Source: a virus (taxonomy: Duplodnaviria > Heunggongvirae > Uroviricota > Caudoviricetes). From it: a stretch of 61,328 nt of DNA. The stretch lies in the IMG/VR virus record IMGVR_UViG_3300042894_001948; one strand, 5' to 3'. Of the stretch, positions 1 to 61,328 are shown piece by piece; the first letter of the stretch is position 1; every line of letters starts with the position of its first letter. The position numbers were made by a program, and so were the translations under genes. The notes beneath the pieces are model-generated. The model was not told where the DNA came from, ran no database searches, and was given only the letters and a program-made list of their open reading frames with translations.

Positions 1-62
1 AAGCATAGTTTCAATTCGTATTGATCCTCATTTTACGATAAATATTAGAATGAGGATCATTT

Positions 63-422
63 ATGTCACGATTAATTATTAAAACAGGTACACTTCCAAA
101 CGATAAAACCGGCGATAGTTTATTCGCTGCTTTTAACAAAGTTAATGCTAACTTTGAGGAATTGTACGCATTCACAGGCGGATCGACTGCCAATCTCAAA
201 GAACTTATACAAGACACAATAGCAGAAATGATAGCCAACGGGACTCTGTTTGGTTTAACTGCTAATTATGACGACCCAAATAACGCACTTGATTTACACG
301 TTACAGATGCACTATTAGATGGTGGTATTGCATCTATTGTATTTGACGAATTAGGTTTTGACGGCGGGGTTGCTAATACAACTACATTTACAGATATGCT
401 AATCAACGGAGGAGCCGCATAA
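63..422 (+). CDS. Small virion/baseplate-associated protein
   Basis: N-terminal NDKTGDSLFAAFNKVNANFEELY motif resembles T4 gp9/gp10-type structural N-termini; late promoter ATAAATA at 38-44. Confidence 0.55.
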   Translation: MSRLIIKTGTLPNDKTGDSLFAAFNKVNANFEELYAFTGGSTANLKELIQDTIAEMIANGTLFGLTANYDDPNNALDLHVTDALLDGGIASIVFDELGFDGGVANTTTFTDMLINGGAA

Positions 423-3400
423 TGGCAAATAAAATACAAATAAGAAGGGATACTACTACAAACTGGACGGCAGTAAATCCTATTCTAAGCGAAGGCGAAC
501 TTGGCTTAGATACTACATTAAATAAAATTAAAATAGGTAACGGTACTGCACAATGGTCTGCATTATCATTTTATACTGGAAACCCAAGTTCATTAGTAAA
601 CGGATTACATACAGTTAGTTTAAATTCATCAGGCGTTGTGACATTTCCTGGTAATATTGCTACAGACGGAAATCATCTTACAGGTTGGAGTGGGAATTTA
701 GATCTTAATATTGACGGTAGCATAAAATTATCTGCAGATGCTAACTGTGCATTAACATTACAAGCTAATTCTCATCAATGGGCATTTGGAACAGATGGTA
801 AATTAACATTACCAAATAGCGGCAAAATATTTGATTACGCTGGTGGCGTCGGTGTTCTCGGCATACGTATTAGTAGAACTTTTCAAACTCCCAACAATGC
901 AGACTCTGCAAACTTTGGAACAAACACAATAAAACTAGTGCTATCAGATGTTGAGGCAGAAGAGATAAGAGAATACATATTAGCAGGTATTGGAGTAAGG
1001 GTTTGGTTCAACCAAGGAGACAGTTATCCAATTACCAGTTGTGTTCAAGTGTCTACTGGTGTATGGACCATAACAGCCTTGAACATGGGCAACAGATTTA
1101 CTACTTTTGCGGCTAGTAACACATTGATATTCATCTACACTGGCTCTACACCAAATAACTATACAGACTTTGAGGAATATGTGCCAGTAGGTGCCGGTGC
1201 TGCCGTTGTTGTTTTTAAAGGTGGAAACAGTTGGTACTTTGACAGAGATGGTGATCTCTCACTGCCAGGTACTATTCGCAACGCTATGACTGGTGATAAT
1301 CTTTTAAATCCTACCAAGCTGATCAACGGTGCTCACCAGGTAGTATTAAATGTAAATGGCACAACGCCATATGTGACGTTTCCGGCACTGGCCGGAGCAA
1401 ATGTATTAATTCAAGGCGGTGAGATTACGGTAGATGGTACTGGCGCAGCAAGCGCCGCTAGCTTGGCAAGCACCGAGGACCATGTGAGATTAGTTGCCAA
1501 TGCCGCTACTAGTGGTCTGCGAAGAGATTGGATATTTGGTACTAATGGTAACTTAACATTACCTAAAGGTGGCAGTGTAAGTGAAACATCTAATACTATA
1601 GCATTTGCTCCACCTACTGCAGCAGCTGGTCAAAGTTTAGTTATTCGTCCAACTGCTGGACAATTTACTATATCAACAGATCATCTAAGTGGATTTGTTC
1701 CAGGTGAATCTATAACAATAACGGTATCAACTCAATTTGGCAGCGATAGTGGTGAATTGTACTATACAATCACTGGGGCTACTACTGAACAATTAGGACG
1801 TGCAACAACTGGTACACTAACATTTAGTTCAGAGTCTACAAAAGCAGTAACTTGGACAATACCTGTACAAAGCAGTATGACTACATTTACATTTGATCTA
1901 ACTGGCGGAACTGGGTTTCCAGGACCTGGCGGAATTTATGTTGAACAGTTGCCTGAGATTACAGTTACATTAAATGGATCAGCAAGTTCTGAAAACAATC
2001 ACGTACATTTAGTAGCTGGTAATCCAACTACTGTTGACATGTATTTAGGTGATGACGACCAATATGTTAAGATTGAGAAAAATGCAGGTAATGTAGTTGT
2101 TGGTACTAATTTAAATACACATCAGTGGATATTTGGTACTAATAGTAACTTAACATTGCCTAATGCGTCTACAATATCTCCAGTATCACAAGTTGGTTAC
2201 AGTTATGGTCCATATGCCTCTGACATTTATAATAACACTACAGGCGGAGCGTTGTCCAGTGGAACTCAAACTGTTATTAATATAGGCGATACTGTACATA
2301 ATAATCTATTTGATCCTCCGGTTCCAAATGCTACTACTACAACAGGCACTATTGCTTCAAACGGTGATTTTGATCCAGGTACAAGCACTGGAACTTTTGA
2401 CCTGCACACTAATATAATAGTTAGTGGTCAGTCGTTAGGCGACTTATGGTATAGAGATGAAAATAATACAGCAGCTGGATTTACACTTGCCCAATCCGGT
2501 GTGCCATATACTGGACCTGTAGTAACAGCGGGTACACTTATATCTGGATATTCTGGGTGGATTACTCGTACTCCAAAAACAACAACATATATCAGATGGG
2601 CAGACGGGTCTAGATCACAAGTAACTGGAAGTAGGGTTAATCTATATCCAAATAGTTCAAATAGTGGGCTAATAACTACTGACAATGTAAGTGGAAAATC
2701 GTTCCCTGCAACGTTATATACTGCAAATTATATACCAAGTGGAACAGCAATTGGTGTCAACGGCAATGATTGGAAATTTGGCACAGATGGTAAATTAAAA
2801 TTACCAGGTACGGCATACAATAATACTTCGCCAAACTATATACATGCTAATCAAGGTATTGGATTGCACCCAACTCACAATACAGGCGGTACTGGTCCAG
2901 AATTATACATTTACTACAACGATGGTATAGTAGTTCAACCGTTTACTAATGATTACCTCACACCCAATAATGCTGCAGCACCGTTATATATTTCTGGTTC
3001 AAATTTGCCAAGTGGTAGTGCATCAACAGGTAAAACTGCTGGAAATGTTTATATAGAAGGTGGACGCAATGCCCAAGATAACACCTACGGCAAAGTAGTT
3101 GTTAAGAGCGGCACGAATCAATGGCAATTTAATTCAAGCGGTCAATTAACATTCCCAGATACTACTATTCAGCATACTGCCTACAGAGAACCAGATGTAA
3201 CAAATCAATTCTATGTTGATCCGTTTGCTGCAAATACTTATACCCCAACTGGAAGTATACTAAAACCATTTAGAACTATTGCTGCTGCACAAGCAGAAAT
3301 AGAAGCTCGTATCACAGCTAATACATTAGTTCCAGGAGAACTTAATCCGATCTTTATTGTGTTAACTGGATCTATTACTGAAAATGTAACGTTAACTAGA

Positions 3401-4237
3401 GGTCATGTGTTCTTAACTACACTAAACGGTGGTATACATACTCCAATTTATTTAACTGGACAGATTACGATTAATGGTAACAACTCTTCTACAGGTGCAA
3501 TCGACGCTAATCACTTTGCTATTACTGGTTTAACTATTATTGGACCTAATCAAGGTGCTTGTATATACTTTACCGGTACCAACGCACAACGTCTGCAAGT
3601 ACAAGATATCTGGTTAACTGCGCGTGGTAGCCAAACTGGTACAACACCGTTCGTTGACGCAGGCGGTTATGGTATTTTTTCTGATAACTCAGGCGTAAGA
3701 GCAAGTGATAACAAACGTTCACCTATTCACGGCAGTGATGTTAAAATTAGTCATACTGGTTCTGGTGACGTGTATTGCTTTAGATTTAGCAACGGGTCTA
3801 CCGGTGAATTTGATAATGTAGAAACCAGTGGAGCTACACAAGTAGGTGCTGCAGGATCTGGTTCATTATTAGCGTTTACTAACTCTACACTAGATGCTAA
3901 CGGTGAGGTTATATTAGAAGCATACGGCACTGGATCTATTTCAGTTAATAACTGTTTACTTTCTAATTCAAATACTGGTGTTTCATACGGTATTTGGTTA
4001 CACGACTTAGGTGGTAACGCAATTATTATTAATACTGTAATTTCAGTGGCATCATCTAATGCTGCAAGTCGCATGATTAAAGGGAATGCAACAGATCCAA
4101 CTGGTGTGTTCTATAATAATATTATGGTAGGTAAATCAACTACATATCCGTATCCAGATTTAAATAAGAAAGTAGATAATACTGTTGTGTTAACAGCTTT
4201 AACTGGTGCTGCTGGTTTAACTGCAGTTAATCCTTAA
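422..4237 (+). CDS. Tail fibre / receptor-binding protein
   Basis: IQIRRDTTTNWTAVNPILSEGELGLDT..KIKIGNG N-terminus (Mtd_N/hyaluronidase-type fibre anchor); G/T/S/N-rich; repeated WxFGTxGxLxLP linkers. Confidence 0.75.
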   Translation: MANKIQIRRDTTTNWTAVNPILSEGELGLDTTLNKIKIGNGTAQWSALSFYTGNPSSLVNGLHTVSLNSSGVVTFPGNIATDGNHLTGWSGNLDLNIDGSIKLSADANCALTLQANSHQWAFGTDGKLTLPNSGKIFDYAGGVGVLGIRISRTFQTPNNADSANFGTNTIKLVLSDVEAEEIREYILAGIGVRVWFNQGDSYPITSCVQVSTGVWTITALNMGNRFTTFAASNTLIFIYTGSTPNNYTDFEEYVPVGAGAAVVVFKGGNSWYFDRDGDLSLPGTIRNAMTGDNLLNPTKLINGAHQVVLNVNGTTPYVTFPALAGANVLIQGGEITVDGTGAASAASLASTEDHVRLVANAATSGLRRDWIFGTNGNLTLPKGGSVSETSNTIAFAPPTAAAGQSLVIRPTAGQFTISTDHLSGFVPGESITITVSTQFGSDSGELYYTITGATTEQLGRATTGTLTFSSESTKAVTWTIPVQSSMTTFTFDLTGGTGFPGPGGIYVEQLPEITVTLNGSASSENNHVHLVAGNPTTVDMYLGDDDQYVKIEKNAGNVVVGTNLNTHQWIFGTNSNLTLPNASTISPVSQVGYSYGPYASDIYNNTTGGALSSGTQTVINIGDTVHNNLFDPPVPNATTTTGTIASNGDFDPGTSTGTFDLHTNIIVSGQSLGDLWYRDENNTAAGFTLAQSGVPYTGPVVTAGTLISGYSGWITRTPKTTTYIRWADGSRSQVTGSRVNLYPNSSNSGLITTDNVSGKSFPATLYTANYIPSGTAIGVNGNDWKFGTDGKLKLPGTAYNNTSPNYIHANQGIGLHPTHNTGGTGPELYIYYNDGIVVQPFTNDYLTPNNAAAPLYISGSNLPSGSASTGKTAGNVYIEGGRNAQDNTYGKVVVKSGTNQWQFNSSGQLTFPDTTIQHTAYREPDVTNQFYVDPFAANTYTPTGSILKPFRTIAAAQAEIEARITANTLVPGELNPIFIVLTGSITENVTLTRGHVFLTTLNGGIHTPIYLTGQITINGNNSSTGAIDANHFAITGLTIIGPNQGACIYFTGTNAQRLQVQDIWLTARGSQTGTTPFVDAGGYGIFSDNSGVRASDNKRSPIHGSDVKISHTGSGDVYCFRFSNGSTGEFDNVETSGATQVGAAGSGSLLAFTNSTLDANGEVILEAYGTGSISVNNCLLSNSNTGVSYGIWLHDLGGNAIIINTVISVASSNAASRMIKGNATDPTGVFYNNIMVGKSTTYPYPDLNKKVDNTVVLTALTGAAGLTAVNP

Positions 4238-4258
4238 CAATTTAAATTAACAAATACT

Positions 4259-4282
4259 AAAGCCGCGTTAAGCGGCTTTTTT
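4259..4282 (+). terminator. Rho-independent terminator
   Basis: aaagccgc-gttaa-gcggcttttt after the fibre gene. Confidence 0.85.
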
Positions 4283-4287
4283 ATCTC

Positions 4288-4316
4288 TTGCATTTTTTGC
4301 AAAATTATACTATAAT
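4288..4316 (+). promoter_or_regulatory. sigma70-type early promoter
   Basis: TTGCAT-17 nt-TATAAT. Confidence 0.7.
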
Positions 4317-4340
4317 ATACAAAACATAAGGAGTTCATTT

Positions 4341-4427
4341 ATGTATACAGACATATTAATTATAATAGCATCAATATCAATACCGCTTATAATTACACTT
4401 TTAACTATACTATCAGGAAAAGAATAA
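4341..4427 (+). CDS. 28-aa membrane peptide (not in ORF track)
   Basis: AGGAG SD; MYTDILIIIASISIPLIITLLTILSGKE; stop overlaps the next ATG. Confidence 0.5.
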   Translation: MYTDILIIIASISIPLIITLLTILSGKE

Positions 4428-4975
4428 TGGGAATGTTTGATTCATTTTACGTAAGAGGCGTTGAAGTACAAACAAAAGCTCTTGATAACAATTTAAGCAG
4501 TTTTCAGTTAGGTGACACTGTTCCTAACTACGAAGGTAACTTTGACGGGCCAACAGGCACTTACTACTTAATTGAAGATTCATGGCCAACTAAGGAATGG
4601 TACGGACTTATTATAATTGACAACATATTTGTTGATGCAGTTAAAGCGCAAACAGAAGAAGAAGTAAGGCGAATAACAACAACAACATTTGCAACTCTTA
4701 AAGAAAGACCAGAGTTTGTTGCACAATTACTAACTGCAATAGTTAAAACAGAACTTAATCCAAAACTTAAACTTGCAGAACTTAAATTAAAACGGATTAG
4801 ATCTATCATTTATGATTACAAACAATCACTAGATCCAGACACTGATAACCGTATACGTATGTTTAGTTCATTGCATCCTAAAATTGATGAGTTTAGAAAA
4901 GGTGCAAAATTAGAAGTATTCATTAACGAAATACTTGAAGGTAAATTTTTAAATAATAATGAGGAGGATGAATGA
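4427..4975 (+). CDS. Hypothetical protein
   Basis: 182-aa ORF in a translationally coupled operon. Confidence 0.7.
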   Translation: MGMFDSFYVRGVEVQTKALDNNLSSFQLGDTVPNYEGNFDGPTGTYYLIEDSWPTKEWYGLIIIDNIFVDAVKAQTEEEVRRITTTTFATLKERPEFVAQLLTAIVKTELNPKLKLAELKLKRIRSIIYDYKQSLDPDTDNRIRMFSSLHPKIDEFRKGAKLEVFINEILEGKFLNNNEEDE

Positions 4976-6066
4976 GCATGTTTCCAACTATAACTAACTT
5001 AGATGATTTTAAAGCTAATGTAGGTGAAATACCTGGCATTGAGTTTAAAACTAATGAGGATGGTTATACAGTTGCGTCTTACTATATTTTAGATAGTAAA
5101 GTATTTGACAATCCATATGCGCGTGAGTGCCGTGGTATTACATTTGATAAAAACGGCAAACTAGTTTCACGCCCATTTCACAAGTTTTTTAACTTAGGTG
5201 AAAAAGAAGCTACTTTAGAATCTAACTTAGATTGGAATGACGTTGAATCTGTAATGGATAAACGCGATGGCTCAATGATATCTCCTGTGCTATTTCCAGA
5301 TGGTACTATTAAGTTCAAAACTAAACGTACTTACACATCTGATGAAGCAATACACGCTAATAACACATTTGGGCCAGGTACTCCGCAATATGAAATGTCA
5401 AAAGAGTTATGCCAATTAGATTGCACTCCAATCTTTGAATTAACTTCTCCTGTAAATCGTATTGTAGTAGCATACAAAGAATCCGAACTTACCCTACTAG
5501 CAGTACGACACAATGAGTCAGGTAACTATATTACACGCGGAGAAATTGAAGCGTTAGGTTCTGCATGGAATGTGCCTATAGTTGGTACTAACTTATGGTC
5601 TAACATTGAAGACTACAAAGATAAAATCAACACGCTAACTGCGTTTGAAGGTTTTGTAATTCAGTTCCATACTGGCGAAATGATTAAAATGAAAACTTTG
5701 TGGTATATGTCGTTGCATCGTAATGTTACATTTACTACAGAGAAAAACATAGTTGAAATGATCTTTGATGAAACTCTTGATGACTTCAAAGCATACTGTA
5801 CTACAGTTGAAGATTTTGATTTGTTTGATAAAGTGGTAGAAATTGAATCACGTGTAAACGACACATTATCTGAAATCATCGAAGACGTAAACACTACTGT
5901 TAATACTTGCGGTATTGAAACTGGACAATTTAAAGAGTTTGCGTTAACGTACAATAATCATCCACTATTTTGGCTACTGATGATGAAGTTTAAAGGTCAA
6001 GAACCTGCGTATGCCAAATACTTTTTAAACAACCATTTACACGAATATTCACGGGAGTGTATATAA
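4972..6066 (+). CDS. rnlA: RNA ligase 1 (T4 RnlA-like)
   Basis: ECRGITF, RPFHKFFNLGE, motif I KRDGSMI, EGFVI, KMKTLWY. Confidence 0.85.
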   Translation: MSMFPTITNLDDFKANVGEIPGIEFKTNEDGYTVASYYILDSKVFDNPYARECRGITFDKNGKLVSRPFHKFFNLGEKEATLESNLDWNDVESVMDKRDGSMISPVLFPDGTIKFKTKRTYTSDEAIHANNTFGPGTPQYEMSKELCQLDCTPIFELTSPVNRIVVAYKESELTLLAVRHNESGNYITRGEIEALGSAWNVPIVGTNLWSNIEDYKDKINTLTAFEGFVIQFHTGEMIKMKTLWYMSLHRNVTFTTEKNIVEMIFDETLDDFKAYCTTVEDFDLFDKVVEIESRVNDTLSEIIEDVNTTVNTCGIETGQFKEFALTYNNHPLFWLLMMKFKGQEPAYAKYFLNNHLHEYSRECI

Positions 6067-6284
6067 TGAAAAAAGATTTAGAAAAAGCACTTAACAAACA
6101 ACTACAAGGTCCACTTACTGATAAACAGTGGAAGTATTTTAAAAGCATCTGCAATCATCAATTAATTTCAATGGATGACACTGCACTTGAACGTAACTCT
6201 CCATTTATGACTGCACGATATTGGTTTGATATCGGATGGCGTGCTAAGAAAATTATTAAAGCACGTAAAAAGGCAGCTGCATAA
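6066..6284 (+). CDS. Hypothetical protein
   Basis: ATG overlaps the rnl stop; 72 aa. Confidence 0.6.
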   Translation: MKKDLEKALNKQLQGPLTDKQWKYFKSICNHQLISMDDTALERNSPFMTARYWFDIGWRAKKIIKARKKAAA

Positions 6285-6577
6285 TGGAAACGTTATTGAT
6301 GCTGTTTTTCTCATCGTATTGTTCAGTACTGCTGTTAGGATTTCAATCTCAAATTGTACGCGACAAACATGTTCTAACTGCATTTATTACATCACTAATG
6401 CTTGGTACTTGCCAACTAGTTTTATTTAAATTAGCACCAACTGCATCTACTTACGAAAGTATAGTATTTGTACTAGGCGGTGCATGTGGTATTGTATCAA
6501 GCATTTACTTACACAACTTTTGGCTATGGGTGCGTAGCCGTAAACACTCGAGGTATAAACATGAGCGTTATGACTGA
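6284..6577 (+). CDS. Small membrane protein
   Basis: Three hydrophobic segments; coupled start. Confidence 0.6.
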   Translation: METLLMLFFSSYCSVLLLGFQSQIVRDKHVLTAFITSLMLGTCQLVLFKLAPTASTYESIVFVLGGACGIVSSIYLHNFWLWVRSRKHSRYKHERYD

Positions 6578-6722
6578 TTTTACGCTTGGCACAATTTTTA
6601 ACTTAATATCATTTATTGGTATTATGCTTTTACTTGCTGGTTTTAATCCTATTATTGGCGGAGCATTGGTTTCTGTTGGATTAGTTGCATTTTCTCTATT
6701 AATTGTGTTTCATAAGATTTGA
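6561..6722 (+). CDS. Small membrane protein
   Basis: GAGG SD; two hydrophobic segments. Confidence 0.5.
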   Translation: MSVMTDFTLGTIFNLISFIGIMLLLAGFNPIIGGALVSVGLVAFSLLIVFHKI

Positions 6723-6771
6723 CATCGTATACAAAATATAGTATAATATTATTTTTAACTTAGGAGTCCAC

Positions 6772-7260
6772 ATGATACAAAAAGTTTCATTTAGATCTAT
6801 GAACAATGGTGTAGAATCACGCAACAAAGTTATGGTCTATGACTTTTCAAAAAAAGAAAGAGGCATTACTCAATTACTTGTTAATGCAGCTGCACACGAA
6901 TCACTAAGAGGTAACACAGTAGTGTTTCTTAGTATGGAAATGCATGAAGATGCAATTAAAAAACGATTCAATGACGCAAATTCAAATGTTGAAAACATTC
7001 ATATTATTGAAAGCTTAATGAGTGTAGCAGTAAAATCTACACATGAGATTTACAATGGTGAAATGGTTCCTTACTTATTTGAACTTTACAAAGGTGTTGA
7101 TTTAGCAGTTAAGCCAAACATACTTGTTATTGACTGTGCTGACTTCTTAGTTGGTACAGCTATAATTAACAAACTAATTCACTTTGCAGATAACGAGAAT
7201 ATCAACATTTATACTGCAATCCGTAACAAAAGCAGATTACCAAACGTATGGGAGGAATAA
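6772..7260 (+). CDS. Hypothetical protein with degenerate DnaB/RecA-like core (VVFLSMEM, LVIDC)
   Basis: AGGAG SD and upstream TTGACA promoter; no Walker A motif. Confidence 0.5.
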   Translation: MIQKVSFRSMNNGVESRNKVMVYDFSKKERGITQLLVNAAAHESLRGNTVVFLSMEMHEDAIKKRFNDANSNVENIHIIESLMSVAVKSTHEIYNGEMVPYLFELYKGVDLAVKPNILVIDCADFLVGTAIINKLIHFADNENINIYTAIRNKSRLPNVWEE

Positions 7261-7619
7261 TGATAGACTCACGAAAGCTACAAAAATACACAAAACAAGA
7301 TCATGCAGCATACTTGTTCATTAACGATTTAGACCGCAAACTACGGTCCGATCAGGCTACTAGACTTGATCGTGTATTAACTGTAGTAATGTACGATAAA
7401 ATAAAAGAAAATAAAGGCTTGTTTAGTCCTAGACAATACAATCCAACTAAAGAGCCTGGCGTTGATTGGTATTATCAGCCATCTGTTGCTACTTGGTTTA
7501 CTGAACCAATGATGGCAAAATTAGTAGACGATCTTGACGAATACGGTTACCATTTACGAGCCGAGGGACATGATTCTCCGCAATTTGATCACGCATTCAA
7601 ATTAACTATTACTTGGTGA
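7260..7619 (+). CDS. Hypothetical protein
   Basis: GGAGG SD; coupled start. Confidence 0.6.
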   Translation: MIDSRKLQKYTKQDHAAYLFINDLDRKLRSDQATRLDRVLTVVMYDKIKENKGLFSPRQYNPTKEPGVDWYYQPSVATWFTEPMMAKLVDDLDEYGYHLRAEGHDSPQFDHAFKLTITW

Positions 7620-7622
7620 TTT

Positions 7623-7949
7623 ATGAAAAAATACTTTTTGGTTTTATTATTAGTAAGTACAGCGTATGCCAATGACGATATTGACATTACTCCTATGCTT
7701 GAGAAATATGCAGCAGCTAATCCAGTACAGCCGTTACCTGATGTAGTTTTTCCAATTGAAGATGATATGCCAAAGAGTAAACAAGGTAAGTCTACTATAC
7801 GTAAGACTAACGGTAAGTGTACTGAAGCAGTATCACTAATGGAAGTTTGTAAATCTCCATTACAACTTAAATATGAAAGATTCCGCGCTACCTTAAAAGC
7901 TAAGGCGGCTGCAAAACGCAAACAAGTATTAGAAAAAGGTAAGAAATGA
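7623..7949 (+). CDS. Secreted hypothetical protein
   Basis: Signal peptide MKKYFLVLLLVSTAYA. Confidence 0.6.
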   Translation: MKKYFLVLLLVSTAYANDDIDITPMLEKYAAANPVQPLPDVVFPIEDDMPKSKQGKSTIRKTNGKCTEAVSLMEVCKSPLQLKYERFRATLKAKAAAKRKQVLEKGKK

Positions 7950-8506
7950 AAAACCACGTGATGCTGGATTTGGAAACTTTGTCAACTAAGACAAATGCAA
8001 CGATCTTAACTCTAGGCGCTGTTAGATTTGATCCGCTCGGAAACGACCCAATTGAAGAGAAAGATAAGCTATATATTAAAATAGACTTAGACAGTTGCGC
8101 AGACTTAGATCTACACATTGACGATAACACTATTGAATGGTGGGCTAAACAGTCACCAGAAGCACAAGAAGAAGCGTTTGGTGAAGAAGGTAGATTGTCT
8201 GCAACTGATGCATTTACTCAACTCTACAAGTTCTGTTGGGGTGCAAGTTGCTTTTGGTCAAATGGTGCAGGGTTTGATATTGTAGTATGTGACACTTACT
8301 TTGATCGTATACAAAAAGCTGCTCCATGGAAGTATTGGGCAATACGCGATGTACGCACAATGTTTGATCTAGGCATTGATCCAAAAATGCCACAAGTAAC
8401 AGCTCACAATGCTGTAGAAGATGCTGTAGCACAAGCAATCGGTGTACAGAATGTATCACAAGTACTAATGGAACATGGCATTACTCCATTTAAGAAATAC
8501 AAATGA
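7946..8506 (+). CDS. DEDDh 3'-5' exoribonuclease (Rv2179c/DUF5051-like)
   Basis: VMLDLETL, WSNGAGFD, RDVRT, HNAVEDA motifs. Confidence 0.8.
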   Translation: MKNHVMLDLETLSTKTNATILTLGAVRFDPLGNDPIEEKDKLYIKIDLDSCADLDLHIDDNTIEWWAKQSPEAQEEAFGEEGRLSATDAFTQLYKFCWGASCFWSNGAGFDIVVCDTYFDRIQKAAPWKYWAIRDVRTMFDLGIDPKMPQVTAHNAVEDAVAQAIGVQNVSQVLMEHGITPFKKYK

Positions 8507-8730
8507 AACTAAAATATCATGCATTATTTAAAACGCAGCTGGAATCATTTCCAGCTGATACAGGTGTCGGGTTATTGTGGTACATGATTATAGGCAATAG
8601 TGGTCGACACATTGAACGAATGCCAGTAAGCATTAGCAATCCCGTAAACGACATTAAAAAACGTTTGAACCCAAATAAATACAAGTTTATAGAAATAACA
8701 AATCAAATGCCGGTGTTTAAAAAATTATGA
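8503..8730 (+). CDS. Hypothetical protein
   Basis: Coupled ORF in operon. Confidence 0.55.
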   Translation: MKLKYHALFKTQLESFPADTGVGLLWYMIIGNSGRHIERMPVSISNPVNDIKKRLNPNKYKFIEITNQMPVFKKL

Positions 8731-9029
8731 AACAATATACAAACAATTTACACGTAGTACAAGCAATGCAATTTGAATACTCTGATACGGGCATTGAACA
8801 ATTAAAAGGATTCCTTGGTGAAGAATTAATTCAGTATGGAAAAGATCGCCAACCTTATGCAATGGGTTGGGCAGAGATAGGAGTTGTAGAGCATAATCAT
8901 AATCTAGCCCCGCCTGCAAAGTATATTGCAACAGAAGGCGATTATGTTGTTAAAGATATTAATGGTGAATTTTTCACATGTAAATTAGATTTCTTTAATG
9001 AATATTATTCAGAAATTATTCAAAAATAA
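8727..9029 (+). CDS. Conserved phage protein (PGDYG-like)
   Basis: ATEGDYVVKDINGEFFTCK motif. Confidence 0.6.
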   Translation: MKQYTNNLHVVQAMQFEYSDTGIEQLKGFLGEELIQYGKDRQPYAMGWAEIGVVEHNHNLAPPAKYIATEGDYVVKDINGEFFTCKLDFFNEYYSEIIQK

Positions 9030-9046
9030 CAAGTATTAAAGTATTC

Positions 9047-9105
9047 GGGTTTAATACACGGGCATAGTGTCCAAATTACTCGCTTAAATATATAGGAGAA
9101 ATACA
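9047..9105 (+). repeat. 5' leader duplicated upstream of dnaK (copy 1)
   Basis: gggtttaatacacgggcatagtgtccaaattactcgcttaaatatataggagaaataca; near identical to 10685-10742. Confidence 0.9.
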
Positions 9106-10629
9106 TTGAAATTATCAAAACTAGCTATTGCGGTAACAGTTGCACTAACATCAAGTGTAACTACATCGGCATTTGCGCTAGATTTGTATGTTAACACAAA
9201 AACGAAACAAATTTTTGCAGAACCTGGTAAAGGTCGCCAAAAATTGGGTGCGTTTGAAAAAGTAGACGAAGCTACACATACAACAGTCAACAATGAACAT
9301 ACAATCCAAGCGGTTGAAAGTGAAAAATCTGAAATCAAAAAAATTGAACAAGATTTAGAGGTTAAAGGCAATGAAATCAAAGCTCTAGAAGAACACATCG
9401 TTGCTAATAAAGAGTCAGCAGCTAAAAACGATGAAAAATGGTTTAACAAAATTAGTATGCGTGGTTATACTCAATTACGTTTTAACCAACCACTTTCTGG
9501 CGATAGAGAAGCGAGAGGCAAAACTGACCCAGAAATGAGATCACCTGGTGATAGTGGTATTAAGGATAATGGTGGGTTTACATTCCGTCGAGTTCGTCTT
9601 GTTTTCTCAGGTGATATTAATGATTACGTATCACTTTATATCCAACCAGATTTTGCAAGTAATGTCAGCGATTCACAACAACATTTTGTGCAACTTCGTG
9701 ACGCTTATGCCGATTTGGCCTTTGATAAAAAACATGAATACCGTATTCGTGCGGGTCAATCAAAAGTGCCTTTTGGTTGGGAAAACTTACAGTCATCGCA
9801 AAATCGTATAGCGTTAGATCGTAACGATGCGTTAAACAGTGCTGTACCAAGTGAACGTGATTTAGGTTTAATCGGATATTGGGCGCCATCTGAAGTCCAA
9901 AAATTATGGAAAGACTTGTCGAAAAAAGGCTTAAAAACATCGGGTGACTACGGTATCTTAGGTTTTGGTGTTTACAATGGTCAAAGTATCAATAAAGCCG
10001 AAACAAATGATGACCTTTATTTAGTGGCACACAGTACCTATCCAATTGAATTGAACTTCTTAGGCTCATTCTTCAAAGGTCAAGTATTAGAAATTGGTGC
10101 AGATGCTATCAGTGGTAAATTTAATACACCTACTGCGTCAATTACACCATTTGCAGGTGTTGATGGATTTAACGGCAAAACATCATTTACACCAACATCT
10201 TTAGGTGGTAAAAATGGTATTCGTGAAGAACGAGTTGGCGTTCATGCTGTATTATTCCCACAACCTTTTGGTTTACAAACTGAATGGAACTGGGGTGAAG
10301 GTGGAACTTTAGATACAACACAGAAAAAAATCACCAGCCAAGGTTTGAGCGGTGGTTATGTTCAAGCTATGTATAAAATAGATAAAGTTTTACGCTCTGA
10401 TGATTCAGTCATTCCTTACACAAAATGGCAAACTTATGATGGCGCCTATAAGGGAGCAAACAATGCGCCACGCGTTTCAGTTGAAGAAATTGAGGCTGGT
10501 GTAGAATGGCAAATGATGAAAGCTTTAGAATTAACCGTGGCTTATTCAACTATGGATAGAACAAACGTTACTAACTTAGGACAAGCTTCGGGCGATATGA
10601 TTCGTACACAGTTGCAGTGGAACTACTAA
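9106..10629 (+). CDS. Phosphate-selective porin (OprO/OprP family)
   Basis: TTG start after AGGAG; signal peptide and coiled coil; RGYTQLRF, FRRVRLVFSG, LRDAYAD, GQSKVPFGWENLQSS, terminal QLQWNY. Confidence 0.75.
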   Translation: MKLSKLAIAVTVALTSSVTTSAFALDLYVNTKTKQIFAEPGKGRQKLGAFEKVDEATHTTVNNEHTIQAVESEKSEIKKIEQDLEVKGNEIKALEEHIVANKESAAKNDEKWFNKISMRGYTQLRFNQPLSGDREARGKTDPEMRSPGDSGIKDNGGFTFRRVRLVFSGDINDYVSLYIQPDFASNVSDSQQHFVQLRDAYADLAFDKKHEYRIRAGQSKVPFGWENLQSSQNRIALDRNDALNSAVPSERDLGLIGYWAPSEVQKLWKDLSKKGLKTSGDYGILGFGVYNGQSINKAETNDDLYLVAHSTYPIELNFLGSFFKGQVLEIGADAISGKFNTPTASITPFAGVDGFNGKTSFTPTSLGGKNGIREERVGVHAVLFPQPFGLQTEWNWGEGGTLDTTQKKITSQGLSGGYVQAMYKIDKVLRSDDSVIPYTKWQTYDGAYKGANNAPRVSVEEIEAGVEWQMMKALELTVAYSTMDRTNVTNLGQASGDMIRTQLQWNY

Positions 10630-10684
10630 AAAAATATGAAATAATTTTATCAGATGATAAATAAAAACGTATTAAATGCCAATA

Positions 10685-10742
10685 GGGTTTAATACACGGA
10701 CATAGTGTCCAAATTACTCGCTTAATATATAGGAGAAATACA
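10685..10742 (+). repeat. 5' leader duplicated upstream of the porin (copy 2)
   Basis: gggtttaatacacggacatagtgtccaaattactcgcttaatatataggagaaataca. Confidence 0.9.
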
Positions 10743-12707
10743 ATGAGCAAAATTATCGGAATCGACTTAGGTACAACAAATAGCTGCGTAGCAATCTTAG
10801 AAAACGGAATTGCTAAAGTAATTGAAAACGCAGAAGGTACACGTACTACCCCTTCAATCATCGCATACACTAACGACGAAATCCTAGTTGGTGCAGCAGC
10901 AAAACGTCAATCAGTAACAAATCCAAAAAACACATTATATGCTGTTAAGCGTCTTATTGGTCGTAAATTTGATGAGTCAGCTGTACAGAAAGATATTGAC
11001 TTAATGCCATATAGCATTATTAAAGCTGAAAACGGTGATGCATGGGTAGAAGCAAATGGTGAGAAACTAGCTCCTCCACAAGTGTCTGCAGAAATCTTAC
11101 GTAAGATGAAAAAAACTGCAGAGGACTATTTAGGTACAGAAGTAACTCAAGCAGTTATTACAGTACCTGCATACTTTAACGATTCACAACGTCAAGCAAC
11201 TAAAGATGCAGGTCGTATTGCTGGATTAGAAGTATTGCGTATTATTAATGAACCAACTGCTGCAGCATTAAGCTACGGTGTTGATAAGTCTGACAAGAAA
11301 GACCGCAAAGTTGCTGTATTTGACTTAGGTGGTGGTACTTTTGATATTAGTATTATTGAGATCGCTAATGTTGACGGTGATAAACAAATTGAAGTGTTAT
11401 CTACAAACGGTGATACGTTCTTAGGTGGTGAAGATTTTGATCAACGTTTAATGGATCATTTGATTGATGAATTTAAGAAAGAGTCTGGCGTAGATCTTAA
11501 AACTGATACAATGGCGTTGCAACGTTTAAAAGAAGCTGCTGAAAAAGCTAAAATTGAATTGTCAAGTACTGCACAAACAAATGTTAACTTACCATATGTT
11601 ACTGCAGATGCTACAGGTCCAAAACACTTAAATGTAACAGTAACTCGCGCTAAGTTTGAATCATTAGTTGACGACTTAGTACAACGTTCAATTGAACCAT
11701 GTAAAATTGCAATTGCAGATGCTAAAGTACAATTGTCAGATATTGACGAAATTATTTTAGTAGGTGGTCAAACACGTATGCCTAAAGTACAAGAAGCAGT
11801 TGAAGCATTCTTTGGAAAAGCACCACGTAAAGACGTTAATCCAGATGAATCTGTTGCTGCAGGGGCTGCTATTCAAGGTGCAGTGTTAGCAGGTGACAAA
11901 ACTGACGTATTGTTACTTGACGTTACTCCATTAAGTTTAGGTATTGAAACAATGGGCGGAGTTTTTACTAAGTTAATTACTAAAAATACAACTATTCCAA
12001 CTAAAGCAAGCCAAACGTTCTCAACCGCAGAAGACAATCAACCTGCTGTTACTATTAAAGTAGGACAAGGTGAACGTGACTTGTATCGTTACAATAAACA
12101 ACTAGGCGAATTTAACTTAGAAGGTATTGATGCTGCACCACGTGGGCAACCGCAGATCGAAGTAACTTTTGATATCGATGCTAACGGTATTATGCATGTA
12201 AGTGCTAAAGATAAAAACACTGGCAAAGAGAACAAAATTGTTATTAAATCTGATTCAGGGTTAACTGATGATGAAATTCAACGTATGGTTCGCGAAGCTG
12301 AAGAAAATGCAGAAGCAGATGCTAAAGCTAAAGAGTTAATTGAAGCACGTAACAGTGCAGAAGCACAATCGCATTCATTGAAAAAAGACTACGACGAAGT
12401 TAAAGATCAGTTAACTGATGAAGAACGTACTGCGTTTGACGATGCATTAATTGCTCTTGAAACTGCACGCGACGGTGAAGAAGTTGAAGCAATCACTGAC
12501 GCAACTACTAAGCTATTTGAAGCTGCAAGTCCGGTGTTTACTAAAAAACAAGAACTTGATCAAGCTAAGGCTGAAGCAGATGCAAAAGGTGAAGCAGACA
12601 TTACTGCAGAGTTTACTGAAGTAGATCCTAAAGAAGAAACTGTTGTAGAAGAAACTGTTGTAGAAGAAACTGTTGTAGAAGAAACTGTTGTAGAAGAATC
12701 TAAATAA
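10743..12707 (+). CDS. dnaK: Hsp70 chaperone DnaK
   Basis: [46 protein letters not shown]. Confidence 0.97.
12633..12698 (+). repeat. In-frame tandem repeat, 4 x 15 nt (EETVV)
   Basis: gaagaaactgttgta x4 followed by gaagaa. Confidence 0.95.
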
Positions 12708-12721
12708 TATAACACTTTAAA

Positions 12722-12759
12722 ACATAGCTGTTGACATTTGTTAGCAGCTATGTTATTAT
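12722..12759 (+). promoter_or_regulatory. sigma70 promoter with its -35 enclosed in an inverted repeat
   Basis: acatagctg-TTGACA...-cagctatgt; -10 TATTAT at 17-nt spacing. Confidence 0.6.
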
Positions 12760-12818
12760 ATACGCAAGTAAACGCCGTAAGGGTTTAAATAGTCCTCGCT
12801 TACAATAAGGAGATTTTT

Positions 12819-13268
12819 ATGTCACAATCAAGAGTAACAATAAGCAATGCCGAGATGGCAGTATTAAATAAAGCATTAATAGGGTTTGATACTTTATTTT
12901 CAAACGTGTTAGCCGCAACTGCTGCTAACAATTACCCACCACATAACATTGTAAAATACAACGACACATACTATGAAATAGAAGTAGCAGTTGCCGGTTT
13001 TACTAAAAACGATATTAAGGTTGAAGTTAATCAAGACTTACTTGTTATAACAGGTAAGAAACATGCAAACCCAACATATAATCCTGAAATAAATGAACGA
13101 AAAGAATTTCTACATCGCGGATTAGCATTTAGAGATTTTGAACAGACCTTTACACTTGCAGAGTATATGGAAGTTAAAGATGCTAAAGTAGAAGATGGTA
13201 TGCTTACTATTGGTATTGAAAGACTAATGCCAGCTGCACTACAACCCCGTCAAATTCAAATTAAATAG
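12819..13268 (+). CDS. Small heat-shock protein Hsp20/IbpA-like
   Basis: NYPPHNI, EVAVAGF, HRGLAFRDFEQTFTLAE, DGMLTI. Confidence 0.92.
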   Translation: MSQSRVTISNAEMAVLNKALIGFDTLFSNVLAATAANNYPPHNIVKYNDTYYEIEVAVAGFTKNDIKVEVNQDLLVITGKKHANPTYNPEINERKEFLHRGLAFRDFEQTFTLAEYMEVKDAKVEDGMLTIGIERLMPAALQPRQIQIK

Positions 13269-13276
13269 GAGCCCAA

Positions 13277-13582
13277 ATGGCAAACACAGATGTAGCAGTA
13301 GACGAAAAAGTTAGAGTTCGTGTGCAAGAACCAAAACGTTGGAAAATTATTCTTATTAATGACGACGTAACTCCGGTTGACTTTGTTGTAACATTGTTAA
13401 TGGATGTTTTTAGACACGATCCAAATTCTGCAGGTAATATTACTATGCAAATACATGAAACCGGTTCAGGTGTTGCAGGTGTGTATAGTTTTGAAATTGC
13501 AGAAATTAAAGCAGTTGAAGCTACAACACTTGCAAGATCATCAGGTTACCCACTACAAATTAAAATGGAGGAAGATGCATGA
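13277..13582 (+). CDS. clpS: ClpS adaptor
   Basis: IILINDDVTPVDFVV, IHETGSGVAG, YPLQIKME. Confidence 0.9.
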   Translation: MANTDVAVDEKVRVRVQEPKRWKIILINDDVTPVDFVVTLLMDVFRHDPNSAGNITMQIHETGSGVAGVYSFEIAEIKAVEATTLARSSGYPLQIKMEEDA

Positions 13583-14115
13583 GTTTAAAAGAACTAACCG
13601 CAGAAGCACACAAATTAGCTGAGACTCAGCCATTTGTTAAAAAAATCTTTTCTGGTACTATTACCAAAAAAGAGTATGCAAGATATTTACTTAATCAAGA
13701 ACTTGCATACATGTTGTTAGAATCGTTTGCAAAAGATGTAGGTCTATTAGACGATTTGCCCGGTATCGAACGTGCTAGTAAAATTCAAGAAGACTTACTT
13801 GAATTAGAAGCAGATGTTCCAGAACTGCCCAACATGGAATGTGCAGAAGCAACTAATGAATATCTCAAACACCTTGCTGAAATTAAAGATGATCCTAAAA
13901 AATTAATGGCTCACATATATGTTAGACATATGGGTGATTTATTTGGTGGACAAATGATTGCTAAGAAAGTTCCAAGTTCTGGTAATTTTTATAAGTTTGA
14001 AAATGCTGAGGAACTTAAAACTGCAATCCGTACTAAGTTAGATGATTCGTTAGCAGATGAAGCATTAGTATGTTTTAGATTTGCTACCTTACTATTTGAA
14101 GAATTAGAAAAATGA
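13579..14115 (+). CDS. Heme oxygenase (biliverdin-producing)
   Basis: LKELTAEAHKLAE (proximal His), AHIYVRHMGDLFGGQMI. Confidence 0.88.
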   Translation: MSLKELTAEAHKLAETQPFVKKIFSGTITKKEYARYLLNQELAYMLLESFAKDVGLLDDLPGIERASKIQEDLLELEADVPELPNMECAEATNEYLKHLAEIKDDPKKLMAHIYVRHMGDLFGGQMIAKKVPSSGNFYKFENAEELKTAIRTKLDDSLADEALVCFRFATLLFEELEK

Positions 14116-14789
14116 CAGCACTGTGGGATCAATTAATTGATGTTCAAATTATGTTAGAAGATCAATTTAATAGTACAGGAACGGTTGTTGTTGATTCAAA
14201 CAGCAACCATTTTAGTCACAAAGGATGGATTCATCAAGTATGGGAAAGTAAATCGTATCGAAGGGCACACATTGACATAATCGATGAAAGAGATACTAGA
14301 GGATTGTGGATGTTACATTGTTGTATATTTCCTCATACTCATAATCCAGCACCTATATTTGGTTTTGATATAGTTGCAGGGCGTAATAAAATTACAGGGT
14401 GTTTTCACGATTTTAGTCCTACCGGTAATACTAATCATCCTATGATTAAATGGTTCGAAAATGAAGTAGATCCATTACACTGGAACAAACTGCGAGAATT
14501 ACCAGATTGGGCTAAACGTATTTTTACCCCATCAATGATTGCTGCTAGTAATGTTCAAAGCAGCAGTGAAATAGCACAAATTATTAACACTGTTAACACT
14601 ACAAGCAACTATTACTTGTCGCACGTTGCAGCAACAAATAACAGCGTTAACAGCACAGTATCAGAACAAAACTACTATGCACAAAATCAAAAATTAAATC
14701 CTCATACCCCTAAAGTTATGGCTGCTCTCGGTTTAAATGATTCCGAAGTTAACATCTTCATTCAACAATGCTTATTTCCTGAAATTTAG
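14112..14789 (+). CDS. Ferredoxin-dependent bilin reductase (PcyA/PcyX-like)
   Basis: RRAHIDI, LHCCIFP, PIFGFDIVAG, FHDFSP, LPDWAKRIF, QKLNPHT; coupled to the heme oxygenase. Confidence 0.85.
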   Translation: MTALWDQLIDVQIMLEDQFNSTGTVVVDSNSNHFSHKGWIHQVWESKSYRRAHIDIIDERDTRGLWMLHCCIFPHTHNPAPIFGFDIVAGRNKITGCFHDFSPTGNTNHPMIKWFENEVDPLHWNKLRELPDWAKRIFTPSMIAASNVQSSSEIAQIINTVNTTSNYYLSHVAATNNSVNSTVSEQNYYAQNQKLNPHTPKVMAALGLNDSEVNIFIQQCLFPEI

Positions 14790-14815
14790 AGTGTTTAAAT
14801 ACTGATAAATACAGT

Positions 14816-15697
14816 ATGAAACATTCTGTTATAATACTTACAAAACAAACTACACCGGACTACGAAACTAACAAATTACTTATTAGTTTCGTAGCTGCCA
14901 ACGTCGACGTATCCGTATGTCATTTTGCTAATTTTGATATTATTACTGGTCACCCTATTAGATACGATGGTAAAGAATTTACTTTGCCTAATTTAGTATT
15001 AGTAAGATTAGGTGCCGGTATAACTTCTGTTGAATTAGCAGTAATACGATATTTTGAATTAGTTGGTATTCCGTGTGTTAATTCAAGCACAAGCATACAC
15101 ACTGTACAAAATAAATTTCACACTGGGCAAGTTCTGTCAAATGCTAACATCGCAGTTCCTACTACTATGTTAGTACACTTTCCAATAACTAACAACTTAA
15201 TCGCAACACATATAGGATTTCCCTGCGTAATTAAAGTACTAGTTGGTAGTTTTGGTGAAGGAGTTTACTTATGCCACAACGAACAAGAATACTGTAAATT
15301 AATCGAATTTTTAAAAAATCTTGATAACGATAAGAAATTACTAGTACAAGAATATCTTAATGATCGACCGGGCGAAGATCTTAGAGTATTTGTAGTAGGG
15401 AACAAAGTATTAGGTGCAATGAAGCGAACTGCACCTGACGGTGACTTTCGAGCAAATATTACAATAGGCGGTAAAGGTGAACCATATACTGTATCACCTG
15501 AAATAGAAAAAATTGCATTAGCTACTGCTAACGCATTAGGGTTAGAAATAGCTGGTATTGATTTGTTATTTGATAAACGCGGGTTTCGTGTATGCGAAGC
15601 TAACTCAAATCCAGGATTTAGTGGATTTGATTACTTTTGCAAAACTGATATTGCACTAGATATCGTTAATTATATATTGGATAAAATGAGAGCTTGA
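14816..15697 (+). CDS. RimK-family ATP-grasp ligase
   Basis: GSFGEGVYL, VQEYL, DLRVFVVG, FRANITIGG, IAGIDLL, EANSNPGF. Confidence 0.88.
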   Translation: MKHSVIILTKQTTPDYETNKLLISFVAANVDVSVCHFANFDIITGHPIRYDGKEFTLPNLVLVRLGAGITSVELAVIRYFELVGIPCVNSSTSIHTVQNKFHTGQVLSNANIAVPTTMLVHFPITNNLIATHIGFPCVIKVLVGSFGEGVYLCHNEQEYCKLIEFLKNLDNDKKLLVQEYLNDRPGEDLRVFVVGNKVLGAMKRTAPDGDFRANITIGGKGEPYTVSPEIEKIALATANALGLEIAGIDLLFDKRGFRVCEANSNPGFSGFDYFCKTDIALDIVNYILDKMRA

Positions 15698-15822
15698 CAT
15701 TTATTAAAAATACTGTATAATATATAAAACGTTGAGAATGATCTAACACTTTCAGATGTATCTAACGTCTAATAGATTAAGCAACAGTGCTTAATCAATA
15801 ATTTAATTTACAGGAAAATAAA

Positions 15823-17304
15823 ATGTCTAAAAATAATAGTATACCTCTTTCTTCAAATTCTAACGTAACCCCGTCAGTATTATCACCATTTGGGTTGGAC
15901 GTAGCTAACTCAGTAGCACACTGGCGCAACACTATGAAATTTGGTTACCCATCTGATATTGCTACTGCATTTGGTGGAGTTACGTTAGATCATGTATTTG
16001 GTCCAGTGTCACAACGAGTTCCGATGTCATCACTATCAAAAAACTTAAACGACTACAATAGAAAAAAAGAAGCTATTAGAAAGTATAAAAGTGCAAACGG
16101 TGAAATTAGCAACGGAAAATTGCATATTGAAAATTTAGTACTAGTTGATATTAATACAGTATTTAAACTAGTAATTAGAGCATTTAATGAAATTATAGAT
16201 CCAGTTACTGGTAAAGGTGTGCTGTACGGGTATCAACTTAAATCATATGACTTAAACAATGCTGCTATTGCCGGAACTCCGTATGATTCAAAATTTATAA
16301 TGATTAATATGGCTGTTCAACGTGATCCTAGTTTACTTCGAATTTTTAAATTACTAGTAGACTTTGACAGTAGTTTAAGTTTAGGCGGAACTGGGCATGT
16401 GTCAATTGAAGAAGAGCGAGTATATTGTAATGATGGCCAACACGGCGCTCTTACTTTACTATTTCACGGTGTACTAACTATACCAATGATTGTAACATAT
16501 ATGAATACATCATATATGGGATTTAATCAGTTTATTGCTAGAAATCATGACGTTTTGCCGATATCAATTTATGACACTCATAAAGTATTAGTAAATCGTG
16601 CTAAAGAATTTGTTGCTAACGGTTTGACGATTAAGTGTCAAGATTTAGCATCGTATAATTTAGATCGAGTGTTTTCTGATTGCAATGTTAGACTTGTTCA
16701 CGAAGATGTATCACCTAAACCTGGCGAAACTAATTCAACTGCACAGTTTCAAAAACACTTTAAAAATTATTGCAACAGCATGTATGAAAATAGAGAGATT
16801 TTTGAACTTGCTATTAAAATTACACGTCAAGCGTGGAGAACTTCTCCACTAATGCACGAACCAGTATGGGGATTAATTGAACTACTTAGTAAACAACCGG
16901 CAGCAGTTATTAAACATCCAGAGTTTTTAATCTCTGTATCAGAAATTCTAGCATTAAAATGGAATTCTGCAAATGCAGTATGGAAAGATGTAAATTCTCA
17001 AATTAAAAAACAATACCCAATAAAAGAAAGAAATCCTTTATCTAATTTAGATGAATATACCGAATATAAAGATCATCGATATACTAATTCAGGTAATCGA
17101 GGACTTATGATTGCTGCTGGAATTAAATCAGTAGTAGATAACTACGAAGCATGGGCGCAACAAAATCCAGAATTAGGACTTAGTTACAATCTTGTATTAG
17201 CACCTGTTACAAATAGCGGAGGACAATTTTTTGAAATTGATATTCCGTTTAAATCTCAGGCAATGAAGAATTCATTTACGATGTTCAAACCAACGGTTGA
17301 GTAA
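15823..17304 (+). CDS. Hypothetical protein, possible ParB-like domain
   Basis: INMAVQRD and DGQHGAL motifs resemble ParB-like families. Confidence 0.5.
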   Translation: MSKNNSIPLSSNSNVTPSVLSPFGLDVANSVAHWRNTMKFGYPSDIATAFGGVTLDHVFGPVSQRVPMSSLSKNLNDYNRKKEAIRKYKSANGEISNGKLHIENLVLVDINTVFKLVIRAFNEIIDPVTGKGVLYGYQLKSYDLNNAAIAGTPYDSKFIMINMAVQRDPSLLRIFKLLVDFDSSLSLGGTGHVSIEEERVYCNDGQHGALTLLFHGVLTIPMIVTYMNTSYMGFNQFIARNHDVLPISIYDTHKVLVNRAKEFVANGLTIKCQDLASYNLDRVFSDCNVRLVHEDVSPKPGETNSTAQFQKHFKNYCNSMYENREIFELAIKITRQAWRTSPLMHEPVWGLIELLSKQPAAVIKHPEFLISVSEILALKWNSANAVWKDVNSQIKKQYPIKERNPLSNLDEYTEYKDHRYTNSGNRGLMIAAGIKSVVDNYEAWAQQNPELGLSYNLVLAPVTNSGGQFFEIDIPFKSQAMKNSFTMFKPTVE

Positions 17305-17371
17305 TACGTAAACATGTTAAATATGCAAAGGCACAGGCCTTTGCATAATTTAGATCATCAGGAATTCAATT

Positions 17372-17878
17372 ATGACATTAAATATACAAGATTATAAATT
17401 AGACGGTTTTGAAAAAGTTTGCGATATAAAACTTCAAGGTAATAACTTTTACTACGAAAACATAAATCAACCATTGATGTACGCTGATCACAAGTCATGG
17501 GTTTACCTTATCGTTGATAATAACGAAGTAGTTAAAGTAGGTGAAACAGGACAACCATTAGGTATTCGGAGAAAGAATGAACAATGGTGGGAAACTGATC
17601 CACAACCACTTACTGGTAGTAAATCAAGATTTGGTCGTTATATTAACGGAGATGACACTGATCGATATTGTCGAGAATCATTGCAAGAATCAATATACAG
17701 TAACACTGTTGCGTTTTGGGCTAAAAAATGCGACTATGTTGAAACACCGTATACATTTTGCGGTGCACCTGCAGGAACTGTTATCTCAACATTTCATAAA
17801 GATTTAGAAAAGAAATATTTAGATAATATTGTTAAACAAACAGGAGCGTTACCTAGATTAAATAAAGGCCGCGCTTAA
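17372..17878 (+). CDS. Hypothetical, GIY-YIG-like nuclease fold possible
   Basis: WVYLIV...VKVGET motif. Confidence 0.45.
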   Translation: MTLNIQDYKLDGFEKVCDIKLQGNNFYYENINQPLMYADHKSWVYLIVDNNEVVKVGETGQPLGIRRKNEQWWETDPQPLTGSKSRFGRYINGDDTDRYCRESLQESIYSNTVAFWAKKCDYVETPYTFCGAPAGTVISTFHKDLEKKYLDNIVKQTGALPRLNKGRA

Positions 17879-18225
17879 ACAATAGTTATTTTATCATCAG
17901 GTATAACAATTGCAGGGATAGCTCTTATCCCTGCAAGTTTTGCTGCAAAGAATCTGTGATGCCCATCTAATACCATATACTTATCTTCATGTCTCTTTAC
18001 CATGATAGGCGGTATCTTTTCTCCCATATAATATGCTTTTGCAAGCTTCATCATATTCTGCTTACTTTTAGGATCTTTCATTTTATTAGGATGTTCAAAT
18101 GTTATTAAACGTGACATTGGAATTTCTTTAACTTTATGTCGTTCTTTTGCATTCCAACTATTAATACTAGTACCATAGTTGTCCGGATCAGTTGACATGT
18201 GTGCTGTAATTTCAAATATTCTCAT
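17875..18225 (-). CDS. ParB/Srx-like domain protein with MRIFEI leader
   Basis: IPPIMV, VLDGHHRFFAA; likely start 18225 downstream of CTAAATA. Confidence 0.7.
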   Translation of the reverse strand: MRIFEITAHMSTDPDNYGTSINSWNAKERHKVKEIPMSRLITFEHPNKMKDPKSKQNMMKLAKAYYMGEKIPPIMVKRHEDKYMVLDGHHRFFAAKLAGIRAIPAIVIPDDKITIV

Positions 18226-18229
18226 AACG

Positions 18230-18244
18230 TATTTAGTATAAATA
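18230..18244. promoter_or_regulatory. Back-to-back T4-like late promoters
   Basis: TATAAATA (+, 18237-18244) and CTAAATA (-, 18230-18236). Confidence 0.65.
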
Positions 18245-18264
18245 TTATACAATTAGGACCACGA

Positions 18265-19068
18265 ATGAAAATTAAAGAACTGTTAATCGAACGTATATCG
18301 TTATCATCACTTTCTCCAGAAATTAACAATACACTACACAGAGCTATTATAAATGTGTTTAATACCTTGCCACAAACTCCTGTAAGTAAAATGGATATGC
18401 AGTTTATGGTCAAATACAATACATTGTTTGTAAATGCTATTAAACCTATACTGACACACTACGCAAAACAAATAACAAATACTGATGTTACTATACAGTT
18501 CAAATCACTAGCGCAAGGAACTGGCCAATATCTTGAAGACTCAAATACTATAACAATTGCTCCTAAAGTAATTGCAAAATTAATTTCATTGTTATTTAAA
18601 CACTACACTGATAAAATTAACGAAGCCGATGTTAACACTATTATTAACCATTTGACTTCTGTATTCTTACACGAAGTAACACATGCTACACAAGTAAGTC
18701 ACGGGCAACGATATGAATATAAACATGGGTATATTGAAAAAGATAAAATTAAATTCTTTACAGCATTGATACAAGATGAATTTAACAGTGAAGAAGAACA
18801 ATTACGTGCTAGAGAAATATATAAATCACAACCTGATGAAATTGCAGCATACGCACAGGAAACTGCATCAGACTTAATTGGTAAAATTCACAAACTATCG
18901 CCTCAAGAACAATCAACTGCTATTGGTGTATTCTTAAAAGAAATATCAAAACAGCCAATTCCTTACAGTGATTTTAAAGGTAGAACCAAACCAGGCTATG
19001 AACAAGTGTATCGTAGATACTTAAAATCAATCTATCAACATTTAGACGATTATAAGTCTAGTTTATAA
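18265..19068 (+). CDS. HExxH metallopeptidase-like protein with MKIKELLIE leader
   Basis: FLHEVTHATQ and YKSQPDEIAAYAQE; likely start 18265. Confidence 0.6.
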   Translation: MKIKELLIERISLSSLSPEINNTLHRAIINVFNTLPQTPVSKMDMQFMVKYNTLFVNAIKPILTHYAKQITNTDVTIQFKSLAQGTGQYLEDSNTITIAPKVIAKLISLLFKHYTDKINEADVNTIINHLTSVFLHEVTHATQVSHGQRYEYKHGYIEKDKIKFFTALIQDEFNSEEEQLRAREIYKSQPDEIAAYAQETASDLIGKIHKLSPQEQSTAIGVFLKEISKQPIPYSDFKGRTKPGYEQVYRRYLKSIYQHLDDYKSSL

Positions 19069-19095
19069 ATAGAGTAGCATCATAGGAATTAAAAT

Positions 19096-19527
19096 ATGAA
19101 AATAAACGAAATTATGTTTTCAGATAAAGAACTAGCATTAATGAACAAAGATCATAATATGTTAAAACCTTCTGAAAAAGAAATTGGTAAACAATCACGC
19201 CAATTAAAAGCACAATACAAAACACCTACAGATCCAAATAAACCGCCTAGTGGATTAACTAAAAAAGAAAAACGTATTTGGCTTGAGAAAAAGAAAGAAG
19301 CTGAAGAAAAAGCTGCTCTTAGAAAAGCTGAACAAGAAAGAAAAGCTGCACTTAATAGTCCAGAAGAACTAGCAAAAAGAAAGCAAGCAAGAATAGACGC
19401 TGATATTGCAAAACTTAATAAACCTGTAAAGGTAAAAGATCCTAATGATCCTAGAAAAGAAAGACCACGCAGTAAAAAAGTACCAATGAGTTATTACGAT
19501 AATCTTGCAAAATACATTGATCGCTAG
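19096..19527 (+). CDS. Basic hypothetical protein with MKINEI leader
   Basis: TATAAATA at 19064-19071. Confidence 0.65.
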   Translation: MKINEIMFSDKELALMNKDHNMLKPSEKEIGKQSRQLKAQYKTPTDPNKPPSGLTKKEKRIWLEKKKEAEEKAALRKAEQERKAALNSPEELAKRKQARIDADIAKLNKPVKVKDPNDPRKERPRSKKVPMSYYDNLAKYIDR

Positions 19528-19529
19528 TC

Positions 19530-19638
19530 AAAAAAAAAGCCCCGTTTACAGTCGTAAGAGGTAGCGAATCTCAAACTGTCAGGTAGGGCAAACCTTGACG
19601 CCTTAGGCACATAAATGTGACGGTCCTAAGTTGTTACT
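19530..19638 (-). ncRNA. Candidate small structured ncRNA
   Basis: Late promoter at 19641-19647; stems ttagg/cctaa, cacat/atgtg, acagt/actgt, gccc/gggc; ends in a U-run. Confidence 0.5.
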
Positions 19639-19643
19639 ATTAT

Positions 19644-20438
19644 TTATCTTTTTGATCTTTCATAAATATATTCACCATCATCGTCGTATACTGGATCTTT
19701 AATTAAAACTAATGCTCCTATTTGTATTACACGACTACCGCCTATAATAGGTTGTTCTGTTTTTCTATCATAGAAAAATGCATGACGTTTTGGATCCATT
19801 CCTACTTGCGCCCAGCTTTTATCATGCAATGCTTCATTTGCTTGCTTAAATGCATCTTCAGGAGATGTTTCTTCCCAAAATCCTTTTATAGTAGCTATTG
19901 GAGTTTTATGAGTTTTACCGGTTGCAATATTTAATGTTCCTTTTTGTGGTAATTTAACAGTAACATTATTAATAACTGCTGCACCTCTATGCGAAATAGA
20001 TATTCCTGCTTTATTATGAATTGTTGGAACCCACACATTTTTATGATTGTATGCAGGAATATCTAATCGTAATTGCACAGGTTCACCATCTTGGATAGGC
20101 GAATTAATAAGTTCGCGTTTATCTACGTCTAATCCACGATTCATATCTTTTTCTGATGCAGGTGTTGGAATATAATCATACGGTCTTACTGGTTTATATT
20201 TCTTTACTAACGCAGTGTATTCAGCTCTAGACATAGTCCCTGCTTCAACTTCTTTAGCTGCTGCTTGTAATTTTGGATGTTTTTCTAAAGTAAACGGTAG
20301 CTCGTAACGTGCAGGTGTTTGTCCATGATCTTTGTTAACGCGTTTATGTTTTGATTTTACTTGTGTTTGTGGTAAATCTGGTTCATTTTGAAATGGAAGA
20401 CCTATTTGGTCACCTTCAAGTAATTCATTGATTCTCAT
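19644..20438 (-). CDS. Hypothetical protein with MRINELLE leader
   Basis: Late promoter near 20461-20468. Confidence 0.7.
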   Translation of the reverse strand: MRINELLEGDQIGLPFQNEPDLPQTQVKSKHKRVNKDHGQTPARYELPFTLEKHPKLQAAAKEVEAGTMSRAEYTALVKKYKPVRPYDYIPTPASEKDMNRGLDVDKRELINSPIQDGEPVQLRLDIPAYNHKNVWVPTIHNKAGISISHRGAAVINNVTVKLPQKGTLNIATGKTHKTPIATIKGFWEETSPEDAFKQANEALHDKSWAQVGMDPKRHAFFYDRKTEQPIIGGSRVIQIGALVLIKDPVYDDDGEYIYERSKR

Positions 20439-20541
20439 TTTGTATCCTTAATCATATTCTATATTTATCATTGTTTCCACTGGCTTTATTTTTACTGTTT
20501 TTGTAGGTAAATACGTTAGTAACTTTATCAAGGAGAGAGAA

Positions 20542-21018
20542 GTGAACAAAATCTTAGTATTATTACTACTAGTATCATCATCAGCATTTTCTGCTGAACT
20601 CCAACACTCATTTAATAGTCCATCATTTAGCGGAATTGGGTATAGCAATCACATTCTAACTATCCAGCAGTTAGAACAACAAGGTGTTGAAAAAAACAAA
20701 TCACTTGCAGATTCATTAGCAGCTAAAGCAGCATCAGCAGCAGCTAATACGCCAGCGGCTAAATTCTTAGCAAACTTAGAATCAAGGATCTATTCACAAC
20801 TAGCAAAACAACTTACTGATAGCATGTTTGCCGAAGGGTCTACATGTACTATCCCAGGTGCAACTTGTGGAAATATTCCAGACTTAGGTGGAAACACGGT
20901 TACATGGGGATTAGGATCAGGTACAGATAATGGACTAATTATTATCAATATTACAAGTAATAGTAATCCAAATCAAACAACAACAATGAAAGTACCGGCC
21001 GGTACTTTCTATTTTTGA
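20542..21018 (+). CDS. Curli assembly CsgF-like protein
   Basis: Signal peptide; ELQHSFNSPSFSG; KFLANLESRIYSQLAKQL. Confidence 0.7.
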   Translation: MNKILVLLLLVSSSAFSAELQHSFNSPSFSGIGYSNHILTIQQLEQQGVEKNKSLADSLAAKAASAAANTPAAKFLANLESRIYSQLAKQLTDSMFAEGSTCTIPGATCGNIPDLGGNTVTWGLGSGTDNGLIIINITSNSNPNQTTTMKVPAGTFYF

Positions 21019-21025
21019 GGTAACT

Positions 21026-21880
21026 ATGAAAAAATTACTATTATTAGCAATTATTCTACTACTACAAGGATGTGCAGCAAGTAGTTCAATTGAAAAACTT
21101 ATAACAGGTGAACAGTTTGACGATCCAATCGTTGATAATACACCGTATTTAAAAAAAGAAGAAAATTATTTAGCTCCGCCGCAAGGTGGACCTATTCCAA
21201 TTGCAGTATACGGTTTTACGGATAAAACTGGACAACGCAAATCAATACCAAACATTGCTAGTTTAAGTTCTGCAATTACTCAAGGTGCTGAAAACTATTT
21301 AATCAAGTCATTAAAAGAAGTCGGTGATAGTCGCTGGTTTGTAGTACTAGAACGCGTTGGCTTAGACAACCTAGTTAAAGAGCGTCAAATGATTCGCCAA
21401 ACACGCGAACAGTTTCAAGGCAAAGATGCAACTATTTTACCTGCTATGACGTTTGCCGGAATTATTGCAGAAGGCGCAGTAGTTGGCTACGATTCAAATA
21501 CAATCACAGGCGGAGCAGGTGTAAGGATATTTGGCATAGGTGGCGAAACACAATATCAAAGCGATACAGTAACAGTGAGCGTGCGTATAGTATCAGTAAC
21601 ATCTGGTGAAATTCTAACATCAGTTGTAGTAACTAAAACTGTACTAAGTTATATGGATAAAGTTGGTGTCTTAAAAATGTTCTCTTCAGATACTAAAGCA
21701 TTAGAAACAGAAGTGGGCGGAAGTATAAATGAAAGTATTAACAAAGCGACTAACAAAGCTATTCAAGCCGCTGTGGTCGAAACTATTAAAGAAGGTGCTA
21801 AGAAAGGTCATTGGACGTTTAGAGAAGCGCCACAGGAGCTAAAAAATGAAACAACTAATACTACTACTACTAATAAGTAG
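21026..21880 (+). CDS. Curli secretion channel CsgG-like lipoprotein
   Basis: Lipobox LLQGC; VYGFTDKTGQRK; WFVVLERVGLDNLVKERQMIR; EGAVVGYDSN. Confidence 0.88.
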   Translation: MKKLLLLAIILLLQGCAASSSIEKLITGEQFDDPIVDNTPYLKKEENYLAPPQGGPIPIAVYGFTDKTGQRKSIPNIASLSSAITQGAENYLIKSLKEVGDSRWFVVLERVGLDNLVKERQMIRQTREQFQGKDATILPAMTFAGIIAEGAVVGYDSNTITGGAGVRIFGIGGETQYQSDTVTVSVRIVSVTSGEILTSVVVTKTVLSYMDKVGVLKMFSSDTKALETEVGGSINESINKATNKAIQAAVVETIKEGAKKGHWTFREAPQELKNETTNTTTTNK

Positions 21881-22613
21881 TCCAGTGTTTGCAGCAAGTA
21901 CAGGAGTAAACAATGTATACATTGAACAAGTTGGAAATGCAAATACAATCGTTATTGATCAAATTGGCGGAGGAAATAATGTCGGTGGCACAGCACTTAA
22001 TGTTCCTTTACTATACAGTTCTAGTAACACTATTATATCGTTTGTACCAGCTACTGCAAGCTCATCAAATTATGCGACTATTACGGGTAATTCTAACCAA
22101 GTAACATTGTCGCACACTGGAGATACTAACTGGGCACAATATAATATTAGCGGAGCAAATAATATATATTCTAGTATCATTAAAGGTAATCAAAATCAAA
22201 CGTTACTTAACATTGGACTTGGTACTCCAGTAAATGCTAATGTTGTTACTGAAACAATTACTGGTGATTTAAACTATGTTATACAAAGTTTAACTAAAGG
22301 TAGCATACATAGTACAATTGATATTAATGGCAGTAACAATGAAGTTACAACACGATTAAATAGCACTAACGGTGTAGTAGATACAACAGTAAGTGGTGGG
22401 TTTAACAGTTTCATTAACGAACAAGACGATGGAGGTATTGGGCATCATCTAGTACAAGATTTTACTGGGAGTTATAACTCTGTTGTAACACAGCAGCAAG
22501 GTACTAACGATTCTATGATAGATATTAGTACAATTGGAGATCATAATACAATTACTGTAAGGTCAACTAATTCAAGCAGTATTGTAAATTCAAATACAGC
22601 CGTTTCGAGGTAA
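21846..22613 (+). CDS. Curlin-like repeat protein
   Basis: Signal peptide; repeated xIxQxGxxNxxx units. Confidence 0.7.
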   Translation: MKQLILLLLISSPVFAASTGVNNVYIEQVGNANTIVIDQIGGGNNVGGTALNVPLLYSSSNTIISFVPATASSSNYATITGNSNQVTLSHTGDTNWAQYNISGANNIYSSIIKGNQNQTLLNIGLGTPVNANVVTETITGDLNYVIQSLTKGSIHSTIDINGSNNEVTTRLNSTNGVVDTTVSGGFNSFINEQDDGGIGHHLVQDFTGSYNSVVTQQQGTNDSMIDISTIGDHNTITVRSTNSSSIVNSNTAVSR

Positions 22614-22614
22614 T

Positions 22615-23700
22615 ATGTGGTTCTTAGTTTTTTTATTATTAGTTGTTAATAATGCTTATGCAGGAATTGGTGCAGTTTCAGACGCTAAAGGCACTGCATG
22701 CAGCATTGAACGTAACAAAGAAAAACTTGCAGGTGATAAAGGCGCATCTATAGAAAGTATGGATGCGTACATTACCGGCGGGTGTGTTAGTAACATTCTA
22801 TTTAAAGATGAAACAAAAGTTAAAATTACAGAGAATAGTAGATTAGTAATAGATGACTTTGTATACGATCCAAAACAATCAGATGCAGGTAAACTTGCAT
22901 TAAAAGTTGGATTAGGTACTGTTAGATATGCAAGTGGGCAAATAGCAAAAGCTAATCCACAGCAAGTAGGTATTCAAACTCCTACTGCTACAATTGCAGT
23001 ACGTGGTACTGACTTTACCATGACAGTAGATGAAACTGGCCAATCTCTTATTGTACTACTTCCAAGTTGTAAAGATGAAAAAGATGTTAAACAATACGAG
23101 CTACAAGAGAATATATGTAAAGTTGGTAAAATTGTAGTTACAAACGATGCAGGTGAAGTAACCTTAGAGCAAGCGTTTCATGCAACTTATGTTAGTAGTA
23201 GAACTGCAATGCCAACTGCTCCGGAAGTTATTAGTTTGGTAGAATCTAAAATCAATAATAACTTAATCATTTCTGCGCCAAAAGAAATTGTTAACGCAAT
23301 TAAACAAGCAGCTAGAACAAAGAAAGATGAAGAACAAGAAGATTTAGAAAAAGAAGCAACTAGACGATTAGCAAATCAAGTAGCTAAAACTCAAGAAACT
23401 ATTGCTGCTAGAATAGAACAGATTGCAGAAACTATACAATCTATTGCACCTTGCGACCCAACATCGCATGTATGTGTAATGTGGGAACAACCTAATGCAG
23501 ACGGTACACAAAAAGGTAAAGGTACTGCATATCGTATAACCCCAGATGAACACTATGCTGAAATAAAAACACAAGGGTATACTTCTAATACTGCTATATC
23601 TATTATTCAAAATGATACTGCTGCATCTACAATGATAGGCGACAGCAGTGGCGGTAATACAATAAGTATTACACAAACTACCGGAGTGTTAAGACGATGA
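22615..23700 (+). CDS. FecR-domain protein
   Basis: ITENSRLVIDDFVYDP, GTVRYASG, TPTATIAVRGTDF. Confidence 0.85.
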   Translation: MWFLVFLLLVVNNAYAGIGAVSDAKGTACSIERNKEKLAGDKGASIESMDAYITGGCVSNILFKDETKVKITENSRLVIDDFVYDPKQSDAGKLALKVGLGTVRYASGQIAKANPQQVGIQTPTATIAVRGTDFTMTVDETGQSLIVLLPSCKDEKDVKQYELQENICKVGKIVVTNDAGEVTLEQAFHATYVSSRTAMPTAPEVISLVESKINNNLIISAPKEIVNAIKQAARTKKDEEQEDLEKEATRRLANQVAKTQETIAARIEQIAETIQSIAPCDPTSHVCVMWEQPNADGTQKGKGTAYRITPDEHYAEIKTQGYTSNTAISIIQNDTAASTMIGDSSGGNTISITQTTGVLRR

Positions 23701-24854
23701 GAATTTTATTTTTCATATTGTTGTTATGGTATTCAAATGTAGATGCTGTTCCTAACTATGTACCACTTAGACCATTAATGTTAGGATATATTCCATCAAG
23801 TATGAATAGTCCAGGTGGTGAGTTCTTTAGTAATGCGTTTGACGGTGATCCTACGACTAAATATCTTAACTTTGATAAACTTAGTGCAGGTGTTATGATT
23901 AAACTGTCACAAGGTAAAGTTATTAGTCAAGTACAATTTACTACAGCAAATGATTCTCCAGAACGAGATCCTGCTAGTTTTAGTTTATTTGGAAGTAATG
24001 ATACATCAGGAGGTTGGACGTTAATAACTTCTCAACTTATTGCATTACCTAATAATAGACTTGCAGTTAGTCCAGTATACCCAATTGACAATACAAAAGC
24101 ATACGTGTATTATAATATAACGTTTCCAATTGTTAAAGACGCAGGTGCTGCTAACTCTATGCAAATTGCAGAAATAACATTCTTGTACGATCAAAATGAT
24201 CCTACTACTAGCATTGACTTAGGAAGTACGTTACCATGGACTACGTTTCCAAGTGTATATTGCTGCGGTGGCAGTGGATCTTCATTTAATGCCGCTCCTG
24301 CTAATACTGCAAAAGTAACGGCTTTTACATCTAGATCAACTACTAACAATCAAGTATATATAGATCAGTTAGGAAACAATAACAAGATTACAATTGATCA
24401 AAAAGGTACTAACAACAATTATGTAAATTACAGCAGTAATGGCTCGTCTAACACTACTACTATTAATCAAACTGCAGCCAATAACTTACAAGTAAACTTT
24501 ATTGACTTAACAGTAAATGGCAATTCTAATTTGCTTAGTATAGATCAAGATACATATACTGCCGGGTTTAGTAAAGGTGCTTTTATAAATATAACTGATA
24601 ATAACAACAGTTTAATTTTACAACAAAAGGGTAGTGGAAATTATTATGCTAATATTGAATTATCTGGTGGTAATAAACATGTTAATGTATTACAACAGGG
24701 TTCAGCAAATCACATGACTGATATTAAACTATCAGGACAACCAGTAGATTTAAGTTTACAACAAAGTGGTGCTACTCAACAGTATTACTCAATAAACTTT
24801 AATTGTGCTACAGTAGGAGGATGCGCACCAATTCAAGTACAACAAGGGCAATAA
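23697..24854 (+). CDS. Secreted protein: discoidin/F5-8-like domain plus curlin-like repeats
   Basis: NAFDGDPTTKY, FTTANDSPERDP; C-terminal QxGxxN repeats. Confidence 0.6.
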   Translation: MRILFFILLLWYSNVDAVPNYVPLRPLMLGYIPSSMNSPGGEFFSNAFDGDPTTKYLNFDKLSAGVMIKLSQGKVISQVQFTTANDSPERDPASFSLFGSNDTSGGWTLITSQLIALPNNRLAVSPVYPIDNTKAYVYYNITFPIVKDAGAANSMQIAEITFLYDQNDPTTSIDLGSTLPWTTFPSVYCCGGSGSSFNAAPANTAKVTAFTSRSTTNNQVYIDQLGNNNKITIDQKGTNNNYVNYSSNGSSNTTTINQTAANNLQVNFIDLTVNGNSNLLSIDQDTYTAGFSKGAFINITDNNNSLILQQKGSGNYYANIELSGGNKHVNVLQQGSANHMTDIKLSGQPVDLSLQQSGATQQYYSINFNCATVGGCAPIQVQQGQ

Positions 24855-24902
24855 CTTTTAGTTAAGGCTATTAGGAAATTAAAATGTAAATAAGGAATTA
24901 AT

Positions 24903-25220
24903 ATGGAAACTTCAAGAGGCGCACTTATTGAAAAGATAATGTTTGCACTAATACCAATCTTATTCTCGTGTATAGTGTATTTAATTAACTCATTGTCCAG
25001 TGCTAATGAACGCATTACTATGTTAGAGGCAAAAAATCAAACTATAGTTACTGCTGATGCATTACACGAAATGAATAACAGATTAGATCTAGCTCGTAAA
25101 AAACTACGTCAAGATTTATTGACCTTGCAAACTGAAAACATTGAACGTTCTGCAGAAAATAAAAGTTCAGTTAAAGTTTTAGAATGGCGTATTTCTGCAT
25201 TAGAGAGTCATCAAAAATAA
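24903..25220 (+). CDS. Membrane-anchored coiled-coil protein
   Basis: One TM segment followed by a heptad-rich region. Confidence 0.6.
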   Translation: METSRGALIEKIMFALIPILFSCIVYLINSLSSANERITMLEAKNQTIVTADALHEMNNRLDLARKKLRQDLLTLQTENIERSAENKSSVKVLEWRISALESHQK

Positions 25221-25221
25221 T

Positions 25222-26007
25222 ATGAAAAAACTTAAAACTTATAAATCAATCTTTATCTCGGATATACACTTAGGTACTCGAGATTGTAAAGCAGAACAAC
25301 TTAACGACTTCCTTAAACATAACACTTGCGAAACACTATACTTAGTAGGTGACATTATAGATGGATGGAAAGTTCAGCAAAATAAACTAAGATGGAAACA
25401 AAGCCATACTGATATCATACGTAGATTTTTAAAAATTTCAAGACAACACACTCAAGTTATCTACATAGCAGGTAATCATGATGAATTTTTAAGACCTATG
25501 CTACGATTAGGAATATCATTTGGAAAGATATCTATTGTTAATCAGTGTGATCATATTGGCGTAGATGGAAAGCGTTACTTAGTTACACACGGCGACTTGT
25601 TTGACGGTATAACTAGATTAGCACCATGGTTAGGTTTCTTAGGTGATAAAGGCTACGACTTTATCTTAGGACTTAATAATCATTTTAATTGGGTGCGTCA
25701 CAAGTTAGGGTTTGGATACTGGAGTTTAAGTAAATACCTAAAACATAAAGTTAAGAAGGCTGTAGATTTTATCTTTCAGTTTGAGATTAACTTAACTGAC
25801 TACTGTAAAAAAAGAAACTATGACGGTGTAATATGTGGACATACACATACACCACTTATTAAAGAGATTAACAGCATTATACTAATGAATGATGGTGACT
25901 GGGTTGAATCTATGTCAGCATTAGTTGAACACCACACAGGTGAATGGGAAATTATATACTGGACGGAGATAAAAAGTAATGTGGACATTAATAATGCTAG
26001 TAGTTAA
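25222..26007 (+). CDS. UDP-2,3-diacylglucosamine hydrolase-like metallophosphoesterase (LpxH/YbbF family)
   Basis: ISDIHLG, LVGDIIDGW, AGNHDEFLR, THGDLFD, CGHTH, NDGDWVES. Confidence 0.85.
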   Translation: MKKLKTYKSIFISDIHLGTRDCKAEQLNDFLKHNTCETLYLVGDIIDGWKVQQNKLRWKQSHTDIIRRFLKISRQHTQVIYIAGNHDEFLRPMLRLGISFGKISIVNQCDHIGVDGKRYLVTHGDLFDGITRLAPWLGFLGDKGYDFILGLNNHFNWVRHKLGFGYWSLSKYLKHKVKKAVDFIFQFEINLTDYCKKRNYDGVICGHTHTPLIKEINSIILMNDGDWVESMSALVEHHTGEWEIIYWTEIKSNVDINNASS

Positions 26008-26149
26008 CATACACGATCCAACAGACGTACCCGGAAGAATGAAATTGTTTTTTCCTACAGAACAAGAGTGTGTGCATGTAGCATCATCACTAACATATAC
26101 AGTAAAATTTGATTGGTTTAAAGTTACTGCCGAGTGTACAAAATCATAA
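25979..26149 (+). CDS. 56-aa hypothetical (not in ORF track)
   Basis: MWTLIMLVVNIHDPTDVPGRMKLFF...; overlaps the previous stop. Confidence 0.45.
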   Translation: MWTLIMLVVNIHDPTDVPGRMKLFFPTEQECVHVASSLTYTVKFDWFKVTAECTKS

Positions 26150-26159
26150 TAACAATTTA

Positions 26160-26237
26160 CTAAATAAAAAAAGCTAGTCGCGATGCACTATCATCCACTA
26201 GCACTAAACATTATATATGTTATCTAAGGAGACACTA
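26160..26237 (+). promoter_or_regulatory. Homing-endonuclease leader motif, copy A
   Basis: CTAAATA, then gctagt-cgc-gatg...catc-c-actagc hairpin, then AGGAG. Confidence 0.75.
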
Positions 26238-26840
26238 ATGCCCAGCACAATTATTTATATAGATATAAAACCAACTTATCTGTATATCAAACAACATTCA
26301 GTAACAGGTTTAAAATATTTCGGCAAAACTACTTCTCAAGATCCTAAAAGATATTTAGGATCAGGAAAACATTGGAAAAATCATATTACTGCACACGGAA
26401 AGGAATTTGTAGAAACTATTTGGGTTTCAGATCCATATACAAATAAAACTATGTTAACTGAATTTGCATTAACCTTTTCAAAAGAAAATAATATAGTAGA
26501 ATCTAAAGAGTGGGCTAACTTAATACCTGAAAACGGTATTAGTGGAGCAGTTCAAGGAAAACCGTGTACAGAAGAAACTAAATCTAAAATACGTGATTCA
26601 AAGAAAGGTAAACCTGGTCCAAATAAAGGAATCAAAGCAACTAAGCCTGCTTGGAATAAAGGCATTAAAACAGGTAAACCTGCACATAATACAGGTAAAC
26701 CGCACTCAATAGAAACTAGAGCTAAAATGTCTGCTTCTCAACAAAATAGACAACATATCTCTTGCCCGCATTGCAACACAACAGGAGTAAACAGTTCTAT
26801 GAAACGTTGGCACTTTGAAAATTGTAAGGTAATCAAATGA
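26238..26840 (+). mobile_element. Free-standing GIY-YIG (Seg-like) homing endonuclease with NUMOD3 repeats
   Basis: PTYLYIKQHSVTGLKYFGKT, YLGSG; C-terminal CPHC..RWHFENCK. Confidence 0.8.
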
Positions 26841-27841
26841 AAAAAATTTTAATAGTTTCCGACAACTTGTTTGATCAAGTTAACGGCGTAGTGACTACGT
26901 TCACTAATATAAAAAAACAAGCAGAATTAAACGGATATGAAATAGAAATTATAAACCCTAGTCATTTCCGTTATATAGATGCTCCAAAATATCCAGAAGT
27001 AAAACTTAGCCGTACCTCTGGTATTAGAAAAATGATTGACAGGATCAATCCAGATTATATTCATATTTGCACAGAAGGGCCAATTGGGCTAGCAGCTCGT
27101 GGATATTGCCGTAATCGTAAATTTAACTATAATACATCCTATCATACAAAGTTTCCTGAGTTTATTAAAAAAATATACGGAATACCAAAATGGATTACAT
27201 ACGCATACGTGCGTTGGTTTCATAAAGATTCAACTGTAGTATTAACTACTACACAAACAATGGTTGAAGAACTTAAAGAACATAAGTTTAGACCAAATGT
27301 CATACCATGGACACGCGGGGTTGATAGAGATGTACTACAACCAACTGCACACAAAGCAGATTCAGACAAAACTGTTTTGCTATATGTAGGCAGAGTGTCT
27401 AAAGAAAAATCATTAGATGATCTATGTGTATTATCTAAAAACGAAAAGTATCATGTGCAAATTGTAGGAGATGGTCCTTATCGTAAACGATTAGAAAAGA
27501 AATATCCATTAGTAGAATTTGTAGGATACAAGTCAGGATCAGAGTTAGCTGATTATTATGTTAATGCTGATGTATTTGTTTTTCCAAGTGCAGCTGATAC
27601 GTTTGGTATTGTAATAATTGAAGCAATGTCGTTAGGTTGTCCAGTTGCTGCATATCCAGTGCCAGGTCCTATTGATATTATAGAACAAGGTCGTAATGGT
27701 ATTATGGATACTAACTTAGAAACAGCAATTGAAGAATGTTTAAAACTTGATAGACACCGTGTATATATAAGTTCATTTAGATGGACTTGGGAAAATTGTT
27801 GGGAAATATTTAAAGACAACTTGGTGCCAAAAATAAAATGA
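26837..27841 (+). CDS. Glycosyltransferase family 4
   Basis: QVNGVVTT, HICTEGPIG, YHTKFPE, YVGRVSKEK, DTFGIVIIEAMSLG. Confidence 0.9.
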   Translation: MKKILIVSDNLFDQVNGVVTTFTNIKKQAELNGYEIEIINPSHFRYIDAPKYPEVKLSRTSGIRKMIDRINPDYIHICTEGPIGLAARGYCRNRKFNYNTSYHTKFPEFIKKIYGIPKWITYAYVRWFHKDSTVVLTTTQTMVEELKEHKFRPNVIPWTRGVDRDVLQPTAHKADSDKTVLLYVGRVSKEKSLDDLCVLSKNEKYHVQIVGDGPYRKRLEKKYPLVEFVGYKSGSELADYYVNADVFVFPSAADTFGIVIIEAMSLGCPVAAYPVPGPIDIIEQGRNGIMDTNLETAIEECLKLDRHRVYISSFRWTWENCWEIFKDNLVPKIK

Positions 27842-29886
27842 TTAAAAAAATATTATTAAACCCCTGGACTGCGCTACTAACAGTTATGTTAGTAGCGGGT
27901 GTACGTATCGCAGATCCGTCATTTGTAGAAAGTATGCGACTAAGATACTTTGATACATTAATTACAAGTAAACCAATACAAGACTCATCTGTTACTACGG
28001 TAAACATAGATGATGCTGCATTAGAGAAGTATGGGCAATTTCCGTTCTCTCGCGACATATACGCACAGATAATTGAAGACTTATATGCTAGAGGTGCAGG
28101 ATTAGTAGTGTTTAATATCTTTATGCCAGATGCAGATAGATTTAAAAGAGATGCAGACTTAGCTAACGTTATTTCAATTTCTCCTGTTGTACTACCACAG
28201 ACAGCAACTAATGAACCTGTAAAATCAGATACTATTGCATTCCGTCCAGGTGTTAGTGTAATAGGAAATGAAGATCAACCATTTACTGTAAATTATGAAA
28301 ACATACAAGCAAATACTAAACAACTTAACGATGTTATTGCAGGTGCTGGTATTGTTAACACTTTCCCAGAACTCGATGGCGTTGTGCGAAGAATGCCAAT
28401 GGTTGTATCATCAAAAGGAAAGTTATACCCGTCACTTGGACTTGACACTTTACGAGTCGCGAGTGGAGATCCAAGTTTCCAAGTTAAAATCTCAGAGCTC
28501 GGAGTCGAAGCTGTTAGAATACCTAAGTTTGGAAAAATTGCAACCGACCCGTTCAGTAGAATTTGGATTGACTGGTCACATAAGCCCACAAGCTATTCAA
28601 TCACTAGTCTTCCAGACTCCCTTGAAGGGAGAATCATTATTGTTGGTCTTACCGCAAGAGGACTCAACAACCCAGTGGCAACAGCTACAGGGGAACGGTT
28701 TCCTCATGAACTTCAAAGTGCTGTATTAGATACACTAGTATCTGGTACTAACATTGTTAGACCAGACTACGCAGATGGGGCAGAACTATTAGCATTTATT
28801 GCACTAGCTATTGGTTCTATATTTTTAACGAGATGGCGTTATGGCTTTATTCCTATTATTATGTTTATCGGCGGCATTCCTTATGCTGCTAGCTATGTTT
28901 TCACCAATTATAGCATTTTACTGGATGCAACGTTTGTTGTGGCTGGATTTGGCCTTGTGTATGCTCATGCTTATACTGTTAAGTTTGTTTCTGAACTAAC
29001 ACAGAAGCTAGCTATTAAAAAACAGTTTGCAGGTTACTGCTCTAAAGAAGTAGTTGAAATGCTACAAAAAGATCCGGAACTAATTAAACGTGGGGTGCGT
29101 AAAGATGTATCAGTTATGTTTAGTGACTTGCGAGGGTTTACTCCAATCGGAGAACACTACGGTGATAACGTAGCAGGACTTGGCAAGTACATGAATGGCT
29201 ACATGGATAGCATTAGTAGACCTATTATAGATAACAACGGAATGGTTATTAAGTATGTAGGAGATGCATCTATGCATATACACGGTGCTCCAATTGACGA
29301 CAATTACCATGCTCGCACTATTGTTAAAGTTGGTTTAGAAATGTTAGATGCAGTAGACGCTTACACTAAAGTAATGGAAGAACAAGGATTGCCGCCAGCT
29401 GCAATGGGTTGGGGTTGTAATAGTGGTATTGGCTTTATTGGAGAAATGGGTTCTACTGATAGACACAGCTATGATATTCTAGGTGACATGGTATCAACTG
29501 CTGCAAGGTTAGAAGCACGCTGTAAAGCATACGGTGTACTATGTATTATTGGTGCAGAAACATACAATAGAACTAAAGATGATTTCTTCTACTTAATGTT
29601 AGATAACTTACAACCAAAAGGTAAAACTGTTGCAGATTTAATCTATACTGCATTACGTACTAAAGGTGCTGATTACAGTAAAGATAAAGACCAACATGAT
29701 ATGATGCATATATTATATAAACTAAAACGATTTGATGATGCTGCTGCTATGTGTAAAAAGATGAAAGGCAGTTTTGGCGGTCAAATGGACAAGTACTATA
29801 AAATGTGGATTGAACGTTGTGAGTTTATGAAACATCAAGATCTAGGCGATGATTGGCAGGGAGAATTTGTAGCCCACGAAAAGTAA
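27838..29886 (+). CDS. CHASE2-domain class III adenylate/guanylate cyclase
   Basis: CHASE2 (VNIDDAALEKYGQFPFSR, DGVVRRMP), three TM segments, MFSDLRGFT, KYVGDA, GDMVSTAARLE. Confidence 0.92.
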   Translation: MIKKILLNPWTALLTVMLVAGVRIADPSFVESMRLRYFDTLITSKPIQDSSVTTVNIDDAALEKYGQFPFSRDIYAQIIEDLYARGAGLVVFNIFMPDADRFKRDADLANVISISPVVLPQTATNEPVKSDTIAFRPGVSVIGNEDQPFTVNYENIQANTKQLNDVIAGAGIVNTFPELDGVVRRMPMVVSSKGKLYPSLGLDTLRVASGDPSFQVKISELGVEAVRIPKFGKIATDPFSRIWIDWSHKPTSYSITSLPDSLEGRIIIVGLTARGLNNPVATATGERFPHELQSAVLDTLVSGTNIVRPDYADGAELLAFIALAIGSIFLTRWRYGFIPIIMFIGGIPYAASYVFTNYSILLDATFVVAGFGLVYAHAYTVKFVSELTQKLAIKKQFAGYCSKEVVEMLQKDPELIKRGVRKDVSVMFSDLRGFTPIGEHYGDNVAGLGKYMNGYMDSISRPIIDNNGMVIKYVGDASMHIHGAPIDDNYHARTIVKVGLEMLDAVDAYTKVMEEQGLPPAAMGWGCNSGIGFIGEMGSTDRHSYDILGDMVSTAARLEARCKAYGVLCIIGAETYNRTKDDFFYLMLDNLQPKGKTVADLIYTALRTKGADYSKDKDQHDMMHILYKLKRFDDAAAMCKKMKGSFGGQMDKYYKMWIERCEFMKHQDLGDDWQGEFVAHEK

Positions 29887-29887
29887 G

Positions 29888-30130
29888 CTATAAATCGTCA
29901 TCAGTTATACCGGCTTTTTTCATAGCAGATCGAGCAAGGCCGGTACTCAACGCCCTCGACCCACGAGGTATTGCAATATGATGCGAATTATCAGGTGCAT
30001 AAAACTTCTCATGTTCTCCACCTTCATGTGAAGTATAACCTTTTTTTAGTAACGCTTTTCTTAATTCTTTACTAGTTGGTATTTTAGTTTCATCTAATTC
30101 AATACTTTCTAATAGCTCTCTTATTCTCAT
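29888..30130 (-). CDS. HicA-like mRNA interferase with MRIRELLE leader
   Basis: LRKALLKKGY...GGEHEKF...IAIPRGSRALSTGLARSAMKKAG. Confidence 0.7.
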   Translation of the reverse strand: MRIRELLESIELDETKIPTSKELRKALLKKGYTSHEGGEHEKFYAPDNSHHIAIPRGSRALSTGLARSAMKKAGITDDDL

Positions 30131-30132
30131 TC

Positions 30133-30522
30133 TTAACTTTCTCCAGCTGCTGCAGTATTATCATCTTCAGATTTTGCTTTCTTCTTTGGCGGTTTAGGAT
30201 CGTCCATACGAACAGCTTTATCAAATTGTTTAGATGCTTCACGCTCTACTTTAACTTGTTCAAGTACACGATCACTTTCAATAATCTTACCACGTAAATG
30301 TAATACGGTATTTACCTTTTGAGTTAATCTGATTAGATCATTATCTAACATACGAATACGATCAATAAGTGCAATTAATACAGTATTAGCTTCACTTAAA
30401 ACTGGTTTAACTTCTTTAGTAGACCATTCCCACACATAACGTATAATATATCCCATTCCGACTGCCATAACAATAGGAAAACCATATTTATTTACAACAG
30501 CTACAATTTCACTCGGATCCAT
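30133..30522 (-). CDS. Small membrane protein (GFPI motif), paralogue of 30718-30999
   Basis: KYGFPIVMAVGMGY...LIDRIRMLDNDLIRL. Confidence 0.65.
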   Translation of the reverse strand: MDPSEIVAVVNKYGFPIVMAVGMGYIIRYVWEWSTKEVKPVLSEANTVLIALIDRIRMLDNDLIRLTQKVNTVLHLRGKIIESDRVLEQVKVEREASKQFDKAVRMDDPKPPKKKAKSEDDNTAAAGES

Positions 30523-30706
30523 TTTCTGCTCCGGGAGTATACTTTTTAATTACTTTAACTTTTCTTAAAACTGGACGACTACCATCAGTTGTACGGTCTA
30601 ATCTAAAATAAGAACCATCTTCCCATCCTAAACTATCAAAATCAATCTCTTCATCTAAGATCATTCCAAACTCAAACAGTTGCCAAACATAATCTATGTA
30701 ATGCAT
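30509..30706 (-). CDS. Hypothetical protein
   Basis: In operon; AGGA SD. Confidence 0.55.
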   Translation of the reverse strand: MHYIDYVWQLFEFGMILDEEIDFDSLGWEDGSYFRLDRTTDGSRPVLRKVKVIKKYTPGAENGSE

Positions 30707-30717
30707 ATTAATTCCTT

Positions 30718-30999
30718 TTAGTCTCGACGCGCATCATTTTTTCCGTCAGCACGTGATATCCGTTCTACATCAGGTTTTAACCCTAATGCATTAGACACAA
30801 TAGTGTCTATACGGATTACATCGTGGTTCATTGTTTTAACGCGGTTATCTAATGCTACGATAATACCTGCCATTCCTTTGATACTTCCTAATACACCGCC
30901 AAGCAATAGCTTAATGGTTAGGTATACGAAATACCCACCAGCAAATGCTACTGCAATAGGAAAGCCTAACTCTCCAATTAGTTTAAATACTTCATGCAT
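30718..30999 (-). CDS. Small membrane protein (GFPI motif)
   Basis: ELGFPIAVAFAGGY...LDNRVKTMNHDVIRID; GGAG SD. Confidence 0.65.
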   Translation of the reverse strand: MHEVFKLIGELGFPIAVAFAGGYFVYLTIKLLLGGVLGSIKGMAGIIVALDNRVKTMNHDVIRIDTIVSNALGLKPDVERISRADGKNDARRD

Positions 31000-31101
31000 C
31001 CTTGCACTCCTTTTTGTATACTGTATTTATCCGCAAAACCGTATTTAAAATACACAGTTAATTTCAGTTATAAATAAATTTATATTAAAAGGAATGGTCT
31101 A

Positions 31102-32082
31102 ATGACAGTTGATTTAAATAAATTTGATAACGATCTTACTAAACGGCATTTGCATAATCGCATGGGGAGAGAATATTGGGTATGGAGAGATGATAGATTG
31201 TATGAACAACGATTTGGAACATGTAATGGGCCATATCAAGTTCGTAACATACAAATGTTGAGACTTTGTAAACCAAAAGCTAGAACAATCGTAGACATCG
31301 GTATGAACGTAGGTAATAATACTATGGAATACGCAACATGGGCTAACACAGTACATGGCTTTGAACCATTTACCCCTACTTTTGAACTAGCAGAAGTTAA
31401 CGTAGCACTAAACAAAACTTTAAAACTAAAAGGAAGATACTATCCTATTAGAGAAGAAGATAAACAAGATGGTTGGTGGAAACAAGAAAATGGTACGTTT
31501 GCTAGTTTAGATATAATTGCAGATGTACATATACATAACAAAGGGTTAGGTCATATTGCAGGAATAATGAAGATTGAGAACCATCCGTTCAATGCAGGAC
31601 ATAACTGTATTGTAGAAGGAGATCGTTTAGCACAAACTAAATACGAAGTTTTTGATGTTGAAATTGTCACACTTGATAGTCAAAACTTAACAGAAGTAGA
31701 CTGCATTAAAGTAGACTGCGAAGGTTACGAGTTTAACGTACTCAAAGGTGCAGAACACACTATTAGAACACAACGCCCTATTGTACAATTAGAAATTGTT
31801 GATACACAATGTAAAAGATTTGGTTATAGCCCGCAAGATCTTTATGATTACTTTACAAAAACTATAGGTAACTATCGTGTTTGTGATTTTATGGGACGTG
31901 ATATTGGTCAAGAATGGGAAAAGATGAAAGGAGTAATGGATAGATTTTTTGTTCCGGAAGAACTTTACCAAAGCGTTTTAGCAAATCGTGAAATTAAAAA
32001 AGTTACACATGCTGGAATGATTAACTCTCCTAAGAAGAAAACTCCATTTAAAAAGAGAACAACTAATACTGTTAACAAATAA
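31102..32082 (+). CDS. FkbM-family methyltransferase
   Basis: IVDIGMNVG, HGFEPF, CIKVDCEGYEFNVLKGA. Confidence 0.88.
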   Translation: MTVDLNKFDNDLTKRHLHNRMGREYWVWRDDRLYEQRFGTCNGPYQVRNIQMLRLCKPKARTIVDIGMNVGNNTMEYATWANTVHGFEPFTPTFELAEVNVALNKTLKLKGRYYPIREEDKQDGWWKQENGTFASLDIIADVHIHNKGLGHIAGIMKIENHPFNAGHNCIVEGDRLAQTKYEVFDVEIVTLDSQNLTEVDCIKVDCEGYEFNVLKGAEHTIRTQRPIVQLEIVDTQCKRFGYSPQDLYDYFTKTIGNYRVCDFMGRDIGQEWEKMKGVMDRFFVPEELYQSVLANREIKKVTHAGMINSPKKKTPFKKRTTNTVNK

Positions 32083-32086
32083 ACAC

Positions 32087-32220
32087 TTGACATTTATTAA
32101 AATACTGCTATAATATACAACATACGCAACACACTTAAAGCATTGTATAACATTTGCTCAGGATTGAAAACCAAACCGCTACATATCTGTAGCTTAATAC
32201 ATTATTCATTAGTGTGTTGC
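32087..32220 (+). promoter_or_regulatory. Early promoter plus structured 5' leader
   Basis: TTGACA...TATAAT; gcaacacac/gtgtgttgc closing stem; internal gctaca/tgtagc hairpin. Confidence 0.55.
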
Positions 32221-32255
32221 TATTTTATTTTTTTTTAATTTTATAGGAGTATTTT

Positions 32256-33358
32256 ATGTCTTTATTACTTGAAGAAGCACCAGTTGTAACTAAAAAAGAA
32301 GAACTAACTACAGAACACCGTGATCGTTATCGCAATGCGTTACGTAATTCAAGAGAAGAGTTTTTAGCATCCGAAGCAGTTACCCAAATGCCATTCCAAG
32401 ATTGGATTGATAAAGTGTACGGGGTTGTCATGTTAAAAAATGACGATGGTTACTACACTATGAACTATGATGTTAGTGACGAAAAACGATTTATGATGTT
32501 CCAGATTAAGTATCTTACTGTTTCGTAATGAGCGGTTTACGGTATGCTGCACGTCTGCCTTACAGTGTAAGTAAGGCAGAAGTTAACGAATGGTGTACTG
32601 AAACGTTTGGACCATCTGTTGGGTTAACAAACAGCAGATGGTGTATGTTAGAGTGGACTGTTCAATTTAAAGAAGAGAAAGATCGTAACTGGTTTGTGTT
32701 GAAGTGGGGTTAAATGAAGATAACAGATTTATACGATAATTATCCTGAGTTTTATGAATTATGGAGCAGAGATGATGATAAAGAAATACTGTGTGACGAA
32801 TTTATGAGACAGCAAGGCTACACATCAGCAAAGTTTGTTATAACCAATGAAACAAGTCGTGACCAATCTGGTTATTGGTATATGGATAAAGATGATTACT
32901 TTGTATTTACTTTGCTATGGGCGGGGGAGATATTTTGATAGTACATAAACTAACATTTAAACAATGGCAATATATTGCAACACACGATAAGGTTTACTTA
33001 CCTGAAAATGTTACATCAGTACCTAGAACAAAAAATTTTGTTAAAGATAAGTTTAAAGGTGATCTTAACATGGATGTAGGTTTTGGTCACATAACATTTG
33101 AATCTGAAAAAGATTTAGCCTGGTTCTTATTAAGCATTTAACTGAGGTAACATGAAGAAACAAGTAACAAGAACAACTTATCCAGGTTGGAATAACTATC
33201 CCGTATACAGGTGTAATACATTTGATGATTACAATGAAGTGTTAACTTGGATGTTAAGGAATAAATGTAAAGAATTCTTATTACAATCTTGTAGTACTGG
33301 CGTACATGTATTCCAAGTTAAATCTAATCATGCATGGTTTGTTTTGAGATGGGAGTAA
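32256..33358 (+). CDS. Tandem array of five small related ORFs (32256-32528, 32528-32713, 32714-32938, ~32935-33141, 33152-33358)
   Basis: Shared C-terminal (E/K)xDxxWFxLxW-like ending. Confidence 0.6.
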
Positions 33359-34156
33359 TTAGTACCTATCACCAATTTTTAAAATTGTAGGTTTATCTAA
33401 TGAATAAAATATTTTAGTTAGTTCAGCAATTGAACTACTGTTGAACTTATTTTCATCAAGTCTTATTAGAGAATATTTATTTTCAATACACCATTCCTCT
33501 AATAACTTATCCTTTAACTGCTTACGAGCAAGTTGGCCATGCACTTCTTTAAAATGCCATATGCCGTCATATTCAAAACATATCTTTAATTTTTTAGAAA
33601 ATAAATCACGTACAATTGTTTCTCCATTATGTTTTAAGCCGCCGCCAAATGTCCATTCATCTTCTGGATGAGTGTTTATAAAATGATCTCTTATTAAGAC
33701 TTCATTTTTTGATGTAAATCGTTTTGATTGCGACATTACTTTTTTAGCGTATTCAGAATTTTGCCATAATGCTTTTGATCGTTCTGAGGCTTGTTTTCTT
33801 GCTTCGGAAGAATGTTTAGGTTGCACAAACCCATTGTTAATTCTTGCTTTATTATTTAAACTTGTTATGCAGGATTTACTACAACCTTTCTTATATGTAT
33901 TAGACACTAATTTTTCATAAGTAAATGTGTTACCACACTGTTTACATGTATCAGTAATTACATGCCGAGGGGTTTTTATTTTTTGAAGATATGATTCATC
34001 ATTATATCTTCCATGATTACCAGATGGATATTTTTGTTTTTGTTCAGGTGTTCCGTGCGCACGTTCAAAATGTGTATGAATTCCGTAAATAGAAAATTCT
34101 TTTTTACAAATAATACAGGCGCAGATTGGTTTGGTATAAATAATGTTGCTGGACAT
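33359..34156 (-). mobile_element. Putative homing endonuclease, Zn-finger plus PD-(D/E)XK (Vsr/DUF559-like)
   Basis: CIICKK, CKQC, CSKSC; ICFEYDGIWHF; leader motif copy B upstream. Confidence 0.7.
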
Positions 34157-34230
34157 TGTTGTTCCTTAAAAGTTAAAAATGTTTAGAGTAGTTAGATGTT
34201 AGCGCATCGTGAACTACATTTTTATTTATC
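34157..34230 (-). promoter_or_regulatory. Homing-endonuclease leader motif, copy B
   Basis: GATAAATA-aaaat-gtagtt-cac-gatg..catc-t-aactac...AAGGA. Confidence 0.75.
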
Positions 34231-34319
34231 ATTAACACTTGACAAATATTATTTTTATGTTATAATATGCACAAGTTAACAATAATAAGCACATTAAATA
34301 TTTTAGTGTGTTTATTATT

Positions 34320-34666
34320 GTTGTAATTCCTTCAAAGTGACGGCATCAAACACTGGGGTTCGAAACCCCACATCTCCACCATAAAACACATTAGAGGTAT
34401 CGGAGTGGGGCAACAGCCGTAGACTTCCTGCCCCTCAAATGGGAAGTGATAGTGTGTTTTATAATGGGGATGAATTGGATTCGACTTGGTGAGATAATGG
34501 AGACGGCAACAGGTGAGGTGACTGTCCTAAACAGCGCAAAACTTATAGACGCAAAAGCATCTAAATTCGAGTATATGACAGTTGACTTCTCTTTGGAAGC
34601 AGCTGACATGGTAGCTTAAGAAACTACCGCTCTGGGGCATGTATGCCTTATTAACCAAAATACAAC
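34320..34666 (+). ncRNA. ssrA: Circularly permuted (two-piece) tmRNA
   Basis: Acceptor piece (T arm ggggttcgaaacccc, CATCTCC-ACCA ending 34381) precedes the coding piece (GGGGATG at 34466, G3:U70 pair, GGATTCGAC); tag ORF 34551-34619 AKASKFEYMTVDFSLEAADMVA; TTGACA/TATAAT promoter 34239-34266. Confidence 0.92.
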
Positions 34667-34667
34667 T

Positions 34668-34691
34668 AAGCACCCTTCGGGGTGCTTTTTT
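34668..34691. terminator. Bidirectional intrinsic terminator
   Basis: aagcaccc-ttcg-gggtgctttttt. Confidence 0.9.
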
Positions 34692-35883
34692 ATTGACCAT
34701 TTGATTTACTAAGGTTAATAAGTTTTTCATTCCAGTAATTGTAATAATTGATTAATTCTTGACTCATTATTTTTACAAATTTTTTATATACCGGGTATAA
34801 CTTTTTATCTTTAGGATGATTAAATGTCTTACTGAAATATTCAAATCTTCTAATTTTAATCGGGTGACCATAAACATCTTTTAACGCGGTTGGTCCATTA
34901 GACAAATTAGCAATAATCAATTTAAGTGCTTTTACTTGAGATTTTAAATGTGACACGTCTCTGCCATATTCATCAACCGAACCGCCCCATGCAAAATCTA
35001 AATGACGTATAACGCTAACTGCAGCGTCATGCGCATGTGCTGGTATTTCTTGTAACGACGAACTATATATTTTATAGTTTTCAGGCGACTTATCTAAATC
35101 TCTAATTGCATTATAAAACTTTTCTTGATTTGGCTCTACTTTACTTCTAAATTCAGTGCCTTGTTTAGTAACCAATTTGTGCTGTTTAGTATCTTTATCA
35201 AATACTCGTTTAGTTTTATATCTAGATTGAGGTGCGTGTTGTCTAATATGTACTAATTCGTGAACCATATTATCTATGTTTTTAGTGTCTAAGAAGAATT
35301 CAGCTAAACTAAAATCACCTAGTTTCAAATTTCTAAATGCAGGTTCGATTTGAAACATATCAGTTATCACAGGCACATATAGATTCTTTTGTTCAGCATT
35401 ACTCCATCCTCTGTTAACATCAGTCATTGCTTCTGTACTATATAACAAGTCTTTTAGCATATCTATATCTTGATGTTGGAAAGCATTCTTATCAGTTTCA
35501 TAGAATGTTACATAGTCATAACCAGCCGAGGCGAGGGCTCCTGGATTATTAGACTGAGGTAGAATTTGAATATGAGAAAAGTTTGTTCCACTTACATCCG
35601 CGCACACTTTAGCATATTTCTGCTGTATAACATAATGTGCTATCTTTACTATCTCTTCTAACATGTAAATAATATCACTAGGTTGCATTTTCTCATAAAA
35701 ACTACATATCCTGCCGTCGGACATATCTTTAAGGTATACTGCAATGGCATTAAATCCATTTATAGTTTCTAAGTTAAATGTAAGTCCTAACGGTTGTTCT
35801 AAAATATCATTTAACCCATTGTGCAATCCGTGTATCCAGTGAGCACCTGATATTGCTTCGCTTATAATTTCTTGTATTTTCAT
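34690..35883 (-). CDS. HExxH protein with MKIQEIISE leader
   Basis: MVHELVHIRQ; YSSSLQEIPAHAHD, similar to the motifs in 18265-19068. Confidence 0.65.
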   Translation of the reverse strand: MKIQEIISEAISGAHWIHGLHNGLNDILEQPLGLTFNLETINGFNAIAVYLKDMSDGRICSFYEKMQPSDIIYMLEEIVKIAHYVIQQKYAKVCADVSGTNFSHIQILPQSNNPGALASAGYDYVTFYETDKNAFQHQDIDMLKDLLYSTEAMTDVNRGWSNAEQKNLYVPVITDMFQIEPAFRNLKLGDFSLAEFFLDTKNIDNMVHELVHIRQHAPQSRYKTKRVFDKDTKQHKLVTKQGTEFRSKVEPNQEKFYNAIRDLDKSPENYKIYSSSLQEIPAHAHDAAVSVIRHLDFAWGGSVDEYGRDVSHLKSQVKALKLIIANLSNGPTALKDVYGHPIKIRRFEYFSKTFNHPKDKKLYPVYKKFVKIMSQELINYYNYWNEKLINLSKSNGQ

Positions 35884-35892
35884 AATTTTAAT

Positions 35893-36297
35893 TTAGCAAT
35901 TCCATTTTCTCAATGCTAATGCTTTTCTAGTTGGTTTACCTTTTTCGTCTTTCATAGGACCTTCCATACCGCCCATTCTTGCACAAAAACTCTTACGGCG
36001 TTTTGCATCTTTACTTCCAGGTTTAAGTTTACTTGGTTTAGTAGTTACTGCAGTTTGTAATTTACTTCCAGGATTTTCTCTACGATAGCTAGCAACGCCT
36101 TTCGCATTTAACCCACCATTCTTATTCTTACCTGATTTCTTCTGCCATGCTGCGGTTTCATCCATTGATTCATTTGGCACACAGTTGTTAACTCTAACAC
36201 CGCCTTTTACTTTAGTACCTTCTTTATGTTTTCCTTTCCAGCATTTGGCATCAAGTCTTGTTTTAATTTCTTCAGAGATTATTTCATGTATTTTCAT
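35893..36297 (-). CDS. Conserved phage protein (DUF6321-like) with MKIHEIISE leader
   Basis: WQKKSGKNKNGGLNAKG, RRKSFCARMGG; GGAG SD before 36297. Confidence 0.65.
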   Translation of the reverse strand: MKIHEIISEEIKTRLDAKCWKGKHKEGTKVKGGVRVNNCVPNESMDETAAWQKKSGKNKNGGLNAKGVASYRRENPGSKLQTAVTTKPSKLKPGSKDAKRRKSFCARMGGMEGPMKDEKGKPTRKALALRKWNC

Positions 36298-36673
36298 ATG
36301 GAACTCCGTGTTCGTCAGTACGTGCCATAAACACTGAACTGTATTCATTCATTCTATCAGCATGATCTTGAAACGATGCTTCTGGCATTCTTGGATTTCT
36401 AAACCCTAAATTCCAAAATACTTTTAACGATGCTATAGAGCTTACTTGTCCGCCTAACATCGGATACTTTGCTACAGCTTTTGTTAGTAACTGTGTTCCG
36501 ATTCCTTGTCCGCGTAATTCTTTAGGAACTAAGAATTCAATAACAGATTGTGGTCTAGGTGAAAACTGTGCTTTAGTATCAATATCAATTCTTGCATCAC
36601 CGATTGTGATTACATCACCGTTGTCTCGTGCTAACGAGCCATGGTGGTTTTCTAATAATTCATGTATTTTCAT
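36284..36673 (-). CDS. GNAT acetyltransferase with MKIHELLE leader
   Basis: EFLVPKELRGQGIGTQLL acetyl-CoA motif; late promoter 36681-36688. Confidence 0.75.
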   Translation of the reverse strand: MKIHELLENHHGSLARDNGDVITIGDARIDIDTKAQFSPRPQSVIEFLVPKELRGQGIGTQLLTKAVAKYPMLGGQVSSIASLKVFWNLGFRNPRMPEASFQDHADRMNEYSSVFMARTDEHGVPYENT

Positions 36674-36705
36674 AGTAATATATTTATCCGTTGGTAAAAT
36701 GAAAG

Positions 36706-37247
36706 ATGACTTTTGAAAACAGTGAGTGTATACTAGTTGAAATTATAGCTTAAGGTTGACGGGCCAATTGTAATACCGTTAGTGAACCCATTCTGATGTG
36801 TGATGGTAGCTAGTTCTGATTGCTATAGTCAGGCCTTTAAACACTACCCTTTATTGGATGCCTAAACGAGAACCCACTGGTTGCTAGCGTTTGTTTAATT
36901 GTATATGGTTGCAAAATGATTCTAAACGATGTATGAATACAATGATACGAGGTATTCTTAAAAGTCGCGGCAGGTACTGGTAAGCGTAGAGCCAAACATC
37001 GGGATCAAAATAAAAACACCTGCTATCTAAAAAAGGCTAAGAGGAACTCACATGAAAACCTTTCTTATGGTACTAGGAAACTAGTATCATTTTGACACAA
37101 AGAATCTACATGAATATAAAAAGCATTCATAATTATTAAATAATTAAAAGAAATAAAAATAAAAACATGATAAGTGAATATGAACGCTAGTGAATATGAG
37201 CTTTGAATGTTTTAGGCTTTAGCCTTTACACTTAAAATGGAATTTAA
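36706..37247 (+). ncRNA. About 500-nt ORF-free region, candidate large structured RNA or origin
   Basis: ATGACT-17 nt-TATACT promoter; hairpins tactag-gaaa-ctagta, aggct/agcct; long-range gcaggt/acctgc. Confidence 0.35.
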
Positions 37248-37946
37248 ATGAATTATCAAAAAATATATGAAAACTTAACTGCAAAAGATATGATTGCAGA
37301 ATATACAGAAAAACATCATATCATTCCTAAATGCATGGGAGGTTCTGATGACAGCAGTAATTTAGTAAGATTAACTCCTGAAGCTCATTATGTAGCACAT
37401 CAACTGCTAGTTAAGATATATCCTAATAATCCTAAGCTAATTTATGCTGCACACATGATGAATAACGGAAGATCTACTAACAAATTATACGGATGGCTTA
37501 AGAGACGACATGCAATAGCAATGTCTAATCGCGTAGTTTCAGCTGAAACTAAAGCTAAACTGAGGTTAATTAGACAAAATATGCCGCAAGAAATTCGCGA
37601 TAAAATAAGTGCTACGTTAAAACAAAGAATCCGTACGGATGACGATAAAGCTAAAATGAGTGCCATGTTTAAAGGACGAACACATACTGCTGAAACTAAA
37701 GCCAAGATGCGTGCTGCTCAGCTGATTAATCCACATAGGTTAGGTAAAAATCATACTGCTGAAACTAAAGCTAAGATGAGCGCGTCTAGAAAAGGAAAAC
37801 CGGCACATAATAAAGGAACAACCTTTTCAGCTGAAGTACGTGCAAATATGAAGAAACAAAAATCAAAATGCATACATTGTAATTTAGAAGTAAGTGCGCA
37901 CATCATGACACGATGGCACGGAGATAACTGCAAACATAAACATTGA
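37248..37946 (+). mobile_element. HNH homing endonuclease (T4 MobE-like) with NUMOD3 repeats
   Basis: EKHHIIPKCMGGSDDSSNLVRLTPEAHYVAH; HTAETKAKM repeats. Confidence 0.85.
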
Positions 37947-38003
37947 CTTTATTATAATTACACTATATAATAAACAAAATTATTATTACACATGGAGTCA
38001 TAT

Positions 38004-38171
38004 ATGAAATCACAAATATTGCGAGGTCACAACCCAGCTCCTATATTAGGTAAAGGAGGACCTCATCAATCACCTAAAGAGATAGTTCCGGAATTAGATT
38101 TTGAACTATCTGACTATTATGATTATTTAGAAGAAGGGGAAGTTGATTCCCCTGAATCTTTTTATGCTTAA
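38004..38171 (+). CDS. 55-aa hypothetical (not in ORF track)
   Basis: GGAG SD and TTGACT promoter. Confidence 0.5.
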   Translation: MKSQILRGHNPAPILGKGGPHQSPKEIVPELDFELSDYYDYLEEGEVDSPESFYA

Positions 38172-38381
38172 AGTTCCTCGTAGTACTTTTATATTTTGCT
38201 CTAATAATCATTTAGTTGCAATTACTAATAGAGATATATTTAAGAACACTATGTACGCTGACGCATTTGATTATATGCCAGGACAGCCAATACCAACACA
38301 AGGACAAACTACAAACCCAACATGCTATTGCGGCACAGATTGGTTTTCAATACCACAACACAATTTTATAGAGAGACAAGT

Positions 38382-39026
38382 ATGACAGCGTACACAGGCG
38401 AACATGAAGAATATATTGATCCATCATTAGATGATTATGATATTCATAAAATTGAAGACAAACCAGTTAATATTGGTTTAAGTATTGAGATTAACAGAAC
38501 TTGTACTAACCATTATCAGTCTGAAGAAGAATTTGGTGAGTGGAGTGAATCTTATATAAACATGTTATCTACTGTGAAACTTACTGATCATATGCCGGAC
38601 ATCGTTACAACATTAGATGTTAGAGCAGGCGATGACGTGATTGTAGTATGGGTTGAGTGGTCCACTGGAAATTCATTTGGATCAGCACATTGCGGTTCAT
38701 CTGAACCAATTGCTGTATTTAAAGATTATAAATCAGCAGCTGAATTAGAATCGTTTTTAGAAGCTTCGGAATATTATGATAAAATTGTATCTGCATGGCG
38801 CATAACTAAGTACCAAGCTGAAAAACTTATTAGCGAAGTTAATCAGCCACACAATGTTACTTATGAGTTTATTCCAGATGAAGGTACCTCCCATGGGAAA
38901 ATTAAAATGTATTTACATACTTCAGATGGCCAATCTATTAACTTTAGCTATCTGCCATGGACTGGATACTTTGACAATCTAGAACATATTAACATTAACG
39001 AAACACGTATTTCACAATTACACTAA
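38382..39026 (+). CDS. Hypothetical protein
   Basis: Likely start MTAYTG; coupled to feoA. Confidence 0.6.
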   Translation: MTAYTGEHEEYIDPSLDDYDIHKIEDKPVNIGLSIEINRTCTNHYQSEEEFGEWSESYINMLSTVKLTDHMPDIVTTLDVRAGDDVIVVWVEWSTGNSFGSAHCGSSEPIAVFKDYKSAAELESFLEASEYYDKIVSAWRITKYQAEKLISEVNQPHNVTYEFIPDEGTSHGKIKMYLHTSDGQSINFSYLPWTGYFDNLEHININETRISQLH

Positions 39027-39247
39027 TGACACTAGATCTCTTAAAGGTAAACGAAGTTGGTATTATTACTGGTTATGAAGGTAATAAATCTCGTAAACAA
39101 TTACTAGCCATGGGACTTACTCGTAACACACAAGTACAAGTAGTTAGAGTTGCTCCATTAGGAGATCCAATTGAAATTAAACTACGTGGATTTTCATTAA
39201 CACTAAGAAAAAGTGATGCGGCACAATTACATGTTAATAAAGTTTGA
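39026..39247 (+). CDS. feoA: Ferrous iron transport protein A
   Basis: LLAMGLTRNTQVQVVRVAPLGDPIEIKLRGFSLTLRKSDA. Confidence 0.92.
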   Translation: MTLDLLKVNEVGIITGYEGNKSRKQLLAMGLTRNTQVQVVRVAPLGDPIEIKLRGFSLTLRKSDAAQLHVNKV

Positions 39248-39304
39248 CAAGTGCTATACTTTATTATATAATATATTTTTATTTAATTAACACAGGAGTA
39301 CACT

Positions 39305-40405
39305 ATGCAACAAGTACACAAATCATGGCCCAGCATTAATCAGTTTAGACAAGTAGTTAGAGAAGTTAAAAGTCGTGCTACCTTTAAAGGGTTAGATGAC
39401 AATGGTGAACCAACTTTTGATCCATATGCACCTATTCCAACTTTAACGTTTGAAGGTTCAGTTAAGTCACACGGTACTAATGCTAGTGTTACTTCTATTG
39501 CCAGCAAACCAACTGGGTTTTGGGCTCAATCACGTGAACGCATTTTAACAATAGATGATGACAACTACGGTTGGGCAAAGTACACACAAGCAAATAACGG
39601 TGTGTTTACTGATCTATTAACTGCAGCACAAGATACATTAGCTAAGTTTACTATTACACATTATTCTATCTTTGGCGAATGGTGTGGTCAAGGCATTCAA
39701 AAAGGTGTAGGTATTAGCAATGTTCCTAAAATGTTTATTATCTTTGGCATTGTTGCATGGGAAGGTCCTGTTGATAACGAAGGCGAACAAACTCGCATTT
39801 ACTTTACAAAAGATCAAATTGCAGAAACTGTTGCATACGCTAAAGAGATTGTAGGGTTTAACGGTGAAGTTTGGCCAGATAACTTATACACTAAATACGA
39901 TTTCAAAACATACACAATGGATATCAACTTTAATGAACCTGAGGTTGCACAGAACATTCTTGCTGATCTTACTATTGCAGTAGAACAAGAATGTCCAATT
40001 GCTAAACAACTTGGTGCAGAAGGGGTCGGCGAGGGAATTGTGTGGCAATGTGTTACTCCGGGTTACGAACAATCACGCTTTATGTTTAAAGTTAAAGGTG
40101 AAAAACACAGTTCATCTAAAGTTAAAACACTAGCAAGTGTTGATATTGAAAAGGTTAATTCTATTAATGAGTTTGCTGATACAGTAGTTACTGAATCTAG
40201 ACTTACTCAAGGTTTAGAATACTTAAAAGTACACAACATTAGTATTGAACCTAAAAGCACTCCTGTATTCTTAAAATGGATTGCAGATGATGTTGTTAAA
40301 GAAGAAACTGATACACTTGTTGCTAGCCATCTAGAAATCAAAGATGTAATAACAAGAGTTAAATATGTTGCACGTACATGGTTTTTAGCACAGGAGGAGA
40401 TGTAA
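39305..40405 (+). CDS. RNA ligase 2-family protein
   Basis: Motif I KSHGTN, FGEWCGQGIQKG, GEGIVW, FKVKGEKH. Confidence 0.82.
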   Translation: MQQVHKSWPSINQFRQVVREVKSRATFKGLDDNGEPTFDPYAPIPTLTFEGSVKSHGTNASVTSIASKPTGFWAQSRERILTIDDDNYGWAKYTQANNGVFTDLLTAAQDTLAKFTITHYSIFGEWCGQGIQKGVGISNVPKMFIIFGIVAWEGPVDNEGEQTRIYFTKDQIAETVAYAKEIVGFNGEVWPDNLYTKYDFKTYTMDINFNEPEVAQNILADLTIAVEQECPIAKQLGAEGVGEGIVWQCVTPGYEQSRFMFKVKGEKHSSSKVKTLASVDIEKVNSINEFADTVVTESRLTQGLEYLKVHNISIEPKSTPVFLKWIADDVVKEETDTLVASHLEIKDVITRVKYVARTWFLAQEEM

Positions 40406-41050
40406 TGGAATTTTTAATAATGATAGCAATAGCGTACTACATAGCAGGTGCACTTTTTGCAACGTTGTCATTTGATAACAGTGATGATGCTGGAAGTTTA
40501 GTGTCATGGACACACCGCATGGTCTTTTGGCCAGTAGTAATGTGGAGATGTTAAGTAATGGTATCAACAGATGTAATTGTGATAGGAATGCTAAGTATTT
40601 CATACTTAATATTAGGCGCTGGTTGTGCTACGATTTTATCAAATGCACCAGTTGTTAAGCATAGTCCGTTTCGCAACTACTTTATTGTGATAGGATTCTT
40701 TTGTTGGCCACTATCACTTCTTTTAATTATAGCATTTGGAATATATTATCCATTTGAAATACTATATAATTTACTAAAAGGAGAAAAATAATGCCACTAG
40801 TACCGATAGCGTTAGCAGTAGGAACTTTATTTGGAATTGCAATTACTAAAACAGTTGCAGCTTTCAAGGAGATACAAAGACTGGATGAGTTAAAGAAATG
40901 ATCAATAAAGGGTTAGCAGCAGGTATATTGTTTTATGTAACTTTATTAATGTATATACATGATAGTGAATACCTGTTGTCACCTATTGAATATTTAGTAT
41001 TATCATTTAGCTGTTTACTTATTGGTGAAATGTTATATCCAAAAGAATAA
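40405..41050 (+). CDS. Cluster of small membrane ORFs (40405-40554, 40558-40791 and following)
   Basis: Short hydrophobic ORFs with SD sites. Confidence 0.45.
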
Positions 41051-41116
41051 AAAACACTTGACAAACAATTTTATTAGTGTATAATATACACATACTAAAC
41101 AACAAAGGTACACAAC

Positions 41117-41422
41117 ATGGCAGTAACACAAGAAAACGTAATTCCTTTGCATGATCGTATTGTTGTAAGACAAGATCCTGCAGAAAGCGTAACACAGGGT
41201 GGTATTTTAATTGCACCTGTTTCAAAAGAGAAATCTGTAATTGGAACAGTACTAGCAATAGGAACAGGGAAACATATGGATAATGGTCAGTTCCGAGAAA
41301 TAAAAGTAGCAGTTGGCGACAGAGTGTTATATGGGAAACATGCTGGAGAGCCTATTAAATTGCATGATGACGAAGTTATCATTATGCGTGAAGATGAAGT
41401 ATTAGCTATCCTAAGAGATTAG
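41117..41422 (+). CDS. groES: Co-chaperonin GroES
   Basis: PLHDRIVV, TQGGILI, VGDRVLYGKHAG, IMREDEVLAI. Confidence 0.93.
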   Translation: MAVTQENVIPLHDRIVVRQDPAESVTQGGILIAPVSKEKSVIGTVLAIGTGKHMDNGQFREIKVAVGDRVLYGKHAGEPIKLHDDEVIIMREDEVLAILRD

Positions 41423-41432
41423 GAAAATAAAA

Positions 41433-41549
41433 ATAGGTTTCCTACAGCAACAATTTAATATCTCAGTGTGTCGCAGGTTCGATTCCTGCATGTTACTTGT
41501 AACATTAGCTCAGTTGGTAGAGTAATTGATCAAAATTGTGAAACCTGTT
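41433..41549 (+). ncRNA. Y-like RNA 1, permuted tRNA mimic
   Basis: ataggtttc/gaaacctgt stem, TACAGCAAC, T arm gcagg-ttcgatt-cctgc, looped acceptor atgttac/gtaacat, D arm gctc-agttggta-gagt. Confidence 0.8.
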
Positions 41550-41579
41550 AAAACTCCTTAAAAAAATTAAAAAAAAGTG

Positions 41580-41608
41580 TTGACAAGCAGTTAGTTACGT
41601 AGTACAAT
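41580..41608 (+). promoter_or_regulatory. sigma70 promoter driving the RNA array
   Basis: TTGACA-17 nt-TACAAT. Confidence 0.75.
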
Positions 41609-41613
41609 AGTTT

Positions 41614-41670
41614 TAGAATGTTAACAGCAACTTAAAATCATTTTTGAATATGACTAAAATACATTCTGTT
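41614..41670 (+). ncRNA. Y-like RNA 2 (small)
   Basis: agaatgt/acattct stem, TAACAGCAAC. Confidence 0.7.
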
Positions 41671-41681
41671 AAATAGTTTTT

Positions 41682-41760
41682 TAGGTTTCCTACAGCAGTA
41701 CTTTGCAGAAGTGCGGAAAAGATGTTCCGTACATATTTGTAACACTATGTGGAACCTGTT
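41682..41760 (+). ncRNA. Y-like RNA 3
   Basis: aggtttcc/ggaacct stem, TACAGCAGT, inner gtgcggaa/ttccgtac hairpin. Confidence 0.7.
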
Positions 41761-41770
41761 AAAAAGTTTA

Positions 41771-42007
41771 TTAAAAAGAACCCAACTACTGAAAAAACTT
41801 TTGCGAAAGCAGGCACAACGTGTTCTCCGGAAGGGGCACAGTGGGTAGTTATAGACTGCGAGTTGTAATGAGTGAGAGTTTCAGGCAATTACAGTGCTTT
41901 GATTCTAGTTACTATGGTAGTCATGTTGGCGGAACTAGTAAAGGGCGTCTGTAAAACGTTGACCGCATCAGCTCGATGAAACCAAAACTTTACGGGGTTC
42001 TTTTTAA
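41771..42007 (+). ncRNA. About 235-nt multi-stem RNA (Y-like RNA 4, divergent motif)
   Basis: 13-bp closing stem ttaaaaagaaccc/gggttctttttaa; GNRA hairpin; Tyr-like anticodon arm at 41945-41959. Confidence 0.6.
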
Positions 42008-42014
42008 TAAGTTT

Positions 42015-42142
42015 TAGAATGTTAACCGCATCATAATTTAATGGAAACTGGTGTCCTTAGGACGTGTAGGTGCAAGTCCTACAATGCAATATTGCATTTG
42101 GCGAAAGAGTAGACGCACTGGTAAATAAAATGCATTCTGATA
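42015..42142 (+). ncRNA. Y-like RNA 5, permuted tRNA-Leu mimic
   Basis: agaatgt/gcattct stem, TAACCGCATC, variable arm gtcc-ttag-gac, T arm gtagg-tgcaagt-cctac, looped acceptor aatgca/tgcatt, D arm gcg-aaagagtaga-cgc. Confidence 0.8.
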
Positions 42143-42151
42143 AACAAGTTT

Positions 42152-42214
42152 TAGGATAGTAACAGCAACAATTTACATCGGACTCTTAATCTGGCAAGTA
42201 AATTCTATCCTGTT
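42152..42214 (+). ncRNA. Y-like RNA 6 with Lys(CUU) anticodon loop
   Basis: aggatag/ctatcct stem, TAACAGCAAC, cgga-CTCTTAA-tctg. Confidence 0.75.
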
Positions 42215-42219
42215 AATTT

Positions 42220-42307
42220 TAGAATAGTAACAGCAAATTATTTAATGGTTCGATTCCATTATTGCTATCTTAGCGATAATGCTCAATGGTGAGCAAGCTA
42301 TTCTGTT
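42220..42307 (+). ncRNA. Y-like RNA 7, minimal permuted tRNA mimic
   Basis: agaatag/ctattct stem, TAACAGCAAA, T arm aatgg-ttcgatt-ccatt, acceptor attgcta/tagcgat, D arm tgctc-aatggt-gagca. Confidence 0.8.
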
Positions 42308-42311
42308 AAAG

Positions 42312-42426
42312 TTGTTATATTAAAATGTACTACAGCGTCTGATATCAACGTAAGTGTGGAGCACTGCTAGAGTCGCCCTTTAGTATACGGTTCGATTCCG
42401 TGATGTAGTACATTTTAATATAACAA
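42312..42426 (+). ncRNA. Degenerate tRNA-like element inside a 23-bp perfect inverted repeat
   Basis: ttgttatattaaaatgtactaca/tgtagtacattttaatataacaa; T arm tacgg-ttcgatt-ccgtg. Confidence 0.5.
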
Positions 42427-42438
42427 AAGGAGATTAAT

Positions 42439-42621
42439 ATGGCCGGTAAAGGTAGTAGAGCAAGACCATTAAGCGTTAGCAAATCTCAGTTTGATGATAA
42501 CTGGGATAAGATTTTTGGTAAGAAAGAAGAACCCAAAACAGAAATCATTTCAAACTCACACGGCAGTCATGCTAATAACGAAAATTTAGATAAAGGAACA
42601 CAAGATGGCGAACATCAGTAA
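42439..42621 (+). CDS. Small conserved T4-like phage protein
   Basis: GKGSRARPLSVSKSQFDDNWDKIFG; AGGAG SD. Confidence 0.7.
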   Translation: MAGKGSRARPLSVSKSQFDDNWDKIFGKKEEPKTEIISNSHGSHANNENLDKGTQDGEHQ

Positions 42622-42838
42622 AGCAAATAGAACTGCAGATCCAAAAGTAACACGTAATGGCAGACCTAGACTTAAATTGCTAAACTTAGCTCAAGCTAAG
42701 ACAGCACTTGAAAAAGCAGGTCGTGGACGTGATAAAAATAAAATTCGTAACAGAATTGTACTTTTAGAAAATCGTGCTAAAAAATTAGGTGTGTTAGATT
42801 TAGTCACAACTACAACTAATGATGCAGAACTTGTATAA
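42605..42838 (+). CDS. Basic hypothetical protein
   Basis: AAGGA SD; 77 aa. Confidence 0.6.
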   Translation: MANISKANRTADPKVTRNGRPRLKLLNLAQAKTALEKAGRGRDKNKIRNRIVLLENRAKKLGVLDLVTTTTNDAELV

Positions 42839-42850
42839 ATAAAGAACGTC

Positions 42851-42934
42851 GGAGGTCGAGCGGCATTGGCGACTGCAGTGGACTGTAAATCCATGCCCTC
42901 TGGGCACCTGGTTCGAATCCAGGGATCTCCACCA
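42851..42934 (+). tRNA. tRNA-Tyr(GUA)
   Basis: Cloverleaf, long variable arm, encoded CCA. Confidence 0.92.
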
Positions 42935-42940
42935 ATATAT

Positions 42941-43015
42941 GTCGCTATCGTCTAGTGGTTAGGACACAAGGTTTTCATCCTTGCAACCGGGGTTCAATTC
43001 CCCGTAGCGACGCCA
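42941..43015 (+). tRNA. tRNA-Glu(UUC)
   Basis: Cloverleaf, anticodon arm caagg-ttTTCat-ccttg, CCA. Confidence 0.93.
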
Positions 43016-43033
43016 AATATTATCCGAGGTAAG

Positions 43034-43558
43034 ATGATACATGATTTTGAAAGAGCGGTGTTGAACCATCTAATACACAAAAGTGTTATACCAATCGATG
43101 GTATTTTTCAAATAGAAGAATCTCATTTAACAGAATATATGTTAATGTATTCCAACTTATTTGGAAAATTAGGTAAAGGGTTAAAAACTAAAACAAATAC
43201 TAGATATGCTAGAAAGTTAGCCGGACTAACATTATTAAAATTAAATTTTGAAAGAAATGCTAAATTTACTCAATTAAAATCCGGTTTAGTATATATAATT
43301 GAAAATCCTCAATTCTTACATCATTATAAAATTGGGATGACAATAGAGCTTCAATCAAGATTAGATACATATCAGACGTATGATCCGTACCGACAATTTA
43401 AAATTGTTAAATACGAGTTTGTATTAGATCGCTCACTTACTGAGAAAAAATTGTTATCTCATCCAGATATAACAAAAGAATGCGGAGAATGGGTTAGTAA
43501 AGCTAACGCAATTGAAGTATTTGAGAAAATATGTTATTCCAAGGTAGCACAGCGGTAG
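43034..43558 (+). mobile_element. T5orf172/GIY-YIG-like putative endonuclease within the tRNA array
   Basis: LVYIIENP..HHYKIGMT...RLDTYQTYDPYR; 3' end overlaps tRNA-Asn. Confidence 0.65.
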
Positions 43559-43612
43559 TGCTTCGGATTGTTAATCCGCAGGTCGGGGGTTCGAATCCCT
43601 CCCTTGGAGCCA
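43538..43612 (+). tRNA. tRNA-Asn(GUU)
   Basis: Cloverleaf, GTT anticodon, G73, CCA. Confidence 0.92.
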
Positions 43613-43623
43613 AACAAGTTTAT

Positions 43624-43915
43624 TGGGATGTCGGCTTAGAAGCAGCCATCATTTAAAGAGTGACCCACAAACTTTGCTAAAGTGATACTTAAACTTACGG
43701 CAGTGTGAAAGCAACCTGTAAGCGTATGTAACTGCGTTAATATAGAGTCCGGCAATATGCCTTAATGGCTGTTACGAGTCTAAAGTGATTGCTATATTAA
43801 ACGGATGAGGGAGGTACACCCTAATGTTAAGGATGTTTTTCCTAATAGTTAAACTTAACATGTCCGAGAGTTAATTAGGATGTCGCAGACAGGTCTTTGG
43901 CGTAACAGCACACCA
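43624..43915 (+). ncRNA. 23S rRNA GTPase-associated-centre (H42-H44) mimic, split by a 238-nt insertion
   Basis: 43626-43661 joined to 43900-43913 gives GGATGTCGGCTTAGAAGCAGCCATCATTTAAAGAGT|GCGTAACAGCACAC, 45/50 identical to E. coli 23S 1055-1104 as recalled; no other rRNA sequence nearby. Confidence 0.85.
43662..43899 (+). mobile_element. Structured intervening sequence, possible atypical group I intron
   Basis: Follows a U and ends in G; P4/P5-like cttacgg-cag-tgt-gaaa-gca-acc-tgtaag; canonical P7 and J8/7 not found. Confidence 0.45.
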
Positions 43916-44025
43916 CTAAACAACAGAAAACTTTCTCCATCAACGAAAGTGTAGTAGTTGTCATTTTTAAATGATAGCTATTACTAAAGCACTAAATATC
44001 AAGTGTTTTAGTAATAGTTATATTT

Positions 44026-44110
44026 GCCAGGTTCGCATAGTGGCCATTGCAACGGATTTGTAATCCGTCGGGGAAACCCATCAGGAGTTCGAGTCTCCTA
44101 CCTGGCTCCA
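44026..44110 (+). tRNA. tRNA-Thr(UGU) with long variable arm
   Basis: GCCAGGT/ACCTGGC acceptor, acgga-ttTGTaa-tccgt, variable arm cgggg-aaac-cc, U73, CCA. Confidence 0.8.
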
Positions 44111-44119
44111 TATTAAATA

Positions 44120-44207
44120 GAAGAATTGGCTGAGCGGTCGAAAGCACTCCCCTGCTAAGGGAGCATACGGAAACGTATCATAAGTTCGAATCTTATATTC
44201 TTCGCCA
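44120..44207 (+). tRNA. tRNA-Ser(GCU)
   Basis: Cloverleaf, long variable arm, G73, CCA. Confidence 0.92.
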
Positions 44208-44293
44208 AACAACAAATAATTTAATTAGTAGTTGACAAATACATAAAACAATGTATAATACACGCATTAGTTAAACAAATTACAGATCATGTT

Positions 44294-44872
44294 ATGGAAC
44301 AATATAAGAATAGTGACGGCACATATACAAGTCCAAAAAACAACAGGACTTATAAAAGTTTAAAAGCATTTACTGCCCACTGGCATTATGCACATACTAC
44401 TAATCCAAACGCATTTGCTGAACGATTATATAATGTAGCATGTCAGTATTGCAATAAAGAATATGTGATTAGTAATCATAAACGACATGAAATTGCATGT
44501 TATTTAAATCCGATTAATATAAAAAAATGTTGTGTTTGTGATAAACCAATTAAGAATTACAAGTACAGTAAAGGTACGTGTTCTCATAGTTGTTCTAACA
44601 CACATTTTAAAGAACTAAGAAATAAACCAGAAAAATATACGCAATATGCAACTATTTGTTGGCACTATCATGTTAAAGAATGTATAGTATGTAAAGAATC
44701 AAATATTGTAGCAGTACATCATTATAATGAAAATCATAATGATAATACACTATCAAATTTAGTTCCATTATGTCCTACTCATCATCAATACATGCATAGT
44801 AGATTTAAAATCCAAATTCAACACATAGTTGATGAGTATGTATTAAATATGAAAATAAAGTTTAGAGAATAG
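44294..44872 (+). mobile_element. HNH endonuclease with Cys-rich Zn fingers within the tRNA array
   Basis: CIVCKE..VAVHHYNENHNDN..SNLVPLCPTHH; own promoter 44232-44259. Confidence 0.8.
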
Positions 44873-44882
44873 TGTGTTGTGT

Positions 44883-44955
44883 CAGGGTATAGCTGAGGTT
44901 GGTTTAGCACCGCGTTTGGGGCGCGGAGACGGGAGTTCGAATCTCTCTATCCTGA
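44883..44955 (+). tRNA. tRNA-Pro(UGG), no encoded CCA
   Basis: ccgcg-ttTGGgg-cgcgg; flanked by gtgttgtgt/acacaacac extension. Confidence 0.88.
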
Positions 44956-45007
44956 CACAACACATTACTAAATTTAACCCAACATAGTACGCGAATACTA
45001 TAGTTTT

Positions 45008-45059
45008 TGAATGCTAACAGCAATTATTACTTTCAATGGTGAATTTAATGCATTCAGTT
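45008..45059 (+). ncRNA. Y-like RNA 8 with Glu(UUC)-like loop
   Basis: tgaatgc/gcattca stem, TAACAGCAAT, atta-CTTTCAA-tggt. Confidence 0.7.
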
Positions 45060-45082
45060 ATATTATTTGCATACAACAGTTT

Positions 45083-45139
45083 TGGATGCTAACTGCAACT
45101 TTAAACTTTCTTTTTATGAAACTTAAAATGCATCCAGTT
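45083..45139 (+). ncRNA. Y-like RNA 9 with Lys(UUU)-like loop
   Basis: tggatgc/gcatcca stem, TAACTGCAAC, tttc-TTTTTAT-gaaa. Confidence 0.7.
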
Positions 45140-45149
45140 ATATTTTACT

Positions 45150-45224
<75 letters not shown>

Positions 45225-45249
45225 ATTATTAATTACATAGAGGTACAAT

Positions 45250-45639
45250 ATGAAACTAACGATTACTGATAACAGCACGTTAAAAAAAGTAAGAACCCGT
45301 ACTCATAGGAACGGAACACAACATAGTGCACCAATTAAAAGTTTTAAAGGTAAAATACACGGACTACGTGTAATTGTAACTGAAACACTTACTCAAAAAA
45401 AGTATTATTTTGTTATACCGTTTGCAGCATATGAACAAATGCGTAGTCATACCTCTCTTGAAATACTATTTGAATTAGATGGTACGCCATCTAAACAACG
45501 AGCTAGCAATAGTTATAATGCTATACCAAATTGGTGGAATTATCAAGTTCCATCAGAAATACATATGTATATCTATAACATAGATAATAAATCTCAAACA
45601 CCAGTTACATCACAAGCTAATAAATTATTTGAATTTTAG
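45250..45639 (+). CDS. Hypothetical protein
   Basis: GAGG SD; 129 aa. Confidence 0.6.
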   Translation: MKLTITDNSTLKKVRTRTHRNGTQHSAPIKSFKGKIHGLRVIVTETLTQKKYYFVIPFAAYEQMRSHTSLEILFELDGTPSKQRASNSYNAIPNWWNYQVPSEIHMYIYNIDNKSQTPVTSQANKLFEF

Positions 45640-45646
45640 GAATAAT

Positions 45647-45922
45647 ATGACACAGATTAGAGCAAAACACATTTTAGTAGAAACACAAGAACAAGCAGCT
45701 GACCTATATAACAAAATTGTTAATGAAGGTGCAGACTTTGGCGCAATTGCTGCAGTAAATAGTAAGTGTCCAAGTGGACAAAATGGTGGCGATTTAGGTA
45801 ACTTTGGTCGTGGACAAATGGTTGGACCATTTGAAGAAGCGGCATTTGGATTAGGCATTGGTAACTTTAGTCAACCAGTACAAACACAATTTGGCTGGCA
45901 CTTAATTCAACGTACTGGTTAA
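45647..45922 (+). CDS. Parvulin-type peptidyl-prolyl isomerase (PpiC-like)
   Basis: IRAKHILV, SKCPSGQNGGDLG, QMVGPFEEAAF, TQFGWHLI. Confidence 0.92.
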   Translation: MTQIRAKHILVETQEQAADLYNKIVNEGADFGAIAAVNSKCPSGQNGGDLGNFGRGQMVGPFEEAAFGLGIGNFSQPVQTQFGWHLIQRTG

Positions 45923-45923
45923 T

Positions 45924-46529
45924 ATGATTAAGGTAATCGACAATTTCTTACCTCAAATGTATGCTGATCAAATTGAGTATGAAACCAAACATGAACTAAT
46001 GTATAGATACAGAGAGTATACGTCACCAAAAGCTGAATATGTTGACTCTACAGTAGTAATTGATAAAAACACTTACGATTGTGGACAATTTGTATGTTTA
46101 TTGCTGCATTCAGATTATGATATAGACTATAAATTTAAAGATTATTTTGAACAACTTAAGGCAGTAGTGTTTACAGCTAGAGAACATATTGAAAAAGATA
46201 TTTGTTCAGTTGATCGAGTTAAAGTAAATTTATTATTACAACAATCGCAAACACCTGAATACCATTATACAGTTAGTCATGTTGATAAAATTTCTAATTG
46301 TTACTACAGTATGCTATATTATATAAATGATTCAGACGGTGATACCTTTATGTTTAATGAATTCCAAAACGTAGATCGAACTCTTCCAACAGAACTAACA
46401 CTATGCCAACGTATTAGTCCTAAAAAAAATAGAGCAGTAATTTTTGAGTCAAACAGATATCATGCTTCGTCTAATCCAAGAAAACATGCAACTAGATTTG
46501 TAATCAACTTTGTAATGAAAGTTGAATAA
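45924..46529 (+). CDS. 2OG-Fe(II) oxygenase-like protein
   Basis: VIDNFLP, HVD, YYINDSDGDT, KNRAVIFESNRYHAS. Confidence 0.8.
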   Translation: MIKVIDNFLPQMYADQIEYETKHELMYRYREYTSPKAEYVDSTVVIDKNTYDCGQFVCLLLHSDYDIDYKFKDYFEQLKAVVFTAREHIEKDICSVDRVKVNLLLQQSQTPEYHYTVSHVDKISNCYYSMLYYINDSDGDTFMFNEFQNVDRTLPTELTLCQRISPKKNRAVIFESNRYHASSNPRKHATRFVINFVMKVE

Positions 46530-46534
46530 AGAAT

Positions 46535-46635
46535 TGGTATAGATACTGCAACACAACTTTGGCTGGTCTGTGGTTTCACAGACAATCCTAGGACTCTTTA
46601 CCTAGTATAAAAAAAGTAAGAACTACTATACCGTT
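46535..46635 (+). ncRNA. Y-like RNA 10
   Basis: ggtatag/ctatacc stem, TACTGCAAC; hairpins gtctgtg/cacagac and ctagg/cctag. Confidence 0.7.
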
Positions 46636-46640
46636 AAAAA

Positions 46641-46784
46641 TAGGATAGGTTCAGCAAACAGAATTTGCTAGTTTAATAACTAGCTTTCTGATTAGCGTGT
46701 ACAGTGACCAGTCATTGTGCAAGCATCAGTCGAGGGGCAATGCTCGACTGTAAAATAAACAACTAAACGCCCAAACTATCCTGC
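46641..46784 (+). ncRNA. Y-like RNA 11
   Basis: aggatag/ctatcct stem, TTCAGCAAAC; three inner hairpins. Confidence 0.65.
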
Positions 46785-46816
46785 ATTCTTCCACTAACAA
46801 CTTATAGAGGTATATT

Positions 46817-46993
46817 ATGTCTAATGAAGACGACGATGTATTTTTTACACTTGAACCAGATACACTTGCAGAAATTTTTGCAACTACTCATCATAAATTA
46901 GTAGATGGAGAGATTACACTTAATGAAGCCAATCGCATAGGAAGTAACATGCCAGAAGGTTGGGAATTTGAGTTTGAAGACGAAGAAGAATAA
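46817..46993 (+). CDS. 58-aa acidic hypothetical (not in ORF track)
   Basis: GAGG SD; MSNEDDDVFF... Confidence 0.5.
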   Translation: MSNEDDDVFFTLEPDTLAEIFATTHHKLVDGEITLNEANRIGSNMPEGWEFEFEDEEE

Positions 46994-47031
46994 ACCGCTT
47001 AACACGCGGTTTTTTATTCTCTAAAAAATAG

Positions 47032-47122
47032 TTGACAAACAATTTTAATAGTGTATAATACACAGCATAAACAATAAGTTTATTAACAGCACATAATTTA
47101 ATATAAACTGAGGAGAACACAC
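47032..47122 (+). promoter_or_regulatory. Promoter plus Y-motif stem abutting the SD of the DUF2828 gene
   Basis: TTGACA/TATAAT; agtttat-TAACAGCAC...ataaact-g-AGGAG. Confidence 0.7.
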
Positions 47123-48538
47123 ATGAGTACATTTATCGAAGCAATTGCAAATCAAGAAGATCGTACTACTAACGGTATGAAAGCACGTAAATCAACTTCA
47201 TCTGCTGTAGTTGATTTGTTTTTTAAAATTGGCGCGTCACGTGGCAAAAACATCACACCTGAATTCGTTGCTGCTTATGTAGAAGATAAAGATCTTGCAT
47301 TACGTATTGCAGCTTGGGTACGCGATGTACGTGGTGGTGCAGGCGAACGCCAGTTGTTTAGAGATATTTTATTACATCTCGAAAACTCCGATCCAGATGC
47401 TGCTAAGAAACTTGCAGCTAAAGTTCCTGAACTTGGACGCTACGATGACTTACTTGTGTTCAAAACACAAAACTTAAAGGACTATGCATTTGCGTTAATT
47501 AAAGATGCATTAGAAGCGCAAAATGGACTTGCTGCTAAATGGATTCCACGTAAAGGAGATACTGCGGTACAGTTACGCAATTACTTAGGGTGGTCTCCTA
47601 AACGTTATCGCAAAACACTTGTTTCACTTACTAAAGTAGTTGAAACACAAATGTGTGCTAACCAATGGGACACTATTAACTTTAGTCATGTTCCATCTGT
47701 AGCATCTTCACGCTACAAAAAAGCATTTGCTCGTCACACTGACAAGTATGCTGAATACATTGCTAAATTAGTTAAAGGTGATGATCCAACTGTTAAAGTT
47801 AACGCAGGTGCGATCTATCCATATGAAATCGTTAAGGGTTTAAGTGGTTGGTGGTCTCAACCATCACTACTTGAAAAACAACACATTATTGCACAATGGG
47901 ACGCGTTACCTAACTATGTTGGTGATGCAAGCATTTTACCATTAGTTGATGTATCAGGTTCTATGGGCTGTCCTGCAGGTAAAAGCAAAACTGTTACATG
48001 TATGGATGTTTCATTATCTTTAGGAATATACTTAGCAGATAAAAATGCTGGTAAGTTTAAAGATACATTCTTAACATTTAGCTCTAAACCAGAGTTAGTT
48101 ACACTAAAAGGTAATGTAGTTGAGAAGTATGCGCAGATGTCAAAAAGTGATTGGCAAATGGGCACTAACTTACATGCAGCTTTTTCTAAGATTTTAGAAG
48201 TTGCAGTTAATGGTAATGTACCTGTTGAAGAAATGCCACAGATACTTTTAATATTATCTGATATGCAATTTGATGCTTGTGTAACACATGATGATTCTGC
48301 AATAAAAATGATTCGTCGTAAGTATGAAGATGCAGGATATACAGTACCACAAGTTGTATTTTGGAACTTAAACTCACATGACAATGTGCCAGTTAAGTAC
48401 AATGCAAAAGGTGCAGCATTAGTAAGTGGATTTAGTCCAAGTATTATGACAAGTGTACTTGCAGCTGATATGGATGACTTTACTCCACAAGCAATTATGT
48501 TACAAACAATTATGAATCCTAGATATGATATAGGATAA
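47123..48538 (+). CDS. DUF2828-family protein with C-terminal vWA domain (TROVE/Ro60-like)
   Basis: RTTNGM, RDVRGGAGER, GRYDDLL, AAKWIPR, MIDAS-like LVDVSGSMG, ILSDMQFD, VFWNL, LVSGFS. Confidence 0.8.
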   Translation: MSTFIEAIANQEDRTTNGMKARKSTSSAVVDLFFKIGASRGKNITPEFVAAYVEDKDLALRIAAWVRDVRGGAGERQLFRDILLHLENSDPDAAKKLAAKVPELGRYDDLLVFKTQNLKDYAFALIKDALEAQNGLAAKWIPRKGDTAVQLRNYLGWSPKRYRKTLVSLTKVVETQMCANQWDTINFSHVPSVASSRYKKAFARHTDKYAEYIAKLVKGDDPTVKVNAGAIYPYEIVKGLSGWWSQPSLLEKQHIIAQWDALPNYVGDASILPLVDVSGSMGCPAGKSKTVTCMDVSLSLGIYLADKNAGKFKDTFLTFSSKPELVTLKGNVVEKYAQMSKSDWQMGTNLHAAFSKILEVAVNGNVPVEEMPQILLILSDMQFDACVTHDDSAIKMIRRKYEDAGYTVPQVVFWNLNSHDNVPVKYNAKGAALVSGFSPSIMTSVLAADMDDFTPQAIMLQTIMNPRYDIG

Positions 48539-48546
48539 ATTCTACT

Positions 48547-48694
48547 GCAGATCCAGCACTTACTTTAAGTACTCTGCCTCGGCTGAAGCGAAATGACTGG
48601 AATGGGCTGCTCTCACGGGGTTTAGTAGTTGTACCTGACACAAAAGAACAACTACACTTTTAATTAAAAGCACGTATAACCTACGTGCTTTTTT
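48547..48694 (+). ncRNA. Compact structured element plus terminator after the DUF2828 gene
   Basis: gcag/ctgc, tccag/ctgga, gtagttgt/acaactac; terminator aagcacgta/tacgtgcttttt. Confidence 0.4.
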
Positions 48695-48769
48695 ATGCGT
48701 ATTTGCTTGTTACACGCAAGTTTACACGTTACTTATAGTATGTACTAAGTAACTTTAGCTCTGCGCTAG

Positions 48770-49378
48770 TTAAGTTGTTTTTGGCGCGATTAGTGATTTA
48801 CATTTATCAAAATGCCATCTTTTAGCATTTGATGCTCCTTTTATATTAGATAAGCAATGCGGACACGTTAATATCTTAGGTGGTCTAGAAATACCAATAC
48901 TTCCTATAGATATTTTTTGTCGTGTTTCATCTGATACTATCCCAGTTTTACCCTTCTTCCACGATTCTCTACCCTTAGTTGTTTTAGATATTTTTTGTCG
49001 TGTTTCAGTAGAAATAGTTTTTCCTTGATGTTTAAGCCCAGATTTTTTTGAACTTTCTTGCGTACAATGAAATGTTCCGGCTCCATTTGATGAGTTTAAC
49101 CATTTTGGATTAGCAGCAGCATTAATTTTTAATAAGAATTTATTTTCGTATGCACATGCCTCTTCTTTTGTTGTAAATGTTTTGCGAACCTCAAATGAAA
49201 ATGCAGATTTTCCATGCATGCTAATTAAATTATGAATTTTGATTGACGATGTAAAATAGGTATCCCACAATTGAGCCGGCTGGCACTTTTTAGCATAACG
49301 AACTCCGTAATATTTTTCGCCGGTTAAAAGAAATGTAATACAATAAGTAAATGGAATATAAATAGTATTGCTGGTCAT
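48770..49378 (-). mobile_element. Free-standing GIY-YIG (Seg-like) homing endonuclease
   Basis: PFTYCIT...KYYGVRY, YFTSS; C-terminal CPHC..KRWHFDKCK; leader copy C. Confidence 0.78.
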
Positions 49379-49452
49379 GTTAGTTCCTGTAATTAATAAT
49401 AGAATGATTAGAGTTAGTGAGACTGCAATCTGCGACTAACACTTTTATTTAT
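49379..49452 (-). promoter_or_regulatory. Homing-endonuclease leader motif, copy C
   Basis: CATAAATA-aaagt-gttagt-cgc-agat-tgca-gtct-c-actaac...AGGA. Confidence 0.75.
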
Positions 49453-49692
49453 GTTTATTCAGCTTTTCCATTATGCCACTTTAATGGTATTCCTAAAATA
49501 GGACATGAGATTGGAATTCCAATTTCGTCTAGATCAGTAGTTTTCAAATCAAATTCAATTCCGCGTTTTTTAGCAGACTGTCTTAATCTAGTAAGTATGA
49601 TGTTTAAATCTCGTGGTTTCATGTAAATATTTATTGACAATTGCTTTTTACAATATATAATATACGCATACTTAACAAACACAGGAGCTTAC

Positions 49693-50121
49693 ATGAAACG
49701 TTTACTATTAGCAGCAACACTTGGATTAACTACGTTAGCAGCTAATGCAGTTTGTCCTTCGTCTATTGTTGGTAAATACGTAGGTCATGGGCAGTACACT
49801 GAACAAAAATTTATTAATAAAGTTCCTATAATTAGTTATATAGAAAGCCATATTATGTCAATTTCAATAACAGCTACACACATAGTTGCAGTAAAGACAT
49901 TTTACGCCGCAACTGGTAATGGTCGTATTGCATTACCTGATGTTACTGGAGCTACGTTATATATATTTGATAAAACTACCTGTATGGGACAGATGGGTGG
50001 GAATGCAGATCCGTTATATTTTGTAGTAAGTGATAGCGGAAATACAATTAATTTTATTCACGGAAAACCGCCAGTTAGTACAGACTTGTCAATGGAAACA
50101 TGGGAGTTAAACAAACAATGA
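49693..50121 (+). CDS. Secreted hypothetical protein
   Basis: Signal peptide; AGGAG SD; early promoter. Confidence 0.65.
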   Translation: MKRLLLAATLGLTTLAANAVCPSSIVGKYVGHGQYTEQKFINKVPIISYIESHIMSISITATHIVAVKTFYAATGNGRIALPDVTGATLYIFDKTTCMGQMGGNADPLYFVVSDSGNTINFIHGKPPVSTDLSMETWELNKQ

Positions 50122-50579
50122 GTACATTATATATGTTAGTAGGAGTACCTGGATCAGGTAAATCTACATGGGTTAATAATCAATCTTGGGCTAAGAAATG
50201 TGTTCATCTTAGTACAGATAAGTTTATTGATGAGTATGCAGAATCAGTTAGTAAAACTTATAACGAAGTATTTACTGACTACATTAAACCTGCAACGCAC
50301 ATGTTAAGCAAACAAGCTATTACGACAAATGTTGCAGAAACGGATGCAATATGGGATCAAACTAACTTAACAGTTAAATCGCGTGCTAGTAAGTTAAAAA
50401 TTTTTCGATGTTATAAAAAGATTGCAGTAGTATTTGCAACACCAGACTCACACGAACTTGCAAGACGATTAGCAAGTCGTCCAGGTAAAACCATATCTGA
50501 TGCAGTTATGGCATCTATGACTAATATATTTCAAATGCCAACTGAAGAAGAAGGCTTTGATGAAATTTGGCATGTATAG
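50118..50579 (+). CDS. P-loop kinase (polynucleotide kinase-like, AAA_33)
   Basis: LVGVPGSGKST, LSTD, WDQTN. Confidence 0.8.
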   Translation: MSTLYMLVGVPGSGKSTWVNNQSWAKKCVHLSTDKFIDEYAESVSKTYNEVFTDYIKPATHMLSKQAITTNVAETDAIWDQTNLTVKSRASKLKIFRCYKKIAVVFATPDSHELARRLASRPGKTISDAVMASMTNIFQMPTEEEGFDEIWHV

Positions 50580-50587
50580 GAGAGTAA

Positions 50588-51118
50588 ATGGCAGATGTAT
50601 ATGTGATTTCAGATCCGCATTTTGGACATGTAGGTATTTGTAATTTTTTAAGACCAAATGGAACTAAAGTACGTCCATGGGATACTTATGAGGAAATGGA
50701 TGAAGAACTTGTTAAAAGGTTTAATGAAACTGTAAAACCTAATGACAAATTGTATATCCTAGGTGATGTTGCAATTAATCGTAGAGCATTACCTACACTA
50801 GCAAGGTTGCATTGTAAAGATATGGTTTTGATTAAAGGTAATCATGATATCTTTAGACTTAACGAATACACTCCTTACTTTAGAGATATTAGAGCGTATC
50901 ACGTACAACAAAATGTCTTGTTGAGCCATATTCCGATTCACCCGTGTGAAATGAGTAGGTGGAGTGGACAATTACATGGTCATTTGCATAGTAATGTTGT
51001 TATGGATGGTGATAAACCAGATAAGAGGTATGTAAATGTATGTGTAGAACATCACAACTTTAGACCAGTGTTGCTAAACGATATGCTTGCACAAGTTAAA
51101 GAGCTAAATACTGCTTGA
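50588..51118 (+). CDS. Calcineurin-like metallophosphoesterase
   Basis: ISDPHFGH, LGDV, KGNHD, SHIP, HGHLH. Confidence 0.85.
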   Translation: MADVYVISDPHFGHVGICNFLRPNGTKVRPWDTYEEMDEELVKRFNETVKPNDKLYILGDVAINRRALPTLARLHCKDMVLIKGNHDIFRLNEYTPYFRDIRAYHVQQNVLLSHIPIHPCEMSRWSGQLHGHLHSNVVMDGDKPDKRYVNVCVEHHNFRPVLLNDMLAQVKELNTA

Positions 51119-51173
51119 CGTAGCACAATAAATGTACTATAATATTACTTTAATACAACACAGGAGTAACTAT

Positions 51174-51503
51174 ATGAAACATGCTTTGTTTACTACATTG
51201 TTCTTAACTGCACTTACTGCTAATGCTGCCGAATCACCATACGATAAGTTTTCTGCAAAAAATAATTTTACAGATAAAACAACAGTTAAATGGGTACAGG
51301 TAGATAACATAAGAGAAAGTTGTGACAAGGAAAGCAAACGTCGCGGGTTTGCTGGTTATCCTAAACCGATAGAAGCGTGTTCGTTTTGGACTACAACACT
51401 GTTTGGCGATTCTTGTCTTATTATGACAGACAGAACTCCTGATTTTTGGACGCTCGGACATGAGCTACGTCACTGCTTTCAAGGCAGCTTTCACAAATAC
51501 TAA
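51174..51503 (+). CDS. Secreted hypothetical with HELRH motif
   Basis: Signal peptide; AGGAG SD. Confidence 0.6.
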   Translation: MKHALFTTLFLTALTANAAESPYDKFSAKNNFTDKTTVKWVQVDNIRESCDKESKRRGFAGYPKPIEACSFWTTTLFGDSCLIMTDRTPDFWTLGHELRHCFQGSFHKY

Positions 51504-51515
51504 CATTGGAGATAT

Positions 51516-51734
51516 ATGAGTAAAGAAGATTTAATAGAATTTACAGGTAAGGTAAACGAAGTCTTACCGGGCAATATGTTTAGAGTCATAATTGACCAAT
51601 CTGAACATGAACTAGTATGTTACACAAGTGGAAAACTTAAACGACATAAAATTAGAGTAATTGCCGGAGACAAAGTTAAAATTGAAGTTAGCGCATACGA
51701 CCTTAATAAAGGTAGAGTTATTTACAGGCTGTAG
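51516..51734 (+). CDS. infA: Translation initiation factor IF-1
   Basis: MSKEDLIEFTGKVNEVLPGNMFRV...SGKLKRHKIRVIAGDKV...YDLNKGRVIYR. Confidence 0.93.
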   Translation: MSKEDLIEFTGKVNEVLPGNMFRVIIDQSEHELVCYTSGKLKRHKIRVIAGDKVKIEVSAYDLNKGRVIYRL

Positions 51735-51742
51735 GAGAGAAT

Positions 51743-52522
51743 ATGAAAATTGCGTATGCATCAGATTTGCATTTTGAATTTGAACCGTTAATCTTAGACA
51801 ATGTCGAACCTGCAGATGTGCTAATATTAGCTGGAGATATACTTAATGTATCGAGATATAAAAGACTTACAGAATCAACTAGAACAAGTAATAGTGACGA
51901 TATTACAAGTTTCTTTAATACTGTTACTACTAAGTTTAAGCATGTTCTTATGGTTATGGGAAATCATGAATATTACGGTTCGTACATTGACGAAGCAGTA
52001 ATTACATTACGTAACTTACTACCATACAAAAATTTTCATATTCTTGATGGTGATTATATTGTTATTGACAATAACTTATTTGTAGGCGGAACACTGTGGA
52101 CTAACTATAACAAAGAAGATCCATTTACAATAATGCGTGCTCCTACAATGATAAATGACTATCGAGTTATTTATAACGGAGATACACGCATTACTGTATC
52201 CGATATTCTTGAACGTCACAAACATTTTGTTAAATGGGTAGAACAAGTTGATAAAAGTGGGTACGATAACAATATTTTAATTACACACCATTCTCCGTCT
52301 ATGCAAACAATTGCTGATCATTATAAACATGACGAAACTATGAACGGATTATTTGGATCTAATTTAGATTACTTGTTAACTAATTTTGATTACGCTATAT
52401 TTGGACATCAACATGATCCAAAGACACCAATCGTTAACGACTGTGTGCTGTTAAACAATTCTAGAGGTTACCCATTCGAATCAATGCATGACACATTTAA
52501 GTTAAAATATATTACTATTTAA
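51743..52522 (+). CDS. Metallophosphoesterase
   Basis: ASDLHFE, LAGDI, MGNHEYY, THHSPS, FGHQH. Confidence 0.85.
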   Translation: MKIAYASDLHFEFEPLILDNVEPADVLILAGDILNVSRYKRLTESTRTSNSDDITSFFNTVTTKFKHVLMVMGNHEYYGSYIDEAVITLRNLLPYKNFHILDGDYIVIDNNLFVGGTLWTNYNKEDPFTIMRAPTMINDYRVIYNGDTRITVSDILERHKHFVKWVEQVDKSGYDNNILITHHSPSMQTIADHYKHDETMNGLFGSNLDYLLTNFDYAIFGHQHDPKTPIVNDCVLLNNSRGYPFESMHDTFKLKYITI

Positions 52523-52531
52523 GGAGTTACA

Positions 52532-52864
52532 ATGAAAACTAAAGATTTAACTATATCACAAGTAGAAGAGTTGATTTCTTCATTAGAACATAAAATTGAA
52601 ATATTAGAATCACAAGTTACTGAATTTCAAAGAAATGCAAAAATATCAAACGCTACATGGAAAGATTTACTTCGTACAGAAGTTATTCAATTACTAGTAG
52701 ATAAAGACGATGCAATTAAAAACATTGGCGCGGATGCAGAACATGTATTAATTAAAACTGCACTTGAATTTAATTGTAATAAACGACAAGAAACTGCTAC
52801 AATTTTAGGTTATGGTCGCAACACTATTACTAAAAAAGTATCCGAACTTAACATACAACTATAA
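52532..52864 (+). CDS. Fis/NtrC-type HTH protein
   Basis: LIKTALEFNCNKRQETATILGYGRNTITKK. Confidence 0.75.
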   Translation: MKTKDLTISQVEELISSLEHKIEILESQVTEFQRNAKISNATWKDLLRTEVIQLLVDKDDAIKNIGADAEHVLIKTALEFNCNKRQETATILGYGRNTITKKVSELNIQL

Positions 52865-52872
52865 AGGAACTT

Positions 52873-53058
52873 ATGACTGAAGAAAAAATTTCAATAAGCG
52901 AGATGATCAGAACTACATCTACTAATACTAATAGTTTTTTAACTCAAGTTGCAGATCATATTGATAAACTTGAAAGTCACATTGCAACATTAGAAGCACA
53001 ACTGTTAGAACTATATAATACAATGTCGGAGGAACAATGCAAAGACGAGAATATGTAG
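52873..53058 (+). CDS. Small coiled-coil protein
   Basis: AAGGA SD. Confidence 0.55.
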   Translation: MTEEKISISEMIRTTSTNTNSFLTQVADHIDKLESHIATLEAQLLELYNTMSEEQCKDENM

Positions 53059-53270
53059 ACGATACTTGCGAAATCATTTGTGAAGATAACGGCAAAAAGA
53101 TGGTTGCAGAGGTTGAATCGTTTAAGGAAAAGAAACACCTTAACGTAGTAATTGATAAAAACGTTAAATTGCATCTTGACTGGAATGGACATCAATTTGA
53201 AGGCTATATGGGACAACTAAGTTTTGTTAGTAATGGTCCAGATATTACGGTTGTTAACGCTAAACGTTAG
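53037..53270 (+). CDS. Conserved hypothetical phage protein
   Basis: ICEDNGKKMVAEV...YMGQLSFVSNGP. Confidence 0.6.
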   Translation: MQRREYVDDTCEIICEDNGKKMVAEVESFKEKKHLNVVIDKNVKLHLDWNGHQFEGYMGQLSFVSNGPDITVVNAKR

Positions 53271-53334
53271 TGTTGACAAACTGTAACATTTACTGTATAA
53301 TTATATTTTTATTACTTAACAAGGAGATACATAT

Positions 53335-53922
53335 ATGCCAGCTTTAATCCCAATGGTTGTAGAGTCAGAAGCAAAAGGTGAACGTTCGTATGACATTTAT
53401 TCGCGACTACTTAAAGATCGAATTCTTATGCTTGATTCAGATGTTAACGAGCATTCTGCAAGTATTATTGTTGCTCAGTTGCTTTTTTTAGAAAGTCAAG
53501 GCAACGAAGATATTAGTTTCTTTATTAACAGTCCAGGCGGCGTTGTAACAGCAGGACTTGCAATTTATGATACTATGCAATTTATTAAACCAGACGTTGC
53601 AACTATTGTTATGGGTCAAGCATGTAGTATGGGCTCATTGTTAGCAACAGCAGGTGCACCAGGTAAGCGTAAAATGCTACCAAATGCAAGGCATATGATT
53701 CATCAGCCTAGCGGTGGCGCACGTGGTCAAGCCACTGACATGTTAATTCAAGTTGAAGAAATATTAAAGATGAAAAAATCTTTAACACAGATTTACGTTG
53801 ATCACAACAGTAAAGGCAAAACGTTTGAACAGTTTGCCGCCGACATGGAGCGCGATTGCTTTATGTCCGCTACGGAGGCTTTAGAATATGGACTTATTGA
53901 TGAAATTATTACTCGTCGCTAG
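53335..53922 (+). CDS. clpP: ATP-dependent Clp protease proteolytic subunit
   Basis: [34 protein letters not shown]. Confidence 0.96.
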
Positions 53923-54073
53923 TATATTTTTAGCGGCATATTTAACTACAGGCTGTACTGAACAGCCTGTACATCGTGAGTATTTACGTGATGGTAACTT
54001 TGATCACTACTACGAGCGACACTACAAACATCCAGGACATCATCTTCCTTTAGAACATCATAAAGAAAGATAA
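53888..54073 (+). CDS. Small lipoprotein
   Basis: Lipobox LTTGC. Confidence 0.5.
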
Positions 54074-54082
54074 AAATAGTTC

Positions 54083-54228
54083 TTGACTTATGCGCTAGAC
54101 CGTGTATAATATAGACTAAATTAATAACTGAGTAAACTACTCAGTTATTATAAATACACTTAACTCGAGTTGAAGTTTAACGGGCGTTAGACTTCGTTTT
54201 TTATTTTCCCTTGCTTAGGAGAATTTTT
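54083..54228 (+). promoter_or_regulatory. pmoC control region: early plus late promoter and hairpins
   Basis: TTGACT/TATAAT 54083-54110; IR taataactgagt/actcagttatta; TATAAATA 54149-54156; gaagtttaac/gttagacttc hairpin; AGGAGA SD. Confidence 0.7.
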
Positions 54229-55484
54229 ATGTCAGCTACAATTGAAACGGTAAAAGCAGAAGCTAAAGAAGCTTTACTTTTGAACAAACCAGCTATGCTC
54301 GCAGGTGCAGCACTATATATAGTGTTTTACGGGTGGGTTCGTTGGTATGAGGGTGTTTATGGATGGTCTGCTGGTTTAGACTCATTTGCACCAGAGTTTG
54401 AAACATATTGGATGAACTTCCTATATATTGAAATGGTACTAGAAGTTATTACTGCTTCAGTATTGTGGGGTTATATTTGGAAAACACGTGATCGCAAAGT
54501 AATGTCAATTACACCACGCGAGGAATTACGTCGCCACTTTACACACTGGATTTGGTTAGTAATGTATGGTATCGCAATTTATTATGGTGCTTCATACTTT
54601 ACGGAACAAGATGGTACATGGCATCAAACGATCGTTCGTGACACTGACTTTACACCAAGTCATGTTATTGAGTTTTATCTAAGTTATCCTATTTACATCA
54701 TCACAGGCGTTTCTGCATTCTTATATGCTAAAACACGCTTGCCTACCTACCAAAAAGGTTTGCCATTACAATACTTAGTATCAGTAATTGGACCTTTCAT
54801 GATTCTTCCAAACGTCGGCTTAAACGAATGGGGTCATACTTTCAACACAGGAAGCTCATTATAGCAATGTAATGATGAAAACTCTGTGAAAACGGTGAAC
54901 ATCCAGAACGGACAATACCGTGCCAAGCTTAGAAATAAGAAGGTGTAACGACTATCCTGAAAGGGAGTACACTCAAGTGAGTGGAAGCGCAGAGCAACCT
55001 ACATGGTTGATGAGATAGTCTGCTCTAACTGGGAACAGTTAGCAGTTCATAAGAGAACGGTATAAGCGTAACGAACTTATATGAACATAGGCTGGTTTAT
55101 GGAGGAGTTATTTGTCGCTTAAATAAGTGGGCGCGTTTACTAGTAATAGTAAAATGAAAACTTTGTGAAAACGGTGAACATCCAGAACGGACAATACCGT
55201 GCTAAGTCTCAAAAAAGAGAAAAGTGTAACGACTATCCCGAAAGGGAGTACACTCAAGTGAGTGGAAGCGCAAAGCAACTGTAGTAGTTGAAGAGATAGT
55301 CTAATCTATATAGGAATATATAGCAGTTCATAAGAGAACGGTATAAGAGTAACGAACTTATATGAATATAATGCCTTTACATTATGGGTTTGTATTTTTT
55401 GGATGGGCTGCACTTGGTGTATTAGGTGTAGTAAATATTGAAGTACAAGCAATATCTAAATTGTTGAAAAGCGATTTAGCTTAA
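54229..55484 (+). CDS. pmoC: Particulate methane monooxygenase subunit C, three exons: 54229-54842, 55092-55119, 55374-55484 (250 aa)
   Basis: Exons join in frame (614+28+111=753 nt) to give ...[32 protein letters not shown]...KSDLA; EQDGTWHQ and TPSH copper-site motifs present; Methylobacter-like sequence. Confidence 0.96.
54843..55091 (+). mobile_element. Group I intron 1 in pmoC (249 nt, no ORF)
   Basis: P1 CUUU|C with GGAAG including U54842:G54851; P3 ctctg/cagag; P7 gactat/atagtc; terminal G. Confidence 0.93.
55120..55373 (+). mobile_element. Group I intron 2 in pmoC (254 nt, no ORF)
   Basis: P1 CGCU|UA with UGGGCG including U55119:G55130; P3 ctttg/caaag (covaries with intron 1); P7 gactat/atagtc; terminal G. 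Confidence 0.93.
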
Positions 55485-55490
55485 TTGATT

Positions 55491-55522
55491 AGAAAGGGGA
55501 CCTAGGTCCCCTTTCTGCTTTT
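55491..55522. terminator. Bidirectional terminator between pmoC and the endonuclease
   Basis: agaaaggggacc-ta-ggtcccctttct; contains the endonuclease stop codon. Confidence 0.85.
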
Positions 55523-56257
55523 ACAATTATCAAAATGATATCTTGTCATATTGCCCCCGCTACCTTCTGTATTACAATGCGGACATGTTTTTATTTTCAT
55601 ATTCCGAGATTTTGTTATTCTTCCATTAGAATAAAACCGTGTAGTGTTATCTGGTAACATAAAATACTCTTTAATACCGTCATTGAACCATTGTTTTCCA
55701 ATTGAACGTCCTAACGCACGTTGGCGCATTCTTTCTAATTGTTCATCAGAATAAACACCAGTTTTACCTTTATTCCATACTTCCTGTACACCGGTTTTAC
55801 CTTTATTCCACGGTATTGATCCTTGTTTTGCCTGACTAATTTTACAACATGTTTCTTTAGATCTAGGCGGTTTTGATATTCCCTTAGTTTTTCCTGTTAA
55901 TGCTTTACTAATGTTATGTTTGGTAGTTGCTGTATGTTTATAACCAACAGTGCCTTCTCCACCAAGAGTCATATTATACCCATTACTATTGTTAACGTGA
56001 ATATAACTATTATATTCTATTATAAAATAGTTTTCCATTATAGATAGAGTATGTACTGCATCATATGATTGATACAGGATATTCCATTCAAAGTTATCCC
56101 ATCCGTATTTACGTATAGCATTATAAAAAACTTGATTTGAAGAAGTAGTACTATGATAACGGTGTTCATATTTTCGTTTTGGCCAGTTTGAATCAAATCC
56201 AATATACATTTTTCCATTTAGTATATTTGTAGCTGAGTAGATTGTATAAATATTCAT
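55502..56257 (-). mobile_element. Free-standing GIY-YIG homing endonuclease with NUMOD3 repeats
   Basis: IYTIYSATNILNGKMYIGF, YNMTLGGEG; C-terminal CPHC..TRYHFDNCK; leader copy D. Confidence 0.85.
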
Positions 56258-56322
56258 GTTGATACTCCTCTAAAGTATTAAAGTAGTTGGGACGGCAATC
56301 CGCGAACTACACCTTTATTTAT
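56258..56322 (-). promoter_or_regulatory. Homing-endonuclease leader motif, copy D
   Basis: AATAAATA-aaggt-gtagtt-cgc-ggat-tgcc-gtcc-c-aactac...AGGAG. Confidence 0.75.
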
Positions 56323-56452
56323 TATACATACTACTTTGAGGGGCGAAAAGTATGGTTAACATAGCATACGAATTTGGAGCAGTAATGGTTGCGATAATTT
56401 TTACAATTATAACATTAATGGTTTTATTAGATTGTGATGACTAAATAATAGT

Positions 56453-57121
56453 ATGAAAATATCAGAATTACTCAACGAAGCTCCCTTACCTCCGGATTGG
56501 GATAGCAATGTATTTACTCCGGATAACACTTACAAAAAAAGAATGGATTATACTGCAGCACGAGCTCAAAAGTTAGGCAGAGGCTCATCAAGGACTGCAT
56601 TTGAAATAGAATACCAAGGTAGGACTACTGTTCTTAAAGTTGCCCATAATATAAAAGGCATGGCACAAAACAAAGCAGAAGCAAATATATTAGATGATGG
56701 TTATGTGCAACAATTAGGTATTACTATTCCAATTATTGATTATGACGAAGCGCATGATGCTCCTGTTTGGATTCATATGGAAAAAGCACAAAAAGCTACT
56801 GAAAAACAATTGTGTAACCTAATGAAGTGTGGTACATTACAGTTATTAGTTGCAATGGCAGCAGCTAGTACCGATGCAAAAGGTCTGATATTAAGTCACA
56901 ATGAAGTTATCCGTGAATTACAATCAGAACGCTTTAATTACACAGACGAAGATGTTGAGTTATGCGAAGACTATGCACAGGCATTAACTGAGCTTGCAGT
57001 TAATTTTAATATTGGGTTATTTGACTTCGTAAGAACAGCTAATTGGGGTATATTTAACGGTAAACCAGTTGTAATTGATGTTGGTTATACAGATGCAGTG
57101 CATAGAGCACATTATATGTAA
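56453..57121 (+). CDS. Protein kinase-like protein with MKISELLNE leader
   Basis: LGRGSSRTAF, VLKVA, QNKAEA, NWG, VVIDVG; CTAAATA upstream. Confidence 0.7.
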   Translation: MKISELLNEAPLPPDWDSNVFTPDNTYKKRMDYTAARAQKLGRGSSRTAFEIEYQGRTTVLKVAHNIKGMAQNKAEANILDDGYVQQLGITIPIIDYDEAHDAPVWIHMEKAQKATEKQLCNLMKCGTLQLLVAMAAASTDAKGLILSHNEVIRELQSERFNYTDEDVELCEDYAQALTELAVNFNIGLFDFVRTANWGIFNGKPVVIDVGYTDAVHRAHYM

Positions 57122-57185
57122 AATCAGTTGACAAGTTATGTGTACTGTTGTATAATAGCATTTTAATTAATTACTAGGAGTACAC

Positions 57186-58544
57186 ATGATCACTGCAATT
57201 TTAGAACAGTTAGCTAATGAACCAAAAACTAACAGCAAAATTGACATTCTTAAAAACAATAGCACTAATGAATTATTGAAAGATGTGTGCTTTTGTGCCA
57301 CTAATAAATTACTTCCTTTTAACATCAAAAAAATTCCTGATTATACTCCTAATACAGGAACACCTACAATGCTTCTCGACGAAGCTATTGTACACTTACA
57401 CGCATTGGCTGATCGTACTTACACAGGTTACGCAGGCATTGATCATCTTAAAAATATTTTAGAATCTGTAACAGAACGTGATGCACAAGTTGTTATCAAA
57501 GTTATAAATAAAGACTTACGTTGCGGTGTACAAGCAGCTACAGTAAATAAAGTATGGAAAGGATTAATTCCAGAGTTTCCATATCAACGTTGCTCATTAC
57601 CTAAACATGTTAAACTTGATACTTGGCCCTGGTCTAAAGGCGTGTATTCACAGTTAAAAGCAGATGGCATGTATATCAATGCTAACTTCTATGAAGACTT
57701 GTCTATTGAGTTATTAAGCAGAAGTGGTAATCCAATGCCATTAGATCAGTTTAGTAACATCATTGATTACATGCAACGTAAAATGCATTGTAATACCCAA
57801 ACACATGGTGAACTTGTTGTAAAACGCGATGGTGTTATTTTGCCACGTGAAATAGGCAATGGTATCTTAAACAGTATAGCAGATAGCGGTTCGTTTGCTG
57901 AAAATGAAGAACCTTTATTTTTAATATGGGATCAAATTCCATTATCAACTGCTGTACCAAAAGGTAAAGGCACTGTAGAATATGCTGATAGATACCATCC
58001 ATTAAAAAATCAAGTTGCATCGCAAGCAGTAACTGATTATCAACATGTACAAATGATTGAAACAAAATTAGTGTTTTCATGGGAAGAAGCATTTAAACAT
58101 TATCTTGAGTTAGTAGAACAAGGACTTGAAGGTACTATTATTAAACGTCCAGATGCTAAATGGCGTGACGGTACAAGCAAAGATCAAGTTAAACTTAAAC
58201 TTGAAGTAGATGTTGATTTAGAAATTGTAGCATTTACAGAAGGTAATGGTAAGAATGCTGCATTGTTTGGATCTATTACATGTCAATCATCAGATGGTAA
58301 GTTAGTAGTTAATGTGTCAGGATTTACAGATGATTTACGTAAAGACATCTTTAATCGCAAAGATGAATTATATGGAACAATTGTAACAGTTAGATCCAAC
58401 AACATTATGCCGCCAACATCAAGCAATGTGTATTACAGTTTGTTTTTACCAAGATTTGTAGAATTCCGTAAAGACAAAACAGAAGCTGATTCATTAGAAA
58501 GAGTTCAGGATCAGTTTGATAGTGCAATGGGAAAGACTAAATGA
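57186..58544 (+). CDS. lig: ATP-dependent DNA ligase
   Basis: KADGMYIN, EGTIIK, KLKLE, SLFLPRFVEFRKDK. Confidence 0.93.
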   Translation: MITAILEQLANEPKTNSKIDILKNNSTNELLKDVCFCATNKLLPFNIKKIPDYTPNTGTPTMLLDEAIVHLHALADRTYTGYAGIDHLKNILESVTERDAQVVIKVINKDLRCGVQAATVNKVWKGLIPEFPYQRCSLPKHVKLDTWPWSKGVYSQLKADGMYINANFYEDLSIELLSRSGNPMPLDQFSNIIDYMQRKMHCNTQTHGELVVKRDGVILPREIGNGILNSIADSGSFAENEEPLFLIWDQIPLSTAVPKGKGTVEYADRYHPLKNQVASQAVTDYQHVQMIETKLVFSWEEAFKHYLELVEQGLEGTIIKRPDAKWRDGTSKDQVKLKLEVDVDLEIVAFTEGNGKNAALFGSITCQSSDGKLVVNVSGFTDDLRKDIFNRKDELYGTIVTVRSNNIMPPTSSNVYYSLFLPRFVEFRKDKTEADSLERVQDQFDSAMGKTK

Positions 58545-58729
58545 CCACACAGTCATACGACGCAGTAACAGGAAACCAGTGTCCGCGTTGCGGCGCTGGG
58601 ATGCTAATAATAGTATCTAGGGATATGTTTATATGCGTGGATTGCCACGTAGAGTTTATAAAAGAACCATACGTCCGACCTAAACCAGTTGGATGTGTTA
58701 CACCAACCCTAACTGAAGATAAAAAATGA
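58541..58729 (+). CDS. Small Zn-ribbon protein
   Basis: CPRC...CVDC. Confidence 0.55.
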   Translation: MTTQSYDAVTGNQCPRCGAGMLIIVSRDMFICVDCHVEFIKEPYVRPKPVGCVTPTLTEDKK

Positions 58730-58813
58730 ACGAAGAAGAATTGACAATTATGCAAAGAGAATTTAAAATGTTAGAAGAATGCGCGTTAATATACTCAGCA
58801 ATGGAGCCGGAAG

Positions 58814-59014
58814 ATGATGATTGATATTATAATTCTGTTTGCGGCAATGTTGACATTTTTTATATACTTTGCCCCAACACTAATAGCAAGCGAACGTGGG
58901 CATAATAACTTTATGCCAATTTTTATTTTTAACTTCTTAGCCGGCTGGTCTGTAGTAGTATGGATTATTTGCTTAGGCTGGGCATTTTCAGACAACATAA
59001 AACGACATAACTAA
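58814..59014 (+). CDS. Superinfection immunity protein (T4 Imm family)
   Basis: YFAPTLIASERGH...IFIFNFLAGWSVVVWIICLGWA. Confidence 0.85.
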   Translation: MMIDIIILFAAMLTFFIYFAPTLIASERGHNNFMPIFIFNFLAGWSVVVWIICLGWAFSDNIKRHN

Positions 59015-59025
59015 AAAGGAAACAT

Positions 59026-59427
59026 ATGACAAACGTATTTAAAGACCAAGAAAAATTTATGGTAGCTGGTGATCAAACAGTTGACAAACTCAATAATGAT
59101 CAGTATAATATGTATGTAAACTTAATTAATGAAGAGGTACAAGAACTACATGATGCAATTGTACAAGAAGATTTAGTTGAACAACTTGATGCACTTATTG
59201 ACATTTTAGTTGTAACAGTAGGTGCTATTCATTCTCTAGGCGCATGCGGTGAAGGTGCATGGAATGAAGTAATGGCAACTAACTTTGCTAAAATTGATGC
59301 AGAAACAGGTAAAGTACGTAAACGTGAAGATGGAAAGATTCTTAAACCAGAAGGATGGAAAGCACCGGTGTTAGAAGGATACTTACATAAACCAGCAACT
59401 TCTTCTACAATTAATTTAGAAATTTAA
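59026..59427 (+). CDS. MazG-like all-alpha NTP pyrophosphohydrolase
   Basis: LINEEVQEL, DALIDILVV, NFAK, REDGKILKPEGW. Confidence 0.85.
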   Translation: MTNVFKDQEKFMVAGDQTVDKLNNDQYNMYVNLINEEVQELHDAIVQEDLVEQLDALIDILVVTVGAIHSLGACGEGAWNEVMATNFAKIDAETGKVRKREDGKILKPEGWKAPVLEGYLHKPATSSTINLEI

Positions 59428-59442
59428 CAAGAGGATAAACAA

Positions 59443-60243
59443 ATGAGAAGTAACTATTGGTCATGCGGTGATTTTGCGGATTGGATCCGTGGTACAAAAT
59501 ATCCAGAATATGAGTCTAGTGAAGGGTGGGTCTCTATTCAAACACTTGCAAAGGCCACCCACCCACTTCGCTTTTGGATTGCAGAAGAACTACTTGATAA
59601 ACTTCAAGATATAGTAATGTTTCCATCAGATACTTTTTACAATATTAAGTATTATATTGAAAACAGATGGGTTAGTCGTACACACAGTTTAACTGCACAT
59701 CCTAAAGATATTAAACCAGGTGACTGGTCTGATGTTGGTTATAGATTTTTACCTTGTATGTTTAATGAACTAGTTGACTTTGTTGAAGTTGAACTTGCTT
59801 GGAGTTTTATTCGTTGGGATGATAAAGCACAATACGAAAAGTACAATGTTCCAAACTTTCATTGGAGATCATGGCGTAGTAAACAAGCCGGTTTAGATTA
59901 TTTAGATTGGGCATCAGAATTAGTTTACGAAAATAAAGATAAAACACATTATGATCTATCTCCACAAGCACTTGCTGCAATTGAAATAAAAAAATTGTAC
60001 TTATGGTGGACTGAAGAATATCCTAAACGTAAAGATCCAATAGACGAATCAGGACTTGGTGATTTTTACAATTACGAAGAAGAAAAGTATGGTACAATGT
60101 TTAACAATAACCGTACTAAAGAGGAAGAAGAAAAATCATTAAAATTATTACTGCTTAGTAATGCTATCGAATTAGCACAAGAACAAGAAGACGAAGATAT
60201 GATGATTAGACTTATTAAAGTTAGACATCACATGTGGACATAG
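59443..60243 (+). CDS. Conserved hypothetical jumbo-phage protein
   Basis: 266-aa Trp-rich ORF with GAGGA SD. Confidence 0.7.
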   Translation: MRSNYWSCGDFADWIRGTKYPEYESSEGWVSIQTLAKATHPLRFWIAEELLDKLQDIVMFPSDTFYNIKYYIENRWVSRTHSLTAHPKDIKPGDWSDVGYRFLPCMFNELVDFVEVELAWSFIRWDDKAQYEKYNVPNFHWRSWRSKQAGLDYLDWASELVYENKDKTHYDLSPQALAAIEIKKLYLWWTEEYPKRKDPIDESGLGDFYNYEEEKYGTMFNNNRTKEEEEKSLKLLLLSNAIELAQEQEDEDMMIRLIKVRHHMWT

Positions 60244-60250
60244 GAATAAT

Positions 60251-61328
60251 ATGGCACTTAAGAAAAAAACAAAAGTAACTTCAGTTACAATACGTGAAAA
60301 TGCTAAAAAGGATAGCAGTCCTGTTTGGGACAACTGGGAAGATTGGACGCCTACTGAATATAGAAAAAAATGGCATAACGCTATGCAATACTATAACCTG
60401 CAGTTTAGCGTAAAAGATTTAAAACCTGCAGTTGTTAAATGGATGACACTAAATGGCTGTAACACAGAATATATTAACACTTATAAAGCTACTAAGGATT
60501 GGCGTACAAGTACTACTATGGGTTCTATTGCTTCTTGTCTTATCAGAGGTATGCCAGCTGTTCATGACACTTTTAATAACGGAAGAGATGCAGCTGCTTG
60601 GCTAAGAGATGCTATTGCTGCTACAATTGAAGCAGGTGAAGTAGACATTGAACCAGAAGAAGAAGGCGAAGTTAAAAAGCCAGCAGCAGTTATTAACATA
60701 CAAGCTCGCGTAAAAGAAGCTGCAATTGGTATGACAGAAGTTATTGAAGACGCTGTAGACCAATGGATAACTAACGCAGCTACGTTTGATCCTAAAGCTA
60801 TTAAAGTAATAAATGCGCTTAAAGCTAAGGAAGCAAAAGCAGCACATGCACGTATTATTAAAGACATGTACTCGCGCAATTTGTTGGAATTAGAAGAGCT
60901 TGCTGCTGGCAAACCTGATGATGAAGAAAAGCACGATGCATATGAACAGTTACAAGAAGCTTATAAACATAGAAGTAAAAGAGAAATTAAAAATTTAATT
61001 GCATTTTATAAAGAAGTTGAATCTGCGTGTACTATGTTAATTGAAGAAAGTAAAGTTAACAAAGCACCGCGTACTAAGAAAGCAGTACCTAAAGATAAGC
61101 TAGTTGAAAAATTAAAATACTTAAAAATATTTGAACCATTAAAACTTGTTTCTATTAATCCTACTGAGATAGTAGGAGCTAAGACACTATGGGTTTACAA
61201 TACTAAAACTAGACGAATTGGTAAATTTGTAGCAGATGAGATGACAGGGCCATTAACCGTTAAAGGTTCTGCAATTTTAGGTTATGATGAGCATATGAGT
61301 ATTCAAAAGACTATTCGCAAGCCAGAGG
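60251..61328 (+). CDS. Hypothetical protein, runs off the window end
   Basis: AGGA SD; MALKKKTKVTSV...; open to the window end, so absent from the ORF track. Confidence 0.7.
   Translation, partial: MALKKKTKVTSVTIRENAKKDSSPVWDNWEDWTPTEYRKKWHNAMQYYNLQFSVKDLKPAVVKWMTLNGCNTEYINTYKATKDWRTSTTMGSIASCLIRGMPAVHDTFNNGRDAAAWLRDAIAATIEAGEVDIEPEEEGEVKKPAAVINIQARVKEAAIGMTEVIEDAVDQWITNAATFDPKAIKVINALKAKEAKAAHARIIKDMYSRNLLELEELAAGKPDDEEKHDAYEQLQEAYKHRSKREIKNLIAFYKEVESACTMLIEESKVNKAPRTKKAVPKDKLVEKLKYLKIFEPLKLVSINPTEIVGAKTLWVYNTKTRRIGKFVADEMTGPLTVKGSAILGYDEHMSIQKTIRKPE

What the first reader, a model, noticed from the sequence alone, without database searches (positions are those of the whole stretch)
41433..42307. 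Three circularly permuted tRNA mimics (T arm first, looped acceptor stem, D arm last)
Elements 41433-41549, 42015-42142 and 42220-42307 each run T arm, acceptor 3' strand, 2-4 nt loop, acceptor 5' strand, D arm, with the anticodon position replaced by the motif-bearing stem. One keeps a tRNA-Leu-type variable arm and D loop; one has lost the anticodon stem entirely. The different donor tRNAs imply repeated independent permutation. They have no CCA end or anticodon, so they cannot decode; they present only the elbow, matching the YrlA architecture.
Basis: partly seen in the sequence, partly recalled or inferred. Interest (0 to 1): 0.8.

Follow-up and report, generated by a model that had tools for sequence, protein, structure and literature searches.

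The report
Phage tRNA-shaped Y-like RNA modules
This lake phage encodes three small RNAs built like rearranged tRNAs (sealed acceptor end, no anticodon loop), each framed by a shared "handle"; they are probably partner RNAs of a Ro60-shaped phage protein, an undescribed branch of the bacterial tRNA-mimicking Y RNAs.

Summary
Units A (41436-41553), D (42017-42145) and F (42222-42311) each run T arm, 7-bp closed acceptor hairpin, 2-3 nt, D arm.

- A covariance model built only from unrelated phage contigs finds all three at those coordinates (E 7e-14, 2e-6, 6e-9).
- Rfam YrlA hits A at E 1.5e-6, below its gathering score.
- Across at least 73 distinct modules from other phages, every stem pair covaries.

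The modules are cargo in a shared handle: a 6-7 bp covarying clamp, then WAC(N)GCA, with NGNU at the 3' end. This handle co-occurs with a DUF2828/DUF7788 gene (here 47123-48538) in 28 of 35 phage records. It is absent from 17 of 17 records without the handle. The protein's predicted fold matches only Ro60/TROVE proteins.

These are therefore YrlA-like tRNA mimics, but not YrlA members. They lack the GNCGAA Ro-binding motif, a Pfam-TROVE neighbour and the Rfam score.

Most likely they are Y-RNA-like partners of the Ro60-like protein that display a tRNA elbow. Whether that elbow acts as tether, decoy or substrate is inferred, not shown.

This scan has already met the same handle/DUF2828 system in at least 236 other genomes. 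I found no published description. New here:
- an elbow variant (T loop UGCRA with D loop AAGAGUA);
- a subclass with NCCA-starting acceptor loops.

The parts
41436..41553 (+). Unit A. Handle (clamp GGUUUC/GAAACC, CUACAGCA, tail UGUU), second stem, 5-bp anticodon-stem equivalent, T arm 41473-89, closed acceptor hairpin 41490-505, D arm 41508-23. It lies in the 3' UTR of the GroES gene.
   Evidence: Rfam YrlA 38.9 bits, E 1.5e-6; R2 54.5 bits
42017..42145 (+). Unit D. Handle (GAAUGU/GCAUUC, UAACCGCA, tail UGAU). Permuted class II, tRNA-Leu-like body: anticodon-stem equivalent, variable arm 42054-62, T arm 42066-82 with the unusual loop UGCAAGU, acceptor hairpin 42083-98, D arm 42101-16 with loop AAAGAGUAGA (no GG).
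   Evidence: R2 28.4 bits, E 2e-6
42222..42311 (+). Unit F. Handle (GAAUAG/CUAUUC, UAACAGCA, tail UGUU) joined directly to T arm 42244-60, acceptor hairpin 42261-77 and D arm 42281-94. There is no anticodon stem.
   Evidence: z -3.1; R2 37.3 bits, E 6e-9
41616..41762 (+). Units B (41616-41672) and C (41684-41762). Same handle, cargo not tRNA-like. They show that the handle is a general frame.
42154..42216 (+). Unit E. Same handle. The cargo is a small hairpin with the 7-nt loop CUCUUAA, which looks like an anticodon loop.
41580..41608 (+). Sigma-70-type promoter (TTGACA-17-TACAAT, 11 of 12) ahead of units B to G. Unit A would instead be transcribed from the GroES promoter at 41058-41085 (12 of 12). 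No convincing terminator lies inside the array, so the units must be cut out of longer transcripts.
47123..48538 (+). Gene for a 471-aa DUF2828/DUF7788 protein with a predicted Ro60-like fold (helical ring part plus vWA). It is the likely protein partner of the handle. Its leader (47077-47109) carries another clamp + UAACAGCAC next to the ribosome-binding site.
45009..45141 (+). Two further short handle units (45009-45061, 45084-45141) inside the tRNA array. A longer one lies at 46537-46637.

Best explanation
The three elements are the cargo domains of small noncoding RNAs that work like bacterial Y RNAs.

Each RNA has a shared handle: a 6-7 bp clamp helix, the unpaired word WAC(N)GCA just after its 5' strand, and NGNU just after its 3' strand. 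The handle most likely docks onto the phage's own Ro60-shaped protein (DUF2828/DUF7788, 47123-48538).

The cargo is a tRNA body in permuted order: T arm, sealed 7-bp acceptor hairpin, D arm, with or without an anticodon-stem equivalent and a variable arm. It folds into the tRNA L-shape and displays the D/T-loop elbow. Having no free CCA end and no anticodon loop, it cannot be charged or decode.

The particle would thereby bring the Ro-like ring to proteins that recognise tRNA shape (RNase P, modification enzymes, tRNA-directed nucleases or repair enzymes), or hold such proteins away from real tRNAs.

Shown here:
- the fold, by covariation;
- the handle;
- the genomic coupling of the handle to the protein family;
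- the Ro60-like predicted fold of the protein.

Inferred:
- that the protein binds the handle;
- what the elbow recruits.
For: Structure:
- The window units carry T arm, acceptor hairpin and D arm.
- Independent model R2 finds all three.
- On 129 distinct aligned modules, 94.8% of cells pair against 62.4% in shuffles. All 16 pairs change on both sides. The covariation score is 0.733 against 0.199, and 0.05-0.13 when partners are slid.
- In my own subset, 73 distinct modules form at least 6 of 7 acceptor pairs, with 65 different acceptor sequences. With partners swapped, 3.8% do so.
- The elbow is maintained. T loops UUCRA go with a GG-containing D loop in 66 of 67 modules. T loops UGCRA go with AAGAGUA-type D loops in 5 of 5, unit D included.

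Likeness to YrlA:
- It is the best non-tRNA Rfam family for A and for modules in four other phages, at 33-50 bits.

Handle:
- Found around 42 of 82 modules by strict rules, and 65 of 82 by relaxed rules against 18.8 in the control.
- The same handle frames non-tRNA cargo in this window.

Protein link:
- PF25043 is present in 28 of 35 phage records picked by RNA pattern plus handle, and in 6 of 6 records at least 90% complete.
- It is absent from all 17 records where the same pattern hit an ordinary tRNA without a handle, 7 of them complete, and from 14 of 14 control genomes.
- In mycobacteriophage Breezona, three handle units, one of them a permuted tRNA, directly follow the 'Ro-like RNA binding protein' gene.

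Fold of the protein:
- The 13 best PDB matches of the model are all Ro60/TROVE proteins, aligned over the full length (E 2.6e-8 to 6e-5; TM 0.54 to the Thermus phage Ro60).
- An Atlas cluster mixes TROVE, DUF7788 and DUF2828 annotations.
Against: - No binding, expression or processing data exist for these RNAs.
- The protein model has only moderate confidence (mean pLDDT 71.5), and sequence search finds no solved relative.
- The DUF2828 gene lies 4.8-5.7 kb from the three units, not next to them.
- In the PhageMaP preprint, a Ro60-like protein (Bas63 gp130) countered the Ppl defence when expressed alone in T7 or from a plasmid. The protein therefore has at least one activity that needs no phage RNA partner.
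- Thermodynamic stability of A and D is not exceptional.
- ARAGORN does not call D.
Confidence: 0.72

Rival explanations
1. Decoy or bait array. The handle RNAs form a display set of tRNA parts: elbows in A, D and F, and anticodon-like loops in E and the 45-kb units. Their main job would be to soak up or report host tRNA-directed defence nucleases, with the Ro-like protein as counter-defence hub. This refines the best explanation and does not exclude it.
For: - Different units show different tRNA parts on one handle.
- The array sits among phage tRNA genes, a tmRNA and an RNA ligase.
- A Ro60-like phage protein is reported to counter a bacterial defence, Ppl (preprint PMC11482910).
Against: - Ppl is proposed to attack DNA, not tRNA, and gp130 worked without phage RNAs.
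- No nuclease target site is identifiable in elbow-only mimics.
- Nothing here tests decoy action.
Confidence: 0.2
2. Processing punctuation. The tRNA-like bodies serve only as RNase P / RNase Z recognition sites that cut the long GroES-array-ORF-tRNA transcripts into pieces. They would have no function of their own, as with tRNA punctuation in organelles or mascRNA.
For: - The units sit in polycistronic context with no terminators.
- In the near-identical relative G001, small ORFs are inserted exactly between units.
- 7-bp acceptor stems are RNase P determinants, and M. smegmatis YrlA is cut by RNase P (PMC4201824).
- 8 of 82 relatives encode N-CCA in the acceptor loop.
Against: - The acceptor ends of A, D and F are closed by 2-4 nt loops, which leaves no leader or trailer for RNase P or Z.
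- Punctuation does not explain the conserved handle, its use with non-tRNA cargo, or its tight coupling to the DUF2828 gene.
Confidence: 0.06
3. True permuted tRNA genes. As in the red alga Cyanidioschyzon, the transcript would be circularised, perhaps by the phage RNA ligase, and reopened at the acceptor loop to give a normal decoding tRNA.
For: - The gene order is that of permuted tRNA and permuted tmRNA genes.
- The phage encodes an RNA ligase (39305-40405) and a permuted tmRNA.
Against: - There is no anticodon loop and no bulge-helix-bulge junction. The handle stands where the anticodon loop should be and is conserved in sequence across cargo types.
- F lacks the anticodon stem altogether.
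- The acceptor loops of A, D and F hold no CCA.
Confidence: 0.02

Closest known systems
YrlA, the tRNA-like bacterial and mycobacteriophage Y RNA bound by Ro60/Rsr (Rfam RF02553; Chen et al. 2014, PMC4201824)
   Same: - Order T arm, closed 'acceptor' stem-loop, D arm, optional variable arm.
- Conserved tRNA elbow nucleotides.
- A terminal stem that carries a protein-binding site.
- Several sister RNAs per locus.
- Encoded on the same strand as a Ro60-shaped protein.
- It is the best Rfam match.
   Different: - No GNCGAAN0-1G motif in the terminal stem. In its place stands a clamp + WAC(N)GCA + 3' NGNU handle.
- The partner family is DUF2828/DUF7788, not Pfam TROVE.
- Scores of 33-50 bits fall below the gathering score of 69.
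- The acceptor stem is a full 7 bp in nearly all members. Chen et al. mention a 7-bp stem only for M. smegmatis YrlA, among the three RNAs they tested for RNase P cleavage.
- The same handle also frames cargo that is not tRNA-like.
Ro60/Rsr-Y RNA particles, including Thermus phage phiLo Ro60 with Yrl1/Yrl2 (PMC12135203; PDB 9KOP, 9L5Y)
   Same: - A ring-plus-vWA protein fold. These are the best structural matches of the window's protein.
- A phage-encoded protein with small partner RNAs encoded nearby.
   Different: - phiLo Yrls were found through the CGAA motif.
- Sequence similarity of the proteins is undetectable by phmmer.
- PNPase tethering is unknown for the DUF2828 family.
Bas63 gp130, a Ro60-like anti-Ppl protein of a Felix O1-type coliphage (PhageMaP preprint, PMC11482910)
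   Same: - A Ro60-shaped phage protein encoded at a tRNA gene cluster.
- The authors guess that some 'tRNA genes' there are Y RNAs.
- Felix O1-type coliphages hold full-length homologues of the window's protein at about 35% identity.
   Different: - I did not check Bas63 itself.
- The preprint describes no RNA partner, handle or permuted tRNA.
- gp130 acted without phage RNAs.
Two-piece (circularly permuted) tmRNA genes (Rfam RF04321; one lies in this window at 34319-34619)
   Same: The same permutation of the tRNA-like part: T arm, acceptor 3' strand, intervening loop, acceptor 5' strand. Family members with N-CCA loops look just like this.
   Different: - No tag reading frame or pseudoknots.
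- In A, D and F the loop is only 2-4 nt with no CCA, so the acceptor end stays sealed.
Class I RNAs of dictyostelid amoebae (Rfam RF01414; Kjellin et al. 2021, PMC7919456)
   Same: The handle grammar matches. A 5' G opens a short terminal stem, CCUUACAGCAA follows directly after the 5' strand, the middle is variable, and the 3' strand ends in C followed by UGU. The Rfam model gives weak hits to phage units.
   Different: - All hits are below the gathering score (best 32 bits against 41.5).
- The known binder in Dictyostelium is an RRM protein.
- No tRNA-like cargo is reported.
- Common descent is untested.

Membership tests
YrlA (Rfam RF02553; Chen et al. 2014) | tRNA-like domain in the order T arm, closed acceptor-like stem-loop, D arm (variable arm optional) | tested here: met
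   Seen in the sequence of A, D and F. Supported by covariation across at least 73 modules and by the independent model R2.
YrlA (Rfam RF02553; Chen et al. 2014) | Conserved tRNA elbow nucleotides (T loop UUCRA, D loop GG) | tested here: met
   A has UUCGAUU with AGUUGGUA. F has UUCGAUU with AAUGGU. D has a covarying variant, UGCAAGU with AAAGAGUAGA. Family-wide correlation is 66 of 67 and 5 of 5.
YrlA (Rfam RF02553; Chen et al. 2014) | GNCGAAN0-1G motif on the 5' strand of the terminal (Ro60-binding) stem | tested here: not met
   The only match in 41400-42450 is GGCGAAAG at 42100, inside the D arm of unit D. The terminal stems carry CUACAGCA, UAACCGCA and UAACAGCA.
YrlA (Rfam RF02553; Chen et al. 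2014) | Score at or above the Rfam gathering threshold (69 bits) | tested here: not met
   A scores 38.9 bits. D and F are not reported at E up to 10. Modules in other phages score 33-50 bits.
YrlA (Rfam RF02553; Chen et al. 2014) | Encoded within 4 kb and on the same strand as a TROVE-domain Ro60 orthologue | tested here: not met
   The Ro-like gene is on the same strand but 4.8-5.7 kb away. It matches Pfam DUF2828 + DUF7788, not TROVE. Its fold is Ro60-like only by structure prediction.
YrlA (Rfam RF02553; Chen et al. 2014) | Bound by Ro60/Rsr; carries tRNA modifications (pseudouridine, dihydrouridine) | not testable with these tools
   Needs immunoprecipitation and modification mapping.
ACAGCAA-handle RNAs that travel with DUF2828/DUF7788 (not found in Rfam or the papers searched; met repeatedly in this scan) | 6-7 bp covarying terminal clamp, WAC(N)GCA 1-3 nt after its 5' strand, NGNU after its 3' strand | tested here: met
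   A: GGUUUC/GAAACC, CUACAGCA, UGUU. D: GAAUGU/GCAUUC, UAACCGCA, UGAU. F: GAAUAG/CUAUUC, UAACAGCA, UGUU.
ACAGCAA-handle RNAs that travel with DUF2828/DUF7788 (not found in Rfam or the papers searched; met repeatedly in this scan) | A DUF2828/DUF7788 gene in the same genome | tested here: met
   Gene at 47123-48538. Across records: 28 of 35 with the handle, against 0 of 17 without.
Permuted tRNA genes that mature into decoding tRNAs (Cyanidioschyzon type) | Anticodon loop regenerated at the joined ends; bulge-helix-bulge junction; CCA-ended acceptor after opening | tested here: not met
   There is no anticodon loop, and a conserved handle stands in its place. F has no anticodon stem. The acceptor loops hold no CCA.
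Dictyostelid Class I RNA (Rfam RF01414) | Rfam gathering score of 41.5 bits | tested here: not met
   18 bits (E 4-5) in this window. The best phage unit scores 32 bits, E 0.04. The shared grammar is a resemblance only.

The most novel reading that the evidence does not exclude
The phage carries a modular display system. One protein-docking handle, possibly the same RNA signature as the Class I RNAs of social amoebae, is grafted onto interchangeable pieces of tRNA:
- sealed elbows in A, D and F, including a Leu-type body with a re-engineered D/T-loop contact;
- bare anticodon-like loops in sister units.

Together with a Ro60-shaped protein these would form a family of particles that sense, decoy or repair damage from host attacks on tRNA. 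Relatives with N-CCA acceptor loops would be cut into two-piece RNAs ending in CCA that might even be aminoacylated.
Probability: 0.2. Interest if true: 0.85.

Novelty: new variant of a known kind. Interest (0 to 1): 0.66.

Why it matters
Y RNAs and Ro60 are conserved from bacteria to humans, yet what the tRNA-like domain of bacterial Y RNAs does is still open.

The family described here is very large. The protein is in 705 cultured phage records and in at least 8,000 metagenomic protein clusters. It pairs a divergent Ro60-like protein with many sister RNAs that show different tRNA parts on one handle.

That gives the field many natural variants to work with: sealed against CCA-opened acceptor ends, two elbow types, elbow-only against anticodon-only cargo. 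It also offers genetically tractable phages (Felix O1-type coliphages, mycobacteriophages) in which to test what a tRNA mimic on a Ro particle is for.

It also means that 'odd tRNA-like' stretches in phage tRNA arrays should be annotated as Y-like RNAs, not as pseudo-tRNAs.

Tried and rejected
- blastn of the array against GenBank phages gave no match. The window's own assembly is not held. The nearest record, G001, is 99-100% identical in the RNAs, so it is useless for covariation, though it shows ORFs inserted between units.
- phmmer of the DUF2828 protein against PDB sequences gave nothing. Only the fold comparison links it to Ro60.
- afdb_clusters hid organism names and the Atlas listed only viral clusters. 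I could not test whether dictyostelids encode a DUF2828 protein.
- I looked for base pairing between the handle word and the 3' tail (AAC with GUU, or ACA with UGU). Single cases fit, for example AUC/GAU in unit D, but there is no consistent covariation across units, so I make no pseudoknot claim.
- The first MAFFT alignment (A2) misplaced the acceptor strands of some rows. I used it only to seed model R1 and counted pairs on the model-fitted alignment A3, which leans towards the structure (controls are given).
- Many low-scoring hits of R1 and R2 are junctions between neighbouring tRNA genes (for example 42907-42965). I excluded them by requiring at least 6 of 7 acceptor pairs.
- My first 'control' set for the DUF7788 association was not clean. 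15 of its 32 records had the gene, and on inspection most of those carried handle units that my strict parser had missed.
- The supplementary tables of Chen et al. 2014 are not held. I could not check which 22 phages they listed.
- I did not verify that Bas63 gp130 itself belongs to this protein family.
Full report
**1. What is in the sequence**

The window is from a large lake phage. It has sigma-70-type promoters, a GroES gene (41117-41422), an RNA ligase (39305-40405), a permuted tmRNA (about 34.3 kb), seven tRNA genes (42851-45224) and two group I introns.

Between the GroES gene and the first tRNA lies a row of small units, all on the + strand. They share one frame:
- a 6-7 bp clamp helix whose sequence differs from unit to unit but always pairs;
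- the word (U/C)(U/A)AC(A/C/U)GCA two bases after the 5' strand of the clamp;
- (U/A/C)G(U/A)U straight after its 3' strand.

Three of these units are the finding.

| Unit | Span | Body |
|---|---|---|
| A | 41436-41553 | T arm 41473-89 (GCAGG UUCGAUU CCUGC); acceptor hairpin 41490-505 (AUGUUAC/GUAACAU); UA; D arm 41508-23 (GCUC AGUUGGUA GAGU); 5-bp anticodon-stem equivalent (UCAGU 41463-67 / AUUGA 41525-29), which runs through a second stem into the clamp |
| D | 42017-42145 | Same plan, plus a variable arm (42054-62) and a 3-bp D stem with a 10-nt loop |
| F | 42222-42311 | T arm, acceptor hairpin and D arm joined straight to the clamp, with no anticodon stem |

The acceptor loops are 2-4 nt. 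None of the three has a CCA or an anticodon loop.

**2. Is it more than chance?**

Four independent lines say yes.

- ARAGORN, given the units as circles with introns allowed, calls A a tRNA with an 'intron' that is the handle. It calls F a cloverleaf whose anticodon stem is the clamp.
- Rfam's YrlA model matches A at 38.9 bits, E 1.5e-6. D and F are not reported.
- I scanned IMG/VR for ACAGCAA-N(5-35)-GGTTCGATTCC and parsed the hits. This gave 36 distinct units from very different phage contigs with T arm, 7-bp closed acceptor hairpin, 2 nt and D arm. From 26 such modules I built model R2, excluding this phage and relatives whose DUF2828 protein is at least 66% identical. R2 finds A (54.5 bits, E 7e-14), F (37.3, 6e-9) and D (28.4, 2e-6) at exactly the stated places. 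The only other strong hit in 61 kb is the junction of tRNA-Tyr and tRNA-Glu, which has no acceptor pairing.
- Covariation is strong. On the 150-row alignment made with model R1, 94.8% of cells pair against 62.4% in shuffles. All 16 pairs change on both sides. The covariation score is 0.733, against 0.199 for shuffles and 0.05-0.13 for slid partners. The alignment is fitted to the model, so I also counted a subset myself. In it, 73 distinct modules form at least 6 of 7 acceptor pairs with 65 different acceptor sequences. With partners swapped among modules only 3.8% do so.

Minimum-free-energy folds agree for A and F and mostly for D. The stability z-scores are unremarkable for A and D.

Orthologues of unit D in relatives keep its anticodon-stem equivalent through changes on both sides: ACUGG/CUGGU here, GCUAA/UUGGU in L015 (read from the parsed sequences).

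**3. The elbow is under selection**

Among the modules, T loops of the usual kind (UUCRA) go with D loops that contain GG in 66 of 67 cases. T loops reading UGCRA go with D loops of the type AAGAGUA, without GG, in 5 of 5 cases. Unit D and its counterparts in phages as distant as L018 and L076 are among these five.

In tRNA, G18 contacts pseudouridine 55 and G19 pairs with C56 (established tRNA knowledge). A joint change of both loops is what one expects if the D/T-loop contact is kept by a different pair.

**4. What the units belong to**

The tRNA-like bodies are cargo. The same handle frames cargo that is not tRNA-like: B, C, E and the units at 45009, 45084 and 46537.

The handle surrounds 42 of 82 closed-acceptor modules by strict rules. 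By relaxed rules it surrounds 65 of 82, against 18.8 when downstream flanks are swapped. Most of the 'misses' I inspected were handle units with slightly different words, such as UCAGCA.

The handle travels with one protein family.
- Of 35 phage records chosen by RNA features, 28 encode a DUF7788 domain. This includes all 6 that are at least 90% complete.
- In the 17 records where the same DNA pattern had hit an ordinary tRNA without a handle, none does, and 7 of these are complete.
- 14 control genomes have none.

In this window the gene is at 47123-48538 (Pfam DUF2828 + DUF7788). Its leader carries one more clamp + UAACAGCAC next to the ribosome-binding site (seen).

An AlphaFold model (mean pLDDT 71.5) has as its 13 best PDB matches only Ro60/TROVE proteins, aligned over the full length. 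They are the Thermus phage phiLo Ro60, Deinococcus Rsr, and Xenopus and human Ro60 (E 2.6e-8 to 6e-5). Sequence search alone sees nothing. One Atlas cluster mixes TROVE, DUF7788 and DUF2828 labels.

The family is very large. At least 8,000 protein clusters match. Full-length homologues occur in 705 cultured phage records, including Felix O1-type coliphages and mycobacteriophages where the gene is annotated 'Ro-like RNA binding protein'. In mycobacteriophage Breezona, three handle units directly follow that gene, and the middle one is a permuted tRNA.

**5. How it most likely works**

By analogy with Ro60 and Y RNAs (PMC4201824, PMC12135203), the handle is the docking site for the Ro-like protein, and the cargo is a module that engages something else.

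For A, D and F the cargo is a tRNA L-shape with a sealed acceptor end. It can be recognised by factors that read the elbow and the acceptor/T minihelix, but it cannot be charged or decode.

What the elbow recruits is inferred. The candidates are a tether to tRNA-handling enzymes, a decoy for tRNA-directed host nucleases, or a platform for repair with the nearby RNA ligase.

A preprint reports that a Ro60-like protein of phage Bas63 (gp130) counters the Ppl defence and guesses that some neighbouring 'tRNA genes' are Y RNAs. There the protein worked without phage RNAs (PMC11482910). The RNAs may therefore modulate or redirect the protein without being required for every activity.

Promoters at 41058-85 and 41580-608, and the lack of terminators, mean the units are cut out of longer transcripts.

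**6. Rivals**

- A pure processing-punctuation role does not explain the handle or its coupling to the protein.
- Maturation into real tRNAs is excluded by the absence of an anticodon loop.
- The decoy idea refines the main reading and is not an alternative to it.

**7. Origin**

D is class II-like. Its variable arm, 3-bp D stem and D loop resemble tRNA-Leu, and 15 of its 40 best-matching phage tRNAs are Leu. A and F are generic class I.

In other phages the handle is attached at other points. In L041, L116 and L127, for example, it sits in the variable region, with a closed anticodon-like hairpin kept.

In L008, whose protein is 98% identical, unit A has a completely different acceptor hairpin (ACUGCUC-GCAA-GAGCGGU) and a different T loop in an otherwise identical unit.

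All this points to repeated grafting or exchange of tRNA parts. It does not prove independent permutation events.

Eight of 82 modules, all with loops of at least 6 nt, begin the acceptor loop with N-CCA (about 0.4 would be expected by chance among the roughly two dozen long loops). This is the arrangement of two-piece tmRNA genes and of the cleaved M. smegmatis YrlA. These members are probably opened, and they may be the younger state.

**8. Comparison with what is known**

Architecturally these are YrlA-like. As members of YrlA they fail on three counts: the GNCGAAN0-1G motif, the TROVE neighbour within 4 kb, and the Rfam score.

The handle has the same grammar as the Class I RNAs of dictyostelids: a 5' G-stem, CCUUACAGCAA after the 5' strand, and C-UGU at the 3' end (PMC7919456). 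Rfam hits stay below threshold, so this is a lead only.

I found no paper that describes the handle, its link to DUF2828, or the permuted tRNA cargo.

Within this scan the same system has already been noted in at least 236 other genomes, with the same reading. The present report agrees with those notes. It adds the family-wide covariation of the tRNA body, the elbow variant and the N-CCA subclass.

**9. Verdict**

- It is a new variant of a known kind: Y-RNA-type tRNA mimics on a different handle with a different Ro-like protein.
- Interest is fairly high, because the family is very large, apparently unpublished, and experimentally approachable.

Noticed in passing
window 42313-42425: Directly after unit F, a 22-bp helix closes a junction of four hairpins, the last a perfect T arm (ACGG UUCGAUU CCGU). 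MFE is -42.6 kcal/mol, z -7.0. It looks like an unpermuted tRNA-like body with a very long 'acceptor' helix, and it contains CUACAGCG. A variant copy exists in L012.
   Followed up: partly
window 42066-42116; L012:2871-2921, L015:3079-3130, L018:1117-1166, L076:5256-5312: Elbow variant. T loop UGCRA (G in place of U55) always comes with a D loop AAGAGUA/AAUAGUA that lacks GG (5 of 5). UUCRA comes with GG (66 of 67). This looks like covariation of a tertiary contact.
   Followed up: yes
L076:5122-5177, L076:5256-5312, L128:1723-1779, L126:8041-8096, L047:1386-1435, L083:1558-1613, L039:5245-5303, L129:430-493: In these relatives the acceptor loop starts with N-CCA followed by an A/U-rich spacer, as in two-piece tmRNA genes. 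These members are probably cut open to give a CCA end.
   Followed up: partly
L001 (G001), minus strand, between the counterparts of units D/E and E/F: A relative that is 99-100% identical has two small ORFs (about 230 and 310 nt of extra DNA) inserted exactly between units. This shows the units are discrete modules.
   Followed up: partly
L008:862-979: The orthologue of unit A in a phage with a 98% identical protein has a wholly different acceptor hairpin (ACUGCUC GCAA GAGCGGU) and T loop (UUCAAAU), with everything else identical. This is a local cassette-like replacement.
   Followed up: no
window 41616-41668 and 41436-41547; L097:12863-12917: The Rfam model of Dictyostelium Class I RNA gives weak hits to handle units (18 bits here, 32 bits in L097). 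The published Class I grammar (G-stem, CCUUACAGCAA, variable part, stem-C-UGU) is that of the phage handle.
   Followed up: partly
window 47077-47109: The leader of the DUF2828 gene holds a clamp (AGUUUAU/AUAAACU) + UAACAGCAC whose 3' strand abuts the GAGGAG ribosome-binding site. This could allow feedback control by the protein.
   Followed up: no
L136 (Mycobacterium phage Breezona) 4470-4730: Three handle units directly follow the annotated 'Ro-like RNA binding protein' gene. The middle one is a permuted tRNA-like RNA (Rfam YrlA only 21.7 bits). None is annotated in the record.
   Followed up: partly
window 42907-42965: Both of my models hit the junction of tRNA-Tyr and tRNA-Glu (T arm of one, D arm of the next). 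This is the false-positive class that Chen et al. also warned about.
   Followed up: yes
window 42154-42216: Handle unit E carries a 5-bp hairpin with the 7-nt loop CUCUUAA, shaped like a tRNA-Lys(CUU) anticodon loop. It displays a different tRNA part from A, D and F.
   Followed up: no

Follow-up and report, generated by a model that had tools for sequence, protein, structure and literature searches.

A phage RNA family, apparently undescribed, that copies the GTPase-associated centre of 23S rRNA and carries a conserved insert

A stretch of 61,328 nucleotides from a lake-water phage (Caudoviricetes; IMG/VR record IMGVR_UViG_3300042894_001948), referred to here as the window, carries among its tRNA genes an RNA gene of approximately 300 nt (about 43618-43921, plus strand). 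We are confident that its two ends build an autonomous copy of the GTPase-associated centre (GAC) of 23S rRNA, comprising helix 43, the 1082-1086 mini-helix and helix 44, with an insert branching from helix 44. The preliminary description had proposed a stand-alone copy of this uL11-binding domain in a phage tRNA array, and the proposal was borne out by the recurrence of the element, by covariation and by signatures of the family to which it belongs. Altogether, 123 distinct copies were gathered from viral contigs, metagenome-assembled genomes (MAGs) and bacterial isolates, which together form an extensive family of phage RNAs, apparently undescribed; neither Rfam 15 nor the searchable literature held a description of anything like it. 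The site copied here, in conserved form and by many phages, ranks among the most important functional sites of the ribosome. We know of no virus that encodes ribosomal RNA, and to our knowledge this is the first case of a copied ribosomal RNA domain.

Joining positions 43626-43661 to 43900-43913 gives a 50-mer for which the preliminary description had given 45 identities to E. coli 23S rRNA. The same 45 of 50 were counted against the annotated E. coli gene, and 47 of 50 against a Paenibacillus 23S; the chance of at least 45 identities was approximately 4e-22 (binomial). The retention of A1067, A1088 and A1095 was likewise confirmed (equivalents 43638, 43659 and 43904), as was the lack of other rRNA around the element, since Rfam matches at E<=10 over 43400-44100 consisted of tRNAs only. 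With no flanking rRNA, and with helix 44 (H44) interrupted by 238 nt, the element is GAC-like without being a 23S rRNA. Additionally, a covariance model (R1) built from the phage RNAs alone recovered the true GAC, scoring 53 bits for E. coli 23S and 63 bits for Paenibacillus 23S. The element of the window scored 67.2 bits, although the window was in the training set, and held-out phage copies scored 45-68 bits.

In 23S rRNA the GAC consists of the end of helix 42 (H42), helix 43 (H43) and H44 (E. coli 1051-1108), and as a 58-nt RNA it folds autonomously and binds uL11 and thiostrepton; in the ribosome, translation factors dock at this domain. The phage RNA, which matches it at 45-47 of 50 bases, shares its helices, the non-canonical U1060-U1078, the covarying 1082-1086 pair and the conserved bases of the tertiary core. 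It differs from the ribosomal domain in being free-standing and encoded by phages within tRNA operons, in having a generic closing stem instead of a continuation into H42, and in carrying an obligatory branch of 41-365 nt together with the sequence UUUG inside H44. Furthermore, it has U1090-A1101 where the real E. coli 23S has A-U, and its loop positions 1095-1097 are relaxed.

The anatomy of the element in the window could be followed base by base on the plus strand. The tRNA-Asn (GTT) gene identified by ARAGORN and Rfam (43538-43612) ends 5 nt before the closing stem, whose 5' strand (43618-43626) replaces H42 and includes the equivalent of G1055 (43626). From alignment and pair counts, the equivalent of H43 (1056-1081, with loop 1065-1073) spans 43627-43652, within which A1067 is 43638 and G1071 and C1072 are 43642 and 43643. 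The 1082-1086 mini-helix (UUAAA) and G1087-A1088-G1089-U1090, the 5' strand of lower H44, follow at 43653-43661, with A1088 at 43659. Between U1090 and G1091 branches the insert of 234 nt (43662-43895), closed by GACC (43662-43665) and GGUC (43892-43895), and the near-invariant UUUG linker (43896-43899) leads from the insert stem to G1091. The upper H44 hairpin G1091-C1100, with the loop GUAACA and A1095 at 43904, is followed by A1101-C1102-A1103-C1104 (together 43900-43913), and the 3' strand of the closing stem, CCACUAAAC, occupies 43913-43921. A 4-bp stem thus opens the insert domain, which leads back through the invariant UUUG and forms a three-way junction with the 5' strand of H44. The element has all five traits of the family, namely the closing stem, the pair U43661-A43910, the GACC/GGUC insert stem, the UUUG linker and a match to the strand of the tRNAs. 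The window contains one copy of the element. A minimum-free-energy fold of the whole 312 nt was uninformative (z = -0.29), with the core mis-folded.

The fold is closed, where H42 would be, by a covarying generic stem. A compensatory closing stem had been noticed before, and it is real, although it is not the 3-bp TGG/CCA stem then described but one of nine positions, eight of which pair in the window (43618-43626 with 43913-43921) and one of which is mismatched. Across the family, positions 3-9 of this stem were paired in 86% of cases, compared with 43% when partners were shuffled, and each of these positions showed all four Watson-Crick types. The location of the stem also bears on the ACCA at 43912-43915, which had been likened to the 3' ends of the flanking tRNAs. 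These bases lie inside the paired stem and were present in just 43 of 100 members, so they do not constitute a tRNA-like end, and neither ARAGORN nor the Rfam tRNA model made a tRNA-like call on the element.

Three pattern scans of viral contigs returned 55, more than 120 and more than 120 loci, from which strict criteria retained 113-123 distinct members, and another 28 copies came from MAGs and isolates spanning many phyla. The carriers are phages of lakes, soils and guts, and the cultured ones are jumbo and T4-like phages, more than 20 in number, in whose genomes the copy had gone unannotated (GAP32, CBB, XacN1, pf16 and fHe-Yen9-04 amongst others). Four ncRNAs of phage PA5oct were considered as members and rejected, PA5oct having no match in either BLAST.

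Within the GAC core, 98.4% of cells were paired, compared with 85.0% after shuffling, and the covariation score was 0.344 against 0.076 for shuffled alignments, a value reached by none of 500 shuffles. Helix 43 (1057-1059 with 1079-1081, and 1062-1065 with 1073-1076) was paired in 99% of cells and showed compensatory changes; in the family alignment, for example, pair 1058-1080 occurred as UA42/AU22/GC22/CG6 and pair 1057-1081 as AU88/CG8. The tertiary pair 1082-1086 covaried as well (UA57/CG27/AU7). Conservation was highest in the tertiary core, where U1060, A1077, A1088, G1071 and C1072 were 99-100% conserved, with U1060 and A1077 invariant, and where A1084, A1085, G1087 and A1088 were 100% and U1090 98% conserved. 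The pairs G1091-C1100 and C1092-G1099 were present in 100 of 100 canonical members and U1090-A1101 in 98 of 100. In fHe-Yen9-04 all three tertiary partners were altered together (U1072 with U1092-A1099), unlike in family member L151, where only the pair was altered. A1067 was 95% and A1095 93% conserved, whereas position 1096 was A in 81 and G in 19 and position 1097 was variable, so that the factor-facing positions 1095-1097 are the least conserved part of the core. As read from these alignments, covariation confirms a tertiary fold in a sizeable new family of predicted structured RNAs.

Family inserts range from 41 to 365 nt, lie between 1090 and 1091, and are closed by a covarying stem of 3-4 bp, the first four pairs of which were paired in 91.5% of cases compared with 48% after shuffling (closing pair 1: GC53/AU32/UA13). 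The UUUG linker was nearly invariant in 100 canonical members (U98/U100/U98/G94, with A in 6) and did not covary with 1086; an alternative helix between UUUG and 1083-1086 was accordingly rejected for lack of covariation, 1086 covarying with 1082 instead. The insert of the window was 98.3% identical to that of family member L023, whereas the adjacent spacer was 82.7% identical, a difference which indicates strong purifying selection on the insert. Comparative analysis thus identifies the insert as an obligatory, conserved part of the predicted family. Certain modules recurred, including an 11-nt tetraloop-receptor-like motif (CACCC...GGUAAG) in about 26 of 123 inserts and the motifs UGAUGUG and UGCGAAA. 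Copies or antisense matches of rRNA in the inserts were limited to short chance matches of 9-15 nt, and T-arm-like hairpins were rare (2 of 123). Because a plain decoy would need neither insert nor UUUG, yet both are nearly universal, the function may sit partly or mainly in the insert.

Expression was inferred through RNA contigs from four metatranscriptome runs of two studies, which covered 43606-43917 or beyond unbroken at a depth of 8-44 and with no joint. These contigs are assemblies from a close relative of the window (4 differences) and not raw reads, and assembly drops rare forms. They run from the upstream tRNA directly into the element and end at 43917 (in two studies), 43924 and 43949, while 43400-43585 and 43958-44019 had no RNA cover and were left out of the evidence. 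The element hence appears to be expressed, as observed in the RNA of the close relative, and its position suggests co-transcription with the phage tRNAs and, probably, release through the processing that they undergo. The genomic context of the family agreed with this. Among the fetched loci, same-strand tRNAs were found at 87 of 123 members and opposite-strand tRNAs alone at none, and 57 of 123 members lay within 60 nt of a tRNA, often within 15 nt. The tRNA arrays holding the element also hold genes for tmRNA, RNA ligase and CCA-adding enzyme, as exemplified by the RNA ligase gene of the window (39305-40405) and by the 2'-5' RNA ligase gene directly upstream of the XacN1 copy. The commonest products encoded in the flanks were HNH endonucleases, TerD, CCA-adding enzyme and DUF2828.

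With regard to function, the preliminary description had suggested a decoy that would titrate stalk proteins, dampen the stringent response, derepress L10-regulated operons or absorb toxins directed at rRNA, possibilities drawn from what the real GAC binds. We lean towards the view that the RNA acts by GAC mimicry on a natural ligand of the GAC, a reading drawn from sequence comparison. The RNA would act off the ribosome, where its GAC surface would be recognised by a host molecule whose usual target is that surface. The likeliest ligand would be free uL11, possibly with the uL10-bL12 stalk, and the specific assignment to uL11 is put forward only tentatively. RelA activation requires uL11, and capture of this protein could withhold it from new ribosomes or from RelA signalling. 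The branch domain would be a further module, variable between lineages, with a role in orientation, in stabilisation or as extra binding surface. It is conceivable, and we hold it with similar reserve, that capture of uL11 and the stalk, or of GTPases or RelA, reprogrammes host translation or starvation signalling, with a lineage-specific effector fused to the mimic. Were capture to occur, viral take-over RNAs would gain a new class, and the RNA would be the first mimic of an rRNA domain to act in trans; capture of uL11, stalk or factors would amount to a new form of phage control over translation or the stringent response. The RNA is also a natural tool of small size for studying the GAC, as well as the drugs and toxins that target this site.

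Several observations speak against mimicry. The part of H42 that aids uL10 binding is replaced by the generic helix, and the factor-facing loop is, as described above, the least conserved. Likewise, the genes around the element do not point to a partner: no uL11 or bL12 gene was found in GAP32, CBB, XaC1, 4_4572 or the nearest virus record, and in an all-against-all clustering of 2178 flanking ORFs no protein cluster occurred at more than 9 of 113 loci.

A related but unlikely explanation is that the RNA serves as a target decoy, absorbing GAC-directed toxins or thiopeptides and sparing the ribosomes that the phage needs. This would parallel the role proposed for phage tRNAs, which may replace or protect tRNAs attacked by anticodon nucleases, and the arrays that hold the element, with their tmRNA, RNA ligase and CCA-adding enzyme, have the character of RNA-repair or replacement islands. 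The high conservation of A1067 and A1095 would also suit a decoy. GAC-directed agents do exist, such as Tre23, which ADP-ribosylates H44 within 1095-1098 and blocks the GTPase activity of EF-G, and the thiostrepton-type drugs, which bind the cleft between H43 and H44 (PMC8661411). However, Tre23 is an interbacterial effector and the positions that it modifies (1095-1097) are the most variable of the core, thiopeptides stay out of most of the Gram-negative hosts of the cultured carriers, and literature searches aimed at other questions returned no anti-phage defence directed at the GAC. In addition, an RNA at tRNA-like copy number would face tens of thousands of ribosomes and would compete poorly for a catalytic enzyme, and a decoy leaves the insert unexplained.

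It also seems improbable that the GAC copy and elements of the insert together form a miniature factor-binding site that traps or mis-activates EF-G, EF-Tu, IF2 or RelA. The factor-facing A1067 and A1095 are largely kept, and the insert of one member, L103, contains a textbook sarcin-ricin hairpin (AGUA / GNRA loop / GAA). This hairpin was found in that member only (1 of 123), the insert of the window showed no trace of the motif, and fuzzy sarcin-ricin matches across the inserts were near the shuffled expectation. The inserts are without other similarity to rRNA, and isolated GAC RNA binds the factors weakly when stalk proteins are absent.

We attach an equally low probability to a role of the GAC fold as a scaffold, in which a compact, very stable, nuclease-resistant cap without any natural GAC ligand would present the variable insert, and the insert would perform the actual function, for example by binding a phage protein or a second RNA. 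Such a role would fit an insert that is obligatory, variable between lineages, under strong purifying selection and furnished with recurrent RNA modules. On the other hand, a scaffold would not need a nearly complete rRNA-like 58-nt domain, including the surface base A1067, across hosts of many phyla, and no partner gene is conserved nearby.

Considerably less probable is an interrupted gene, whose insert would splice itself out or be cut out, whether or not the ends are then ligated, leaving a GAC RNA of about 70 nt. In the window the insert has boundaries like those of a group I intron (U precedes it and its final base is G), two true group I introns are present elsewhere in the window (54833-55323), and RNA ligase genes lie near the element both here and in XacN1. 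A group I intron at this site was nevertheless rejected as the main reading, as Rfam RF00028 gave no match at E<=10 in 43400-44100 while the true introns scored 67 and 80 bits. Inserts as short as 41 nt are too small for a ribozyme core, 6% of inserts end in A and not in G, and a simple stem, not P1/P10 pairing, connects the presumed splice sites. Additionally, the RNA contigs cross both junctions unspliced in all four runs, among whose assembled contigs neither an exon-exon junction nor a loose end was found, and the insert is as conserved as the core. The preliminary description had read the two parts as one joined 50-mer and had suggested searching phage genomes for copies free of any interruption. 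No match was obtained with an exact scan for the phage-type sequence in joined form, and a gapless scan returned real rRNA fragments, chance matches and one divergent variant without an insert (L077); with an obligatory, conserved insert and unspliced RNA, the joined form is not supported as the product.

An artefact, whether host rRNA joined on in assembly or the decayed remnant of an rRNA gene once captured, is refuted by recurrence and covariation: despite the high identity to 23S rRNA and the contaminating rRNA in some phage records (Pd_22F and short records), 123 distinct sequences share the same build, finished genomes of cultured phages contain it too, compensatory changes affect secondary and tertiary pairs throughout, A1101, UUUG and the insert are family-specific and absent from real 23S, and the RNA is present in metatranscriptomes. 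In addition, 14 metagenome runs (listed as 'DNA?') contain at least half of the sampled words of the stretch, and two of these are flagged as possible origins of the assembly.

Comparable known systems include the rplJ (L10) leader (RF00557) and other ribosomal protein leaders, which are also off-ribosome RNAs that copy a protein-binding site of rRNA and thereby capture a ribosomal protein. Those leaders act in cis within cellular mRNAs and reproduce only a handful of the site's features, whereas the element is a separate phage gene that copies nearly the whole domain and does not lie upstream of a ribosomal protein gene; it is flanked by tRNA genes, and Rfam gave no RF00557 match for it. Group I introns and the intervening sequences that RNase III excises from helices 25 and 45 of 23S rRNA likewise place a foreign segment in an rRNA-type helix, but the insert described here lacks an intron core, lies within a stem strand and not a loop, is seen unspliced in the RNA contigs, and is conserved and obligatory. 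ROOL and GOLLD share with the element a phage context beside tRNAs, a modular, ornate structure and the lack of an assigned function, but they are not rRNA copies and have no sequence or structure match to it in Rfam. Arrays of phage tRNAs, tmRNA and Y-RNA-like RNAs occupy the same loci and strand with the same tRNA-like spacing and, like the element, consist of host-translation RNAs that large phages have duplicated; unlike phage tRNAs, the element has no tRNA-like fold and no single-stranded CCA end. Lastly, a resemblance to the neighbouring Y-RNA-like motif UAACAGCA was treated as coincidence and not as kinship, because the corresponding GUAACAGCAC of the mimic is the rRNA loop sequence and varies across the family at 1095-1097.

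The element at 43618-43921 (+), which the preliminary description had placed at 43624-43915 and read as a mimic of the 23S rRNA GTPase-associated centre (GAC; H43/H44), was confirmed in the window as described. The claimed 45 of 50 identities were reproduced when 43626-43661 joined to 43900-43913 was compared with the annotated E. coli 23S gene, and Paenibacillus 23S rRNA matched the same joined pieces at 47 of 50 positions; the chance probability of the 23S match is about 4e-22. In E. coli numbering, G1055 lies at 43626, A1067 at 43638, A1088 at 43659, U1090 at 43661, G1091 at 43900, A1095 at 43904 and C1104 at 43913, all on the plus strand. The reported absence of surrounding rRNA was borne out by an Rfam search of 43400-44100 at E<=10, which returned only the two flanking tRNAs, while elsewhere in the window Rfam identified tRNAs, a permuted tmRNA and two group I introns. 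A covariance model built from phage 5' domains found one credible copy in the window, and a second match at 26488-26516 (15 bits, E=0.03) was taken to be chance.

When the region was compared with phage records by BLAST, the same 40 bases were hit between genes, at sites without annotation, in Cronobacter phage GAP32, Pectobacterium phage CBB, Xanthomonas phage XaC1 and Aeromonas phage 4_4572, and the split layout of the mimic recurred in all four. A match to a Paenibacillus 'phage' was excluded as plain 23S rRNA. Pattern scans of IMG/VR returned 55 loci with the 5' half, at least 120 with a shorter H43 loop word and at least 120 with the 3' signature; strict criteria (both halves and at least 7-8 of 10 closing-stem pairs) gave 113, then 123 distinct sequences among the matches listed. 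Further cultured carriers, with the site likewise unannotated, were Pseudomonas putida phage pf16, Pseudomonas phages Milchi, Astolliot and UNO-G1W1, Yersinia phages fHe-Yen9-03/04, Serratia phage BF, several Erwinia phages, Xanthomonas phages XacN1 and XbC2, and Acinetobacter phage ME3. When prokaryotes were scanned with one genome for each species, 28 of 44 matches proved to be true members. Their hosts are MAGs and isolates from Clostridia, Bacteroidota, Bdellovibrionota, Chloroflexota, Nitrospirota, CPR and other groups, where they are presumably prophages or binned phage contigs. Rfam 15 holds no similar family and full-text literature searches found no description of one. Among known elements the closest are the GAC and those r-protein leaders that imitate rRNA sites in cis; a virus-encoded, trans-acting copy of a functional centre of the ribosome seems to be without precedent.

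The anatomy of the core was defined by comparing 100 canonical members. At the place where H42 would go on, the family carries a closing stem of mostly 8-14 bp (43618-43626 with 43913-43921 (+) in the window), whose sequence is free, with all four Watson-Crick types present at every position and pairing of 86% versus 43% with shuffled partners. Compensatory changes were observed in helix 43 (1058-1080 as UA, AU, GC or CG; 1057-1081 as AU or CG) and at 1082-1086, a tertiary feature of the GAC that covaries as U-A, C-G and A-U. Over the core, 98.4% of cells were paired versus 85.0% in shuffles, and the covariation score was 0.344 versus 0.076, with none of 500 shuffles as high and a collapse in slid controls. 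H43 of the mimic also resembles real rRNA in its non-canonical U1060-U1078 and in a variable 1061 facing invariant A1077. Conservation reached 99-100% at U1060, A1077, A1084, A1085, A1088, G1071 and C1072 and at pairs 1091-1100 and 1092-1099. In the cultured phage fHe-Yen9-04, C1072 changes to U jointly with C1092-G1099 to U-A, which is the triple covariation known for the GAC in rRNA; in another member, L151, pair 1092-1099 alone is altered. A family signature is U1090-A1101, present in 98% of members, whereas E. coli 23S has A-U at these positions. The factor-facing loops are slightly looser (A1067 95%, A1095 93%, 1096 A81/G19, 1097 free). Held-out phage copies scored 45-68 bits with the covariance model from phage 5' domains only, and this model also recognised the GAC of real 23S rRNA, with 63 bits in Paenibacillus and 53 bits in E. 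coli. About ten members (L065, L079, L088, L091, L116, L117, L122, L146, L150 and L152) carry, besides the H44 insert, an extra hairpin of 15-40 nt after C1076 in the H43 3' strand.

In every canonical member the core is interrupted at the identical site, directly after U1090, by an insert 41-365 nt long, with a median of about 130 nt. Its two ends pair in a 3-4-bp stem whose sequence is free (first pair GC53/AU32/UA13; first four pairs 91.5% paired versus 48% shuffled), and a nearly invariant UUUG lies between insert and G1091. With stem and UUUG inside it, helix 44 thus turns into a three-way junction whose linkers are 0, 4 and 0 nt long and in which, we infer, both H44 halves could still stack as in the ribosome while the new helix exits sideways. 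Uninterrupted copies, for which the preliminary description had proposed a search, did not turn up, the phage-type uninterrupted sequence being absent from IMG/VR; a gapless scan returned only one divergent relative without insert, L077. There, at 3700-3790 (+), H43 and the H44 hairpin are contiguous without UUUG, the sequence differs at 1086-1090 and 1101-1103, and a long closing stem is present, with a tRNA-like sequence immediately behind the element.

The inserts group into classes with common modules, including a motif similar to an 11-nt tetraloop receptor (CACCC...GGUAAG flanking a GNRA/UMAC hairpin) in about 26 of the 123 members, the GACCCUUAGAG class of GAP32-like jumbo phages, and recurrent UGAUGUG/UGCGAAA motifs. 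The 234-nt insert of the window (43662-43895) belongs to a small class common to L006, L023 and L169. The window and L023 are 98.3% identical in the insert and 97.7% in the GAC core, versus 82.7% in the spacer directly downstream and mostly 76-87% in other aligned segments of 41000-47200, which indicates that the insert is under strong purifying selection. The 309-nt insert of L103 (IMG/VR contig 3300007354_000004) contains at about 215-243 a sarcin-ricin hairpin of textbook form (GCAU-AGUA-C-GGGA-G-GAA-AUGC), with no other clear case in the 123 members, so that both halves of the ribosomal GTPase centre are found in one RNA.

Transcripts of a close relative (4 differences, L006 type) were detected as one contig in each of four metatranscriptome runs from two studies, starting at 43606, ending at 43917, 43917, 43924 and 43949, and with depths of 8-44. 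The very high RNA depth at 43626-43662 is real rRNA from other organisms. The contigs carry G-to-A at 43639 (G1068A), a polymorphism found in 16% of family members. Loose ends past 43661 in runs X15 and X17 continue from the 5' half through AAAGAGU into differing inserts, and probably represent further members of the family in these lake metatranscriptomes.

Altogether, these observations show that the mimic is a stable, conserved phage RNA in which the determinants of the GAC fold, secondary as well as tertiary, are kept and an obligatory extra domain is present. Isolated GAC RNA folds autonomously and binds uL11 and thiopeptides; in the ribosome the GAC anchors uL10-bL12 and meets EF-G, EF-Tu and RelA-bound tRNA, and RelA activation needs uL11. 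The mimic would present this surface off the ribosome. Free uL11 is its likeliest putative ligand, because conservation is strictest at the bases building the uL11-binding fold. A generic stem takes the place of the H42 segment that uL10 uses, and the loop facing the factors is a little relaxed. Insert and UUUG, being universal, suggest a role beyond simple titration; the branch domain may lock the fold or orient it, supply a further surface for binding, or stop the mimic from engaging factors.

A decoy for GAC-directed toxins or drugs is less probable, and such a toxin does exist in Tre23, which ADP-ribosylates 1095-1098 (PMC8661411). A miniature factor-binding site, to which the sarcin-ricin hairpin of L103 would point, is doubtful, as that hairpin is missing from the window's insert; equally doubtful is a GAC fold serving purely as scaffold for the insert. 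More improbable still is an interrupted gene with the insert as intron or intervening sequence: the window insert has group-I-like borders (U at the first, G at the second) and the window contains two real group I introns, but the Rfam model, by which those two reach 67-80 bits, has no match at the insert at E<=10, family inserts are much too short for a ribozyme, 6% of them end in A, a simple stem bridges both boundaries, and the RNA contigs, assemblies in which a minor processed form could go unseen, run unbroken over both junctions without joints or an exon-exon loose end. The two introns, adjacent at 54833-55323 (+) with 67 and 80 bits, served as positive controls for that model.

Same-strand tRNA genes were present in the fetched flanks of 87 of 123 members and opposite-strand-only tRNAs in none; a tRNA lay within 60 nt in 57 of 123, and about half of the members with a tRNA on a given side were within 15 nt of it. 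In the window, 5 nt separate the end of tRNA-Asn from the closing stem, and no promoter-like site was found directly upstream of the mimic. We infer that it is co-transcribed with the tRNAs and released by tRNA-processing enzymes. Genes flanking family loci (homing endonucleases, CCA-adding enzyme, RNA ligase, DUF2828) are usual for tRNA islands, no neighbouring gene recurred at more than 9 of 113 loci, and the complete genomes of GAP32, CBB, XaC1 and 4_4572 contain no uL11 or bL12 genes. An RNA ligase gene (PF09414; 39305-40405 (+)) lies a few kb upstream of the window mimic, and in XacN1 the phage's own mimic is preceded by a gene (L270 530-1180) with the annotation 2'-5' RNA ligase, which ends about 14 nt before the mimic. 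Between tRNA-Glu and tRNA-Asn is a T5orf172/GIY-YIG-type homing-endonuclease-like ORF (43034-43558 (+)), whose final 21 nt overlap the tRNA-Asn 5' end. A long near-perfect hairpin of about 16 bp at 43964-44023, between mimic and tRNA-Thr, was covered by RNA contigs in none of the four runs and could be a processing site or a further small RNA.

Elsewhere, the window encodes a permuted (two-piece type) tmRNA at 34267-34710 (+) (Rfam tmRNA_permuted, 101.9 bits), with the ARAGORN tag peptide AKASKFEYMTVDFSLEAADMVA. An array of small stem-closed RNAs (41433-42307, 45008-45120 and 46535-47110) carries UA/AACNGCA directly past the 5' strand and GUUAA past the 3' strand; the resemblance of the motif to GUAACAGCAC of the mimic is probably coincidence. 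The array adjoins ORF 47123-48538, a DUF2828/DUF7788 vWA protein (Pfam E 3e-47, 4e-24) of a family found near the GAC mimic at only 4 of 113 loci. A TTGACA...TACAAT sequence lies upstream of the array at about 41579-41607 (+), and a similar, perfect sigma-70 consensus promoter (TTGACA, 16 nt, TATAAT) at 44232-44259 (+), after tRNA-Ser and before ORF 44294-44872.

What the first reader, a model, noticed from the sequence alone, without database searches (positions are those of the whole stretch)
47032..47122. The DUF2828 gene's own leader carries a twelfth copy of the Y motif next to its SD (autoregulation)
agtttat (47077-47083) is followed by TAACAGCAC and closes with ataaact (47103-47109); AGGAG begins at 47111. 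This is the same stem-plus-motif architecture as the array. It is the best sequence-only link between the protein and the RNAs, and suggests translational feedback titrated by free Y-like RNAs.
Basis: partly seen in the sequence, partly recalled or inferred. Interest (0 to 1): 0.8.

Follow-up and report, generated by a model that had tools for sequence, protein, structure and literature searches.

The report
RNA handle copy in Ro-like gene's leader
A lake-water phage's gene for a Ro60-shaped RNA-binding protein carries, between its promoter and its ribosome-binding site, a stripped-down copy of the "handle" shared by the phage's small Y-like RNAs. The same arrangement recurs in dozens of related and several unrelated phages, so the protein probably throttles its own translation, though this has not been tested.

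Summary

**What is there:**
- A perfect sigma-70-type promoter (47032-47059) drives a 57-nt leader.
- The leader is essentially one stem-loop: AGTTTAT / TAACAGCACA / 9 variable nt / ATAAACT, then G and the Shine-Dalgarno (SD) sequence AGGAG.

**Evidence that it is real:**
- The stem is weak on its own (-2.8 kcal/mol, no better than shuffles).
- A covariance model was built only from the leaders of 54 distant homologues. In the whole window it finds the array RNAs and this leader (25.4 bits, E about 0.008) and nothing else convincing.
- In four haplotypes of the window's own lineage, stem, motif and SD never vary, while 7 of 9 remaining loop positions do.
- About 62 of 67 distinct homologous leaders carry such a unit.
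- In 56 of 62 measured, the SD starts 0-4 nt after the stem.
- Eleven have their own promoter directly in front of the unit.
- The layout recurs in cultured phages phiM12, XaC1 and APT65.

**The protein:** its predicted fold matches Ro60.

**Reading:** the element is a genuine handle copy. Its most likely role, about 45%, is as an operator for translational self-repression, relieved by free handle RNAs. Binding and repression are inferred, not shown.

**Prior notes:** this scan has already noted the protein/ACAGCAA-handle pairing in 20 or more other genomes, and a leader copy twice.

The parts
46992..47012 (+). Intrinsic terminator ending the upstream transcription unit (small ORF 46817-46993)
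   Evidence: Terminator scan. It is conserved in near relatives.
47032..47059 (+). Sigma-70-type promoter: TTGACA 47032-47037, 16-nt spacer, TATAAT 47054-47059. The transcription start is inferred at about 47066.
   Evidence: 12/12 match. It belongs to a promoter repeat family in the window. Both hexamers are invariant and the spacer varies across four haplotypes. The transcription start is inferred, not mapped.
47077..47083 (+). 5' strand of the closing stem (AGUUUAU), beginning with the family's AG
   Evidence: 0 of 7 positions vary. Homologous leaders covary at this stem.
47084..47093 (+). Handle motif UAACAGCACA (core ACAGCAC 47086-47092; family consensus ACAGCAA)
   Evidence: 0 of 10 positions vary in the lineage.
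47094..47102 (+). Unconstrained remainder of the loop (spacer); no inner hairpin or tRNA-like cargo
   Evidence: 7 of 9 positions vary among four haplotypes.
47103..47109 (+). 3' strand of the closing stem (AUAAACU), ending with the family's CU
   Evidence: 0 of 7 vary.
47110..47115 (+). Conserved G that follows every unit, fused to the Shine-Dalgarno sequence (GAGGAG). It replaces the GUU(A/U) tail of free units.
   Evidence: The SD starts 0-4 nt after the stem in 56 of 62 homologous leaders.
47123..48538 (+). Gene for the Ro60-like protein (Pfam DUF2828 + DUF7788, PHROG 850 'RNA-binding protein'), 471 aa
   Evidence: The predicted fold's 13 best PDB matches are all Ro60 proteins.
41431..42305 (+). 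First block of handle-bearing Y-like RNAs: units at 41431-41547, 41611-41668, 41679-41758, 42012-42139, 42149-42212 and 42217-42305. These are the presumed competitors for the protein.
   Evidence: R1 hits of 18-53 bits. Sub-threshold Rfam YrlA match at 41450-41542.
45004..45137 (+). Two further small handle RNAs (45004-45057, 45079-45137) between tRNA-Pro and tRNA-Gly
   Evidence: R1 scores 40.9 and 41.4 bits.
46536..46783 (+). Two larger handle units: 46536-46633 (GGTATAG...CTATACC-GTTAAAA) and 46642-46783 (AGGATAG-GTTCAGCAAA...CTATCCT-G)
   Evidence: Sequence read. Descriptor hit. R1 is only weak here (15.4 bits).

Best explanation
The 5' untranslated leader of the Ro60-like (DUF2828/DUF7788) gene is a minimal, cargo-less copy of the 'handle' that closes every Y-like RNA of this phage.

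The handle consists of:
- a short AG...CU stem;
- the single-stranded motif (U)AACAGCA(A/C) directly after the 5' strand;
- a G after the 3' strand.

Proposed mechanism:
- The Ro-like protein recognises this handle on the free RNAs.
- Once the protein exceeds the free handle RNAs, it also binds the copy on its own mRNA.
- The Shine-Dalgarno sequence begins 1 nt after the stem and the start codon 13 nt after it. The bound 53-kDa ring, and the weak hairpin it stabilises, would therefore keep the 30S subunit off.
- Free handle RNAs compete and relieve the block.

This would be autogenous translational repression by ligand mimicry, matching protein output to the pool of partner RNAs.

Shown: family membership, conservation, covariation, position next to the SD, recurrence behind independent promoters, and the Ro60-like predicted fold.

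Inferred: that the protein binds the handle, that binding blocks initiation, and the direction of the effect.
For: 1. Membership. Model R1, built from 54 leaders of 66-71%-identical homologues with the window's lineage excluded, finds only array units and this leader in the window. The leader scores 25.4 bits, E 0.0077.

2. The stem is real. 98.6% of cells pair. Four of 8 pairs change on both sides (72 cells, against 24 in shuffles). Slid controls give about zero. At least 13 different stem sequences keep pairing across lineages.

3. Footprint in the window's own lineage (proteins 97, 88 and 79% identical). 0 of 24 stem and motif positions vary, against 13 of 25 in the promoter spacer and the rest of the loop (Fisher p = 3e-5).

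4. The element follows the gene. About 62 of 67 distinct upstream contexts have a unit. In 56 of 62 the SD starts 0-4 nt after the stem and the stem ends 11-17 nt before the ATG.

5. Eleven contexts have an 11-12/12 promoter ending 6-17 nt before the unit. The promoter sits upstream of the unit, not between unit and gene, and these units have shorter loops (median 27 nt against 40). The same terminator/promoter, minimal handle, SD layout appears in Xanthomonas phage XaC1 (37% identity) and Sinorhizobium phage phiM12 (40%). A unit also abuts the SD in Aeromonas APT65, Synechococcus BUCT-ZZ01 and Campylobacter F374.

6. Leader units differ from free units exactly at the tail. GUU follows 93 of about 120 array units but 5 of 56 leader units, where purine-rich SD letters take its place.

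7. All these stems are thermodynamically marginal (z about 0), as expected for a hairpin that needs a protein to matter.

8. Link between protein and handle. Handle units accompany this gene family on the same strand in phages of Listeria, Staphylococcus, Enterococcus, Bacillus, Mycobacterium, Campylobacter, Aeromonas, Salmonella/E. coli and Synechococcus. The predicted fold matches Ro60. Ro60 binds the 5' strand of the Y RNA stem (PMC4201824).
Against: - No binding or expression data exist.
- In most loci the leader unit is simply the last unit of a co-transcribed array. It has an inner hairpin like free units, so it could be cut off as an ordinary partner RNA.
- Canonical Ro60 genes also have Y RNAs just upstream on the same transcript (M. 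smegmatis, phage phiLo) with no reported autoregulation (PMC4201824, PMC12135203).
- The leader copy is absent in the sampled Gram-positive phages and the mycobacteriophage (units elsewhere; a terminator and promoter intervene in EfV12). It is also absent from Felix O1-type leaders, so it is not a universal feature of the protein family.
- Units in arrays are spaced only about 8-12 nt apart, so closeness to an SD is partly what compaction would give. Another gene (46817) also has a unit 34 nt before its ATG.
- Independent stem haplotypes are few (roughly a dozen), and many alignment rows are close relatives.
Confidence: 0.45

Rival explanations
1. The leader unit is just one more partner (Y-like) RNA. 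It is transcribed together with the protein's mRNA to secure co-expression and is cut off the 5' end by host RNases. It has no feedback role.
For: - It belongs to the same family as the array units.
- In most homologous loci it is the last member of an array with no promoter in between.
- The AGAATGT/ACATTCT leader unit of other lineages exists in this window as a free unit at 41611-41668.
- There is precedent: M. smegmatis YrlA and YrlB lie upstream of rsr and are processed from one precursor, and phiLo Yrl1/Yrl2 lie upstream of its Ro60 gene (PMC4201824, PMC12135203).
Against: - In the window and ten other promoter-bearing contexts, and in XaC1 and phiM12, the unit is reduced to stem plus motif with no cargo (19-29-nt loops in most; 38 and 45 nt in L061 and L076), yet stem and motif are strictly conserved.
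- The GUU tail, which could serve as the inter-unit cleavage site, is replaced by the SD. Cutting the unit off would leave an mRNA that starts at its SD.
Confidence: 0.27
2. The element is bound by the protein or by another factor, but for a different purpose. Possibilities: a 5'-terminal hairpin that protects the mRNA from decay, a tether that loads nascent protein onto RNA in cis, or an activator of translation.
For: - The unit starts 0-11 nt from the predicted transcription start in promoter-bearing loci, the position of known 5' stabiliser hairpins.
- The SD is not sequestered in any predicted fold, so nothing needs to be relieved.
Against: - The stems are too weak (-2 to -9 kcal/mol, z about 0) to act as stand-alone stabilisers.
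- A plain stabiliser would not need the invariant ACAGCA motif.
- Activation by a protein sitting 1 nt from the SD has few precedents.
Confidence: 0.2
3. It is a chance resemblance: an A/T-rich inverted repeat plus a 9-mer that happens to look like the array motif.
For: - Folding energy is no better than that of shuffled sequence.
- The exact 9-mer TAACAGCAC also occurs at four unrelated places in the window.
Against: - CM E-value of 0.008 for the whole window.
- Invariant stem and motif beside a variable loop.
- The same element at the same place in about 62 of 67 homologous leaders, with covarying stems.
- Descriptor hits of 204 against 17 by strand.
Confidence: 0.02

Closest known systems
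Autogenous translational repression by ligand mimicry: E. coli thrS operator (a tRNA-Thr anticodon-arm mimic next to the SD), ribosomal-protein leaders that mimic rRNA sites, and the phage MS2 coat protein/replicase operator hairpin. These examples are cited from established knowledge, not retrieved here.
   Same: A copy of the protein's primary RNA ligand sits at the ribosome-binding site of the protein's own mRNA. The hairpin is weak and would depend on the protein. Free ligand RNA would compete and derepress.
   Different: The protein is a Ro60-like ring with no known regulatory role. The ligand is a family of about ten different small RNAs sharing only a handle. Neither binding nor repression has been shown.
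Ro60 (Rsr)/Y RNA particles, including bacterial and phage YrlA (Rfam RF02553) and Thermus phage phiLo Ro60 with Yrl1/Yrl2 (PMC4201824, PMC12135203)
   Same: - The predicted fold is a ring-shaped HEAT-repeat plus vWA protein.
- Partner RNAs are closed by a 5'/3' stem with a conserved motif on the 5' side.
- Some partner RNAs carry tRNA-like T and D arms (YrlA sub-threshold hit).
- The RNAs are encoded beside the gene, on the same strand and often upstream.
   Different: - Pfam assigns the protein to DUF2828/DUF7788, and no TROVE match was reported. A PDB sequence profile search finds no Ro60.
- The motif is ACAGCAA rather than GNCGAA/GGUCCGA.
- No Rfam family reaches its gathering threshold on these units.
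- I found no report of a handle copy fused to the SD of a canonical Ro60 gene.
Class I RNAs of dictyostelid social amoebae (PMC7919456)
   Same: - They are 42-65 nt long, with a short covarying stem joining the 5' and 3' ends.
- A conserved motif of about 11 nt lies directly after the 5' strand, and the rest is variable.
- The conserved ends are AAG... and ...CUGU. The leader reads aAG...CUG, and free units read AG...CUGU.
   Different: - They are eukaryotic, stand-alone genes with their own promoter element.
- Their known binder is an RRM protein.
- The letters of the 11-nt motif are not given in the text I could read, so its identity with ACAGCAA rests on my memory only.

Membership tests
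ACAGCAA-handle RNAs that accompany DUF2828 Ro-like genes (not in Rfam) | Closing stem of 6-9 bp that starts AG and ends CU, with structure but not sequence conserved | tested here: met
   AGUUUAU/AUAAACU, 7 bp. Aligned as the stem by R1. The stem covaries in homologous leaders.
ACAGCAA-handle RNAs that accompany DUF2828 Ro-like genes (not in Rfam) | Single-stranded motif (U/A)(A/U)CAGCAA starting 0-2 nt after the 5' strand | tested here: met
   UAACAGCAC at 47084-47092, with one departure (last A to C). L033 shares this departure, and it was not seen among the commonest array motifs.
ACAGCAA-handle RNAs that accompany DUF2828 Ro-like genes (not in Rfam) | G directly after the 3' strand, usually continued as GUU(A/U) | tested here: inconclusive
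   The G at 47110 is present. The UU is replaced by AGGAG, as in 51 of 56 leader units but few array units.
ACAGCAA-handle RNAs that accompany DUF2828 Ro-like genes (not in Rfam) | Same strand as, and close to, a DUF2828/DUF7788 gene | tested here: met
   The unit ends 13 nt before the gene's ATG. 135 of 136 and 19 of 19 R1 hits in related loci lie on the gene's strand.
Y RNA / YrlA (Rfam RF02553) | GNCGAA(N0-1)G or GGUCCGA Ro-binding motif near the 5' end | tested here: not met
   No such motif in 47066-47122. The motif is defined in PMC4201824.
Y RNA / YrlA (Rfam RF02553) | tRNA-like T and D arms; score at or above the Rfam gathering threshold | tested here: not met
   No Rfam hit on the leader even at E <= 1. 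Only array unit 41450-41542 scores, at 38.9 bits against a threshold of 69.
Ro60/TROVE proteins (for the gene product) | HEAT-repeat ring plus vWA/MIDAS domain fold | tested here: met
   The 13 best Foldseek PDB hits are all Ro60 proteins over about 500 columns (E 3e-8 to 2e-4, TM 0.37-0.53). The model has pLDDT 72. A DVSGSM MIDAS motif is present.
Ro60/TROVE proteins (for the gene product) | Sequence match to the TROVE family | tested here: not met
   Pfam gives DUF7788 and DUF2828 only. A profile search of PDB sequences finds no Ro60.
Autogenous translational operators (thrS-type or r-protein-type mimicry) | The operator resembles the protein's primary RNA ligand and overlaps or abuts the ribosome-binding site | tested here: met
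   R1 hit. The SD begins 1 nt after the stem. The same holds in 56 of 62 homologous leaders. That the handle is the protein's ligand is itself inferred from co-occurrence.
Autogenous translational operators (thrS-type or r-protein-type mimicry) | The protein binds the operator and represses its own translation, and free ligand relieves the repression | not testable with these tools
   This needs EMSA, toeprinting and reporter assays. RNA read mapping was unavailable.

The most novel reading that the evidence does not exclude
Phage Ro60-like proteins run a titration circuit. The mRNA's own 5' end is a low-affinity decoy handle (ACAGCAC rather than ACAGCAA), so each protein molecule is made only while unoccupied partner RNAs remain. 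This would be the first regulatory RNA operator known for any Ro60-type protein. It would also be a natural 33-nt minimal binding site defining how this undescribed Ro/Y-like particle recognises its RNAs. The same handle grammar may reach as far as the Class I RNAs of social amoebae.
Probability: 0.3. Interest if true: 0.8.

Novelty: new variant of a known kind. Interest (0 to 1): 0.62.

Why it matters
The protein family is very common in phages: more than 700 sequenced phage genomes and about 8,000 proteins in the first search. One member, Bas63 gp130, is reported to counter the Ppl defence system (PMC11482910). Yet I found no description of its RNA partners or their recognition signal in Rfam or in the papers searched.

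What the leader copy offers:
- It is the smallest natural version of the handle: 33 nt, with no cargo domain.
- It is physically tied to the gene, which makes it the cleanest substrate for binding, structural and mutational work.
- It turns the question 'does this protein bind these RNAs?' into a simple reporter experiment.
- If the feedback is real, it explains how a phage balances one protein against ten or more different partner RNAs, and it adds a Ro-type protein to the short list of RNA-binding proteins that regulate themselves by ligand mimicry.

Tractable systems with the same layout exist: Sinorhizobium phage phiM12, Xanthomonas phage XaC1 and Aeromonas phage APT65.

Tried and rejected
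- **Folding energy as evidence:** rejected. The leader and ten homologous leaders fold no better than shuffles.
- **First loose descriptor** (any 6-bp stem plus C[ACT]GCA): too permissive. It gave 21 hits on the plus strand and 16 on the minus strand, and missed true units. I replaced it with a stricter one.
- **First MAFFT alignment running up to the ATG:** it misaligned the short-loop leaders. I re-aligned after trimming at the stem end.
- **Rfam at gathering and at E-value thresholds:** nothing on the leader or on units in other phages, apart from tRNA hits and one sub-threshold YrlA hit.
- **NCBIfam:** no family.
- **Profile search of PDB sequences:** no Ro60. Only the fold search shows the relation.
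- **Searching the window's own assembly:** not held.
- **Transcription attenuator or terminator reading:** rejected, because no U tract follows the stem.
- **SD sequestration or a riboswitch-like alternative fold:** rejected, because no predicted structure pairs the SD.
- **Felix O1-type, phiAS5, Staphylococcus 6ec, Breezona and EfV12 leaders:** no leader copy found, although 6ec, Breezona, EfV12 and the Felix O1-type phages carry units elsewhere. I therefore do not claim the leader copy is universal.
- **phi-ST2 leader:** it has ACAGCAA, but its stem has a U-U mismatch. I left it as 'possible'.
- **Complex prediction:** not used, because it does not take RNA.

Full report
**1. The observation**

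- agtttat 47077-47083
- TAACAGCAC 47084-47092
- ataaact 47103-47109
- AGGAG 47111-47115
- ATG 47123

The finding's start, 47032, is the TTGACA of a perfect sigma-70-type promoter (TTGACA, 16 nt, TATAAT 47054-47059). This is one of four 12/12 promoters in 40.9-49.8 kb and part of a promoter repeat family. A terminator lies just upstream at 46992-47012.

The gene therefore has its own transcription unit. Its leader is about 57 nt long (transcription start inferred near 47066) and consists of little more than the stem-loop and the Shine-Dalgarno (SD) sequence.

The gene (47123-48538) matches Pfam DUF7788 (3e-47) and DUF2828 (4e-24), and PHROG 850 'RNA-binding protein'.

**2. Is it more than chance?**

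Not by thermodynamics. The 7-bp A/U stem with a 19-nt loop gives -2.8 kcal/mol, no better than shuffled sequence.

By comparison, yes.

I fetched relatives of the protein from IMG/VR. I then took the region just before the start codon of 54 homologues that are 66-71% identical, leaving out the window and its near relatives, and aligned it (A4). I tested an 8-bp closing stem on this alignment:
- 98.6% of cells pair.
- Four pairs change on both sides (72 cells, against 24 in shuffles).
- Sliding the partner by one to three columns abolishes the signal.

A covariance model of this alignment (R1) was run with filters off over both strands of the whole window:
- The top nine hits all lie on the plus strand.
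- Eight are array RNAs: 41611 at 53 bits, then 45079, 45004, 42149, 42217, 42012, 41431 and 41679.
- The ninth, at rank 7, is the leader: 47073-47110, 25.4 bits, E 0.0077.
- The next hits have E above 0.4 and are scattered.

A strict descriptor gives 204 hits on the gene's strand and 17 on the other strand in 556 kb of loci. In the window it gives 12 against 1.

The leader is therefore a member of the same family as the array units.

**3. Conservation in the window's own lineage**

Four haplotypes are available: the window, L009, L008 and L019, with proteins 97, 88 and 79% identical.

Invariant in all four:
- the -35 and -10 hexamers
- the 5' strand (7 nt)
- UAACAGCACA (10 nt)
- the 3' strand (7 nt)
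- GAGGAG (6 nt)

Variable:
- 6 of 16 promoter-spacer positions
- 7 of 9 remaining loop positions
- the lengths of the stretches from the transcription start to the stem and from the SD to the ATG

Stem plus motif (0 of 24 variable) against spacer plus rest of the loop (13 of 25) gives Fisher p = 3e-5. This is a footprint of selection on exactly the parts that define the handle.

**4. Homologous leaders**

I printed 130 nt upstream of each start.

Census of 67 distinct upstream contexts:
- About 62 have a clear unit directly before the SD.
- L042, L047 and L086 have imperfect stems.
- L066 keeps only a 5' half.

Position, in the 62 contexts measured:
- In 56, an SD-like tetramer starts 0-4 nt after the stem's terminal CU.
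- In 56, the stem ends 11-17 nt before the ATG.

The stems differ but always pair:
- AGAATGT/ACATTCT
- AGAATGC/GCATTCT
- AGGTTAT/ATAACCT
- AGGTTAA/TTAACCT
- AGATTGA/TCAATCT
- AGGATAC/GTATCCT
- AGTTTAG/CTAAACT
- AGTTTAT/ATAAACT (the window)

In most loci the unit is the last of an array with no promoter in between (for example L012).

However, eleven contexts, the window among them, have an 11-12/12 promoter ending 6-17 nt before the unit. These units have shorter loops (median 27 nt against 40). When the gene gains its own promoter, the promoter lands upstream of a handle that has been pared down to stem plus motif, not between handle and gene.

R1 over 80 sources gives 136 hits at E <= 1, and 135 are on the gene's strand.

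**5. Distant, cultured phages**

tblastn finds the protein in 705 phage records. Several are annotated 'Ro-like RNA binding protein' or 'vWFA protein'. I read the flanks of 14 records.

Minimal handle between a terminator/promoter and the SD:
- Sinorhizobium phiM12: AAAACGA, ca, ACAGCAAC, 11 nt, TCGTTTT, then G and AAAAGGA.
- Xanthomonas XaC1: AGAAGTG, a, ACAGCATC, 11 nt, CATTTCT, then G and AAGGAAA.

Last unit of an array abutting the SD:
- Aeromonas APT65, with the stem AGAATGT/ACATTCT, then GTTAAGGA.
- Synechococcus BUCT-ZZ01.
- Campylobacter F374.

Possible:
- Vibrio phi-ST2 has ACAGCAA, but its stem has a mismatch.

Units present but not in the leader:
- Listeria LMTA-94: three units upstream, then a hairpin.
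- Bacillus FADO.
- Enterococcus EfV12: a terminator and promoter intervene.
- Staphylococcus 6ec and Mycobacterium phage Breezona: three units downstream of the gene.
- Felix O1-type phages: R1 hits between the downstream tRNA genes.

None seen in the flanks read:
- Aeromonas phiAS5.

The protein-handle pairing is thus very broad. The leader placement is frequent among phages of Gram-negative hosts and cyanobacteria but is not universal.

**6. How leader units differ from free units**

After the 3' strand, array units read GUU(A/U/G) in 93 of about 120 distinct cases. Leader units do so in 5 of 56. Instead they read GUAAAGG, GAAAGGA, GUGAGG or GAGGAG, so the SD occupies the place of the tail.

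The window's motif variant ACAGCAC occurs in 5 of 56 leader units and was not among the commonest array motifs. A weaker-than-consensus site is what one would expect of a feedback operator, but this is speculation.

**7. The protein**

An AlphaFold model from a 23-sequence alignment (pLDDT 72, pTM 0.69) has as its 13 best PDB matches only Ro60 proteins:
- Thermus phage phiLo Ro60
- D. radiodurans Rsr
- Xenopus and human Ro60

These matches span about 500 columns, with E from 3e-8 to 2e-4 and TM from 0.37 to 0.53. vWA domains follow lower in the list.

Sequence profiles do not reach Ro60, and Pfam files the protein under DUF2828/DUF7788. It is therefore Ro60-like in predicted fold but not a TROVE family member by sequence.

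From the literature:
- Ro60 contacts mainly the 5' strand of the Y RNA stem. Bacterial and phage YrlA RNAs carry GNCGAA, not ACAGCAA (PMC4201824).
- phiLo Ro60 binds two upstream Yrl RNAs that carry a CGAA motif (PMC12135203).
- A preprint reports that the Felix O1-type homologue Bas63 gp130 counters the Ppl defence system (PMC11482910).

None of the papers found describes the ACAGCAA handle or a leader copy.

**8. Mechanism**

The best-supported reading is autogenous translational repression by ligand mimicry:
- The protein binds the handle.
- The handle on the mRNA lies within the space a 30S subunit needs: the stem spans -46 to -14 relative to the ATG, and the SD starts 1 nt after it.
- The weak hairpin matters only when held by the protein.
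- Free handle RNAs compete and relieve the block.

Shown: membership, selection, covariation, position, and recurrence behind independent promoters. Inferred: binding, occlusion, and the sign of the effect.

The chief rival is that the unit is simply a co-transcribed partner RNA cut from the 5' end, as in M. smegmatis and phiLo. The cargo-less, strictly conserved minimal units behind their own promoters, and the replacement of the tail by the SD, argue against this rival but do not exclude it. Other roles remain possible: a 5' stabiliser, a cis-loading tether, or an activator. Chance is effectively excluded.

**9. Comparison and novelty**

In how it would work, the element resembles the thrS operator and ribosomal-protein leaders (from general knowledge). 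In composition it belongs to a Ro/Y-RNA-like system whose RNA half is not in Rfam.

Dictyostelid Class I RNAs share the grammar: an AAG start, a CUGU end, a short covarying stem, and a motif after the 5' strand (PMC7919456). I could not verify the motif's letters.

Earlier notes of this scan had already recorded the protein/ACAGCAA-handle pairing in 20 or more other genomes. Twice they recorded a copy in the gene's leader or on its ribosome-binding site. The present report adds a quantitative test for this window and a census of leaders.

I rate the finding a new variant of a known kind.

**10. Limits**
- The window's own assembly is not held.
- Many alignment rows are close relatives, so independent stem haplotypes number roughly a dozen.
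- Promoters and the transcription start are consensus predictions.

Noticed in passing
L094 (Synechococcus phage BUCT-ZZ01) 4075-4200 and 4205-4325: Two tRNA genes downstream of the Ro-like gene each carry the same insert of about 35 nt. It forms a GCATTCT/AGAATG hairpin followed by TTCTGCAAT, which are handle-like letters built into a tRNA body.
   Followed up: no
window 41580-41668: A near-consensus promoter (TTGACA, 17 nt, TACAAT) fires straight into unit 41611-41668. That unit's AGAATGT/ACATTCT stem is the leader unit of most other lineages and of Aeromonas phage APT65. In this lineage the 'usual' leader unit therefore seems to live as a free RNA, while a new minimal copy sits in the leader.
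   Followed up: partly
L087 2880-3003: Partial duplication of the leader's 3' half, the SD and the first codons of the gene. It looks like a recombination scar between two leader variants.
   Followed up: no
L066, 130 nt before the gene start: The only homologue of 67 whose leader keeps just the 5' half of a unit (AGAAT-TACAGCAGG) with no matching 3' strand. This is a decayed leader copy.
   Followed up: partly
L097 3251-3321 and 3417-3476; L106 2451-2522 and 2618-2681 (Felix O1-type phages): Handle units detected by R1 lie between the tRNA genes downstream of the Ro-like gene. This fits a published guess that some 'tRNA genes' of Bas63 are Y RNAs (PMC11482910).
   Followed up: partly
window 41450-41542: Sub-threshold but full-length match to Rfam YrlA (38.9 bits against a threshold of 69, E 5e-6) inside the first array unit. 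It covers the tRNA-like part only, not the handle.
   Followed up: no
window 33416-33519 (+): Descriptor hit with handle grammar (AGTTAG-TTCAGCAAT ... TTAACT-G) about 800 nt upstream of the permuted tmRNA gene. R1 did not report it, so it may be chance.
   Followed up: no
window 46776-46819: Unit 46642-46783 ends 34 nt before the ATG of the small acidic ORF 46817-46993. A handle unit close to a start codon is therefore not unique to the Ro-like gene.
   Followed up: partly

Follow-up and report, generated by a model that had tools for sequence, protein, structure and literature searches.

The window analysed here is a stretch of 61,328 nucleotides of viral DNA (IMG/VR record IMGVR_UViG_3300042894_001948; Caudoviricetes). 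It encodes a tail-fibre-type N-terminus, several families with PHROG matches only, a phage-type DNA ligase and homing endonucleases, together with a tmRNA and six tRNA genes. At the pmoC locus, the ORF list reports a frame of 217 residues (54211-54864; 211 residues when counted from the ATG at 54229) and a separate frame of 40 residues (55362-55484), which constitutes the 3' piece of pmoC. Both frames return hits with the Pfam AmoC family (PF04896), the longer one spanning profile positions 6-202 (E = 1e-100), the shorter one positions 211-244 (E = 2.5e-8). The profile positions 203-210, absent from both, correspond to the product of a micro-exon of 28 nt. When the segments 54229-54842, 55092-55119 and 55374-55484 (614, 28 and 111 nt, + strand) are joined, they yield an open frame encoding a PmoC of 250 residues. 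Exon 1 carries codons 1-204 and two nucleotides of codon 205, micro-exon 2 supplies the last base of codon F205 followed by W206-A214 (WFMEELFVA), and exon 3 encodes P215-A250, including the last transmembrane helix, and the stop codon. The first-pass annotation had proposed that a truncated 217-residue PmoC is restored to 250 residues by removing 54843-55091 and 55120-55373, through a 28-nt micro-exon encoding WFMEELFVA. Its coordinates prove exact: the micro-exon fills the PF04896 gap, and intron-less alleles read across it. The peptide itself does not vary in any full-length relative.

A Shine-Dalgarno motif AGGAG (54217-54221, + strand), read from the sequence, lies 7 nt upstream of the ATG. 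Further upstream, a sigma-70-like promoter candidate (54083-54110, + strand; TTGACT, a 16-nt spacer, and TATAAT) agrees with the consensus at 11 of 12 positions; the count of such matches in the region is not above that in shuffled sequence, and the candidate stands as a consensus match only. Past the pmoC stop, a 26-nt GC-rich palindrome read from the sequence (55491-55516) is located between pmoC and a convergent endonuclease gene and is probably a two-way terminator, at which a simple terminator scan gave no call. The best 80 relatives of this pmoC all reside on IMG/VR viral contigs of up to 372 kb, and the cultured-phage collection returned no pmoC match, only matches to the intron core.

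The two segments that interrupt the gene, intron 1 (54843-55091, 249 nt, site A) and intron 2 (55120-55373, 254 nt, site B), both on the + strand, match the Rfam group I intron model RF00028 over 54833-55042 (67.3 bits, E = 6e-15) and 55110-55323 (80.4 bits, E = 7.5e-19), each exceeding the gathering score of 50. The covariance model thus bears out the earlier proposal that two group I introns split pmoC, and the two segments do start after a U, end in a G and possess P1 and P7, as had been noted. They are ORF-less, the only + strand ORFs of at least 25 residues within them measuring 32 (intron 1) and 39 residues (intron 2), and they are about 82-83% identical to each other, with identical runs of up to ~38 nt. 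Their 3' ends read ...CATAGG/ and ...ATAATG/ (the slash marking the splice site), with a terminal omega-G in both; the site-F intron of the relative L040 is an exception in the family, its terminal G being missing. In P1 of intron 1, exon CTTT plus intron C (54839-54843) pair with the guide GGAAG (54850-54854), and in that of intron 2, the guide TGGGCG (55128-55133) takes up exon CGCT plus intron TA (55116-55121). At either 5' splice site the guide meets the final U of the exon in a U-G wobble. The exon share of P1 amounts to 4 bp in each case, and P10 of intron 2 comprises just 1-2 bp. The guide occupies the same alignment columns family-wide and varies along with the exon at all seven sites where the family occurs in pmoC (below), the U-G pair always being kept. 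Such matched change of guide and exon at every site is hard to account for unless P1 must form.

The fold of the family was laid out on an alignment of 21 members (A1), in which 13 helices (P2, P3, P4, P5, P6, P6a, P7, P7.1, P7.2, P8, P9, P9.1 and P9.2) and 68 pairs were scored, with P7 pseudoknotted with P3. Standard pairs occupy 95.6% of the pair cells, a share that falls to 34-45% once the partners are shifted by 1-3 columns. Compensatory, two-sided changes are found at 53 of the 68 pairs, and none of 500 shuffles attains the observed values. For P7 the compensatory evidence consists of one CG-for-UA swap. Intron 1 keeps 67 and intron 2 all 68 of the 68 consensus pairs, and GNRA-type loops cap P2 and P9. 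The P7.1 and P7.2 hairpins, TCCT/GGGA and CACTC/GAGTG in intron 1 and TCCC/GGGA and CACTC/GAGTG in intron 2, both exhibit compensatory changes across the family. Lying between P7 and P3', they mark the two introns at sequence level as IA-type and phage-typical. The core of the introns shares 72-81% identity with sequences from 724 records of cultured phages, the hosts of which include Staphylococcus, Streptococcus, Bacillus, Klebsiella and Acinetobacter, among others.

Close relatives exist in all three intron states and share 94-99% amino-acid identity. Nine intron-less alleles (L005-L009, L011-L013 and L015; 94-96%) each comprise one unbroken gene of 250-251 residues and run ...ACTTTCTGGTTTATGGAAGA..GTTGCTCCATTACAC... 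without a break over sites A and B, so that the intron boundaries are exact to the base. Four alleles (L003, L004, L010 and L014) contain the site-A intron alone, at the same base and 95-99% identical to intron 1, and one (L016) contains the site-B intron alone, again at the same base and 87-89% identical to intron 2; L040 has a site-B intron as well. The intron-less, A-only and B-only alleles stem from separate metagenomes, and each spliced relative that was checked gives a PmoC frame without premature stop. By sequence comparison, this base-exact presence/absence polymorphism over independent samples is the signature of mobile introns and excludes both a chance insertion and an artefact of sequencing. 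Introns of this family are present at 11 of the 81 phage pmoC loci examined, all of them in the 'LHYGF' clade.

The family occupies at least seven pmoC sites, six of which fall inside ~70 nt. Site E lies after codon 45 (L042), site F before the H203 codon (L040), site A in codon 205 (the pmoC of this phage, L003, L004, L010 and L014), site D in codon 207 (L039 and L040), site B after codon 214 (the pmoC of this phage, L016 and L040), site C in codon 220 (L001 and L002), and site G after codon 224 (L039 and L040). Two introns interrupt the pmoC of L039 and four that of L040, where exons of 13, 23 and 30 nt are left between them. Members of the same family also break up further phage genes, among them that of a family-B DNA polymerase at its NSxYG motif (L095). 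The finding of one intron family, as recognised by sequence, at seven or more phage pmoC sites and in a phage DNA polymerase gene is new. A tree of the family comprises two well-supported subfamilies; intron 1 falls beside the polymerase intron and those of site A, and intron 2 beside the site-B intron of L016. Intron 1 is 89-93% identical to the polymerase intron, as compared with 95-99% to the introns at its own site and 82% to intron 2. A recent local duplication of intron 1 as the source of intron 2 was rejected, since the two belong to different groups of the tree, intron 1 being nearer to the L095 intron and intron 2 nearest to that of L016.

The position of the introns relative to the copper sites can be read from the intron-less L005, to which the spliced 250-residue product is 96% identical. 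L005 aligns end to end with the PmoC of PDB entries 6cxh (6cxh_C) and 7s4l (E = 6.5e-155 to ~1e-154), and M. capsulatus residue numbers follow from its own by adding an offset of +28. The CuC ligands D128, H132 and H145, encoded by exon 1, are all present and match M. capsulatus D156, H160 and H173, which checks the offset. As the CuD ligands of M. capsulatus PmoC are Asn227, His231 and His245 (PMC12576850), CuD of the phage protein comprises N199, H203 and H217, again all present. The first two are encoded by exon 1 and the third by exon 3; a whole CuD site therefore requires the removal of both introns. The first-pass annotation had likewise placed the asparagine and His231 in exon 1 and His245 in exon 3, and had called for both removals, in agreement with the residue mapping on the pMMO structures. 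CuD loading has been tied to pMMO activity (PMC11725843). In the unspliced RNA, translation meets an in-frame TAG at 54862-54864, 20 nt and 6 codons into intron 1, and in an RNA that has lost intron 1 alone it stops as soon as intron 2 is entered, its first codon being a TAA. If the micro-exon were skipped, the frame would shift, 28 nt not being a multiple of three.

The coding sequence downstream of the first intron is conserved at the protein level. For codons 205-250, comparison with the intron-less L005, L007, L011 and L015 gives pS values of 0.55-0.71 and pN values of 0.027-0.046. Among intron-bearing relatives, the corresponding values for the gene of this phage are pS 0.24 and pN 0.018 with L010, pS 0.375 and pN 0.055 with L016, and pS 0.21 and pN 0 with L001. 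For exon 3, pN/pS is about 0.05-0.15. Judged by these ratios, exons 2 and 3 are under purifying selection, also between intron-bearing lineages, which is not what a gene dead beyond intron 1 would show. The gene is more alike to those of L010 or L016 in exons 2-3 than in exon 1, the trace that co-conversion during intron transfer would leave.

We conclude, with a probability of roughly 0.88, that the pmoC at 54229-55484 is functional and is split by two related, ORF-less, IA-type self-splicing introns 28 nt apart that are mobile and selfish. This reading builds on observed features, namely the layout of the gene, the membership of the introns in their family, their exact boundaries and conserved fold, the match of guide and exon, and selection on the downstream exons. 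Splicing itself, as we infer it from these features, would proceed in the standard manner. In the transcript, each intron would fold into a standard group I core, P1 to P9.2 with the P3/P7 pseudoknot and the P7.1/P7.2 hairpins, would pair its own guide with the last four exon bases via the U-G wobble, and would excise itself through two guanosine-initiated transesterifications. The full PmoC of 250 residues would come solely from RNA freed of both introns. The introns would be selfish mobile elements, members of a family that has repeatedly entered the best-conserved part of phage pmoC.

The first-pass annotation went further in proposing that splicing gates the gene. Such regulation, which would add to the reading above, supposes that splicing is either conditional, with translation, Mg2+, the GTP level or the time since infection deciding, or alternative, by exon skipping as in orf142 of phage Twort, whereby the phage could tune the amount of full-length, CuD-competent PmoC. 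According to the account of Landthaler and Shub (1999) given in PMC10136302, orf142 harbours three group I introns, the second and third of which are highly similar and flank a 23-nt exon that is subject to skipping. The layout of the phage pmoC is, as far as that account describes orf142, the same: closely related introns (~83%) around a very short exon that is not a multiple of three (28 versus 23 nt). It differs from the described Twort pair in that introns 1 and 2 of pmoC are not each other's nearest relatives (intron 1 being closer to the L095 intron, and intron 2 closest to that of L016), and L040, with four introns and a 13-nt exon, exceeds what is described for Twort. Besides this resemblance to the layout in which Twort skips an exon, the dependence of the whole CuD site on both splicing events, the frame shift that would follow from skipping of the micro-exon, and the RNA cover in phage LR_6, which differs between its two pmoC pieces (Chen et al.; PMC7674155), speak for a gate. 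However, close relatives get by intron-free, with a single intron, or with introns at different positions, as expected of selfish insertions and not of a conserved switch, and no sequence feature past the standard ribozyme was found. We therefore consider a regulatory role unlikely; the locus has the look of ordinary selfish mobile introns, the removal of which is simply required.

RNA evidence was sought in four metatranscriptome contig sets from three studies, consisting of assembled contigs aligned at ≥90% likeness. In these four sets, no contig extends over either splice junction, and exons 2 and 3 are without cover. The spliced junctions would read CATACTTT (exon 1) then CTGGTTT (exon 2), and GTCGCT (exon 2) then CCTTTA (exon 3). 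One RNA contig of 903 nt (X2, ~96% alike) stops 5 nt beyond the boundary of exon 1, and another (X3) runs on after 54843 as TGGTTCAT, a sequence that exon 2 has in another allele. Both could stem from an intron-less allele or from a host pmoC, and hence count neither for nor against splicing. An apparent joint from 55005 to 55287 in a further contig (X7) was rejected as a splice, being a related single intron part-aligned to each of the two paralogues.

The missing junction contigs would also suit a decayed gene, in which the introns splice poorly or not at all and which gives just a 210-residue protein with CuC, devoid of H217 and of the last helix. The shortness of the P1 helices and the weakness of P10 in intron 2 point the same way, as does the low RNA cover of the small C-terminal pmoC fragment in the published case of LR_6 (Chen et al. 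2020; PMC7674155), which could reflect poor splicing, loss of transcript, or a read-mapping effect at a 111-nt terminal exon. Against this, both ribozyme cores are intact and show compensatory changes, the guides fit their exons, both introns end in the terminal G, and exons 2 and 3 are strongly purified between intron-bearing lineages, with the exact frame and stop kept. A pseudogene is thus highly improbable.

Hardly credible is an assembly chimera, in which A-only and B-only haplotypes would have been joined via the common 28-nt exon so that each real genome has one intron: single-intron alleles of both kinds do exist, the introns have identical runs of up to ~38 nt, and the exact junction of intron A, micro-exon and intron B gave 0 matches among JGI metagenome contigs (searched with two patterns) and 0 among other IMG/VR contigs, in collections that may omit records close to this genome, but such joining would take k-mers of ≤28, shorter than the reads, the known B-only alleles include none with this intron B sequence (L016 comes nearest, at 87-89% identity), the independent contigs L039 (two introns) and L040 (four) have even shorter exons in the same stretch, and 0.92-1.00 of the sampled words of the 151-nt junction stretch occur in 20 lake DNA runs from 17 studies, a measure of word sharing that does not prove linkage.

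On the reading of a functional gene split by mobile introns, the gene next to pmoC deserves attention. This free-standing GIY-YIG/NUMOD3 homing-endonuclease-like gene (55502-56257, - strand, 251 residues; Pfam NUMOD3) is convergent with pmoC, lies 17 nt past the pmoC stop, and returns hits with PHROG homing-endonuclease families (E = 9e-28 to 4e-12). An endonuclease-like gene is found downstream in 8 of the 11 intron-bearing loci and in none of the 9 closest intron-less alleles, one of which (L005) has its ligase gene directly after pmoC. The four-intron L040 possesses the same GIY-YIG/NUMOD3 type as this phage. In L001, and identically in L002, a complete gene of 294 residues at the same place encodes a different, SegE-like endonuclease that has the C-terminal zinc-finger module alone in common with the 251-residue protein. 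Partial matches to this SegE-like endonuclease lie downstream of pmoC in L003, L004, L010 and L014. The idea that the downstream endonuclease matches are decayed remnants was rejected for L001/L002, where the gene is complete. Conversely, the same endonuclease as in this phage adjoins the intron-less pmoC of L020, L041 and L070, and neither type was matched within ~3 kb downstream of the intron-bearing pmoC of L016, L039 and L042. The 251-residue endonuclease is a candidate mobiliser of the ORF-less introns, and free-standing endonuclease genes beside pmoC would probably help the introns to spread.

A precedent is psbA of cyanophage S-PM2, where a group I intron and the adjacent free-standing endonuclease F-CphI engage in 'collaborative homing' (PMC6083498, PMC3984707). 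Both systems associate an ORF-less intron in a phage-borne, host-derived gene of energy metabolism with an adjoining free-standing endonuclease gene. They differ in that the pmoC neighbour is of the GIY-YIG/NUMOD3 type and not Endo VII-like, and in that endonuclease genes also occur beside intron-less pmoC (L020, L041, L070) and are absent near some introns (L016, L039, L042). With such mixed co-occurrence among the relatives, collaborative homing is, by analogy with psbA, plausible but unproven.

Concerning the mode of movement between sites, which we infer from sequence, same-guide sites are informative. Sites E and G, served by the guide GCCG, share the sequence CGGT/TGGT, just as sites C and F share GGGT/ under the guide GCTC(C); the sites of a pair have in common just the 4-8 nt read by P1 and P10. 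This short target as their sole likeness hints at an RNA-guided spread to new sites. The stretch encoding the CuD loop may therefore be a hot spot repeatedly colonised by one retargetable, ORF-less intron family through RNA-guided moves (reverse splicing and recombination) beyond endonuclease homing, a tentative proposal that we hold to be possible rather than probable.

The introns resemble those of phage subgroup IA (IA2-type) in many respects: they are ribozymes of ~250 nt with P7.1/P7.2, they interrupt the most conserved, active-site-coding part of a gene, a stop codon follows just behind the 5' splice site, and they match RF00028. Known introns of this kind are the td, nrdB and nrdD introns of T4, those of the Staphylococcus Twort/K-like phages, of the Streptococcus thermophilus phage lysin gene, and of the Bacillus phages SPO1 and Bastille-like. 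They differ in their host gene, pmoC being an auxiliary metabolic gene and not one of DNA/nucleotide metabolism or structure, and their placement near IA2, by sequence similarity, is tentative. Surveys report phage introns mostly in core genes of DNA/nucleotide metabolism or structure (PMC11878797). As a host gene pmoC is new; the element it hosts is of a known kind, the phage IA-type intron, in a twin layout akin to that described for Twort orf142.

Chen et al. 2020 (Nat Microbiol; PMC7674155) described four pmoC-phages with pmoC 'fragmented into two pieces', and reported that the 'non-coding region' between the pieces of LR_6 is transcribed. These are, like the present phage and its relatives, large freshwater phages with a stand-alone gammaproteobacterial-type pmoC (L005 resembling the Methylomicrobium-type PmoC of PDB 6cxh/7s4l). 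The word 'intron' has 0 occurrences in the text and supplements of that study, and our literature search found no paper pairing 'group I intron' with 'methane monooxygenase'. Going by the sequences compared here, introns most likely explain why such phage pmoC genes were published as 'fragmented'. The suggestion of the first-pass annotation that some 'fragmented' phage pmoC genes are intron-split is upheld by the re-screen, with its 11 intron-bearing loci among 81, and by the transcribed spacer of LR_6.

Methane-oxidation genes carried by viruses have their standard example in phage pmoC, and the reading of its published 'fragmented' copies is here corrected. Gene callers and Chen et al. take copies split by introns for fragmented or truncated ones, so that phages with a working pmoC are undercounted, and expression estimated from reads mapped to unspliced references is also distorted. 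Since the introns reside in the segment that builds CuD, PmoC cannot be complete without RNA splicing. The finding widens the range of phage group I introns beyond replication and structural genes to include an auxiliary metabolic gene, and pmoC offers a natural series of closely spaced insertion sites, each with its matching guide. If the proposal of RNA-guided colonisation is true, these uncultured phages would represent a natural system for the evolution of guide sequences and possibly for alternative group I splicing of a metabolic gene.

Group I introns of the family found in the window also split phage genes other than pmoC (L095:11140-11390, L098, L099, L082, L103, L105, and L088). In L095, the host gene encodes a family-B DNA polymerase that is interrupted at its NSxYG motif, and window intron 1 shares 89-93% identity with the DNA polymerase intron. 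Several loci harbor three to four intron copies inside a few kb, L103 and L105 each containing four and L088 three. The related phage pmoC of L040 (L040:1540-2612, IMG/VR contig IMGVR_UViG_3300047476_001516, the same locus as L100) carries four introns of this family packed into ~90 coding nucleotides, leaving micro-exons of 13, 23, and 30 nt between them. The first of the four, inserted at site F, before the codon of a CuD copper-site histidine, has a 3' end reading ...AAAACA and is devoid of the terminal G. Moving the 3' splice site to the nearest upstream G would insert the residues NKT in frame, directly preceding this histidine.

Upstream of the window pmoC, a candidate sigma-70-like promoter lies at 54083-54110 (TTGACT, a 16-nt spacer, and TATAAT; 11 of 12 consensus positions). 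The leader also comprises a terminator-like hairpin with a T-run (54171-54196), located 5' of the pmoC Shine-Dalgarno site. This hairpin may act as an attenuator, or it may terminate transcription of the preceding gene. A 195-residue ORF (53335-53922), ~300 nt 5' of pmoC, was read by eye from its sequence as a putative ClpP-type protease. Elsewhere, the window encodes a permuted (two-piece type) tmRNA gene and six tRNA genes (34267-34692 and 42941-45221), the tmRNA scoring 102 bits with RF04321 and 87 bits with RF01850.

The endonuclease genes adjoining pmoC undergo turnover. L001 encodes a 294-residue SegE-like/DUF7487/zinc-finger protein (L001:4029-4913, minus strand) that has only the C-terminal module in common with the window GIY-YIG/NUMOD3 protein. 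In L020, L041, and L070 a window-type endonuclease lies downstream of an intron-less pmoC. The two GIY-YIG-like paralogue matches in the window are located apart from its tmRNA and tRNA genes (~26538-26828 and ~48794-49345). Regarding pmoC itself, its divergence is mosaic when the window gene (54229-55484) is compared with the intron-bearing alleles of L010 and L016, synonymous divergence reaching 0.56-0.71 in exon 1, about twice that of exons 2-3 (0.24-0.375). The lower divergence of exons 2-3 is as expected if the introns move together with their 3' flank, i.e. by co-conversion.
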